Shown: one piece after another, positions 1 to 64,000 of the stretch | How the letters are laid out: each line of letters begins with the position of its first letter | Position numbering within the stretch: the first letter of the stretch is position 1 | DNA from: Thalia democratica | Lineage: Eukaryota | Length of the DNA: 64,000 nucleotides | NCBI GenBank assembly: GCA_965202585.1 | Contig: OZ241827.1 | Coordinates: forward strand, 77,748,001 to 77,812,000 | Direction of reading: 5' to 3' | Position numbers and translations under genes: made by a program | Notes under the pieces: generated by a model | Told to the model about the DNA's origin: nothing | Seen by the model: only the letters and a program-made list of their open reading frames with translations | The model's database searches: none

Positions 1-2089
1 AGTTTGGTTCGAATTTTTGTCATATGTCTTTTTTCAATTATTTACGACAGAATGTTTTAAATATTATAAGTAGCATTTCCTATAAGTTTGAGGTGTTTAT
101 CCCATAAAACGTAGGAGAAGGTATATTTTTAGTAAAATATTCTTTTCTCTCTGTTTTACTTTGTGTCTCCTAAAAGGAACCTATTGTTGCCTCCGACTTT
201 GACTTGCTATATCTCAAAAACTATTTTGAATTTAAAAAATCTATAAAAAGCTTCTTGTAGCTGAGTAAAAAGGCTATAAAATAAAGATCAAATGATAAAA
301 AAACATTTAACCCCTTTCGTCCTTAGAATAAAGTAATTGAAAAACCCCTGCAGAATTTAAATAATTGTTTAACTTAATTTAAATAAACACAGTGTTTATT
401 ACCAAGTGTGCTGTGCACTATTATAAATAAAAAACTACAACACAGCAAATAAAACTAAATATTTACACAATTTTATTAAAAGTAAACTTTTGTATAAACT
501 TGTAAGCTTCAACTAACTTTTACAGAACAAATGTTAAAATATTATTTTTGGTTAGGTAAACTATAAATACACCACCAGCTTATTATTATAGTAATATTGA
601 ATAAATTTTATGTGGACAAACTAAACTTTTTATTCAAACAAATTAACCCTACTAAATAACACATAGTTTAAAACAATAAATTTTACAAATTCATTAAACT
701 CAAATCAGTTTAAGTTGCTACGGTTATATAAAACAATAACCAAGTAGATGCTGTCTGTGATCTTTTACATCAAAAGTTAACCCACATATATTAAATACAC
801 TTTGTTTAACTTTTAAACTACAAAATTAAGTTATCAGTGATACGTGAGTTATAGAAACTAGAAAACATCAAATATAGATACTTCACTTAAATACCTAGTG
901 TTTTAAAGTAAGTTGAAAAATTACTAAACGTGTTTCATCTTAAAAAACTTATGGTTTTTAAAACCTTAAATGAACAGTAGTAAAAATTAGTTTTAAGAGT
1001 AATTATTGATAAACAAATTTAAAATACTCTTTAATGTTTTTTTAGATTTGATTATTTTAAGTTTTTACATTATGACCAATAATTTAAAGTTACCAGTATA
1101 GAAATTTATGAACTTAAAAATAATTTAATTTTCAATTCTAAGCATATCTCAAACAGCTGTTTAAACAAATTACGAAAAAACAGTAAGTAATTTTAAAATA
1201 TGCAAATATGCACAATGGTGTAGACATATATTTTAAATAGGTTTTAAAGATGAGGTAATTACTATACAAATTTTGAAATATATAAAGTTTATCATAAACT
1301 ATAATTTAGTATAAACTTTTAAAATTCTTAAACATTTTTCAATCTAGCTTTATTAATTGGTTAATAATGCGTTTTTACGCTAAATTGTCTAATGTACTAA
1401 ATTTTTAGATTTCTATTTATTGACTGGCTCTGTGGAGTTAAATGAAAGTTTTACATTAGCAGGCTAGCCAAGTAAAAAAGTTATGTTTCTTATACGTCCA
1501 AATTTTATTATTTTGTCGTGATTCATTCTAAGACTTTTTGTTATATATAACTAAGTAATTGTATGTTTTTTAATTAAAAATAAGATTAAAACACATCTAA
1601 CACGTATACCAAACAAGTTATTGAGTGTAAATCTGTTAAGAAAAAAAAAATTTCAAAGTATTTTAAAGTACATATTTACTCACTTTAATAATTTATTTGC
1701 AAAATAGCTTTAGTTTAACTAACAAATTTTTATTTTATTTTTTAATTTCAACTATTAAAAATGTAACTTTGTCTAAGTCTTTAACTAATATTTACTTGTT
1801 AACATATGTATGTTTCACTTTAGGTTCAAACAGTTGCTTCAAACACGTAATGTCAAACTTCAATAAACAAATTCTGTTTGAAATAATTGAATAGAGAAAA
1901 TAACCTCAAACCATCTTAGAGGGTCGTAAATTATTTAAATCTGAATTCTAGAACCGTTTAAATAGCTAAGGGGAACAGCTTTTGAGCAATTAAAAACGGT
2001 TACAATCTAAACTATTTCACCATTAAAACTAGCAAAAAATTTATTTAACATAGCAACATTTTTTAGAATATCTTTAAATAAAAACTTAC

Positions 2090-2211
2090 GTTCAAGGAAT
2101 TTCAGGTTTCGCACCATATTGTTTTGCCGGGCAAAGTCAACAGCCAAGTAGCAATTCACATCGGATACTTCTGGCGACAATGCAATTCTGAATGCTGGTG
2201 ACATTGTGATT
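2090..2211 (-). CDS. Orphan minus-strand exon of an unidentified gene (possibly ankyrin-like)
   Basis: Minus strand reads cttaaacag|AATCACAATG...TTCCTTGAAC|gtaagt. One open frame (ITMSPAFRIALSPEVSDVNCYLAVDFARQNNMVRNLKFLE), GC higher than the flanks. No partner exons could be joined with confidence. Confidence 0.45.
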
Positions 2212-3379
2212 CTGTTTAAGTACATAACTTAATTAGTTTTTACTGTTTAAGATTATATCTCCTTTTAAAATTATACCAAAATATATTTACTGACGTTTTT
2301 ACGACAATTAAATATTTAAAATTAATATTGAATATTATACTTTTTTTAATAATTCAAGTTATAACAAAATACACATCTACTACTTATTTTCTTAGTCTTT
2401 AAAATAATTTGTTTAGTTAAAAAAAAAACTTTAAAAGCTTACTTAAATTATACCTCGGTTATATTAGTTATGACATAAACAAATCTTTATTAATATACGG
2501 TTATTGATATAATTTTAGAGGTCATTCTCAAAAAAAAGCTTTACTTTTTTGTTTTCAGGTAGAAAAAATCAGTAGCATTTAAACGTAATATTAGCTACTA
2601 CTTTGTCAGCTGAAGTTTTTTTAGAATTGCAAACAAAGAATTTGTTGGAAATATCAACAATAAAAGTGTTTTTGTAGCCGGATTATCCTTGAAAATAGCA
2701 ACAAACCGCTTTCAAAACGCACAAATATCGACATTTCTGATTTTTATTGCAGCTACACGTTTGAACTGATGCTTGCTATTTCACTACATTTATCAAAGGC
2801 TGCAACTAGTCACTACTCTACACCCTAGCACAGAAATACACCCTGACTCACAGCCAATTGTTTGCTGATAAATGCTGCGCAGGTTATTGTGGCTTGTGAT
2901 AAATATTTGCAATTTAAATCGATAAAGTTAGATGTAAAGCGCATTAAATTCCTATATACGTGCATGACTTCAAGTTCAAGTTTAATTGTTAAATACGTTT
3001 TAATTCAATGGGATTAGTCAAGTTACTCAAGAGCTCTATCTACGACTTGTGATACAACATTGAATAACAAGTTTGGATTTTATGATTGGCTAATCACACC
3101 TTGATAAAAAGCAGTTAAAATTTGTAAAATACAATGTTAAATACATAATTATTTTTAGTCCATTTTTAAGCATTAAAGTAAAAGTAAAAACAACGAACTT
3201 TGTTAATTGTTTAAATTTTACACAGCTTTTAAAAGTACTGCAAACAACTGAACAGCATTGCAATTAAAAACGCTATCTGTTGTATTTATTTAAATTCAAA
3301 GATAACTTCAAAAAACTAAAGCCTGAAAACCTTTGTTTATTTTTTATTTAGATTAAAATAGATTAAAATAAATAAGGAC

Positions 3380-4540
3380 TAAGGTAAAAACAGTGGTTGT
3401 AGAGACTTAAAACAGAAGAGATAGTATAATTACCTAACTATAAATGTTTAAATAAAAACATATTTTTTAGAGCCTTTAAATTTTAACTTACACTGATCTT
3501 GTTGAACATTGCAAGTGCTGACACATAATTCAACAATCCAATTTATCCCAGCTCGCTTCAAGTAACATATACCGGTTTCAAAATAATTAGTAATGCTAAT
3601 TCTTTTCAATATTTATTTACCTGTCAGATTAATTACTATTACATTTCCTATACTTTGTTTCGATTCACAGAAAAAAATAAAACTTTGAAACTGCTACTAA
3701 AACGTTTATGTTTGGTAATCAATATTATTGGAAAAGTAGCAATGGAAATTTACCTATAATAGTTTTGAAAATTCACTTAAAGGTTTTTTGTTAAGATAAT
3801 TATTTGCTAGCAGATTTACTAAAATTTAACTACGATAATTTATTAATATTAAAGCAAAACGTAGAAAAATTAGATATATTACTCTAACTATTATATAATT
3901 AAACAAGACTTTAAGTAGTATGTATATAATATATAAGATCTTAGTAATTTAACGAAGGATTTTATTAGTTATTAGTTTCCATTATATATATTAGTTAGCA
4001 CGAAGTTTTTTAGAGCTTTCAAGTCCCATTATGACGTATGGCTGTTTAAATTTGCTGAAAACAAATAAAAGCACAAATTATATGTCTGGTTCGAACTCTG
4101 AACATTTAATAAACATTTTTTCTATATGCGTTGTTTGTACATAAATCAAGTAAAGTATACTTTAGTAATTGAAGTATGTAAGTAATTTCAGTTATGTTAA
4201 TTTGTTATCTCTATGATTATTTACCAACATTTATTATTAAGTTTTTACAGTACTAATTCTATTTACATATGTAGATAAAATTGTTTGATAAAGTAGTTAA
4301 AGTCTTATTGTAAACAAAATATGCTACTTACAACTTTTAAACAAAAATTATAGTTTAGTATTAATTAATTTATAGGCAACAACGCTGGAGTATGGAAAAT
4401 TTAAAAAACCTTCGGTGGTTTGAGCGTTGTTAAGTGGCCAACAACCCAAAATGAATACAGCGACACTGTGCGGACAGAAACGTTAACTGTAGAAGCTCGC
4501 GATGGTGGTCAAATTTCTGGTGCTTCGATTCTATAAAACA
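3380..4540 (+). pseudogene. P1: decayed partial duplicate of copy A intron 10/exon 11 (about 28350-29530)
   Basis: 4376-4530 (GCAACAACGCTGGAGTATGG...GTAGAAGCTCGCGATGGTGGTCAAA) is an indel-disrupted copy of exon 29377-29632, truncated mid-exon. Intron blocks at about 3490-3650 and 4005-4090 match 28470-28630 and 28980-29070. Confidence 0.85.
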
Positions 4541-4559
4541 TGGTATATGCACTAAAATA

Positions 4560-7500
4560 ACCACAAACTGAACTTAGTAAATTGTTTTTCTATTTATTGT
4601 TTTTGTTGTCAAGAAAAATAAAAGTTTCTGTTGTTGATAAAAGACATTACTTTTAAATTTTAGGCTGAGTACTTAAAAACAGTTAGTAAAAAAAACATTG
4701 TTATACTTAGATATTTACTTTACTTACGATGATAAAAGTTGTTAAATAAATCAACATGGGTTTTATAGTTGATTGATTCCTAATTTTTACCATAAGTGTG
4801 TCCTTATTATGTTTTAAGCTAACATAATTACTGTACTATATTATAACGATAGTGTCATCACTTTTGTTTGAAATATTTCACGGATTGTTTGAAGTGGTCA
4901 AATTTGAATTTTTGTTTCCTTACAAAAATACATATTTGACAGCTTAAATATAGAAATTTAATAAAAGCAGCCACAAGTAAAATATTTTAATTTTTTTCTT
5001 CAAATTTTATCAAAAGTTCAACTTTTATATTGTAACCTTTTTACTTTAAAAACTTGTTGTTGAGATCAAAACAAGTTGAATTTAATATGTATGACATGTT
5101 TTAAGAATATAAACGTGAGAAATACATTAAATTTTTTGATTTACAGATTTTTCGTTATTTAAAGTTTATACACTCTAAATACTGACAGAGTTTTAATAAA
5201 GTTGTTTAGAATATGTAAATTTTTTTTGCTATAACTTTACACCAGTTTACATTAAATTGTTTGTACCTTGCATTGAACATACACAAAAATAAACAAAGTT
5301 GTTAAAACAAAAAAACTTCGAAAGCTCGAGTTACTTTATTTTTATACCCAAGCTACAACAAACAATGTTAGATATTTTGAAATCTATTGAGTGGTACATT
5401 TAATGGTTTAGTGCAGTTTGAAAAAATTAAAACAAGATAAATTAAATTTTGACATAGACTACTTGAATTCAAAACAGTAAATTGAAATAAATTGTTGAAA
5501 TAGAATAAAAATAAAAATTAAATGTACAGAAAAAGTTATTCTTTATTTACAGGAGACTAGTTTAAAATACTTAATAAAATTCAGACTTCTTGGGTGGTTA
5601 CTTCAAAGGAAACCAAAAATCTAAAAATAATAATAAATAATAATATAAACTATTATAAGTTTTACCAAAATGTTTATTCTTAATTATCACAAAGATAAAC
5701 AACAACGTATTCTTAGACAACTTAATTTATCATATGTTATCTTACAAATATTAATAAAATATTTTTATCAACAAAAAATATAATCTAAGTACATTTTCGA
5801 ACATAAATAGATTACTTAATTTTAGTATAAGAAAAATTAAGCATTTGATAATAAGGTTTACCATACTTCCAAACGATTTAAACAAAAAACTCTTCAAGGA
5901 ACAATTTTTATGCCCTAAAAAGTAGCTTGTAAACTCTAAAGTTACGTATCATAAAACGTCAAAAATTTACGTTAATTTTCACAGCATTCCCACGCTTTTT
6001 AGTTTCTTGTGTTTTTACTGCAATTATGACGTAGTTCAGAATATATAAATTGAACTTGTTTTATTTTAAGCTATGTTATGACTACGCTAAGTTAAGTGAT
6101 TTTTTTACATTTGTCAATTTAAGATAATCTAAAACATTTTAAAAATATTTTAAGTTTATTTATAGTTAACTAAAAATATATCTGTACATTTTACTCAATT
6201 AAAACCAGTGTAATTTTTGTTTGTAATAAAAACTATGGACTCAGTGAAACTCATAATAGTTTTATATAAAACGTCCACTAACAGCACGATCAAGTATTTT
6301 ACTAAAAAGTCTAAAAATAATTTTAGACTAGTTACACCCTGAAATATTGCATAACATAGAGTAATATAAGTGAAATCTATGTTGTGGTTTTATGTTTAAT
6401 GAAGTTTAAGAAAATCATGTTCTATTGTTTTATCAACTTTTTATTATATTTCTAAGTCAAACTTGTACTGCAAATCAGCTGGTACCAAATTTGGTTGATG
6501 GATTGAACTAACACAAGTTTCGATTGTAATCAGTTTTAGATTAATATTTGTCTAACTCTTATATAGTATAATATATATAACTTATATAGTTTACTTTTTA
6601 ACTGAAAGTTTTTTAAACAAAACTAGACTTTACTAAAAGAAACAAAATTTCAATTTTAGTTTTATATTGTTTTTTTTTTAGTTTATTAGTCAATAAAAAA
6701 GTCAATTTTTACGACTGAACGTAGTTTTTTAGGGATTTATTTTAATTAAAAACAATTTTTTATAAAAATTGTTTTATTTAAACTAACTAAAATACATAAC
6801 TTTGTGTTTAAAACTATCGTTTATAATTAAAATTTTTAATTTTGTTTACATTAAGCTCTACATTTATTGTTTGCTCATACAAATAAAACAATGAAATATG
6901 TCAACAAAGTGGAAACTCTTCTGAAAGTTTTAACTCTATGACGTAAATAACTCCCGTCGTGAAATTAAATTTTTAATTTCTTACACAACTGTTTTTTGCA
7001 TTTTAAATAAACTTTTTTAACTGAACTCTTGGTTTGAGATTTATGTCAGTGTAGTTAAGAATCTAACTTTACTTAAAAAAGAATATCTGTTAAAATATTC
7101 TTGTTGAAAACTCAACTATATAAAAGTACTGTTTCACTTTAAATAGCATTTGACTACGTGTTTTAATTAGATTTTCTTTCTTTTTAGGTCTGATAATCTG
7201 AACACTTTGAACTGGCCTGACATGAATCAAAAACTCTAAGTTTACACAAAACGATAAAAACTTTTTGAATAAAAACATATTGTCTAATTTGATTTGAAAC
7301 ATTTTTAATTTACAAAATACTTACTTAACGCGTAGTTTATTTAAATTTAGACTACTTATAAAAAATTTCAAATAATTTATGATTTTTTTTTTAATTTGCT
7401 ACTAAAAGATTTTTTTCCAGATTTTACATCATTTAAAAAAAAAAATTGTTTATTATTTTTTTCTCCTTTTTTTTACATGAAAATACTAACCTATTAACTC

Positions 7501-10500
7501 TAAAACTATTAAAAACCCTAAGCTTATATATTTTCTCTTTGCGTAATTAGTTTTAAAAACAATTAATATTTCAAATTGATCTTGACCTACGATTATTGAG
7601 AGAAATCTTCAAGCAATTTAAATAAAAAAGTTTTTATTTTCCCAAGAACAAACATTTGTGTTATTAATTGACCAAAAAGTTATATGCAAAAATTTTAGTA
7701 AAATAAAAATATTTATTGAACGCAAATTTACAGCGAAATGTGTATTAGTTTGTTATACATTTTAAAACTAATATAGTTATCATAATTAATTGATCGTAAA
7801 TCAATTAATTAAATGTTGTATTAAGTTTCTCATTGAGTAAGTCATAATAGTATAACATATTCTTTTTTGATTTGTATTTGCAAATTCTAGTTTTAATTCT
7901 TAAAACAAAAATAGAATTCAAAGGTAATTAATTTTATCATCCTAAGGTCCAGTGAGTATAAATCTTAACCAGGAAAACTTATATAAAGGTAGACTTTTTA
8001 TCTAGTCACATAAAAATTTAATGTCGGATATACGGTATTGGAGAAATGAACAAAATTCACAAGAAATATCAGCTATCAATTTAATTTCATAAGTTTAAAT
8101 TGATTAACAGTTTCTTAATAGACATTTCCTTTTTTTACACTATTACTCCTAAAAAATAAGTATAAAACTCCTAAGTTTCAATAAAAATTACAAAAAATGT
8201 TCAGATATTACCTGATTCACCAACAATTAGTTCAACCAACTAAAGCAAACATTTTTGTGGCAATTGGTCAAAGTGTTTGCAACTTATTTACAAGTTGTTT
8301 TTTCAGTCTTCTTTGAAAGATATCAAAAAAAATTATAAGCTTCAAAAATATAAACTATAACTAATAAATTACGGGTGTGTTTGAAACTCCAACGATACAT
8401 TTAAAGCTACAGAATTCAAATAAAAGCGTATCGAACTTACCAAGAAGCAATGAATCTTAAATACTCATTGATTAAAATGAATTGCTACATAATAAATGAA
8501 AATACGGGAGTTATATACACAAGCAGAACCAATTACCGACTAAATTCAAAGCAAACAATAAGGGTAAATGTTTATTCAAAGACATTCTATTGTAAGTTTT
8601 ATTATATAATTCAAAAAATACGATAACTCTCCTTGTTTGCTAAATTTAAGAAAAAAAAAACAAATCAAAACTATTTAAATTACAGGTGTTAGTAACTAAA
8701 TTTTTTTAGTTCATTTTCTGTACAATTAACCATAACCTGGGTTGAACGACCAAGCTTGCCAAGAAAGTCTAAACTTGCATTTGAAGAGAGAATTCATAGA
8801 TACAAATATCAGGAACATACAAATTTCAAACCTTACAGAGACAGATTTGTTGCAACTATCAAACATGTAAAATCAATATACAACAAAAACTTGCAATACA
8901 TGATAATTGGTTAGTAAAAAAAAACTTGTCTGTGTAAAAATAACGTCAAAAATAAATATACTGTAATAAAAATTCTTTTTTTTTATATATGTTTCACAAA
9001 CAACTCTATTATTTGCAAAAAACAATTACTTTAATTATTTTTTTGGAGTTAATATTAATTTGTAAATATTAGTTTTAGATAAAAATGATACTTTTGTTCA
9101 AATTTTCTTATGCACAAAAGTACAGTTTAAAAAATTTTGATATGTTATAGGGACAATAAATTAGTAGTAAATATATATATTTAGAAAAAGTATTTAAAGT
9201 TTTATTTTTTGAAATAGGATATTTACTTTGTATAATAAACTGTTTAGCTTATAATTTTGACAATTATTAAAGAATTTTTAACAATCTTTAAAGTTCTAAC
9301 ATCAGACGAAAACTAATAAAAGCAAGTTATTTTGTATCATAATAAAGATTAATGTATAACAGAAACTTCTAATCTGACAACACATTGACCCGATAATCAG
9401 ACAAAATAAACCGATATCCGTCTGATGCGGTTAAACGCGGCCTGCCAAAATATTTTGATGGTTTTCTGAAGGGTTTACAATATATAAAAAGTTTAAATTT
9501 ACAAAATTCCAATGTAGTCTGTTAATAATTGCAAAAAATTTTAAAGAGTTTATTTGAAATATTTTAAGAAAAAATTTTATTTGAAAAGTAGCTACAGGTG
9601 AAAGACCCAATAAACGTTTTTTAGTTTTTTAATGAGGATTAAGAATCATATATTGTGTTCAAACGTTTCAAGTATTTTAGACTATCACTTGTTAGAAAAA
9701 ACCCATAGTTAAAACAATTGTATTATAGAGTGTGCTCACACAACGCTTTTAAAACGCTGTACACTTTGAGACATCAATTGATAAATTCAATCGATATTTT
9801 TTGTCACCAGAGAATATTAATTTAATGCAGCTTATATCCGCCTCAAACTTTACTAAACGAATCACACATAAGATGGTGATTAATTGTAATTTCAATTTAG
9901 TTTATTTTCTAAGTATATAAGAAAAGGCAACATATTGCTGTTTTATTAATTTGTTTTTTTTATAAAACTTATTTTTTGAAATCAAAAATGTATAATGTAT
10001 TTTTAAACTTAAACAAGAAAAGGTAACATAAAACAATAAAAATATATAGTCATTTTTTCTGTCAAAACAGATGGTAATGAAGATTTTATGTTCTTTTTGT
10101 ATCCAAACAACGGAAGTTTGAATGTATTTGGTGAACCTTATTCAGAAAATATAAATAAGAATTAATTAAGTTTTCAAATTTAAAATGAACAAGCTACTAA
10201 ACCAACACAAATCAACTGTTTTATTTGACCTTTATAAATGTTTAATTAAAAACTTGAAAAAAGTTATTTGTTTTTTAAGGTTTAATATCACTTAATTTTT
10301 AATCAGTAAATTATAATAGTTTTGATAACAAATTTTGACAAAAGAAAAACACTACCGTTAAGAATACAAAAAAAAAGAAATTTAAGGTATATTTAATCTT
10401 TAAGTAACTGTATTCTTTGAAGATAAAAATGATAATCAACCACAATTTGATAGTTCGATTATTCGTAAAAATTAATGGAAAACGAATAAACAATTTAGTG

Positions 10501-13500
10501 ACTAAACTATCAGCAAATGATGCAGATAATCAAGCTTCGAACAGAAATTTTGTTTACAAATTAGTTGGTGCTGCAGACAGAAATAGTTTGGATAAATTTA
10601 CTGTCACATCAGACGGTTTGTAATACTTGTACAAACTAAAACTGTATACAGCAAGGGCTTTATATAAATAAACTTTCTAAGCAGGTCAAGTAAGAACATA
10701 AAGTAAATTGAATCGAGAAAGACAAAATAAACATCATTTAGTTCAAGTTCATGTGATTAACTTAAAGTTAGAAGTATTTTTTTACATTGATCGTTTTCTT
10801 GTGTCTATTAAGTAATAACAAGTTTCTTCAGTTAAAGATTGTTAATTTATTACTTTTTGTTGAGTATACAAAAGATTAAGCACAAGCTTTTGACTTATCT
10901 TGCAAAAAAAAACTGTTACGTTATAATTACTTTCAATGACGTCAACAAACATTTCGTCATCAGTCAAAATTATCGAGCCCGTTTTTTCACCGATGGTGAA
11001 AACCCTAGTTTGCCCGAATACATAAAAGTGTATCGCATGATTAAAGGTAGCAAGTTAGGGGAAACTATTTGTGGACGCAGTAGATGAAGATTTTGGTCGA
11101 AATGGAAAAATCACTCAGACAGTTGTTGACGGTAAATATTTAGTAAAGTTTTTGTAAATAGTCAATTAAATTTAAATAATTTTTAAGCTATTTTAAAGCA
11201 GCTTTTTATGTTTTGTCAACAACTTTTTAACGTACTAGATAAGGTAATATTTAAAAGAAGTTTTATTGCTGTCAGATAACTTAAGAGTATTAATTACCAG
11301 TTGTTTAATAAAACAGTTTAGCTATTTAAATACTCAACTTTAAATTAAAAAAACTATGAAATTCTAAGCATCATAAAATAGTATATTTGTTTTAGATGCA
11401 TATCAAAACAAACTTTTAACTCTTTCATTTTTCATAAAAATGCTAAAACACAAACTGTAATTTCTTTTTTTTTTTTTGAATATTGAAACACAAAATACAA
11501 TACATTATATTTAATTTTATTTTTATATCAAATAATTAAAATCGATTAATTCGACAAAAAATATTTCATAACGAACCAAACAGAAGTAATCACACTATTT
11601 TTACTTTTAATACCCTTTCTTTAAACCTGGATTCTATAACATTTTAATCGTTAAAAATATAAAATTGGTCTTCTTAGTAAATTTAATTTAAGCTTTCCTT
11701 TTTTTAAATAATAAAAATCAATCTCTTCTTTTTCGAACTTGCGCTATAGAGTTTATCTTATAATATTTTCAATTTTAAATGAAAGGTTATTGCTTTCTTC
11801 CAAAAAAATTTCATTAATTTCCGTTAGATTTCCTTTTTTTTTTTCTTTCGTTTTAAAGTTTTTAAAAGTCTTTTAACTTATTAGTTTATTTTTATCTATC
11901 TATTGAGTGTTTTTTAACTTTATAAATGTAAACAATTACTTAAGTGTTTTTCAAAGATGTACTTCGTTGTATAATGTTATTAATATTAAAATGAAAAAGA
12001 TGATTTCTTCTCATAATTGAAAACTTTTTTGAGTTGTAAATCTAGACTATATACTTTTTAAAATCACAATACATTGGTTTCCTTATTATCATAATGAAAG
12101 AAAGCATTGAAATAGTGACGAAATACAAATTAAGTTCTTTTTGAAGTGTAACTAACAATTTAAAAACAGACAATGAGTTAGAAACGCGTCAGGTTTTAGT
12201 ATAGCTGGCAATTAGAGGTCACACTTGACTTTGCCACTCAGTAATTACTTTACACTGAATTACAATTTTAAAACTTGATTGCATTAGATAAAAATTGCAT
12301 ATTGTTGGTAGGCTAAAAGTTCTTAATATTTCTAACTTATTAGAAACTTTTTATACAAGCTCTTTGAAAAGCTTTATAAAAGTGTAAATGATATATGTAC
12401 GTACATCTATATTTTTATGAAACGACTTAACATAGGTTTGTATTAAATTAAACAAAAAATAAGATCAAAACAATGGTTCTAGAAACTTCAAACATAAACA
12501 TTAGTATAATTATCTAATAAAAACAATTATTATTTCTTATCTAGACAGAAACAGATGTTTACAAAACCTTTAAAATCTGCCTGACACTGATCTCTTTAAG
12601 ACTTTAAAATTTCTGACGCATAATTCAATCATCCAATTGATCCCAGTCTACTTCAAATTATATCTACCGGTTTTGAAATAATATAGTGATGCTAATTGTT
12701 TTTAATATTTGATAACTTATCAGATTAATCACCGACTCGTTTCCTCTACTTAATTTAATTAAAAGAACAGAAAATAATTTGGACTACCGCTAATTAAACT
12801 AAATGAAGTATTGAATAACATTGATAATGTTAGTTAATTTCATACACAAAACAGTTAAATTTTGTTTCTTGACGTGGCAAAAAATCAACCAAAGTCTTAT
12901 AATTGTAGATACACACTAGCTTTAAGAGAACTTTCATAGATAGTACAGTCAATTAGAGAAAATTAACCTATATACTTTTAAGCAGCCTTTTAAAATTGTA
13001 TTGTATAAAATTTTAATAATTTAATGGAGCAGTTGTTAGCGGTTTTTGCACCTTTTCATTGTAAACTTTAGCACTAAGTTTTATAGACATTTTAAGTCCG
13101 ATTATGACGTATGACTGTTGACATTTGCTGAAAACAAACAAAAGCACAAACTTTATGTCTGGCTTAGTTTTGTTAGTAGTATTTAACAAACTTTAGCGCT
13201 TTTTTACGTTTAAGAAACTAATATTCACCTTAAATGTTAATCTTAAAGAACAAACGTTTGTGAAAAAGTATTTATTTTTAATGACATTTTTAAATGGAAA
13301 GTGTTTTTGAAGTAAATTTAATTAATAGAATCTATTGACAAACGCATATTACATTATAAGTTAGTTTATTAAATATTTTAAACCTACTTTAGGTATTACA
13401 TTAAAAATGTACCTCATAATTTAAAACTACTTCAATTGAACTAAAATCTAATTACAACATGAAAACAGCGACACTATGCGAACAGAAATTTTAACAGTAG

Positions 13501-13510
13501 AAGCTCGAAA
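4560..13510 (+). pseudogene. P2: about 9-kb decayed internal duplicate of copy A (about 20190-29500; exons 3-11)
   Basis: Colinear pseudo-exons: about 6457-6530 (acceptor base lost), about 7935-8070 (TGG>TAG, donor lost), 8413-8563 (intact), 8686-8909 (stop, -2 nt), 10071-10210 (TAA at 10163), about 10400-10615 (frameshifts), 10685- (TAA at 10699), about 10905-11131 (acceptor lost, 5-nt deletion), about 13455-13510 (fragment). Confidence 0.9.
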
Positions 13511-16500
13511 TACCAAATTCAAATACTATAGTTAATTTATTAAATAAAGTTTTATTCAATAAAACTCTAAGCTATATGATATGGACTTGTTTCCCTTTAA
13601 AGTTTAAGTTCTTTTTTTTAGTTTTAATTCTTTTATACAACTTTTGTTTTTACAACCAATTCTATAATTGAGACTAAAATTTCCAAGACTTATGATGAAA
13701 TCTTTCCAGCAATAGACAATAATAAATACTTTAAATGAGCTATAAAATGTAATAACACTGCTTACAAAACAATCATTTAGAATTTTTGGACTAAACAAAA
13801 CTTAATCAAAAAAAAATTGTAATAAAAAACGATTCATAACATAAATTAAACTCACCTTCGATTTCGCCACGTAAATTTTTTTGCTTAAATAAAACAGTGA
13901 CCAATAAAAAAAACTAATTAAAGGTCGCTATTTGCACCAGTCAGTTTTAAATTTATAAGTATAAACGCCGAATTGCAATCAAACTGTTAGTTTGATTTTT
14001 TTTTAAACAAGACTTCATTCAGTTAATTGTTTCAAATTTCCATATACTTTTATAACCATTTTAGATGATATCCGTTGTAGATTAAAATCGTCTCTTGTTC
14101 ATGTTTTAGTAAAAATCACATAACATTAAGTCGTTGTACAGGTATGTATAAGAAATCATTTAGCAGAAAAAAAAGTTTTAGTGAATGTCAGCAAACTTAT
14201 TTACAGACATGAGTTTTTTGTCTAAAAGCTTAAATTTGTTTATGCACAAATAAAAACAAAACAAAAAAAAAAGTTAAATATAAACAAAACAGTTGCACAA
14301 TAATAGAAATCTTTTTACTCGTTTTTCTAATGTGGTTAATTTAGGTAGAATGTTTTACTTATTAAATAGAGATAAGATACATAAACAAACGTTTCTATCT
14401 ATGTTTTTGGATATCATGTATTTTAATCATGGCTAACTAAAATATTTGACATAATATTATTATATATTTTTTACGAAAGGGTTTTAAACATATTGTATTC
14501 GTTGTAAAAACAAAGTGTTTACAAAACCACTCTTGTATTCTTTGAGTTAATAAATTATAAAAGCTTTATTTACCTTTTTAGTACTTTATTCAAAATATAC
14601 TGCCTAATATGTAGCAGCTTGTATAATAAACCATCATTTTAAGCAAAATAATAAAAAGTGTACCTTCCCATAAGTTGTTTGTATAACTTTAATGTTTTAC
14701 TTTCTATTTATTACTTTAAAAGTAACATACCAACAAAAGCAAAATAAAAGCTAATTTTTTCGTTAAAAAATAAGTTTCAGTTTGAAAATTTACATAGAAG
14801 AAGTAAACAGGAATAATAACAACAAAAGAAATAAACTTTACTCGCTGTATACACAAATGAGTAGAATGGTGAATACTTGAAGCTTGTTTAAGTTACACAA
14901 AAGGTTCTCGACAGTTTATAAGTCTTTGTGCCAACAAAAAACTACTTTCCATTTCAAAAAGAGCAAGAAAATAATGATAGGGTGGGGCATGAGTCATATC
15001 TTTTGTTTAAGAAGTTGAGTTTGTACAACGCAGATTCTTTTTGAAAGGAAAGAATAAATTAACACCTTATTTTTCTCCCCCTTTTTGTAGTCATGCTTAG
15101 TTGGGTTTTAGCTCGCTTTTGTTGTTTTTGTATTGGTATAGTTAAAAAAAAATAAAGTCTAAAGCACATTTACACAACTATTTTCAGTCTAACATATTTA
15201 ATTTTTGGAAAACAACAATACTTTTTTAAAATTTTTGGAATAACCAACTAGCGAAAATACGCTATATTATTTTAATTTTAAATGACAGCAAAACCTTAAG
15301 TCTCATGGTATTAGAAGTCGGTCAATTACGTACAATATAAAGCATAAAAATACACATCAAACTCTAGCTTGACACAAAAACTATCATGTTGAATTACAGC
15401 AGAGAAAATTTCCTCAAAATGACAGCGGGTTTGTATACAAAAGTCTTATTTGTCAGCTGTTTTCTTTCATGGTGCACTTGTTTTTAATTTAAGATGACAG
15501 GCAAAAACTAGAACTTAAGTTTCGAGTGCTTGTCTAAAATACAATTTCAGTCAATATTTTAAGTTTTTCTTCCATTGGGTTCTTTTCTGTATTAATGCAT
15601 AACTTATGTCAGATATTCGTTTTTGCAAAGTATCAGTTTGATGTAATTTTATATTTTTCTATCTAATCCATCCAGTTAGCTTAAAAAATTCTAGTGTTTC
15701 TTCTGTGAGATTTACTTCACAGTTTCAGTATAAAACAAATAGTTGTAAAAACATAAAAGTTACGAACACAATAGCTTTATGGTTTTAGTTTTATTCAATA
15801 TATTATGTTTAAAAAGTAGCTTCCAAAACTAAAAAACCTACTAAAATTATACTGACTGTAAAAAATGTGTGAAAATATTTTATCAGCAACATATGCATGC
15901 CATATTTAATTTGATACAGCATATGTTTTAAATGATCCAGTTCTTTTTTTAGTTTTACTGACATTTAAGTAATTAATTATTACATCTGTGACACTTGATT
16001 ATAAACAGAAGCAAACTGGAAATGTGTTTAGACATGTTGTTTTTTTTTTTGTTATTTTTTTTTGTTGTCTATTTTAAGATTTACCTTCTGCTAAATCATA
16101 TTGAAATTAAGTTTTAGTCAATAAACATTATTTTGTAGCTTAATTTGTCTAACTGTTTGTTTAAGTATAAAAACTTATTTTCTCAAGCTAAGTTTTTATT
16201 TCTGCTTAGAAGCATTTCAGTTTATATATGTTTTAATGTAGTTCTTTTAATATATTTAGCTAATATAGTGCTATGACTATTCTGTCTTTTTTTAAACATT
16301 AATTGTTATCGAAAACTTATTTTTTGTACTGAATTTTATAAACGAAAAGTTTTTTCAGTTTAAAAAAATTTAATTTATATACTTTTTCTTAATGTCTTTT
16401 TTACTACATTTTAGAAAATTTTAATAGTATAGAAAAAAAAAAAAACATTATCTAAAACTAATGATAAAAGTTGTAAACAATTAAAATTAAAATGTGACAA

Positions 16501-16656
16501 AAATATCTATTAAATACCTGTTATTTTTCTTTACAAAAAAAAAGTTTGAAATTGTTTTTATCAAATCGTATTTTTCTAAACTATTTTTTTTTACTTAGAG
16601 AAAAAGAAACAAACTAATTTAATAACATATAAAAAAAAACTTTTAATATTTTTCAG

Positions 16657-17240
16657 GACAAGTAGTTCTTGCTCGATCACTTGACAGAGAAACGGAGAAA
16701 TATTATTGGCTGACAATAGCATCACGTGATAAGCAGGGTTCATATCTATCTGAAGACTATATAAATGTAGCAGTGACAGTTATGGATGTTAATGACAACT
16801 ATCCAGTTTCTGACCAGCCAAGCTACAATATCTCGTTAGTTATATAGAACATGTTATGTTATAAATAAACTAAAATACCATAAAAAGAAAATTGTTTAAA
16901 AAATTAATATAAGTAACAGTGAAAAAAAATTTTAGTGAAACTTGTTTGTAAATAAAGCTGTCTTAAACTTTACGTTTATTACAAAACCTTAAAGTATCTT
17001 AAAAACTAAAAAATTTTGATTTGTAAATTTGTTAAAATTGTTATACTATATATATTTAAACTTTAAAGCAAATAGTTCCTAAAATTAAATTAAATGTTAC
17101 TTATTACAGTGTGGATTTGGGAACACCCGTTAACACTCCTATATTAAATATACAAGCTTCTGACAAAGACGAAGGTTTAAATGGAAAGTTTACATACACT
17201 ATCTTGAAAACAGAAATATTCAAAATAAACTCTGAAACAG
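16657..17240 (+). CDS. Copy A exons 1-2 (cadherin repeats about EC10b-EC11a)
   Basis: QVVLARSLDRETEKYYWLTIASRDKQG...VMDVNDNYP and SVDLGTPVNTPILNIQASDKDEGLNG...INSETG. Missed by the ORF track (too short); canonical splice sites. The first exon resembles FAT1 EC10 (LDRE..hYWLTv..tD), recalled from family knowledge. Confidence 0.9.
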
Positions 17241-20200
17241 GTTAATTTCAAAAGTATTTACGTGTTTGTTTGCTATTTTTGAAGTACTGAAAATTTGTAA
17301 AAAACAAACAAATTTATTGAGCTAGTGTTCAGCAACATTAAAGAATATAATAATCAAGTTTCAATTATAAGTTGCTGTAGATCTTTTAAAACATTTTAAA
17401 ATAATAGCTTTAAAAATATTGTTCTTAACAAATGAAAATTTTAACACAATTATTTTTATTATAGAAGTCGTTTTGCTTAAATTTATATCACCCCTTAGCT
17501 TATATTTACTTTTTTAATCTATGTTATTTTTGTACTACTTAATTTTTGTTTATAGGTATGACTTTTTTATAGTTACCGTTAAAATCTAAAATATTATTTA
17601 AGCGTTTAAGATAAAATTTAAGCGTATGCTATAAAAGATCCTAGCGAAACAAGTTTATTATAATATATAGTAGTATCAAAAATCGTAAAACATTGTTAAG
17701 TTTAAAAAACAGCTGATATTAAATAACTTTTTAATGTAGTTTAACTTCAACTCATTGTTGTAAATATATATAAGTAAAAGCATGCTTTTTGACATAACTA
17801 AAAATAGTTAAAAAAGGGCGGACCAAAAAAGCTCAATAAAGTTCTTACAAATACAGCTGATATAATGAGACTAGAAAATTACGCAGTAAAACATATATAC
17901 ACATCATAAAGTTAAAAATGACGTCAAAAATTTATACGTGGTTTCTTGTCATTTTAATTAGTTTTGTCTACTTTTGATGTACTTAGCTGAAAAATGTAGT
18001 CACGTAAAGGTCAAAACGCTTGTCAATATAGTAGGTATGCTAACGATAGTAATTAGTATTTAAACTTAAGACATATAATGCACTTGTTAAGTACGCTCTC
18101 AAATAACACGTTTGGCTACAACTAGAACGAATTCGGTAACATCAAAAATAAAGTTTGGCTAAAAATGTACTGAGAATTACTCAATTTAATCTTTTTTAAA
18201 TTTAATATTAATTAAACATCGTTTCCTTTGTTGTTATGAAAAGTTATAATTACTAATAAAAAATAAATATGTAAATTGATTCTATAACAAGTTACAATAA
18301 TTAAGCTGTAGAATGTTTACTAAATTTTAATAAAGTTTCAAAGTTGACAAAAAAAACTTATATGACCTGTAAGTCACAATAAAAACTAATTTCACTTACA
18401 ATACCCTGTGAGTTTACAAAAAGAAAGCTAAATTAAACAATTGAAACCGCTCTCACAGAAAATGAGCTAATCCCTATTTACTTTTACCGTTTAACTTAGC
18501 CAGTCAAAAGCTATTTTGAATGTCTTTTGTAAATCAGTAGCGCGTAGAAGTAAAAGGATAATATTTAAATTTACGTGCGATTAGACATATTAAAAGTCGC
18601 AGTCTCTACAAAAGCTAATTCCAACTGGATATTAATAAAGTTTTTAAAATAAGTTTTCGAATATAATTTTAAATGATATTAAAAAAACGATAAGTAAAAG
18701 ATAAAAGCTTTTATAGTTTTACTTTTCCTTAACCAAGTCTACGGTTTGATAAAAATATTTATTTAAAATAAAGGGTTTGTTTGATAAACTGATATCTGGC
18801 TGGTTTATTTTATTTCAAAACCTATCAATTAATACTTTAAAACACATTTAAAGTTTAATAAATTCTTCTGTAACTTTTAATATCGTTTTTGATAAAATAA
18901 ATCTAAAAATTATCAATTACACAGGTAAAAAGTTTAAAGCAAAAACAACATTGATATAATTTTGTTTATAGAAATATATACCTAAAATGTTTTCCTAATA
19001 GTTTAAAAAAACTACTTATATATATAAAGTAAAAATAATACACATACCTGTTTTAATAAATGCGCATAGGTAGAGCTCAACACTTATAAAAATTACCTTT
19101 AAAACATTAAATTGCCATAGAAACTAAAGAACCGAAATAGATTGTAAAACTGGTCATAATAGCCAAGAGTTTGTTTACACTTCACTAGGAAGATCAAACG
19201 CAGTTAAACTGCTCATTTAGCAATTATTTGTTTTAAAGCAACAATGCTTTGTAAGTGAACTTGTTTTGATTTGAAAGCATCAATCTAATTAAAAAAGATA
19301 ACATAATAAAGTAGTAATTATTTCCTGTTCATTTGATCCCTACCAATTATGCATAGAAGGGGTTAATTTTATGAGCAAGTCTTCATAATGATTTATAACT
19401 TAAGAAAAGATGTTTGGAAAGCATTTATAGTTCAGCAACTCAAATTAAAAAAATATCGAATGAAAAATTTACATTAATTTTATCCAAGATAGAATTTATC
19501 AAAAAATAGATATACTCTTTTTTTTTCTTACAGAGATTTTATTTAGCACATTGAAATTTTTTTATAATTTATAAAAATATCTGCTTCAAACACTTGCAGT
19601 ATTTTTTTTTTTATTACAAGGCTAAAAATTGATGAAAATTTTTACTTTTTAAGTAAGATAGCAATTGCTTGTGTTACTTAAGTTTTATTTATTCTTTAGA
19701 TGATGTTACAAAACAATATTTGTTTTATCTTGCTTTGTGTATTGTCTCAACTCTTGTTACGAAATATTGAATGAAGCTTATAAATAAACACAAAACTTTC
19801 ATTTTACAAATCTTATTTGTTCAAGAAATCATTATTCTTCTGCAATTTAATAAAATGAAATGTTTTTATTACATACGAATAAGGATTGTCTATTCAATGA
19901 AACACGTCAAAATATTTGTGTAAACCACAATTACTTTAAAAATCTGAAATTCATCTAATAAATAATAAAATTAGAATTTTTTACATTTTGTTGGTTGAAT
20001 TGAAAACATAAAATTGGTAATTTATCAACTAATGTTATTGAAATGTCAGTTATGTAGATAAACAAGTGTACATAATTCCTAATTAACAAAACATGGCATA
20101 TGCACTGAATTAACCTCAAACTAAATGCAGCAAACATATATTGATCACTCTCAAGTCTAATACTTGCGTTTAGTTCTAATTTTACAAAGTAGATCTTATT

Positions 20201-23200
20201 ATCATTATTTTTGTCAAAAATATTTTCTAACACTTTATTAAATACAAGAATAAACTTGTTGTAATTCTAAAGGTAACGATTAAAACATTTTTAAAAAAAA
20301 TGTCCTGTCATAAAACCTACATTTTGAAATGAACTTTTATTAAATACGTTGTCAAAAGTTTTATACAAACTTTTGCAATTGATTGTATCCTGTATTTTTA
20401 TGTTTTTAGTAATCAATAATACTAAAGTTTATTTGAAAACTCTTATGAACAAGGTCTTTAAAACTATTTTACGAGTTGTTTGATGTGGTCAGACTTTGAT
20501 TTTCGTTTCCTTACAACAATATGCATTTGACTGCAAAAATATACAAATTTGATGTTAGCAGCCAGGTGTTTTATTTTTTATTTGTAAAGATATTATAAAA
20601 TTCATACTTCAACACCTACTTATTTGTCTTAATTATTTGAAATATAAAGCTTACTTAACAAAGCAAAGTGTATGTGTTTAAAATCAAAATAAATTTAATT
20701 TAGTATGTATAACTTGTTTAAAATGTAAACCTAAAAAAATTAATTATTTTGATTAATTTTGTTTTCTGTGGTGTATAATTTATAAAACTGAACAGAAACG
20801 TCGTTAAAAAATCGTTTATATTAAACAGTTAAAATACTTACTATAACTGTAAAGTTCATAATATATATGTTATTCTTTACACTCGTATATACAGTAAAAT
20901 AAACGACTGTTGAAAGGAAATCTTTTAAAAGCTTTAATTACTTTATTTTTCTAAATGGAATCAAAAACAAAAAATATTAAAAAACTAAAAACAATCTAAA
21001 GAGTAATACACTTGATGTTATAACACAGTTATAAAAAGTTGTACGACAACAAAAACAAGTCAGTTAAATTTTTGACAAAAACTTCTTGTGTTTAAAATAA
21101 AACTACAGTAAGGTACATAGGATAGTAAAAATAAAGAACAAATATAAACGTTCATGCAAAACTGTTACTTCTCAGCAGGAGACTAGTTTACAAAATATAA
21201 TAAAATTTAGACAACTTGGGTGGTTACTTCAAAGGAAACCAAAAGTCTTAAAATATTATTTTACCTATAAACTTTATAGAAATGTTTATTGTTTATTACC
21301 ACAAAGATAAATAAATTACGTAATCGTAATAAAGTAATTTATCATAATTTGTTGTCTTATAAACATTAACCAAGTGGTTCTGTTTATTAACAAAAACGCT
21401 ACCCTATCTTATATTAAGATTTAAATAAACATATAAAGTATTAGTTAATTTTTATTACGTTTTTTCCTTTATATTAGCTTATATTAAATAATTAAATATT
21501 AAACATTTTTAAATGGAATTCTTTTTGTGCTTTTAAAACAGCTTAAAGTATTTAAAGTTATGTAAATAAAAAGCATCAAAAAATGTATTTTAATTTTCAC
21601 AACATTCCCACGCTTTGTAGTTCTGTGTGTTTTTACCGCAATTATGACGTAGTTAAGAATATATAAATTGAGCTTGTTTAATACCAAGCTTCTGTACAAC
21701 TAGACAAAACTAAATGTAATTATGTATTTGTGTATTAGGATAATTTATAATTTACTTTTACTTCATTATTTAATAAACTAAAACTAATAAAAATGAACAA
21801 AATGTTTTAAGACTAGAGTATACGTTAGGTAAATAATACTTGTACTTTTTATTTATTAACTTATTTATAAATAACAAAGTTTAATCTTATTAACATTTAT
21901 ACGTAGTTTCTCTATCAGTTAAAAGTAGACAACGTTAAATAACTAATAGAAGAAATAAGAATGTTAATTAAGAATTAGTTTATTTTTTAAATGATTAATT
22001 TTTAATGATGTAGTGTATAACTAAATAAGAAGTAATTCTTAAGTTTTATATGAAAAGTAAACTAAAAATTAGTTATGTTTTATTATTTTTTTAACCGTTT
22101 TAAATTTACTTGTAGGTCAAATATACACTGCAAAAGAGCTGGTACCAAATGTACTCGATGGGTTAAAACAAATTTCGTTCGTTGTAAGTTTTAATTCAAA
22201 TATTCATGAAACTATTTATAAAGTTTAGTTTTAAACTCAAGATTTTATAATGTAATATGACTCAACTTAAAAGCAAAAGTTTTAAATTTTAATCTTTATT
22301 TAGTCTTATAATGATTTCTGAGGTTTTCACTTTATAAAAAACTGAACGTAAATTTTTTATAGCTGTGTTGATAGATATATTTATCTATCTTTAAAAGGTA
22401 AATGAGTGGAGTATCTTTTATATCTTAAAGTAGCTGTTTTGTTTAAAACTTTATTCAAAGTCTTGATTGTATTTAAAATTGTAAAGATTAACTAACGTAA
22501 TTTCAAAAATTACTTAAAAAATAGAGAATACTTAAAACTTATCAAAATTTTGTTCAAAGTTACGATTTTATGACGTAAAAAAAAACCCCGTCGTGAAATG
22601 AACTGTAAATTTTTGACACAATTTATTTTTTTGTATTTTTGCATAAATCTATATTATTGAACTCTTGTACAATTGGTAACTTCATACTGAATAATAATGA
22701 AAACTTATTAAACTTACTTTATTTACTTTAAGTTTAATTGAAGCACCTTTCTTCTTTTAATAATGTTTGTTATATAATACCTAAATATTTGTACTAAACT
22801 ACTAAAAAAATGTTTTATTTTTGGTTTACTTGTTGTATACATTTTTAAGTATAATTAATCTTAAATAATAATGATTTTAAACTGTACTTAAATAAAAATA
22901 TAAAATAACTTTTATATTTTAATTACATTTCAAAACTAGAATACAGAAATTGACAAAAAGTATAAAGCTAGCTCTACTTTTTCATGTTTTGTTATAATAT
23001 TAACAACTTTATCTCAAAGGTTTATGTTGCTATCAGAAAAACTTCTACTTAACAATACATAATATTATCAAACGAATTCTAATTTGACCTGATTAAAAAG
23101 TATTTTAGCAAACAATCTACACAATATTAGCAGTAAATTTAAATTCGAGTTACTCATAAAATTTTCGACAAATCCTTAAAAAAAATTCTTTCTGATGACA

Positions 23201-26200
23201 GTTTCCAGATTTTACACTTTAAATTCATAAGTTTTTTATTACTAGATTCTTAAGCTCTGCACTTATGTATTCTTTTTCTATGACCTTACTGATTAAATAA
23301 ATCAAAAACCACTAAAAGAAAGCAGTCGATTTATTTTCTTCGCGTAATTAATTATGACAACAATAAATATTTCAAATTGACCTTGACTTACGATTGTTTA
23401 GAGAAAAGGTTTAATAGTTTAAATAAGAAAGTTTTTACTTTCCCAAGAACAAACACTTGTGTTTTTAATTAACCAAAAAGTTATAAGCAAACAACTTTAT
23501 AATAAATATCATGAAGTTTAATGCTATTTTATTTTTGGTTTATTTAGGAAACTGTTTTGTATTTTTATCTATAATGCGTTTTCAAGCTAGGTAAGTTATC
23601 ATAATTAACTGATCATAAATCAAGTCGTTTTATTTTCACATGAAGTTAGCTTTAGTAAAGAACATCTACTGTTTACTAACATTTATTTTTTTTTTTTAAT
23701 TTGTAAGGTAAATATGGAAGATAAAGGAGTACCAAGTTTATCATCTCAAGTTCCAGTGACTATAAACTTTAACCAGAAAAACTTTAATGAAGGTGGACTT
23801 TTTATTTGGTCAGATAATAATTTATTGTCTGATATTCGGTTATGGAGAAACGAACAAGATTCACAAGAAATGTCAGTTGTTAATTTAATTTTGATTTTTT
23901 ACACGTTTATTTAATTATTAAGCCAAAAAAAAGTTTCCTTTTACGTTTTTGTTTAATTTAAATAAGATGAATTACAATAAAATAGTGTATAATTACAAAC
24001 AATTATTTTAACCAACTAAAGTATTAGTTTTTTATCTTATTTTTTGAAACTTTACGAAATAATTTCTAGAGTTTTTATTGATCTGTTTTATTAGAAGTTA
24101 AAAACCCTTCGATTTTAAAATATTAATTATGATAAATAGGTCTAATGAAACATTTAATACCATTATGTTGTATTTAAACTACAGAATTAGAATAAAAGCA
24201 TATGGTACTCACCAAGAAGCAGTAAATATTAAATACTCATTGATTGAAACGGATGATTACATAATAGATGAAAACACTGGAGTTATACACACAAGTAGAA
24301 GCAACTACCAACTAAACACAGTGAAAACAATTAGGGTAAATTTTTAGTTAAAAGATTTTCTACTGTAAGTGTTAAAAAAAAAATTTAGCAGAGTACTTTA
24401 AATTTAAAAAAAGTTTTATACTTACTCTAAGTCCTTAATTATTACTATAGTGTTAGAAAAGAAGATTTTCTGCTTTTTAATTTCTTTCTAAGTCTAAACT
24501 AAATTTAATCGTTAGAATAATTATCTACAGGTAAAAGCAACGGACAAGTATTCTAATGAAGCTTTTGTACAATTAGCCATAACCTGGGTTCAACGACCAA
24601 GCTTGCCAAGAAAGTCTAAACTTGCATTTGAAGAGAGAATTCACAAGTACAAACATCAGGAACATACAAATTTCAAACCTTACAGAGACAGATTTATTGC
24701 AAACATCAAACCTGTAAAATCAATATACAACAAAAACTTGCAGTATATGTTAATTGGTTAGTAAAAAAAAAAAACTTTTCTTTGCAAGTATAACATCAAA
24801 AAAAAACTTCACGATAAAAAAAATATGTTTTTTTTGATAAATGTTTCAATAAAACATCTTTTTTTTTTGCATAACACAACTACATGAATAATTACAGTTG
24901 AGTTAGCTCAAATCTAAGATATTATGTTTATTATTTATGCATAAAAATGCACTCTAATTAAACTTCGACACATTATAAGAGACAAAAATGTTGTAGTTAA
25001 GTCACATAATAAAAAAAATGCTTAAGGTTCTAACTCGGAAAAAGATACTTACTTTGTTTAGAAAAACTTTACTAGCTTTTTTGATAACATTGAAAGAAAT
25101 TTTAACATTATATAAACTACTAACACCAGACGAAAACTAACAAAAACATGTTATTCTGTATCATAATAAAAGTTAATGTGTAACAGAAACTTCTAATCCG
25201 ACAACACATTGACCCGATAATCAGACAAAATAAACCGATAATCCGTCTAATGCGGTTTAACACTGTTAACTAAAATATTTTGATAGTTCTTAAAGTTGTT
25301 TATCAAAAAAAGTTATATTTACTAAGTCAAACATAGTCTGATAATTGTTGCTTAAATCTTTTAAGTATTTATTTTTTATTTAAATAAAAATTAATTTTAT
25401 ACCTTTTAAAACTGAGCGCAGCTAAACAAATTAATTAACTTTTTATTTTATGTTTTCAAATTGAATAATTATTTTTGACTCTCACTCGTTAAAATCTTAC
25501 ACATAAGTAAAACAACAATAAATGTTGTAAAGTATAATTGACACAACCCTTAAAAAACACATTTATTTTTGAGAAAGCAATTGATCAACTCAATCGAATT
25601 TTTGTCACCAGAGAATATCAATTTACTGCAGCTTATATCCGCCTCAAATGTAAAATATTTACTTTATATAAAAGATTTTGATTAATTGCTTTTTTATTTT
25701 AGTTTATCTCTTAATTGTATCAGTATAGGCAACGCATTGCTGTTTTATTGATTATCATACACAGTTAATAGTTCAGCTTTTATAAAAACAAGTTTGAAAA
25801 GTATTTTTCTAATTTCAGGCAGAAAAGGATTTACAATTTAAGAATAGTAAAAATTACCGTTGTGGTTTATAACGAATTATTTTGAAAAAATTACAGGTAA
25901 AATTTTTGAAACCTAAACTTTTTAAGCTGAGAGTAACTAATGTATTTGGTGAGCTTAAACCACAAAAAAAAAAAAAAACTTAAACCAATATGAATTTAAT
26001 TCAAATTATCCATTTACTCAGATGGAAATGAAGACTTAATGTTCTTTTTGCATCCAAATAGTGGAAACCTGTATGTATTTGGTGAACCTGATGCTGAGAA
26101 AATAAATAAGTATCAATTAACCGTGCAAATCTCAAATGGACAAGCTACTAAATCAACACAAGTAATATACTCAGTTTAGATTTACTCAAATACTAAATGC

Positions 26201-29200
26201 ATATTTTTTAGTGTTTAATATAAATAGAATTAAATAATTTTTTCTATAAAAGGTGTAGTATTTAATTACTTTCTAATTAAACTATATGTTTACAAAACAA
26301 AGTATGTGAAGAAAGAGAAATTCTAACTCTTAGGTAACAATAGAAATTGAAGATAAAAATGATAATCAACCACGCTTTGATTTTCCGATAATTCGTGTGA
26401 ACTTAATGGAAAACGTCCCAATAAATAGTTTAGTGACAAAATTATCAGCAAATGATGCAGATAATCAAGCTTCGAACAGAAATTTCGTTTACAAATTAGT
26501 TGGTGCTGCAGACAAAAATAGTTTGGATAAATTTACTGTCACATCAAACGGTTTGTTTTATTCTATTGCTCATATATTTCTACTCAGTAATAGTTTTATT
26601 TGAATATCTTAAACAGGTCAAGTAAGAACATTAAGTAAATTGAATCGGGAACGTCAAACTAAACACCATTTAATTGTTCAAGTCTCTGATCAAGGATCAC
26701 CTGATCCATTTAAGGTTAAATATCTTTTACTAGTATTCCGTTATCTTTAATTATTTCTAATATTAAATAAAAATTTATTAGAAGTTTTAGTCTGTAGACT
26801 TTATACTTTTGTAAATTTATATAGTATAAAACCAAGGTTTTTTAAGAAAAAGTTAAAACAAATTTGTTACAGAACAACTGTTACGTCATAATTACTTTGA
26901 ATGACGTGAACGAACATACCCCTGCTTTTATCAGTCAAAATTACCGAGCCCAGTTTTTAATCGATGGTGAAAACCCTAGTTTGCCTGAAACCCAACAGGT
27001 GTATCGCATGATTGAAGGTAGCAAGTTAGGCGAAATTATTTTACTTGTAGACGCAGTAGATGACGATATCGGTCGAAATGGTAAAATCACTTACTCTATT
27101 GTTAAAGGTAAATACTTATTACAGTAGTTGTAGATAATATTTTTTTAGAACATTTTTTTAAATTATAAAGACAATTTTACATGAATAGTTTGCTAACAAA
27201 ATAAAATCTCTTATAGTAAAATCAAATTTTAAAATATCATACTTACTAGACGTTAACTAAAAATAGTTTAGGTAGAACAGTATATTAATGTTTCATAATA
27301 AAAAAAATACTATTTAAACTTAATTGTATAATTTTGTTTAAAGAATACTCTTAAAGTTTTACTAATAAACATTATTATGAGCGTTTTTTCAAAGTTTTTG
27401 GTTTTGAATAACAAAAGGCTTTAACACTTTTATAATTTTGTTTTCATAGCAAATATTTCGAATAATTCGAGAAATATAATTTTATAAAAAGCCAAACCAA
27501 ACAGAAGTAATAACATTATTTTGACTTTAATACCCTTTTTTTAAAGACCTCACCTCTATAATATTTTAATTTTCAAAAAGTAAAGTTGGTCTTTTTAGTA
27601 AATGAAATCTTAGGTCGCTCTGTTGTATACAATGAGAAAATCAATCTTTTCTTTACGAACTTGCGCTATAAAGTATATTTTATTATATTTTCGATTTTAA
27701 ATAAATTTTTTTGCTCACTTCCAAAACACTTTCAATCTATCCTAGACCGTATATATTTTAATAAAATATTTTTTTTTGTACTTTAAGTGTTCTAAAATTT
27801 TTTGAAAAATCTTTTTTTTTCTAATGTAGTAAATAATTTATAAAATGTATAAATGTAAACAATTAGTGAAGTAATTTTTTTCAAGTTTAAAAAGTATTTG
27901 ATACTAAAAATCTTGACAAAAAAGTTCAAAACTGAACAAATTGGTTTCCATAGTAGAATTACGTAAAAAAAGAATAAGTGACAATTTTTGGGTTCTAAGA
28001 TCTTTGAAATAAAACTACTAATTTAAAAACAGACAATGAGTTGGAAACGCGTCAGGTTTTAGTATAACTGACAATTATATGTGACATATTACTTTGCCAC
28101 TTTGTAATTACTTTATACTATCAAAAATTTTCAAAAGTTATATTAAAATTGAACATTTTAGCAATGCAAAATCATTTTTAGTTTCAGTTTGTTTATTAGC
28201 TTTAGTTTAAGGCAAAATTATTAAACTTTATGAAATTAGTTTTAAAATTAGGTTGACCTTAGTAAAGTTATACATTTTATCAAATAGTTTGTTGAATTTT
28301 TAAATTTTTGCAAAAGTTTAACCTAGATAAAGTACAAGATATCCGTACTTACTATAAAATAGTGGTTTTTAGTCCTAAAACATCTGCAATAAAATAATTT
28401 TCTTACTAGAATCATTTATGATTTGCATCAAAACAATAACAGATATTTATAAAACTTTTAAAATCTGTGTGACACTGATCTTTTAAAACATTGAAAGTTC
28501 TGATACATAATTCAATAATCCAATTGATACCAGTCTGCATCAAGTAACTTATACCGGTTTCAAAATAATCTAGTAATGCTAATTGTTTTTAATATTTAAT
28601 TACCTGTCAGATTAATCACCAATTCGTTTCCTCTGGTTTGTTAATGATCAAAGAACAAAAATAAAATTTTGTGAGTGTCATTTAGAAAATTGAATTACTT
28701 ATTAAATTTAGTTTATTGAGTTCATTATTAATGTATATTTTAGACAGACACATGCTATTGAAAATTGTTGCTAACTAAACAGTTTGAGATTTTTAAGTTA
28801 ATATGTTTATTGTATAGCAGATTTAGGTAGCTTTAAAACGATTCAACAATTTAAAGCAAATTTACAGAAATTAGTTTATGTTACTATCAAAAACACTATT
28901 AAAATAACAGTATGTTAGGTTTTAGCAATTTAATGAAACAGTTTATTAACGATTTGTGCAAATTTTCCTAGTAGACTTTAGCACAAAGTTTTGTAGAGCT
29001 TTCAAGTCCCATTATGACGTACGACTGTTGAAATTTGCTGAAAACAAACAAAAGCACAAACTTTATGTCATGCTCAAATTTATATTATTAAACAAATATT
29101 CTATACTTAGGGGCATTAAAACATTCAAGAACCTAATATTTACCTTTTAATGAAGTTTTTTGAAAACCAAAGCTTTACAAGAAATTAGTTCTTAATAATC

Positions 29201-32200
29201 AGTTATTTATAAATTAGTACTGGTTTGTATTAACCTAAACTATTAATAATCTTTTTATTTACGACATTGATGTATTAAATAAAAATTTTAGTTTTTAGTT
29301 TTTTGTTCAAGATGTTTGGACGTATATGCGTTTATTGTACAACACTAAAAATTATAAACATAACCTTGTTTTTTAGGCAACAACGCTGGAGTATGGAGAA
29401 TTGACGAAACCACCGGTGGTTTGAGCGCTGTCAAGTGGCCAACAATTCAAAATGAAAACAGCGACATTGTGCGGACAGAAATTTTAACAGTAGAAGCTCG
29501 CAATGGCGGTCAAAATTCTCGCGCTTCAAGAATGAACGTTTCAATTGAAATAAGAAACTTTAGAGACAGTTCTCCTCAATTTGATAATGACGTCATTCAT
29601 GTTAGCATCGCTGAAAACACAACTGTGGGAAGGTAAGATATTAAAATAAACACTATTTAGTTATCAAAAGCAAATTAATAACTGTCGATTTTAATTTCAG
29701 CTTGGTTGCCAAGGTAACAGCATCCGGTCCAGCCGGTATATTTTATGACGTCACAACAGGTGATTCTGATCACTTCCGGTTGGACTGGTTCACGGGCAGG
29801 GTGACTCTTTTGTTGCCGCTCGACTACGAAACTCGTCGCGATTACGTCTTGTGCGTCGAAGCGAGGGGCGGTGACGTAATGATGACATCATCAATGCAAT
29901 TAAAAATTCATGTCACTGATGTTAATGATAACAGGTTAAAACTCTAACAATATAAATAACTTGAAATTTTAACAGCGATTGTTTTACAAACAAAAGTTTT
30001 TTTGTAGTAGTATAAAAAGCAAAAATACATATTTCAGGCCTGTTCTTGATCAGACAAGATATTCATCAAAAATTTACGCGAATTCATCTGATCAAAGTGT
30101 AACGTCGCAATTATTTGACGAACAAGGTAACGTCTTAAAAGTGGAAGCGCATGATATAGATACTGGATTAGGGGGATCGCTTAAGTACCAAATAATTGCT
30201 CTCTCATCTGAAGATCAGGATTTCATTGATGACAGATTTTTAGTGGACGAAAGAAGCGGTGCTATTCTGAAACTTAATGGAAACCTTCTCTTTGACCATT
30301 CTTACAATAACATCTATCAATTTATGGTAAATTTAGTTTTTTTTAGTGTAAACGTTAAGAAAAATAGTTAAGTTAAAGAGTTACTTTGATCAGTTATAGT
30401 TTCTTTTTTAATTAAACATTTTTATTAAGGTTCAAGTGACAGACAGAGGAAGTCCTCCTCTTGTAGCAACTGAAAGAGCTTACGTCACTGTACAATCAAT
30501 TTCTCATTATTCTTTAAAGTTTGCTAAAAATCGCTATACGGTAGAAGTACAGCCACCTTTTGTACCTGGATTTTTGATTCCAGTAAATTTAGAAGTTGTT
30601 GAAAACGGCTTCAATTCAAAATCAAAGTTAGAATACTCAATAGAGCCGGAAAACCAATATTTTGAAATAAACAGAGACAATGGCGAAATTAAAACAGTTT
30701 CAAATCTAATTCCACATCAAAAGAAAACAACACTAAATGTAAAAGTATCAAACAAAGAAACTAGTTCTTATACTATTCTCAAAATAGTTCTTCTTGAACC
30801 TTATAGTGGTGATCTAAAATTAAAAGAGATATATGTCAAAGAAAATTTAAAAAAAGTATGTCAATATAGTTTCATAACACATTTATTTTTGATTTATTTG
30901 ATTATTTATTTTATTATGAAAACTTTACTATTTTTCAACATTTAATAAGGATTTTAAATTTTCAGGGAAAAGCATTGTATACATTGGCAAGTATTCACAA
31001 CACAGTAGATGTTGACTGTGTTTACACTTTATTGAATCCAAATCCACATTTCAACGTTGTTGGATCTGCTATTCTTACCACCAATGTAACACTAGATAGA
31101 GAAACAAATTCTTATCATAAAGTACGTTACAAATGAATTAAAAAACTAATGTCAACATAATTAACATAAATCAAATAAATTTAGATTTATCACTATACTT
31201 AAGTTTTATTTAAGTTGTTGTATATTTAAACTATTAACAAATAAATCTAAACTTTCAGCTGTTAGTTGAAACAAATTATCCAGCTTCAAGTCAAAGTAGT
31301 CGAACTGAAATAAAGATAAATGTCGTAGATGTGAATGATAATGCACCTGAAATTTTACAACAACCGATTAACATATTTATACCTAGAAATGGTAAAATTG
31401 GAACAGCTGTCAAACAGGTTAATTTCATTTAGGTGATAGAATGTATTTCAAATCAAATTTAATATTTGATTAAAGGCTAAATATTTATTTTACTACAATT
31501 GTTTATAGAATACTTAACAAACATATCTCCAGATCAAGGCAATTGACAGAGATTTTGGTCCAAACTCCCAAATTAAATTCAGTTTGAACGGTCCCGGTAC
31601 TAAATACCTGAGAATAAATCCTAAAAGCGGATTGGTCACCACCAGAACTTACAAGTCACGTGAAGTCAGAACGACTAATGACGTCACGATAATCGCGGAA
31701 GATCAAGGTAAACCCCAATTGCGAAAAGAAGTGAAAGCGACTTTGCACTTCACAAACGGAAACCCGCTTTCAAAAGGCGTTAAATCCCCTGTTTTTGTAA
31801 AAGCGCGGGAAAATTTACGCATAGAAAGTTTATTGACTGATGAAATTGGATCGCAGTTTACAGATTCTGTTGAGAAAGCAAATTTTGAAATTGTTGATGG
31901 AGATCCTGAAAGTAAATTCCAAATTGATTTTAAAACTGGTAAGTTATTATCTAAAATTAATTTTGAATACAATAAAATTTCTTTAAAAAAATGAAATGAA
32001 CAAGCAATTGTTATTAAACTAATTGTTATTTAAAGTAAACTATAAAAGTATTATAAAAAAATAGTAGTTTTCTTAAGTATAAAACACTTGTTAGGAACTT
32101 TATATACTCGAAAAAGTTTGGATAGAGAAAAACAAGATACTTACCAGTTACAAGTGAGAATATTAGAACAAAACAGAAACTCTATCGCTTCAGTAACTGT

Positions 32201-35200
32201 TTTTGTTAATATTCAAGACGAAAACGATAATCCACCTATTTTTCAAAATAGCTTTTATTCAGTAAAAATTAAAGAAAACTTGCCAACTAAATCGTTTGTT
32301 ATCAGAGTAAGTTGATGTTAACTAGATATTTCTTTTTTAAAAATAAATTTGTTTTAAGTTTTAATTTATTTATGTTTTAATAGTTTTTATTTACAGTATA
32401 ATCTAAGCTATACTCAACAAACTTTTCTTAAAAGATTGATTGTGAATGTGATCATGAATTTTTTACAATTTATTTTATCCTTTAATTTTGCTGTAACTCA
32501 ACCTTAAGCTTTACAAATGAAATTGTTTTACCTAAAGTTTGAAGTTTAAGTTTTAAAAGTGCGCATGAAATATGCGATTTAAAAATAATAGTTTTATATT
32601 TATTTAGGTACAAGCTACTGATGCAGACATAGAAAGCAACGCAATGATCAAATATACAATTCTATCCGGACACGAAAGTTTTGAAGTTGATGAAAATAGC
32701 GGAGTCATATCAACATCTGGTAATATTGACAGAGAAGAAGTTTCTCAGTTTATATTTACAGTAAGAGCAAGTGATTGTGGAAACCCGTCAATGTTTTCAG
32801 ATGCTGAAGTTGTTGTTTTTGTTGATGATGTTAATGATAATCCTCCATTTTTCTCTAATGTAAGTGTTTTTGTTAAAGTAAACATATCAGTGGAACCTTA
32901 AAAGCTTATATTTTCGTATAAAGTAACTAAAATTCACGATTTTTTTCAATGGTTTATGTTTAAGTTTTTATTATTATTATTTATACTAGAAAGTAATGTC
33001 TTAAGAAGAACTTAACCTTTAGTAAAATGTTATTAATGCAGAAAAATGAAGTGTTATCTGTAAGCACTCTAATTGAGCCTGGATCAAAAATAGGTCAAGT
33101 AAGAGCTTACGATTTAGATGTTACTGATCAAAATAGTTTGAAATACTTCATTGAAACTGATGGTCCAATAAATATAGATAAGGAGTCAGGTTTGCTAATT
33201 TTATAAAATTTTACTTTTATGAGTGTTCAATAAAAAACAATAAAGTTGAAAAAAATTAGTATGCAAAGCTTATAAGTTATATAAAATACTCAAACTTAAA
33301 ATTTACTTATAAAATTTAATTTCTACAACGTTCCTACTTACAGGTGAAGTATTTTTAAATGATCTAACTGAACCATATGAAAAACGAAACAATATTTATG
33401 CAATAACAATTGTTTCTGATGGAGTATATTCCACATCTACTAATCTTCAAATTAAATTTGTTACTAAATCTACACGAGTATTAGAGTTTCATGATTGCTC
33501 AATAAACAAGCCTAAAGTTTTCCGTATAAAAGAAGATGTTCCAATAAACACTTTTGTCGGAAAAGTAAGTATACGCTAGTTTTAATATACTTAGTTTAGT
33601 ATTCCTATATTTTAACTAATATTTTTCAGCTAAATTCATCATCTGATTCTATTAATCCAGTAATATTCACCATTGAAACGACAACTTCTGATTCTTCTCG
33701 ATTTAGGGTAATTCCCTCAACTGGAGAGTTGTTCACTCAAGATTCCATCAGAAGAGAGTTTCTCACATCTACAAATGACATCATAAGATTTGTTGTTACA
33801 GCTCAGTCGAGCTCAGGTTTGATAATTGTTTAAAATTATTTAAATGTATATAAAAAATTATGCTAAATTTTGGTTTTACCTTATAGTTTTAAACAACATA
33901 CCTGATTATACTAGGTTAATTTCTTACTTAAATGTCTAATTGGTTTATATATGATACTAAATTGACATAGACTTATTCAAAGATAACAACAAATTACGCT
34001 ATTAATTTAAAAAAAAATGTTTTGAACTATTTTGATATATTGTTAATTTGATATATTCTCCTAGTTTATGTAACTTGTTTACATATGTTATAGAAATTAA
34101 GATAACAAAACAATTATTTTATATGTTACAACTTATTGAAAAGTTATTCGTTTACAGATATAGCAAGGTGTGAGACTGTTATTGTTATTCAAGACGTCAA
34201 CAATAATAAACCTGAATTTGATAGAAAAAATTATCAGGGAATTGTCGTAATTAATCAAACGATTGCCGGTGAACATTTACTGAAAGTTTGTACTTTAGTT
34301 GTTAATTTTGCAATTTATTATAATAATAAGAAGGATTTATACTTATTTAAAACTAAAAAAACTAATTATGCAATAATTTAAAAGATAAAAGCATCTGATA
34401 ATGACATTGGAGTGAATGGAAAAGTATCTTACAACTGGTACGATAAAAATAACAATGCTTTTCAATATTTTGATACTATGACTGATAGTGGAATAATCTA
34501 TTTAAAAAAGCCACTTACGGAAAAAGGTAGGAACTTTAAATTGATTTTTTTTTAATTCAAGTTTTTATTATAAATATGATTGAATAGTTATTTAGCTTAT
34601 AATAGTGGAATTGAAACATTATGTGCATATTTCAGTTTATTTAAATGTTTTTCGTAATATAAAGTCAAATATTTGTTGAATGTCTCAGTCGTGAAGCGAA
34701 CGGAAGTTTTAAATGGAAGCAAACATTAATAAATAAGTAAATTTAACACCTGCAACAATAAATTTATTGTCTGAAACAATTTTACACTTACTACTTATAA
34801 ACAGCATAGTTGCAAACAATTGGTTATTTTGTTGCAGATGAAGAAAGTTTTAGTTTTTTTATTCAAGCAATAGACGGAGGTGGAAAATATTCTCTTGTTG
34901 GAGTGAATATTAATGTTATTTCAACAACAATTCATTTACCAGTTTTTGAAAAAAGCATTATACACGTTGTTGTACTTGAAGATATAGCTATAGGATATAA
35001 AGTAAGTTTACCATTTTTTTACAAATTGTCTTTGTATAACTAATCGTTAAATAAACTATGTGTATGCATTGTGACGAAAGAAACTTTCAGAAATTGAATG
35101 AACAGTAAGTCACAAAATATTATATTTATTTCAAGTGTTATACAAATATTTAACTTATATTTAAAAACATACAGTATTAGTTGAAAAAGTAGAGAATAAA

Positions 35201-38200
35201 AACTGATTAGATTTAATTTATATATAATTCATTATAGATTGCTCAACCACAAGCTTTAGCAAAAAAACGAGAAATTTACTACAAATTTGCAAATCATCAA
35301 GGTAATTACTTTTATACATATCAATGCAATCATAATAAACCATGATAACTTGGCAATAATTTTTTGTCAAGTACAAAATTGTTAATTAATTTTTGAAGTT
35401 TTTGTTGAAAACTATTTAAACCAAGTGAAAAATTTTTGCTAAACAATAAATTAGTAAAGTAAAAAGGTATTTAATGAGAAAATAATCGTCATAACTAAGT
35501 TACAAATATGTGATAATAAAACAAACAGATGGTGATGAAACACAAATGAGAAACTTCAAAATAAACAAACTGAATGGAGCAATTACCCTAACACAAGAGT
35601 TAGATTATGAAAATAAAAATTATTTTGAGCTTATTGTTGTTGCATATGTAAGAGAAGAAACTGAACTTATGGCTGAATCTAAAGTAAGAAAAACTTTCTT
35701 GAAATTTAAAATATAAGTTTTAAAAAACTGTTTAATTTGAAGTAAACCGTTCTATTTTAAAGTAATTTTACTGTTAGGTTTAATAATATATATTTGTAAA
35801 CAACACAAAATATATTGCTTATTCAGATAACAATTGAAATTGAAGACATAAACGACAATCCACCTCAGTTTGATAGTCTTTCATATAAAACTTTTGTTGT
35901 TGAAAATAAATTGCCATATGAACCGCTTGTACAAGTCAAATGTAGTGATAAAGACTCTACAAAATATTCAAGTATCAAGTATAGGTAACGATTTGAACTA
36001 AAATACCAAATATTAATACTGTCTTTTTTTAAAACTAAAAGAAACTAGATATTACATATAAATTAGATTTCATTTAATTGCTTTTTGTTGGCAGTAAAGT
36101 GTAAAATTACTGAAGTTAACTCAATTAATTTAATTAAATTTTCGTAAATAAGTTTAGTTTAGTTGATAGTACTGCTTAATTAAAATAATATAAAACAACA
36201 CTTAGTTTTGTAAACTGAATTATTTTTTTTCAGGTTCAATGAAAGTCATCCATCTTTTAATATCAACCCAGTGTCTGGGATGGTTTCCCTGAAAAAATCT
36301 CTGGACAGAGAAAACTACATTGAAACAAAAGGAACAATTAGTCTCAAAGTGTCTTGCACAGACGGAAAATATGTTGATAGTTCAAACATAATTGTCACAA
36401 TTAAAAATGTTAATGACAGAAAAGCTGTGTTTAAAAGCGACTCAAACCAGTTTAATATTTCTGAAGGGTAAGTGTTGAATAAAAACTATAGAAGTTTAAA
36501 TATTTATGTGGTCAAACAAAATTATTTTTTTTGTTTCTTTCAGGGCTAAAGCAGGATACAAAACAGCATCAGTAATGTCAGCGGTAGATCAAGATTCTTC
36601 AACAAATGCTTCACTTGTAACAACAAGTATTATTAAAGGAGATCCTCTTCATTATTTCGTCGTGTTTTTTCAATCGAAACACTCTTTAGAAGCTTCAGGA
36701 ATGTACTTAAACATTGGATTTGAAGTAAGGATTTGCTTATGTTTAAACTTAAATGCTTTGTATTACAAAGTGTTGTAATAATTCTTCTAACCTTAGGTTG
36801 CTAATGATATTGATTCAAACATTCCTGATGTAAATGAAGTTACTGTCTCAGTTTTTGACGGAATTCATCACTCTTATGCACAAGCTACTATAAACATTGT
36901 AAACCGAAAGTACAAACTACCAATTGGAAAACCGCTTTGCAAAAAGGTTGACTTCTTTTATTCCACTTTAGTTACTACGTTTTATACTTAAAATAGCTTT
37001 ACAAATTAAAAAAATACATTATTACAAGATATAACAACTATATGCTACGGTCGTTAAATACATTTTATTTTTTTACAGCATTTTTACAACGTATCTGTCA
37101 ATGAAAACAATAAAGTAAACTCACAAATAGCTACAATCGACATTGCAGACAAATATAGTAAAGCTATTTACACTTTGATTGGAGAATTTAAAAATAGATT
37201 TTCATTCGATGAAAGTACTGGTTAGTAAAACTTTAAAAGTGAACCAACAGTTCTATAACTATAATACTATCTAAATATACTTTTTTTAGGAATAATTTAT
37301 GCGACTGAAAGTTTAGACAGAGAAGAAAAAGATAGCTACCACTTAAACCTTCAAGTTAAGTACTCGAACGATTTAAAGTGCCTGATACAGGTAAAAAAAT
37401 TAAAACAACTAGATTAATTAATCATTCAAAAAAAAACGAATTATGTCTTACTCAAACTTATTTTCTAGATCTTTATAAAAGTGTTAGATGTGAATGACAA
37501 CTGGCCAACATTTACAAAAAGTCAATTGAGGGTTCGAGTAAAAGAAGATTCAATTGTGGGAAGCGTTGTTTATCAATTTGCTGCGTTTGATGCTGATATT
37601 GGTTTGTTTTTTGTTATCAGTTACAACTACCTGAATGAAAAAATAAACTTAGTTTAAAACAAAATAAAAAACATTTTTTTAAGATTATTTTTTGTTTCCA
37701 AACAATAAATAAGTTTTAAAACAAAAACACACATGGTGTTTTATTTTAACTCCTTTAACTAACATTTTAGGTGAAAACTCTCAACTGAAATATGCTCTAC
37801 AACGTCACAGTTTAGATTCAGTTCCTTTTGAAATTGATGAAAAACATGGTTATTTGATATTACAAAGACCCGTTGATCGTGAAATTAGAGACAAATACCT
37901 TTTCAACATTACTGTTAGTCAAATTTTTTCTTAAACTTAATAAAACTTTAGTTACAATTTTAATAAAGTTTCTTAAGCAGTTAAATTTACAATAGGTGAA
38001 GTTTTTTTTGTCGACTAAGCTGAAGAAAATTGGCAAACATGCTTTCATATACAAACATAGAAACATATTGTTAACTCTATACACGAGATACAACTACAGT
38101 TTTACAATAATTTTTTTTAAAGGTAAAAGACCAAGGGATTCCAGTTAAGTCAACATCAGTTCAAGTTAATTTAAGAGTAACAGACGTGAATGACAATGCT

Positions 38201-41200
38201 CCTGTATTCAATCAAACAAGTGTTAGTTTTCAGTATCTAAAATGTTTTATGACTAAAAATCCGTTGACCGTTACTTATTTACTATAAAATTTACTCTACA
38301 AAGAGTGGTGTGCTCTACTCTAACAAAATACAAAATTTAATAAAGAAACCTTTTAATTGTATAATTAATATTAATCGACTCTTTTTTTTCAGTACAAAGC
38401 TGAGGTTAGGGAAAGTGCCAAAATTAGCCATCTAGTGGCAAAAGTTGAAGCATTCAGTTTAGACGATGGAGTAAATGCGGATTTGCAATACCTCATTGTT
38501 GGAGGAAACGAACTTAACAAGTTTCAAATCGACAGTAGATCAGGTATAAGAGAATGTTTTAAAAAATAACTACTTAAATCATTTATATAGTGACAACATT
38601 CAAATACAACTTTCATTCAAATACAGGAGAAGTTGTTCTTCTTGATGAAGTGGATTATGAGGTGAACAAATATTTTATGTTGACAGTCCGGGCGCAGGAT
38701 CTTACAGATGACCCACTTATGAGCGACACTTCTCTTAACATACGTGTCATTGACGTCAATGACAACAAACCTACTTTTAACAACATCAATTTTCCTGTGA
38801 GTATAAACTGTTTGAATAAAAAGGTTTAAATTAAAAGCTAATGTTTTTTGTCTTTCAAATTAAAGATATTCGAAAGTCGACCATTATTTATTATTTTGTT
38901 AAAAAGTTCAAATCTGGTCATAGTTCGTGCTAAAATCGTAATTTAGATTCAGTTTTCAAACAAGTTGTTAATTTCAGGTATTTGTCAACGAAGATGTCAT
39001 TGATGACGTCATAGCAACAATAACCGCTTTTGACAAGGACCAAGGCGCAGGGGGCGAGGTCAAGTACTCGTTGCTAAGCAACGAAGCGGACCAGCTGCCG
39101 TTCCAATTGGATGAGGACAGCGGTCGGCTGTCAGTGGTCGAACCGGGTCTCGACTTTGAAGCCCGCCGTTCGTACGCCTTTGAAGTAGTTGCCAGGGACA
39201 ACGGAACTCCTTCCCTAGCAACGAGCGTCGACGTCGCTGTCAAAGTGAGAGACGTCAACGACTGTCGACCGCGGGTGGCGCTCAAGAGTTTGCATGACAA
39301 CGTTGCGTTGCGTTGTCAAAGTGACGTCACGACAAAGTGCACTGCGAGCGTGTCGGAAGCAGAATGGAGAAACGTTTTTTCGGAGGAGGGCATAGTAACG
39401 GTAGGGGCGACGGATGATGACGTTGCCAAGGGAAACGCGGCCCCTTTTAAATTTAATCTCGACTCACAACTTGCAGGTTAAATAACTTGTTTGTTGTGTG
39501 AATATATTTATTTAGCTCAAACTTATTTATATAAGCATTTCAAAAAGCCCATTTCAACTTGTTAGTTAATGTACGGTATCTCTTTTTATACATGAAACAT
39601 AATTAAAAAAATTTTTTATGAACAAAAAATTAAATTAAACTTAACCATCTTCTTTTAACAGGTGAATTTGTTTTTAATGACAAAAATGTGCTGATATCAA
39701 ACAACCCGTACGAAATAGAAGACATTTCATCAGATAAAGCGGCTAAAACGTTCCATTTCACCATAACTGCTACTGACAGTGGAAATCTCGAATCTTTGCC
39801 TCTTTATTTAGAAGTTGTCATTTTGAAAGAAAGCAAGTATCCACCGGTTTTGATCTCTCAAAAGATTCAAATTATGACTACTGAAGGTTTGTTCAAATAT
39901 AAACTAATTTCGAGTATTATAAAAGGATTTTATTATAACAACCAACTTGTATACACAAAAAGATATATTAATAATTTAGCCAAACTTAGCTACCTTTTAT
40001 AATCATTTTACTTACTTGAATATTAATTATTCGTCTTAAACTAGTTTTTAGTTTTACTGTTCTGTTTCAGATTACTTCAAAGGAGGAGTAATATCTTCAA
40101 AGCTGTACGCCACCGACAAGGACCCCCACGACTTGCAGCGGCTCACTTTCAAGATCGACTCGCTCGCTGATTTCGAGTCGTTCACGGTGAACCCCCTCAC
40201 CGGCAAGCTGTCGGCGACCAATGGCGTGCGAGGTCGCCACAACGTCACGGTTGGCGTCAGCGACGGCAGCAGGTACTCGACGGGCCGGGTCGCCATCGAA
40301 GTGGTGAAAATTTCAAAGGAGTCGATTCAGAGTTCGGTCCAGGTCACTTTCGAGGGGATTTCCCCAGAAGCGTACCTTTCGACGGTTCACGGCAAATTTT
40401 TGGCGGCCCTCGGCGACATTCTTCCAAGGGGTTCGAACCCCGGTGAAAATGTTGAAATTTTGTCCCTGAAACGCATGAATGATTTCAATGCGCAGCTGGT
40501 GTTCAGCGTGAGGTCGCCGAAGCGTGACGGCCAGTACCTGAAAGTCGGCCGCCAGCTGAAGGACTCGCTGCCGCTGCTCACCGAGAAGGCGGGGGTGAGG
40601 GTTACGGACGTCAGGGGGGAGGAATGCGACCTCGAGTGCGCCCACGAGTGCCGGTACGACGTAGTTGTGACGTCATCAGGGGAAAGTCCCATCACCACGA
40701 AAAAGTGGAGCTTGCTGACCCCTCATTGGTTCGAACGCGAGGAGAAGTGCGTGTGCCGGAAAGGTCATGCGGGTGTGAATTGCGCTTCCGTTTGCGCTGG
40801 AGTAACGGACGTGTGCGAGGAAGTAGGCGGAAAGTGCGAGCTGGACGCGAACGAGGTGCGAGGCTACCGGTGCGCGCAGAAGATCCGAAGGAACAGCGCG
40901 GTTTCTTTCGGGGGAAATTCCCTGATCGAGTACAAGCTGAACAACCCTGAAGTGTTCAGTTTGTCGCTGAGGTTCAGAACCCGGCAGCGCGACGCAAAAC
41001 TGCTGGAGGCCGCGGAAGAGTCGGGAGGAAACTTGGCGCGCGTCAGCGTCGACAAAGGGAAACTGAAGCTGGAGTTCGCGTGCGGGTTGGACGGCGGAAA
41101 CATGCAATCCATGGAAATGAGCGAGTCGGAAATGAGCGACGGAAACTGGCATGACGTCACAATCGAACCCATTTCCGACAAAGATTGCGCTTATAGGTAT

Positions 41201-44200
41201 GAAGTTTTTATTAATATTTATTATTAAAATTTTTATCAAGATTTTGATTGTAAGTTCGTAAAAAACTTATGCTTGTTACTAAAAAGATATACTAAGTGAT
41301 AGTTTTCTGGCTTAGAGTTTTATTTTAGCTGCTTAGTCTTATTAGAACAACTTTTATTAATGCTAAAACATAACTACAAAAGATTGCGCTTAGATGTATT
41401 TAGCTTTAGTTTTCTTTACTAGTTATTTAGTTCTTTATCAGTTAGTTTTATATGTTTTTCTTTGCTAACTGTTAAAAAGCATGCAATGGATCTAAATTTA
41501 CCAATCAAGTTACGACATGTTGTTGTTAGTAAACATTTGCATGTACTATATATTGCTTTATATTAACTATAACTAATTTTGATTATTCTAAATAAATTTT
41601 TACAGGTTGGTAGTAGACAGTAAATACGAGGCTACAGGAGCATTGGGTGAGAACAAAAAAAGAAAATTGATATTTGACAAACTTACTCTCGGAGGATTAG
41701 ATAAAAATCATGATGGTATGATTGGATGCATTGAAGAAATTAAAATTAACCAAATTTTAATTCAAGATCTTCTTCATTACAATAAATTGAGAATTACTAA
41801 GAAACAAGAAGTTCTTGATAGGTTAGTTTCTGTTTCTATACTCTTTATACGTTAGAAGAATATATGGTTATGCTAAATAAAAACTATACGAAATTCCTAC
41901 TATGTTTAAAAAAAATGTATAAATCTAACTATTTTGATGCAACATAGACATTTAGTTTTAACAAGATGAATTTCATTGAAGTATCAATAAACAATATGTT
42001 AAAATCTACCTAATTTTTCAGATGTAGCATGAATATTGGGTCTTGCGTGAATCATTTTTGTTACAACGGCGGTAAATGCGGACTAGACATGTCTTTAGAG
42101 GGAAATTCCCCAATATGCAAGTGTAGTTCGGGTTATGCAGGGACTGATTGTCGCAAAAGGAAGGTTTGTGAAGACTTGCCGTGCAAAAATAAAGGAATTT
42201 GCCATTCACAAGCTGTTGAAAGTTTTAGGTTGGTGAAACTTAAAATAATTTTAGTTGTTTTAGTTATTTCCTCAAATATTCAATACTTATATTAATGAAA
42301 AAACTTAATCTTTCTTTTTGAACTTTCAAGTTAGTAACTAACTGTTTTTCATTTACATTTTACTAGTAAAGAATATGTTTAGTAATCTATGTCAAAATAA
42401 AAAGATGGTAAACATACTTTTTACAGATATGAACTTAATCTTTTTATGAACTTGTTCTTTGCTCACTTTTAGCAATTAGTAGTACTTTACTTATGGGATA
42501 TAAAAACCATTAGTTTTATCATTATCACAGATGCGAATGTAAAGAAGGTTTCGGAGGAGAATTTTGTGACGTCATATGCAAGGAGGGGTTCACCGGAGTG
42601 AATTGTGACGTCATAATAAATAAATGTTTCAGCTACGATGAAAATTTTGCATGCAACTGCTCTTTATCAAATGAAGGTAAGCTTTTTTACTATGGATATT
42701 TGCTTTGGATGTAGTAATATGTAACTACAAGCAACAAACTAATTTTGACTGCAAACATATTCTAAAATTTTTTATTGTAAAAAATTTGCTGCGAATAAAC
42801 GTAAAATTTGAAGTTTTCATGAGAAATGCTTTAAACACTTTTTTTTCATAATACGTAAAGTTTATTCAAATAAAACACTATGTTATCTTTTTAAGACGTT
42901 ATTTACTAATATTAAAAATATATGCTTTTAAAAGCTTAAGACTTTAAAATTCAACAGCAGTATTATAATCAACTACCATAGTATAATTTGTTTAATATGG
43001 ATTCTTAAAGACGACTTTATCACTTGTTTATTAAAACTAATCCTAATGTTTAAATAGGGATGTATTTTTGTCACGCAATATTTCATTTTTTTTATGTCAC
43101 GCAAAAACTTATTAAATCTACTATTTATTAAAAAGTAATAATAAGAACGTAATAAAATACTATTTATTAACTGTATGTGTAAAAAAAGTATAAAAAAGTA
43201 GGATAAAAAGTAGGTAGTTGAACTTGGAAAATTCATAGAAAAAAAAGCTTAAACAGTTGTAATTGTTTAAAATAGCTTATAAGTTCCAAGTCTAAAAATT
43301 TTAGCTGAAAATTCAAATCAACAAAATAATAATGATGCTAACAGGTTGCAAAACTATCCTAGAAAATCAGACCAACGCGAAGAAATCATCATTTCCTTAT
43401 TTAATCCTCATAATTGTTATTTTAATCGTCATAATCGTTGCCACCATAGCAACTGCAGTCGGCTGCTACGTAAGAAGGAGGCGAGGAAAAAAGATGCGAA
43501 CCGGAAGTACTATTTCCACTAAAGAAAAGTTTTATTTGACACAACTGAAACACAGAGAAGGTTTGAATGGCTTAAATTAATTAATTTTCAAGTTTAATTT
43601 TATATAAGTCTTTGAAGTTTAATTCATAAAAAGCAAAAATATTAACGATCTATAAAATGGTTTATTTCATAGATCACTCGTCAGATGGAAACCAGTCGAT
43701 TCCAAAGCCACCGATTCCTGCAAGGCCGGTTGATTATCAGAGATGTTCAAGAGAAATTATTGACAGCATGGTTGAACAAGTAAATATAAATATTGTTATA
43801 TATTCAGTTCTTAGTTTACAGTTTGCATACTTCTAATTACTACAATTTAACTATTTAATTATCTGCTTTTAAAAAATTTTCAGTTGAAAACCAAAAATGA
43901 AATCAACAATTTATCGTTAAAAAAATTAATTACATGTTTTAAAATAATTTTCCAGGAGCTAAAGAACAGGAAACAGTCAAGTGACGTATTCGACAAAAGT
44001 ATGACGTCATTCCAGGACAATGAAAAATTGACGTCATACCAGGATAATGGAAAGCTGACGTCATTGGCTTCCGATTCAACTTCGTTTCAGAAAATTCCCA
44101 TGTCTTGGACTGACTATGAGCACAATCATGTAAGTAATATAATTGTTAACACCAAAAATATTAGCTCAATTTGAAGTTGTTATTTCTGTTAATTAATTAT

Positions 44201-47179
44201 TATAGTTCACACCTGTAAACTGACACAATGGTTATTATATTATTTTAACTATAATAAAAAAAACACAATCTTTATATTTATAAGTATGATTAAATAAAAT
44301 TTTAAGTTATTGTAAGCTTTCACTGACTGTTCATTAAAACTATAATTTATTTTATTAAGTATATATGTAATTTCGTTTAAACAAAATGCTTCAACTAACT
44401 TTTAAACCATCACAGTTCAGCGGAAGTATATCTGGTTGTTCGTCTTACAGCAAAAGAACTCCGATCCCGTCTGCGAAATCACCGAAACTGTTCACCAGGA
44501 TTCCCAGATTCCAGCAGCAGTCAGTTCACAAAGTAGCAAGCAGTCCATTGCAGAACAGCGTAAGTTTTATAACAGTAGTCGAGTGGTAGTCAGGCGTAGA
44601 CTGATTCTTTATTAACTTTTTCAGTGGACTTTCTTGTTATTTTCTTTTTATATATTATTTTAATACACTTTTCTCTGTATTTTTAGCAGTGTTTTAGACT
44701 CTAATAATAATAATATGATTTTTTCGGAAAACATTTAAAAAAATCCAATAGTTTTTTTTAAAGCTTTTTTTTATTTGAAAAACATGTTAGTTCTCACTTT
44801 TTAAAATTCTTATAATGTAAAATTTTTTTTAAGACTTGATCTCTTATCATGTATAATTGTTAATAAATTGATTCAATCACAGTTCTAAAATATTAACAGT
44901 ATGTTAGCTAGACGTAGATATACACTGATTTTGTTTTAATTTTTCAGTAAACCTTTATAATTTTTAGATTTTCAAATTCTAACATTTATTTTACTTTATT
45001 GTATCTTTTGAAGAAATTTTTGATTCGTAACGTATTTTTATTACAAGATATACTTACAAGTTTAAAAATATTTAATATCTAATTTCAGTTCTAAACAAAG
45101 TTAAAAAAATATTAATTTTTGATTAGAACATCTTTAAAATGTAAATTTTGTAACTTTGTTTTTTTTTTCTCACTGTTTTCTTAACTAAAATTTGTTTAAC
45201 CACAGTTTTGTAATTCTAAACAGTTGGAAGAAAACCAAAAAAATTGAATTTAGCAGAATTCAACCGTAATACAGGTCTATAAATAAAAAGCTTGGTTATG
45301 GTGATTTTTGTACAAACTTAGCATGTACTCAAAAACGTGGTGTTAATCATTATAATAAAATAACTTCAACTGCTTTTCCTGAAATTATCTGAATTTTGAA
45401 AGTTACTTGTTTATGTTAACTTTCAAAATCTTTAACATGAAAGACTTGTTAAAATTACATAAAACATTGAAAAATAATTTTGATTTCATATAGTTAGGTA
45501 TATCCAGTTATAAGCTTTTGCTTTATGTTTCAAAATTTAAGTATAAGTATGTCAACTATTATTATCTATCCTGTTATACTTAGTGGTTTTACATCTGTTG
45601 TACTGTTGTTTGTTTTTAAGTTTTATTTTAAAACTCTCATCTAAATAAAAAATTTCTAAGTTTACCATGATTATTAAAAAAAATGTGTTAATTTATCTGA
45701 CTTCAAAAATTTTAGTTTTTATTCTAAACGTATTTTTTTAAACTCAAATGATAACACTTATTTTAACTGCCTTTCATTTTTAGCATGTAAATTATCAAGT
45801 TGTGATGAATTTTATTTTTCGTTCAAAACAAAAGTTATTAATGGTTTTATTAGGTTGTTATTTAGTAATTCGAAAAATAACTTGTTACTTTTGTATCGAA
45901 ACCCCAAAGCATGTTGATAAATCTCATAGCATGTGGTTTTTGCATGTGTATTATCATGTAACTTGCATTTATTTCAGTATGTTATATCAGGTTTTTCTAA
46001 ACATGTTTATTTTTTTTACAAGAAGTTGTTTTATTAATTGCATATTTTGAAAAGAAAATTAGTTATCTAAATAATTATTAAAAAGATTCTTAAGAACCCA
46101 TTAACTTTTTAAACTCAATGATAAAATGTTAACTTTCTATGTTTAAATTCAAAAGAAACTTAAAAAAAGTTGTAAAAGTTTCTAAAACTCAATTATAAAT
46201 TTTGACGAATCCTTTTTAATACTTAAATAATCTTATTCACCAGATTACGCATGGGACGTTTCTGATTGGATTAAAAACAACTCGTCGGCGGCCAATCACG
46301 TTCCTGAACATGTGACGTCAGTACCAGTGAGGCTGAACAACAGATCCGACGGTGTTACGTCATCAAACAATCGCGTGACGTCACATTACAATTTGGCTGG
46401 GAGAAAACCGAAAAGGAAAGGGAGAAAATGCAGCGACGCTTCCACAACAGATTCAAAACTGGTTTGTATAAATTTATAAACTTAAAAAGTTATATAAGTC
46501 TAAGTATATATATCTAGACATAAAATAGACAATTAAATTGGAAAAAAAATTAACATTTGAAGCTTTTATATTATAAGTATATAAATATTTACGTAAGTTA
46601 CAAGTCAAGATCATTAAATGACAAAGTAATTATTTATTAGTTTTGATTCGAGTGTTTATTTTTTCAAACCAGATACGTCATCCGCAAGACGACGAAAGCT
46701 CCCAGTATGACGTCAGTAGCGAGGTTACGACGGCTGCCAGGCAACCCGGGCGCTTATTACGTAGCAGCTATGACGTCACCAACCCCCGATTCGAACCTTC
46801 GAACCTCCTGCCATCCGTTTCCATGGAGCACGAGCGTTTCTCATTGGACGAAAAAATCTCTGAGACCTCGGAGGATTTCTATGACGACACGGACGAGTAC
46901 GAAATTTCCGCTCCGATGCCCACCGACATTATGACGTCACTTTTGGAGGGCGAGATGGAGGTGGACATGCCGACTCCGGCGAGGGCGCGCAAAAACAAGT
47001 TTCACCCCGACCAGTACCTGCCCGCCGTCGTCACCATGGCAACCAGTTCCTCGTCGTCGGTCGACGGTGACGTCACTGTCCAGTTGCTTGGCAACCAGCT
47101 GCAGATGTCGTCGCTTTCCGACTTGGAAGAAGATGACGTCAACAATTCGTTGATGTTACGTCATAATGACAACGCTTGA
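16657..47179 (+). CDS. FAT1-like: FAT1/2/3-type giant protocadherin, copy A; 5'-incomplete in window (EC10b-EC34, EGF, LamG, EGFs, TM, cytoplasmic tail), about 3,555 aa visible
   Basis: Hand-threaded GT-AG exons with compatible phases and no in-frame stop: 16657-16834, 17110-17240, 22116-22183, 23708-23871, 24185-24335, 24531-24756, 26022-26161, 26334-26550, 26617-26714, 26873-27107, 29377-29632, 29701-29934, 30038-30326, 30430-30855, 30966-31121, 31259-31417, 31533-31938, 32095-32306, 32608-32859, 33042-33189, 33344-33564, 33630-33816, 34158-34285, 34385-34526, 34838-35001, 35238-35301, 35529-35683, 35827-35984, 36234-36467, 36544-36724, 36797-36946, 37079-37220, 37290-37390, 37469-37601, 37771-37913, 38123-38221, 38393-38543, 38627-38796, 38978-39476, 39662-39886, 40071-41196, 41606-41821, 42022-42228, 42531-42676, 43345-43560, 43673-43779, 43956-44129, 44451-44559, 45224-45274, 46244-46461, 46673-47179 (TGA). 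Repeated LDRE/LDYE, DxD and DxNDN motifs. A single LamG and YxWDxSDW point to the FAT1/2/3 subfamily rather than FAT4, Dachsous or CELSR (family knowledge). Confidence 0.93.
22116..24756 (+). CDS. Copy A exons 3-6 (cadherin repeats)
   Basis: GQIYTAKELVP..., VNMEDKGVPSLSSQV..., IKAYGTHQ...IDENTGVIHT, VKATDKYSNEAFVQ...; phases 1-0, 0-2, 2-0, 0-1 join correctly. Confidence 0.88.
26022..27107 (+). CDS. Copy A exons 7-10 (cadherin repeats)
   Basis: DGNEDLMFFLHPNSG..., IEDKNDNQP...SANDAD, LNRERQ...VSDQGSP, LNDVNEHTP...AVDDDIGRNG. Confidence 0.9.
28980..29070. promoter_or_regulatory. Candidate intronic cis-element conserved in A, P1 and P2 (TTATGACGTA core)
   Basis: AAGTCC(C/G)ATTATGACGTA(C/T)G(A/G)CTGTT...ATTTGCTGAAAACAAA(C/T)AAAAGCACAAA retained at about 4020, 13095 and 29005 while the flanks are barely alignable. 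Confidence 0.4.
29377..33816 (+). CDS. Copy A exons 11-22 (cadherin repeats)
   Basis: Includes LDYETRRDY, VTDVNDNRP, TDRGSPPL, LDRETNSY, DVNDNAP, LDREKQDTY, QDENDNPP, IDREEVSQF, DDVNDNPP. Confidence 0.93.
34158..38796 (+). CDS. Copy A exons 23-38 (cadherin repeats)
   Basis: QDVNNNKP, ASDNDIGVNG, LDYENKNY, EDINDNPP, LDRENY, LDREEKDSY, LDVNDNWP, TDVNDNAP, VDYEVNKY, IDVNDNKP. Confidence 0.93.
38978..39886 (+). CDS. Copy A exons 39-40 (late cadherin repeats; exon 39 GC-rich)
   Basis: AFDKDQGAGGEVKYSL...LDFEARRSY...ARDNGTPSL...RDVNDCRP; ITATDSGNL. Confidence 0.93.
40071..41821 (+). CDS. Copy A exons 41-42: last cadherin repeat, Fat membrane-proximal Cys-rich region, EGF-like domain and laminin-G domain
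   Basis: ATDKDPHD...VSDGSRYS; CDLECAHEC...CVCRKGHAGVNC; LamG signature SFGGNSLIEY...SLSLRFRTRQRDAKLL...DGNWHDV...LVVD...LTLGG...GCIEEIKIN. Confidence 0.93.
42022..42676 (+). CDS. Copy A exons 43-44: EGF-like repeats
   Basis: CVNHFCYNGGKC...CKCSSGYAGTDC; CEDLPCKNKGIC...CECKEGFGGEFC. Confidence 0.92.
42538..42615 (+). repeat. 39-bp coding tandem duplication (CKEGFxGxxCDVI x2)
   Basis: TGTAAAGAAGGTTTCGGAGGAGAATTTTGTGACGTCATA / TGCAAGGAGGGGTTCACCGGAGTGAATTGTGACGTCATA. Confidence 0.85.
43345..43560 (+). CDS. Copy A exon 45: transmembrane helix and basic juxtamembrane stop-transfer segment
   Basis: YLILIIVILIVIIVATIATAVGCYV (about 43398-43472) followed by RRRRGKK. Confidence 0.92.
43673..47179 (+). 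CDS. Copy A exons 46-51: cytoplasmic domain
   Basis: PKPPIPARPVDY (43702-43737), YAWDVSDW (46246-46269), KFHPDQYLP (46997-47023), stop TGA 47177-47179. Exons 48 (44451-44559) and 49 (45224-45274) are inferred from phase logic and are the least certain. Confidence 0.82.
44001..44065 (+). repeat. 27-bp coding tandem repeat, about 2.4 copies (MTSFQDNEK / LTSYQDNGK / LTS)
   Basis: TGACGTCA recurs at 44002, 44029 and 44056, with similar CAGGA(C/T)AATG spacers in the first two units. Confidence 0.85.
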
Positions 47180-47250
47180 AAAACTTTACTTTTGAGAAAC
47201 ATTCCCTCTTTTCTCGTTTTCAGTGTCGAAGTATTTTTGCTGCTGCTTGA

Positions 47251-47260
47251 AATAAATAAA
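47251..47260 (+). terminator. Candidate polyadenylation signal(s) of copy A
   Basis: Overlapping AATAAATAAA about 70 nt after the stop; alternatives at 47525 and 47649. AATAAA is common in this AT-rich DNA, so this is weak. Confidence 0.4.
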
Positions 47261-49899
47261 AGTTTTAATGAAAGCAGCTTGACGGAAAGCCTTTTCATTT
47301 TTGCTGTGATTTGAGGCTTAATTTTTTAATTACTTTAAATATAAAGCTTACATTTTGACATACAAAAGATTTACCTTTTCTAAATAATTTTTCAGTTACC
47401 TTTTATAAATAAAATAGCGTTTTTGTTACTAAGTACTTTTTTCTGTTGTTCGGTTTTTTAAATCAGTTTTTTACAGTAAAGTTACTAAGGTACTCTCTAG
47501 TTTTTTCATCATCCTGTTAATTCAAATAAAAGTGCCTGGAAAAAAATTTCAAATATTCAAGAAGTTTGAATATGTGGGTATTTGTTAATCGAACATGAGT
47601 TTGTGTTATATGTGTATTGTGACTGTTTCAAAATTGTGATGTTAAACAAATAAACACAAATCATCTAAATAGTTTTTTATTTATACTGTAAGTCTTTTGA
47701 TTTTTTTTAGTTGTTTATATGTTTAACATTTGATAACGAATATTAAGATACCTAACTGATTTAAGCTTATAGGCGTATTTGAAAACTGCATGATTTAGTT
47801 AGAACATTATTATAACTTTATTTCAGTGTTAAATTTTTATAAAACAACTATTAAATAAATTGTTTTAATTTACTCTCAATAAATTAAGCTATTTTATACT
47901 CTTGTTTCAATTTAAATTGAAGTTTAAACCACTTTATGTTGCAAGTTTTCTTTTGAAAGTAATAACTGAACATAAACTTCTAAAATCTGTTCAAACTCAT
48001 TAATATTAAGTCGCTAGAAGACTATAATGAAAAGATGAATGACTTTTGTTTTTTTAATTTAAAGCACGTTTTGAGACTAAATAGATTTATTTTAAGTTTT
48101 CTGAACCCTTAATTCAAACACTATTGGCTAATTTTTCAATTATACTTGGTCGATTTTGAAAGAAATTTATTCTGTCAATTTATGTAGTGAGAAATAAAAC
48201 ATCGATATTCTTTTGATTTGCACTTAAACTAGTTTGACCTTTTGGTTAGTTCGTTTGTTATGCTGTAAAGTTGAACCCCTTTTGATCTTAAATAAAAACT
48301 GTCAAATTATACTTTGATTACTAAAAATAGTTTTCGAACTGCAAAATAACTTACTTGAATATTGAAACTAGTAACATCTAGTACCAAAGTGTTTAAAATC
48401 AAGATTTTAAAACAAACTAAAACTTTTATTTGGCTTTGATATACGTGTAACACAGTTATAATCGTTTTATTTCTGTAAAAAGTTCTTTATATTGATTGTC
48501 AAGAAATAAAAACCAAAATAACCTTTTTGTTACCTGAAAAAAAGAAATCTAAACACCAACTTAATCACATTAATAACTTTTAAATACGTTGATTAGAAAG
48601 TTAGGTTCCATCCGCAATTATAACGTTCTAAAGTCTTCTTGGAAGAATTTATTTATAAAAAATATCAAGGACTTTGATGGTTTATCACAAGAAACGAATA
48701 TAAACATGTATAAAGAATCGAAATGGTTAGTTTATTTTTGTTACAGTTTGAAATGTATATAGGAAAAAACTAAATAAACATTAAATTTCTACTTTTTTGT
48801 TAAGCCCAATTAATTTTTTAAATGGTTGTTAATAATAAAAATTTGTGTTTCATGATATGCTAAATATTACTTTTTTTAATTTTTAGTACTATAATTTAGT
48901 GATTAAGTTTTTTTATTGCTATTTTGTAATTAAAGTTTTTTAAACTTTTTATTCACTCTTTTTTTAAAAAGTTTACCTGAAATATTTTCGTAGTTTGAAC
49001 TTTTATTTAACTTTGCATTCAACGCTTTGATTATTATAGTTATTTTTTTCCCAGAACCAAAATTTCTGAAACTTAACTATAAACAAAATTAAATTTTACA
49101 ATCATGACGTAGAAGTTAACATGCTTAAAAACTTCTAAAGTTTGTGGTTTCATTTTTACTTAGTAAATAGACATTTGAACTTGAATAAAGTTTTGTAGGA
49201 GTGTACTTTGTACAATTATTAAATAGTTAAAAAAATGAAAATGAAATTAAGTCAACTTAGTATGTAGATAATTCTAAAAACTTTGAATTTCTAGTAAATA
49301 AGAGATAATTTGCAATTATTTAGCAAACAACTTATTTTTCGACAAGTTTAATTTTTAGTAAAATTTTAGTAAACATTTTAAACGCTAAAATTAACATTTG
49401 TTTTTTTTTTTTGATACTACGCTTAAAATGTAAACTTTCAAAACAGAATGAAATTCTACTCATTCAATTGAAAGCTTATGAAAAATGCGAGAGAATTTAT
49501 TTGAGAGAAATAAAAAAAAGATAAACGAAATGAAGCATATCATAGTTTGCCGGCAGTTTTATGATTGTAAACTACAAAGAACAAAATATGTTTCAGTATT
49601 CACGATGTCTTAAATTAAACATTAATCATTACAAAGTAAACGTTCGAAGTTTGGTTTAATCGACTTAAATATAAAACGTGTCGTTCTTTATAAAAAAATA
49701 TGTTTCTACTTTACAAACTAAAATAATTTTTTTCTCTCAACATTATAAATTAACAAAACATTGTTTTATAAATAAACATTTTAGACTTTCTCAAAATAAG
49801 CATGTTACGCCATAAGGCTTAAAACTTCCAACAATCTCTTAAACCTTTTACTAGCACTTTAATATAGTTTTTTAAACAAATGCATTTTTCATCAATGAT

Positions 49900-50754
49900 C
49901 TAAACAAAGCAGACAACGTTCTGCATGAGTGAGTGGAGTCGAACCGGTGCAATAATCAGTAAATTAACGGGAGAAAATCCGCAGACATCCAACGTTACTT
50001 GCCAGATCGTGGATTGTAAATCTAAAAGCTGACTAACTTATTAAACTGTGGGTGGCGTGATCGCTTTAATTTTATTAAATTTGCGCACGAAACAAATTTA
50101 CTTCGTTTTTTAGGATCAGCAGAACATAAAAAGTGCGTAGGTCAAATATGATATTTTAGATGATAGAGACCTGAAATTTTGAAATTGCTTACAAAAGTTT
50201 GTTTAAATACCGAAATAAAATTAACGGTCCTGGAAAGAAAATTTTCACTTATTCTAGTAACTACAACTGTCAAGGATTATAAAGACAACTAGCTAAAATT
50301 TCATTCAGAAAAGTTTAGTGCTGACGTACTTTAAAATTATTTCCATCGTTTATTGGTTGCATGCAAGCGATCAGACTCTAAATTGACCAATGGGGGTATT
50401 TCTTACAGCGCAGTATCAAAAGGAAGCTTAGATGAAGACACTCTGTTTGTGGTGGACAAAATTAGTGGGTCAATTAGATTAATGGGTCGTTTAGAGGCAA
50501 GAGTTACAGGCTAAGGATAAGAGCAAGAGATTTTACAGGGAAGAGCACTCAAGCCAGACTGGTTGTCAATGTGTTGCCTAGTAACCTTTGTTCGCGTAAT
50601 GGCAATATGAAAAATAAACTGACCATGACAAATGTAATTGAAATAACTTCCCCTGGACAAGAGGTTGGTACCATAAACACTACTAGATCTGATGTTGTTT
50701 ATGACATCATAGATGGTTCGGGAAAGGGAGTTTTTAGAGTTGATCGATATACAG
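49900..50754 (+). pseudogene. Decayed upstream exon(s) of copy B (about EC8-EC10a of Fat)
   Basis: Cadherin text across shifting frames: MSEWSRTGAIISKLTGENPQTSNVTCQIVD; TVKDYKDN*LKFHSEKFSADVL* (stops 50290, 50332); IVYWLHASD; FVVDKISGSIRLMGRL; KSYRLRIRARDFTGKSTQARLVVNV; YDIIDGSGKGVFRVDRYTG followed by a GT donor at 50755 in phase 1, matching the phase of the exon at 54771. Confidence 0.85.
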
Positions 50755-53700
50755 GTCGGTAAAAGATTGATTAAAAGAAAATTCTAGTCCTAAAATAAGT
50801 ACATACTTTAAAATTTTATAAGAAAAAGTTAACTTTTAGTATTTTAACTTTATCAATTGTATTTAATGTGAATAACTTTTAATCTGAACTTTTTAAATCT
50901 AGTTTTTACTATTATGGACAAGTTATTTTCAGTTTAAAATGTTTTAGTAGTATCATAACATGGTGTGTATTTTAAATAATAACTAGCCTGATTTTTCTTG
51001 TTTTCATAGTTAATATATCCTCTTTTTATACTTTTAAAACTGTCTAAGGTTCAAAGAAAACATAATATAAATTTTTAGTTTTTATAAAAATTTTGCACAT
51101 AATTTTAAAGTTAGAACATAAAAGATTTAATTAATTTTACATATAAACATAAAATCCGATTTTAATTAATTTTTTAAAGTTATTTTATTTTTATCTGACA
51201 ATCAAAAAACTTTCTAAAAAAGTTTTTAAATTTTAATTTTTTCAAAACCCAAGGTTTAAGTAAACAAGTTCAGTTGAATTTAATGAATTTTTGTTCAAAC
51301 AAAACTTAAATAATTGTTTTGGAATTTTATATATTTCTTAAACAGTCAAACAATTGTTTGATACTTTTTGTTGAATCGTGACTTGTTCATGTTTGCATGT
51401 TTTGTTTTTCATACAAACAAGCAGTAATTGCATACCATACATTTAATCTTTAATTGTTTGTAAATGTTTATAAACTATTGTAAAAATTTCCAAGTCTCAG
51501 TATATATAAACGTTTAAACTACCATAACATTTTATTCCAATATTTATTTTAACAGTTTATTACTAACAAAACTATGTTTTACTCCAATACTTGCATATAG
51601 GAGATCCTCAGTTGTTGTAAATAGATCTGAAAAATATTTTTTGAACCAATGAATGGAAGTTCCATACATAGCTAAACAATAAAATTACATAAAAGTTTTA
51701 TAAGTTTAAAGACAGTGTAGTTATATTTGTTAAATTTACTTATAAACAAGGAAAGTATTTTTTGATAAACAAAAGCTTTCAATGTATACATATTAATAAC
51801 TTGTTTAAACGATCAAGAAATTCTGCAAAAACAACTACTGATGCCTTCTTATTGAAGATTATCGGTGTAAATAGCAAAAAGAAAATTTATTTTTCTGAAA
51901 CGGATGTGCTCTATAAAGCTTGTTTATCACTAAACCTGGTTATTACGTCACAGTAGTGCCCTTAAGCTGCACTAGTAATTTCTCCAAAAATTTCAATGAA
52001 GCTACTTGATGAAGTGAAACAGTTATGATGCTTGATTTTTCTTACTTGAATAAAAAGCTTATACAGACATCCTTAAAAAATATATGTTGTACAAGCATTT
52101 TAAATATTATTGTTTGTCTATTGTCTAGTTTTATCTGAAGGCAGTTATGTACTTATAAAACAAGTTTTAAAACTTACTATAACAATATTTTTATTGTGTT
52201 TCTTTTTTTTTAAAGAAATAAACAAATTAAAACACAAACTTATTTTTGTTCTATGTTTAAATTTTTGGATTTTATTCTTTAAATATCATAAAATTACTTG
52301 AGGTTATAGTCGTTCTCTTATCTTAGGAAACAAAATAGTTTGAATAAAACGGATTCTTACTTATATTTAATGACAAATAAAGTGCAAAATTTTTATCTAT
52401 GCTAATCTTTAAAGTTACAGTGATCTTAAACCAAGACTATCAAGAAAGCACAGATTTTTGCTTTTTTTTTTCTTTATTAAGTTTTATCTTCGAAAAAAGG
52501 TAAAATACTGAATTCTTAATCGATTTATATGACAAATTTCTTTAATATATGATTTGAAACATTTATGAGAGAGTAATTTGAAGTTGAATTAGATTTTTTT
52601 AGTTAAGCCAAGTACTAAGATATTTGTATTTAAATTTGATGCTTTTGCTTCTGTTAAAGTTTTAGCTGCTACATGAGCAATTAATCTTGTGTAATTGAAA
52701 CAAAAAGACAAAAATGCAATAGCTAAATACAGGTAAAAAGATTCAAGAAAGTGTTTTAAATTTGCTTAAAGTTTCAATTTTGGTTGAAAATTTACAAAGA
52801 AGAATTAAACACGAATAATAACAACAAAAGAAATAAACTTTACCCGCTAAATACACAAATGAGTAGAATGGTGAATATTTGAAGCTTGTTTAAGTTACAC
52901 AAAAGATTCTCGACAGTTTATAAGTATTTGTGCCAACAAAAAACTACTTTTCATTTCAAAAAGAGCAAGAAAATAATGGTAGGGTGGGGCATGAGCCATA
53001 CCTTTTGTTTAGGAAGTTGAGTTTATTCAACGCAGATTCTTAATTTGAAAGAATAGAATAAATTAACACCTTATTATTCTCTCCCTTTTTGAAGTCATGC
53101 TTAGTTGGGTTTTAGCTCGTTTTTGTTGTTTTTGTATTGGTAGAGTTTGAAGAAAATTTAAAGTCTTAAGTACAAATACACAACTTTTTTATTCTAACAA
53201 ATTTAATTTTTGTAAACCAAAAACAATCTTAGAAAAACTTTTGAATAACCAAGTAGCGAGAATACTTTTTATAAAAATAATTTTAAATAATAACTAATAA
53301 TTTTTTGTATATAATCCATCCATTTTGTATAAAAAATCTTAGTATTTCTTCTATGAGAATTACTTCACAGTTTCAGTATTATTTTAATTTTAAATGACAG
53401 CAAAACATTAAGTCCCATGATAATAAAAATCGGTCAACTACGTACAATATAAAGCATTAAAATACACATCAAATTCTAGTTTGACACAAAAACTATCATG
53501 TTGAATTACAGCAGAGAAAATTTCCTCAAAATGACAGCGGATATGTATACAAAAGTCTCATTTGTCAGCTGTTTTCTTTTATGGTGCACTTGTTTTTAAT
53601 TTAAGATGACAGGCAAAAACTAGAACTTAAACTTCGGGCTCTTTGTCTAAAGAACAATTTCAGTCAAAATTTTAAGTTTTTTTTCCATAAAGTTCTTTCC

Positions 53701-54770
53701 TGTGTTAATGCATATAACTTATATCAGATATTCATTTTTGCAAAATATCAATTTGAAGTAATTTTATATTTTTGTATCTAATTCACCCAGTTAGTATAAA
53801 AAATCTTAGTATTTCTTCTGTGAGATTTACTTAACAGTTTCAGTAAAAAAACAAATAGTTGTAAAAACATAAAAATTTTGAACACAACTACTTTACGATA
53901 TTAGTTTTATTCAATATATTATCTTTAAAAAATGGTTTTTGAAAATAAAAATCTACTAAAAATATACTGACTGTAAAAAATGTGTGAAAAAATTCTATCA
54001 GTAACATATGTATGCCCTTAATTAATTTGATACAGCATATGTTTTAAATGATCCTGTTCTTTTTTAGTTTTACTTAAATTCAAGTAATTTATCATTACGC
54101 CTGTAAGACTTATTTATAAACAGAAGCATACTGGAAATATGTTTGGACATGCTTTTTTAATTATTTTTTTGTGTTGTCTGGTTTAGGAATTACCTCCTAC
54201 TTAATCCTTTTGAAATTAAGTTTTCTTCAATAAACATTTTGTAGCTTTATTTGTGTAACTTTTTTTCAATTTTAAAATGCAATTTTCTCAAGCTAAGTTA
54301 TTATTTTCGTTTAGAAGCATTCAAGTTTACATATATTGTGTTATGTTTCTTTTAATATATTTAGCTAATAAGGTACTATGACTATTCTCTCTTTTTTAAA
54401 CATTAATTATGATCTAAATAATAATCGAACACGTATTTTTTGTACTGATTATTATAAACAACAATTTTTTTCTATTTTGAAAATATAACTTTTGAATTTT
54501 TATCAAGGTGTTTTTTTTTAATTCAGTTTAAAAAACTGTAATCATTTAGAAAAAAACAACATTTAAAACTTATGATAAAAATTGTAAACAATTAGAATTA
54601 AATTGTCGGAAAAAAATATATCAATATCAGTTACTTTTGTTTACATAAAAAAAAAGTTAGAAATTATTTTCATCAAATCGTATTTTCCTAAACAAATTTT
54701 TACTTACTTAAAATAATAAAAACAAATTAACTTAAAAACATGTTAAAAATAGACTTTTAATATTTTTCAG

Positions 54771-57700
54771 GACAAGTAATTCTTGCTCGATTACTTGACA
54801 GAGATATGGAAAAATATCATTGGCTTACAATAGCAAAACGTGATAAGCAGGGTTCATATCTATCTGAAGACTACATAAATGTAGCAGTGACAGTTATGGA
54901 TGTCAATGACAACTATCCAGTTTCTGACCAGCCAAGCTACAATATCTCGTTAGTTATACAGAACATGTTATGTTATGATTAAACTATAATAGTATTAACT
55001 GCAAATTGTTTTAAAACTAAAAAAAAGGTACATTAAAACAAAAATTTTAGTGAAACTTGTTTGTAAATAAACTTTTTTTTTACTTTACGTTTATTACAAA
55101 ATCTTAAAGTATCTTAAAAACTACAACATTTTAATTTGTATACTTGTTAAAAAATTTATATTATTTATTTTTAAACGTTAAAGCAAATAGTTGCAAAAAG
55201 TAAATTAAATATTAGTTAATTACAGTGTGGATTTGACACCCGTTAACACTACTATATTAAATATACAAGCTTCTGACAAAGATGAAGGTTTAAATGGAAA
55301 GTTTACATACTCTATCTTGAAAACAGAAGTATTCAAAATAAGTCCCGAAACAGGTCAACTTTAAAAGTATTTATGTGTTTGTTAACTATTTTTGAAGTAC
55401 AGAAAATTTGTAAAAAAAAAGTTTATTAAGCTAGCGTTCAGCAACATTAAAGGATTAAAAATTAAAATTTTAAACAGAAAATGTGTTATCCATTTAGTTG
55501 ATATAGGTCTATTAGAACATTTTTAATATAACTGTTTATAAAAATTTATAATTTAAAAAAACAACAAATAAATTTCATAGTTTTATATTTTAAGTTCATA
55601 GAAGTTGTTTTGTTTAAATTTATAAAACCCCTTAGCTCATATCTATTTTTTAACGTATGTATCTATTTTTTTGTACTACTTATAACCTTTATTGTTTATT
55701 AGTATAAGATATTTATATTTACCGTTTATTAGTATAAGATATTTATATTTACCGTTTAAATAATGAGTTTGTTGGTAAATTACTATAATTTGTAAAAAAT
55801 ATTAAAAACTATGAGTTTAAGCGTATGTTAAAAAAGATCCAAGCGAAACGAATTCACTGGAATATGTAATAATAGTACAAATCGCTCAACATTCTTTAAT
55901 TTTAAAAACAACTTATATCAAGTAAATTTTTTATGTAGTTAAACTTCATCTTGTTGTAGTAAATCCATATTAAAAAAACATGCTTTCTGACATAATAAAA
56001 AAAAGTTAAAATTCAAATACAGTTAAAGGCAAAATCATTAGCGGAATATAATCAAATATATTCTCAAACTGTTTTTACTGTTACTGCTGATATTTTGTTA
56101 AAAATTTTACGTAGTAAAATTTAGTACATACATCATAAAGTTCAACGCGACGTCAAAATTTTTAAACGTGGTTTTTTGTCATTTTAATTAGTTTTTGTCT
56201 ACTTTTGTATGTACTTAGCTGAAAAATGTAGCCATGTAAAGGTCAAAACGTTTGTCAATATTATAGGTATGCTAACGATAGTAATTAGTATTTAAACTTA
56301 AAACATAGAATGCACTTGTTAAGTACACTCTCAAATAACACGTTTGGCTACAACCAAACGTACACTTACGAATAAAACAATCTGCTAGAGCTATAACGAA
56401 TTCGGTTACATCAAAAAAATATAAGTTTGACTAAAAAGATACTGAGTTTTACACACTTATATCTGTTTTAAATTTATATTTAATTAAACATTGTTTCCTT
56501 TGTTGTACATGAAAATTTAGATATACTATCAAAAATAAATATGTAGATTGATTCTATAATAAAACACAATATTTAAGTTGTAAAATGTTAACAAGATTTT
56601 AATAAAGTCTCAAAGTTGAAAAAACAAAACTTATATGACCTGTAAGTCACAATAAAAACTAAATTCACTCACAATACCCTGTAAGATTACAAAAGAAACC
56701 CAAATTAAACAAGTGAAACCGCTCTCACAGAAAGTGAGCTAATCCCTATTTACTTTTACCGTTTTATTTAGCTAGTCAAAAGCTATTTTGAATGTCTTTT
56801 GTAAATCAGTAGCGCGTAGAAGTAAAAAGATGACATTTAAATTTACGTGTGATTAGACATATTAAAAATCGCGGTGTATATAAAAAGCTAATTCCAACCG
56901 GATGTTAATAAAGTTGTTAAATTTAGTTTGTCAAATATAATTTAATATAATACTGTTAAAAAGCAATAAGTGAAATATAAAGTATTTTTTTTAGTTTAAG
57001 TTATCCTAAACCAAGCCTATAATTTGGTAAAACTGTTTATTTTTATTTTGAATAAGGGGTTTGTTTGATAAACTGATGTCTGGCTGGTTTATTTTATTTC
57101 AAAAGCTTTGAATTAATATTTTAAAACACATTTAAAGTGTAATATATTCTTTTTAAACTTCAAATATCGTTTTTGCTTAAAAAAATTTTTAAACTATCAT
57201 CTACACAAATAAGAATTTTATAATAAAAATAACATTGACATAGTTTTGGTAATAGAAATGTATACCTAAATTGTGTTCCACAATAGTGTAAAAAACTACC
57301 TATTTATACTTAAAAAGTAAAAATAATACACATACCTGTTTTAGTAAATGCGCATAGGTTGTGCTTAACACTTTAAAAATTACCTTCAAAACATTAAATT
57401 GCCATAGAAACAAAAGAACCGAAACAAATTGTAAAATTGGTCATAATAGCCAAGAGTTTGTTTACATTCACTAGGAAGATCAAACGCAGTTAAACTGCTC
57501 ATTTAACAATTATTTGTTTTAAAGCAACAATGGTTTGTAAGTGAACTTGTTTTGATTTGAAACATTGATCTAATTAAAAAAGACAACATGTAAAGTAGTA
57601 ATTAATTCCTGTTCATTTGATCCCTACCAATTATGCATAGCAGAGGTTAATTTTGTAAGCAAGTATTCTTAAATGATTCATAACTTAAGAAAAGATGGCT

Positions 57701-60700
57701 GTAAAAAAGTCACAGTTCATTAACTCAAATTTAAAAAAAAAATCGTAAATAAAATGTACATTAATTTTATCAAAGATAAAACATATCAAAAAGGAAATAC
57801 ACTTTTTTTTTACAGAGATTTTTAATTAGCATATCAACATCTTTTTTACACTTAGAGAATTATCTGCTTAAAACACTTACAGTCTTTTATTTTGTTTAAT
57901 TCAAAGGCTAAAAGAAATGATTAAAGTTTTCAGTTTTTAAGTAAGATAGCAATTGCTTGTGTTAATTAAGTTAAATTTGATTTTTAAATGATTTTACAAA
58001 ACAATATTTGTTTAATCGTACTATGTGTATTGTATCAATTATTGTTACGAAATATTGAATGAAGCTTTTAAATAAACACAAAACTTTTATTTTAAAAAAT
58101 CTTGTTTGTTCAAGAAATCATTATTCTTCACCAGTTTAAAAAAATCACATGTTTTTATTATATACGATTAGGGATTGTCTACTCAATGAAACACGTCAAA
58201 ATATTTGTGTAAACCACAATTACTTTAAAAATCTGAAATTCATCTGATAAAATAATAAAAATAAAATTAGAATTTTTTACATTTTTTTTTGGTTGAATTA
58301 AAACATAAAATTGGTAATTTATCAACTAATTTTATTGAAACGTCAGTTATGTAGATAAACAAGTATATATAATTCCTAATTAACAAAACATGGCATATGC
58401 ACTGAAGTAACCTCAAACTGAATGCAGCAAACATAAATTGATTGCTCTCAAATCTAATACTTGCGTTTAGTTTTAAATTTACAAATTAGATCTTATTATC
58501 ATTATTTTTGACAAATTTTTTTTTAAACTTTATTAAATACAAGAATAAACTTTTTTTAACTCTAAAGGTAAAAATTAAAACATTTCAAATAAAACTTTTC
58601 TGTCATAAAACCTACATTTTGAAATGAACAGTTATTAAATACGTTGTCAAAAGTTTTATACTGACTTTTAAAGTTGATTGTATCCTGTATTTTTATGTTT
58701 TTAGCAATCAATAACACTAAAGATTATTTGAAAACTCTAATGAACAAGATCTTTTGAACTATTTTACGGGTTGTTTGATGAGGTCAGACTTTGAATTTTC
58801 GTTTCCTTACAACAATATGCATTTGACAGCAAAAATATAAAAATTTGATATTAGCAGCCAGGTGTTTTATTTTTAATTTAAAAGATATTATAAAGTTACT
58901 ACTTCAACACCTATTTGTTTGTCTTAATTATTTGAAATATAAAGCTTACTTAACAAAACAAAGTGTATGTGTTTAACATCAAAATAAATTTAAACTAGTC
59001 TGTATAACTTGTTTAAAATGTAAACCTAAAATAAATAATTATTTTCATTAACTTGGTTTTCTGTGGTGTATAATTTATAAAATTGAACAGAAACGTCGTT
59101 AAACAATCGTTTTTATTAAATAGTTAAAATACTGACTATTACTGTAAAGTTCATAATATATATGTTATTCTTTACACTCGTATATACAGTAAAATAAACG
59201 ACTGTTGAAAGGAAATCTTTTAAAAGCTTTAATTACTTTATTTTTCTAAATGGAATCAAAAACAAAAAATATTAAAAAACTAAAAACAATCTAAAGAGTA
59301 ATACACTTGATGTTATAACACAGTTATAAAAAGTTGTACGACAACAAAAACAAGTCAGTTAAATTTTTGACAAAAACTTCTTGTGTTTAAAATAAAACTA
59401 CAGTAAGGTACATAGGATAATAATAAAAAAGAACAAATAAAAACGTTCATGCAAAACTGTTACTTCTCAGCAGGAGACTAGTTTACAAAATATAATAAAA
59501 TTTAGACAACTTGGGTGGTTACTTCAAAGGAAACCATAAGTCTTAAAATATTATTTTACCTATAAACTTTATAGAATTGTTTATTGTTTATTACCACAAA
59601 GATAAACAAATAACGTAATCGTAGAAGAGTAATTTATCATAATTTGTTGTCTTATAAACATTAACCAAGTGGTTCTGTTTATTAACAAAAACGCTACCCT
59701 AGCTTATATTAAGATTTAAATAAACATAAGATTTTAAAGTTTTAGTTAATTTTTATTACGTTTTTTCCTTTATATTAGCTTATATTAAATAATTAAATAA
59801 AAAACATTTTTAAATGAAATTCTTTTTGTGCTTTTAAAACAGCTTAAAGTATTTAAAGTTTTGTAAATGAAAAACATCAAAAAAAGTATTTTAATTTTCA
59901 CAGCATTCCCACGCTTTGTAGTTCTGTGTGATTTTACCGCAATTATGACGTAATTAAGAATATATAAATTGAATTTGTTTAAAGCCAAGTTTCTGTACAA
60001 CTAAACAAAACTAAATGTAATTATGTATTTGTGTATTAGGATAATTTATAAACTACTTTTACAATAGTTTTAACTCTATTATTTAATAAACTGAAAATAA
60101 TTAAAATGAACAAAATGTTTTAAGACTAGAGTATACGTTAGGTAAATAATACTTGTATTTTTATTTATTAATTCTTTTATAATTGACAAAGTTTAATTTT
60201 ATTAACATTTATACGTAGTTTCTCTATAAATTAAAAAAAGACAACGTTTAATAACTAATAGAAGAAATAAGAATGTTAATTAAGAATTAGTTTATTTTTT
60301 CAAATGTTTAATTTTTAATGATGTAGTGTAAAACTAAATAAAGAAGTAATTCTTAAGTTTTATATAAAAAGTAAACTAAAAATTAGTTATGTTTTACTAT
60401 TTTTTTACCTGTTTTAAATCTATTTCTAGGTCAAATTTACACTGCAAAAGAGCTGGTACCAAATGTACTTGATGGATTAAAACAAATTTCGTTCGTTGTA
60501 AGTTTTAATTCAAATATTCATGAAACTATTTATAAAGTTTAGTCTAAACTCAAGATTTTATAATGTAATATGACTCAACTTAAAAGCATAAGTTTTAAAT
60601 TTTAATCTTCATTTAGTTTTATAATGATTTCTGAGGTTTTCAATTTACAAAAAACTGAACGTAATTTTTTTATAGCTGTGTTGATAGATATATTTATCTA

Positions 60701-63072
60701 TCTTTAAAAGGTAAATGAGTGGAGTATATTTTATATCTTAAAGTAGCTTTTTTGTTTAAAACTTTATTTAAATTCTTGATTGTATTTAAAATTGTTAAGA
60801 TTAAATAACGTAATTTCAAAAATTACTTAAAAAATAGAGAATACTTAAAACTTATCAAAATTTTGTTCAAAGTTACGATTTTATGACGTAAAAAAAAACC
60901 CCGTCGTGAAATGAACTGTAAATTTTTGACACAATTTATTTTTTTGTATTTTTGCATAAATCTATATTATTGAACTCTTGTACAATTGGTAACTTCATAC
61001 TGAATAATAATGAAAACTTATTAAACTTACTTTATTTACTTTAAGTTTAATTGAAGCTCCTTTCTTCTTTTAATAATGTTTGTTATATAATACCTAAATA
61101 TTTGTACTAAACTACTAAAAAAATGTTTTTTTTTTTTGGTTTACTTGTTGTACACATTTTTAAGTTTAATTAATCTTAAATAATGATAAGTTTAAACTGT
61201 ACTTAAATAAAAAGCTAAAATAACTTTTATATTTTAATTACATTTCAAAACTAGAATACAGAAATTGACAAAAAGTATAAAGCTAGCTCTACTTTTTCAT
61301 GTTTTCTTATAATATTAACAACTTTATCTCAAAGGTTTATGTTGCTATCAGAAAAACTTCTACTTAACAATACATAATATTATCAAACAAATTCTAATTT
61401 GACATATTTAAAAAGTATTTTAGCAAACAATCTACACAATATTAGCAGTAAATTTAAATTCGAATTACTCATAAAATTTTCGACAAATCCTTAAAAAAAA
61501 AATTCTTTCTGATGACAGTTTCCAGATTTTACACTTTAAATTCATAATTTTTTTATTACTAGATTCTTAAGCTCTGCACTTATGTATTCTTTTTCTATGA
61601 CCTTACTGATTAAATAAATCAAAAACCACTAAAAGAAAGCAGTCGATTTATTTTCTTCGCGTAATTAATTATGACAACAATAAATATTTCAAATTGACCT
61701 TGACTTACGATTGTTTAGAGAAAAGGTTTAATAGTTTAAATAAAAAAGTTTTTACTTTTCCAAGAAAAACACTTGTGTTTTTAATTAACCAAAAAGTTAT
61801 AAGCAAACAACTTTATAATAAATATCATGAAGTTTAATGCTATTTTATTTACGGTTTATTTAGGAAACTGTTTTGTATTTTTATCTATAATGCGTTTTCA
61901 AGCTAGGTAAGTTATCATAATTAACTGATCATAAATCAAGTCGTTTTATTTTCACATGAAGTTAGCTTTAGTAAAGAACATCTACTGTTTACTAACAATT
62001 ATTAATTTTTTTTAATTTGTAAGGTAAATATGGAAGATAAAGGAGTACCAAGTTTATCATCTCAAGTTTCAGTGACTATAAACTTTAACCAGAAAAACTT
62101 TAATGAAGGTGGACTTTTTATTTGGTCAGATAATAATTTATTGTCGGATATTCGGTTATGGAGAAACGAACAAGATTCACAAGAAATGTCAGTTGTTAAT
62201 TTAATTTTGATTTTTTACACGTTTATTTAATTATTAAGCCAAAAAAAAGTTTCCTTTTACGTTTTTGTTTAATTTAAATAAGATGAATTACAATAAAATA
62301 GTGTATAATTACAAACAATTATTTTAACCAACTAAAGTATTAGTTTTTTATCTAATTTTTTGAAACTTTACGAAAAAATTTATAGAGTTTTTATTGATCT
62401 GTTTTATTAGAAGTTAAAAACCCTTCGATTTTTAAATATTAATGATGATAAATAGGTCTAATGAAACATTTAATACCATTATGTTGTATTTAAACTACAG
62501 AATTCGAATAAAAGCATATGGTACTCACCAAGAAGCAGTAAATATTAAATACTCATTGATTGAAACGTATGATTACATAATAGATGAAAATACTGGAGTT
62601 ATACACACAAGTAGCAGCAACTACCAACTAAACACAGTGAAAACAATTAGGGTAAATTTTTAGTTAAAAGATTTTCTACTGTAAGTGTTAAAAAAAAATT
62701 TTAGCAGAGTACTTTAAATTTAAAAAAAGTTTTATACTTACTCTAAGTCCTTAATTATTACTATAGTGTTAGAAAAGAAGATTTTCTGCTTTTTAATTTC
62801 TTTTTAAGTCAAAATTAAATTTAATCGTTAGAATAACTATTTACAGGTAAAAGCAACGGACAAGTATTCTAATGAAGCTTTTGTACAATTAGCCATAACC
62901 TGGGTTGAACGACCAAGCTTGCAAAGAAAGTCTAAACTTGCATTTGAAGAGAAAATTCATAGGTACAAACATCAGGAACATACGAGTTTCAAACCTTACA
63001 GTGACAGATTTATAGCAAACATCAAACATGTAAAATCAATAAACAACAAAAACTTGCAGTATATGTTAATTG
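54771..63072 (+). CDS. FAT1-like: Copy B of the Fat cadherin: six intact exons paralogous to copy A exons 1-6; continues beyond window; coding status uncertain
   Basis: Exons 54771-54948, 55226-55353 (in-frame 3-nt deletion), 60430-60497, 62024-62187, 62501-62651, 62847-63072. Splice sites are preserved and there are no stops or frameshifts; about 22 amino-acid differences from A (hand count). Confidence 0.75.
55695..55754 (+). repeat. Perfect 30-bp tandem duplication in a copy B intron
   Basis: TTTATTAGTATAAGATATTTATATTTACCG x2; the copy A equivalent (about 17525-17580) has a single diverged unit. Confidence 0.9.
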
Positions 63073-64000
63073 GTTAGTAAAAAAAAACTATTCTGTGCAA
63101 GTATAACATCAAAAAAAAAACTTCGCGATAAAAAAAAATAAGTTTTTTTTTGATAAATGTTTCAATAAAACATCTCTATTTTTTGCACAACACAACTACA
63201 TGAATAATTACAGTTGAGTTAGCTCAAATCTAAGATATTATGTTTACTAGTTATGCATAAAAATGCACTCTAATTAAACTTCGACACATTATAAGAGACA
63301 AAAATGTTGTAGTTAAGTCACATAATAAAAAAATACTTAAGGTTCTAACTCGAAAAAAGATACTTACTTTGTTTAGAAAAACTTTACTAGCTTTTTTGAT
63401 AGCCTTGAAAGAAATTTTAACATTATATAAACTAATAACATCAGACGAAAACTAACAAAAACATGTTATTATGTATCATAATAAAAGTTAATGTGTAACA
63501 GAAACTTCTAATCCGACAACACATTGACCCGATAATCAGACAAAATAAACCGATAATCCGTCTAATGCGGTTTAACACTGTTAACTAAAATATTTTGATA
63601 GTTCTTAAAGTTGTTTATCAAAAAAGTTATATTTACTAAGTCAAACATAGTTTGATAATTGTTGCTTAAATCTTTTAAGTATTTATTTTTTATTTAAAAG
63701 AAACTTAAATTTATACCTTTTAAAACTGAGCGCAGCTAAACAAATTAATTAACTTTTTATTTTATGTTTTCAAATTGAATAATTATTTTTGACTCTCACT
63801 CGTTAAAATCTTACACATAAGTAAAACAACAATAAATGTTGTAAAGTATAATTGACACAACCCTTAAAAACACATTCATTTTTGAGAAAGCAATTGATCA
63901 ACTCAATCGATTTTTTGTCACCAGAGAATATCAATTTACTGCAGCTTATATCCGCCTCAAATGTAAAATATTTACTTTATATAAAAGATTTTGATTAATT

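Follow-up and report, generated by a model that had tools for sequence, protein, structure and literature searches.

A 5'-truncated tandem duplicate of a Fat-type giant cadherin gene in Thalia democratica is most likely a young pseudogene

The window analysed here is a 64,000-nt stretch of the Thalia democratica genome (assembly GCA_965202585.1, contig OZ241827.1, positions 77,748,001–77,812,000, forward strand), and it contains two related units of a Fat-like cadherin gene, copy A and, reaching its right end, copy B. B is a tandem duplicate truncated at its 5' end. Most probably it represents a pseudogene of recent origin rather than an alternative module of the gene, a reading based on the 6 of its about 49 exons that lie in the window. 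B is a duplicate with a broken head followed by six intact exons, it diverges from A in a mosaic fashion, and the substitutions that separate the two copies are distributed asymmetrically between them. We infer that B is not expressed as a protein and that its readability has been kept by conversion, not by selection.

Copy A and its decayed neighbours

The body of copy A extends from 16657 to 47179, on the forward strand like all features described below, where a dynamic-programming gene model guided by a cadherin HMM places 49 exons encoding 3538 aa and ending at a TGA stop codon (47177–47179). Ab initio exon chaining without homology guidance skipped small exons or made more than 100 micro-exons, and the HMM-guided version was used instead. 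The predicted product displays 25 cadherin repeats in order, laminin G, EGF repeats, a transmembrane segment and a tail. Pfam matches were obtained for Cadherin (PF00028) and for Laminin_G_2, the latter within 40052–41224, while EGF-like Cys-rich exons are found at 42.0–42.7 kb and the hydrophobic transmembrane segment at about 43.4 kb. Tandem cadherin repeats, laminin G, EGF, a single transmembrane segment and a cytoplasmic tail are the features of Fat1/Fat3-type (Fat-like) giant cadherins, for which the nearest full-length match is the Ciona intestinalis protocadherin Fat 1 (XP_018670260.2); the body of A aligns with residues 885–4287 of this protein in a single collinear BLASTP HSP at 29% identity. 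The best match to one 391-aa exon displays 40% identity in protein collections from which Thalia democratica proteins are absent.

Unlike a full Fat1/3-type gene, neither A nor B has a signal peptide or EC1–EC7 within the window. For copy A, a cadherin/Fat search of the window found no signal peptide and no EC1–EC9; upstream of its exon 1 there are only two older decayed copies, Y (3450–4526) and Z (4867–13511), which are copies of A 20457–29527 at about 60–80% identity. The 5' exons of A may sit outside the window. A is under purifying selection, yet its head exon is missing from the 16.6 kb upstream, and A must therefore be served from farther upstream. A literature search for Fat arrays in tunicates retrieved no description of one.

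A broken head and six intact exons in copy B

Self-BLAST and MAFFT alignment match A 14782–25687 with B 52784–64000, and in this block of 10.7 kb the two copies are 89% identical, exons and introns combined. Within it, six body exons were rebuilt in both copies. Body exon 1 (EC10b; A 16657–16834, B 54771–54948, B donor GTTAGT) starts in phase 1 in both; body exon 2 (A 17110–17240, B 55226–55353, B donor GTCAAC) lacks a Gly codon in B, removed in frame by a 3-nt deletion at 55238; body exon 3 (A 22116–22183, B 60430–60497, B donor GTAAGT) is 68 nt long. Body exon 4 (A 23708–23838, B 62024–62154) has an alternative donor in B at 62220 in the same phase, A and B being the same at every position between the two donors. 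Body exon 5 (A 24185–24335, B 62501–62651) is followed by body exon 6 (A 24531–24756, B 62847–63072), the last exon of B in the window, whose downstream intron crosses the window end. Since the next exon of A lies at 26022, outside the in-window share of B, the count of six is correct. An independent rebuild of the six exons found AG in 12/12 acceptors, GT in 12/12 donors and open frames in A and B, and the cadherin-HMM-guided model reproduces five of the six exactly. The preliminary description, made from the sequence alone, is thus borne out in reporting six B exons (54771–63072) with preserved splice sites and frame, a single in-frame 3-nt exonic indel, a phase-1 start of the EC10b exon in both copies, homology that begins in the intron before that exon, and the peptide LDRDMEKYH in the B translation.

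The exons differ in what has changed. Exon 1 shows differences at 11 of 178 nt, with five B-derived amino-acid changes, including LDRE to LDRD, Y to H and S to K, and against the cadherin HMM the B version scores 8 bits below A. Exon 3 encodes the same peptide in both copies, its three nucleotide differences all being synonymous, and exon 6 differs at 11 of 226 nt, with B-side changes that are mostly non-synonymous. The Gly lost from exon 2 of B is present in A and in every Tara Oceans contig covering the exon; it occurs in 6/6 other sequences compared.

Upstream of these exons, B displays a decayed relic of the EC8–EC10a exon (about 49900–50756), which was delimited by tblastn against Fat proteins, three-frame translation and the cadherin HMM. 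The relic amounts to about 2.5 cadherin repeats, beside pieces of about four further repeats detected by the HMM in the rest of B within the window. By tblastn, 50209–50756 is collinear with Ciona Fat1 680–883 and body exon 1 resumes at residue 882, head and exon 1 together aligning to residues 680–942. Positions 49900–50200 are broken in all frames. The HMM matches come in pieces, in frame 1 at 50365–50496 and in frame 0 at 50499–50573 and 50631–50756, with a frameshift near 50490–50505 and in-frame stops in DYKDN*LKF and DVL*NY; the several stops and frameshifts initially reported for this exon are thereby confirmed as at least two nonsense codons and one frameshift. The donor of the relic (G|GTCGGT at 50756/50757, phase 1) is intact. 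A homology search found nothing Fat-like upstream of the relic. Besides, protein searches gave zero matches for the 94-aa open fragment of the head and for exon 6, so that the head has no intact comparator and exons 3–6 have Z only as an outgroup.

The spacer or intron between the relic and exon 1 of B covers 50757–54770. Homology with A starts at 52784 (A 14782), and to the left of this position no similarity was found elsewhere in the window. The first part of the homologous segment, 52784–53672, is a conserved block whose copy in B is split by a 94-nt local duplication (53282–53375). Rfam and tRNA scans of the window gave no matches; this block is thus not a known RNA gene.

Mosaic divergence and asymmetric substitution

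Outside exons, A and B differ by 14.5% along A 15.4–20.4 kb and by 3.5% along A 20.4–25.7 kb (chi-square p ~1e-77). In the older of the two segments exon divergence is 6.2%, against 14.5% in introns, while in the younger one exons diverge as much as introns, with one identical run that reaches 279 nt. The blocks disregard exon boundaries. A similar signature is seen in the dead copy Z, where a 186-nt patch at 93% identity is flanked by sequence at 60–71%. Block-wise divergence regardless of exon and intron borders is the hallmark of concerted evolution in tandem repeats, and the mosaic, together with the patch in Z, points to gene conversion or unequal crossover as read from these alignments. 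The case would illustrate that gene conversion extends to long-dead copies.

To polarise the differences between A and B, we took as outgroups the decayed copy Z for exons 3–6 and, for exons 1–2, the related Tara Oceans metagenome contigs L001, L003 and L004; exchange of sequence between these outgroups and A-type or B-type units may have occurred. Exons 3–6 gave 7 synonymous and 3 non-synonymous A-derived changes, against 2 and 7 B-derived ones; exons 1–2 gave 3 and 3 for A, against 2 and 6 for B. Pooled, A shows 10 synonymous to 6 non-synonymous changes (omega ~0.19; p = 0.0013 versus neutral) and B shows 4 to 13 (omega 1.04; p = 0.62 versus neutral), the difference between the copies being significant at low power (Fisher p = 0.037). 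With such small counts the 95% range of the B omega is roughly 0.3–4, within which moderate constraint also fits. A dN/dS check on B had been proposed in the preliminary description; carried out with polarised counts on the six in-window exons, it returned an omega of about 1.0, purifying selection being undetected. The unpolarised A–B dN/dS (0.36 by Nei-Gojobori, 0.46 with the local mutation spectrum) was dropped, as it does not separate constraint on both copies from a constrained A with a neutral B. The ratio of exon to intron substitution rates on terminal branches is 0.37 for A, 0.40 for L004 and 0.23 for L001, while B, at 0.86, is unlike A and lies close to the frameshifted L003, at 1.42; for B, the comparison with the constrained pool gave p = 0.033. 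The B-derived changes strike conserved cadherin motif positions.

The Tara Oceans assemblies contain no fewer than four different versions of the exon 1–2 segment, and a single sample accounts for two of these. The B-like contig L003 is broken, with exonic deletions of 14 nt and 1 nt and a shifted frame, and the intact, constrained L004 shares a Tara sample with it. We also estimated how often six exons would stay free of lesions by chance. The stop probability per neutral substitution is 0.067, which leaves a probability of about 0.25 for no stop in about 20 substitutions; the probability of no frameshift, from context-matched indel rates, is about 0.19, and the joint neutral probability of neither event across the six exons is only about 0.05. 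The deficit of indels is a weak test after context matching, with 3.9 events expected and 1 seen over both lineages. The absence of lesions from the six exons, with a neutral probability of roughly 0.05–0.25, is not remarkable.

B as a decaying duplicate, and the other explanations

B derives from a Fat1/3-type giant cadherin gene by tandem duplication with loss of the 5' part, the left breakpoint of the duplication lying inside the large EC8–EC10a exon. The head fragment, presumably devoid of promoter, signal peptide and acceptor since the duplication, has decayed, and the downstream body is likewise evolving with no detectable protein-level constraint. Two reasons may account for its still being clean: its 883 in-window coding nucleotides have taken no more than about 20 substitutions and a single indel, and the stretch beyond about 58.7 kb probably received its sequence recently from an A-type unit, or traded it with one, through conversion or unequal crossover. 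As its simpler alternative the preliminary description had offered a pseudogene that lacks a promoter and stays clean through gene conversion, and it is this option that fits better, given a divergence mosaic that ignores exons and the conversion-like patch in Z. Some points could speak against the pseudogene reading: the joint neutral probability of lesion-free exons is low, exon divergence lies well below intron divergence in the older segment, which could partly reflect past constraint on the ancestors of B, and diversifying selection on an alternative module could also leave an omega near 1.

B corresponds to an unprocessed duplicated pseudogene in being an intron-bearing genomic duplicate (introns 81–98% identical to those of A) that lacks its own 5' end and, at the low power of the counts, in the neutral evolution of its former coding sequence. 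CYP21A1P, beside CYP21A2, and the human PKD1 pseudogene copies are unprocessed pseudogenes homogenised by conversion with a functional neighbour. Like them, B has kept its introns, is truncated or disabled at one end, displays patchy, exon-blind divergence and accumulates neutral substitutions. It departs from them in size (a unit of about 38 kb, about 49 exons and about 3,500 codons), in the absence of a disabling lesion from its six available body exons, and in that the presumed functional partner A has no 5' exons in 16.6 kb. The evidence indicates an ordinary process on an unusual scale, in which a truncated gene segment of 38 kb is amplified in tandem, homogenised in patches and slowly decays. 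For annotators it carries the caution that long runs of clean exons do not prove function.

Among the other explanations, the one that survives best, though we consider it unlikely, is that only the downstream 3' two-thirds of each unit, which in B would lie beyond the window, is functional, perhaps transcribed from an internal promoter as a shorter Fat isoform, the visible 5' part being a decaying zone. The decay of B does ease from 5' to 3' (49.9–50.2 kb wrecked, two stops in 50.2–50.5 kb, 50.5–50.76 kb open), and exons 1–2 differ from A by 6% in a neutral pattern while exons 3–6 differ by 3.5%; however, conversion tracts thinning toward the edge of the A–B homology predict the same gradient, and such a type I membrane protein needs a signal peptide, of which none is evident. 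It is slightly less probable that truncated Fat units, as bodies or as their 3' two-thirds, are expressed either as alternative 3' modules or from unit-internal starts. If so, a single tandem array would supply this pelagic tunicate with a family of Fat variants, and the B omega near 1 in EC10b–EC13 would be a sign of diversification, or of a 5' zone that is dispensable, and not of death.

We regard it as quite improbable that B and the units like it are autonomous genes, each starting from a new promoter and first exon located within the block at 52784–53672. This block is 92–93% identical between A and B, against 81–86% in the neighbouring intron, and it holds a candidate phase-1 mini-exon, MLSWVLARFCCFCI (B 53097–53139, A 15093–15135), whose peptide is the same in both copies, with ATG and GT kept and a phase-1 donor that fits; joined to exon 1, it would yield a signal-peptide-like N-terminus. 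Hydrophobic ATG-to-GT mini-ORFs in phase are nevertheless frequent by chance, as 5/15 of those in the 3.1 kb of A are equally hydrophobic, and when new first exons were sought by scanning, the candidates remained at chance level. Conservation of the block may be no more than another conversion patch, the product would open with an unfoldable half cadherin repeat, and the B branch evolves neutrally.

Less probable still is the headline proposal of the preliminary description, in which shared EC1–EC10a exons left of the window splice to exon 1 of A or else, passing over the whole of A, to that of B, so that a single N-terminus comes with two alternative C-terminal modules, each of about 3,500 aa. 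The intact phase-1 acceptors of both exons, the open frames and preserved splice sites of all six B exons and the need for A to be served from farther upstream are what this model expects. Drosophila lola and mod(mdg4) combine shared 5' exons with arrays of alternative 3' modules, of which the clustered protocadherin and UGT1A loci are the mirror image, and in all of these loci every module is under purifying selection and found in transcripts. A and B may resemble lola and mod(mdg4) as tandem modules whose opening acceptors would match a shared upstream donor in phase: both exon-1 acceptors are in phase 1 with intact AG, the common donor is absent from the window, and the sole phase-1 donor seen there is that of the dead relic of B. 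Unlike the modules of those loci, B evolves neutrally, with an exon rate close to the intron rate, and spans 38 kb and about 49 exons. Its conserved Gly is gone and its LDRE motif altered, and the splice would have to skip 49 exons and the 3' end of A, over more than 38 kb. The proposal is disfavoured on evolutionary evidence, with no detectable purifying selection on B and a constrained A. If true, B as a selectable 3,500-aa module would be an unprecedented diversification route for a giant adhesion and polarity receptor.

Finally, that the assembly wrongly placed two haplotypes in tandem as A and B, or collapsed or expanded a repeat there, is hardly credible, and a false haplotype duplication was rejected: in favour there is only the general risk of repeat-rich regions, while the copies differ by 11% overall with 84 indel events, their left flanks are unrelated (Y and Z before A, the head relic before B), their divergence is mosaic, and the versions found in the independent Tara Oceans assemblies are distinct, paralogue-like relatives.

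Copy A and the older relics

The window is strongly AT-rich (26% G+C) and holds a single gene family, a Fat1/3-type giant cadherin on the + strand, whose nearest full-length relative in a library of 1.8 billion proteins is Ciona intestinalis protocadherin Fat 1 (~30% identity). The body of copy A runs on the + strand from a first exon at 16657 to a stop codon at 47177–47179. It was modelled with a dynamic-programming exon chainer allowing GT-AG introns only, to which a cadherin HMM built on 884 repeats taken from 30 Fat proteins contributed a bonus term. The model has 49 exons and 3538 aa, and displays 25 cadherin repeats in order, followed by laminin G (Pfam), EGF-like exons, a transmembrane segment and a tail. 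It aligns with Ciona Fat1 885–4287 as a single collinear HSP, on which basis the body of copy A looks intact. This body opens mid-repeat in phase 1 and is under clear constraint, yet its 5' exons are absent from the 16.6 kb upstream, no EC1–EC10a coding sequence being found there within the window. G+C reaches 43% over 40–42 kb of copy A when compared to 22–30% elsewhere in the gene, and a few exons at 38900–41250 and 46600–47180 are far richer in G+C, with long open frames on both strands.

Two older decayed copies, Y (3450–4526) and Z (4867–13511), lie head-to-tail on the + strand upstream of A exon 1; by self-comparison both correspond to sequence within A 20457–29527, at about 60–80% identity. 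They stop at nearly equal A-equivalent points (29527 and 29504), inside the exon 29377–29632. Several exon relics of Z are still open, but that of exon 6 has lost 2 nt.

Decayed head and readable body of copy B

The second copy, B, is A-like by self-comparison from 52784 (A 14782) to the window end (A 25687), on the + strand and at an offset of about 38.3 kb. As the preliminary description had stated, A–B homology thus begins upstream of the EC10b exon; its other factual statements, on stops and frameshifts in B's EC8–EC10a exon, on six B exons with sound splice sites and frame and on a 3-nt in-frame deletion as the only indel, were all borne out on checking. The decayed EC8–EC10a exon (head relic) is collinear with Ciona Fat1 680–883 over B 50209–50756, and body exon 1 resumes at residue 882. 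The relic carries two nonsense codons at sites that in relatives encode ordinary residues and belong to the DxNDN-P and V-x-E-N motifs, together with a frame change near 50490–50505, and upstream of 50209, back to about 49900, no open frame was found in any frame. Its phase-1 donor is still GT. Copy A has no head in the window and so offers no donor sequence for the relic, which fits the relic having decayed far more than the B body.

Exon pairs of the body were rebuilt by hand from the A/B alignment. Across the six pairs (B 54771–63072, A 16657–24756) AG and GT are present at 24/24 sites and the frames are open in both copies, the sole exonic indel being the 3-nt loss of a Gly codon in B exon 2. 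Five of the six hand-built exons were matched exactly by the automated model, which took a later donor of the same phase for exon 4; A and B are identical across the intervening stretch. Six is the full exon count for B in the window, since the seventh exon of A, at 26022, maps past 64000 in B.

An upstream intron block (A 14782–15560, B 52784–53672) is 92–93% alike in A and B when compared to 81–86% nearby, and contains the ATGACAG motif three times and one TGAGTCA site. It includes a candidate phase-1 mini-exon, MLSWVLARFCCFCI, at 15093–15135 (A) and 53097–53139 (B), that is signal-peptide-like; mini-ORFs of this kind arise here by chance. B also shows a direct local duplication of about 110 nt (53266–53378 and 53735–53845, 83% identity), which is single in A (15654–15731).

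Selection on copies A and B

The dN/dS analysis of B, a check put forward in the preliminary description, was run as polarised counts, using Z for exons 3–6 and metagenome contigs for exons 1–2. In exons 3–6, 7 synonymous and 3 non-synonymous changes fall on the A branch, and 2 and 7, respectively, on the B branch; singletons in exons 1–2 number 3 and 3 in A, and 2 and 6 in B. Pooling both sets gives 10 synonymous against 6 non-synonymous changes for A, whose omega of 0.19 departs from neutrality (p = 0.0013), and 4 against 13 for B, whose omega of 1.04 does not (p = 0.62). The two copies differ by Fisher's test (p = 0.037), with a wide range for B omega (about 0.3–4) from the 6 of about 49 B exons in the window. 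Derived replacements in B fall, among other places, in the calcium-binding LDRE motif (E to D) and in the Y-x-L-x-V-x-A-x-D strand (Y to H, S to K); the Gly lost in B is kept in all other sequences compared.

A protein search with the A exon-1 frame as query retrieved four ORF clusters (86–91% identity) from Tara Oceans marine metagenomes, and contigs L001–L006 align to A and B across exons and introns at 72–87%. A, B, L003 and L004 are related in a near-star, L001 being the outgroup. The ratio of exon to intron rate, taken from changes unique to one sequence, is 0.37 in A, 0.40 in L004 and 0.23 in L001, and 0.86 in B and 1.42 in L003, which is visibly broken, having lost 14 nt at the exon 1 start and 1 nt in exon 2. 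Three independent measures concur, on small numbers, in placing B with the broken metagenome copy and apart from A.

The idea that shared 5' exons splice to either body, with that of B as an alternative 3' module, was prompted by the clean B exons; it is disfavoured by the omega of B against that of A and by the exon/intron ratio of B. That both copies are neutral is excluded by the unpolarised A–B dN/dS of 0.36–0.46 (p = 0.015), a measure set aside as arbiter as it cannot tell 'both constrained' from 'A constrained, B neutral'.

L003 and the intact L004 were assembled from one and the same sample, and L001 and L002, about 99% identical, come from different samples. PRJEB4352 (Tara Oceans) holds at least 4 distinct versions of the Fat exon 1–2 segment, with alignable introns.

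Sequence exchange and the history of copy B

In B's six exons the stop probability per neutral substitution is 0.067, giving a chance of about 0.25 of no stop after about 20 B-branch substitutions. One exonic indel was observed on both branches together, against 3.9 expected at rates matched for homopolymer context, and B would be free of frameshift by chance with a probability of about 0.19. The joint chance of neither stop nor frameshift in B is lowish, about 0.05, and is based on rough indel rates.

Non-exon A–B divergence is 14.5% at A 15.4–20.4 kb and 3.5% at A 20.4–25.7 kb (heterogeneity p about 1e-77); in the latter stretch exons are as similar to B as introns, and the longest identical run is 279 nt. 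Judged by this divergence, much of B is young. Two divergence ages are impossible from one duplication, so the units must have exchanged sequence afterwards. In addition, a 186-nt patch in the exon-6 relic of Z (Z 8724–8909, A 24571–24756) is 93% identical to A with flanks at 60–71%, and resembles a tract left by gene conversion of a pseudogene, the same exchange process reaching a dead copy.

The neutral pattern of B and the patchy A–B divergence best support the fallback of the preliminary description, namely that B is a pseudogene without a promoter that conversion has kept readable, a reading that we consider probable, with moderate confidence. Its most likely history, as inferred here, would start with a tandem duplication whose breakpoints lay inside the EC8–EC10a exon and about 2.7 kb beyond the stop codon, leaving the truncated duplicate without promoter or signal peptide from the outset. 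The partial first exon would then have decayed, the B body drifting neutrally, with A-type units overwriting it at intervals through conversion or unequal crossover. B would be a fresh example of an already known kind of event.

Exon 6 (24531–24756 in A, 62847–63072 in B) diverges more between A and B than the adjoining upstream intron (4.9% vs 2.2%), and synonymous-site divergence in exons 3–6 (7.8%) exceeds intron divergence (3.5%); from both, a conversion-tract boundary may lie near 24.5 kb.
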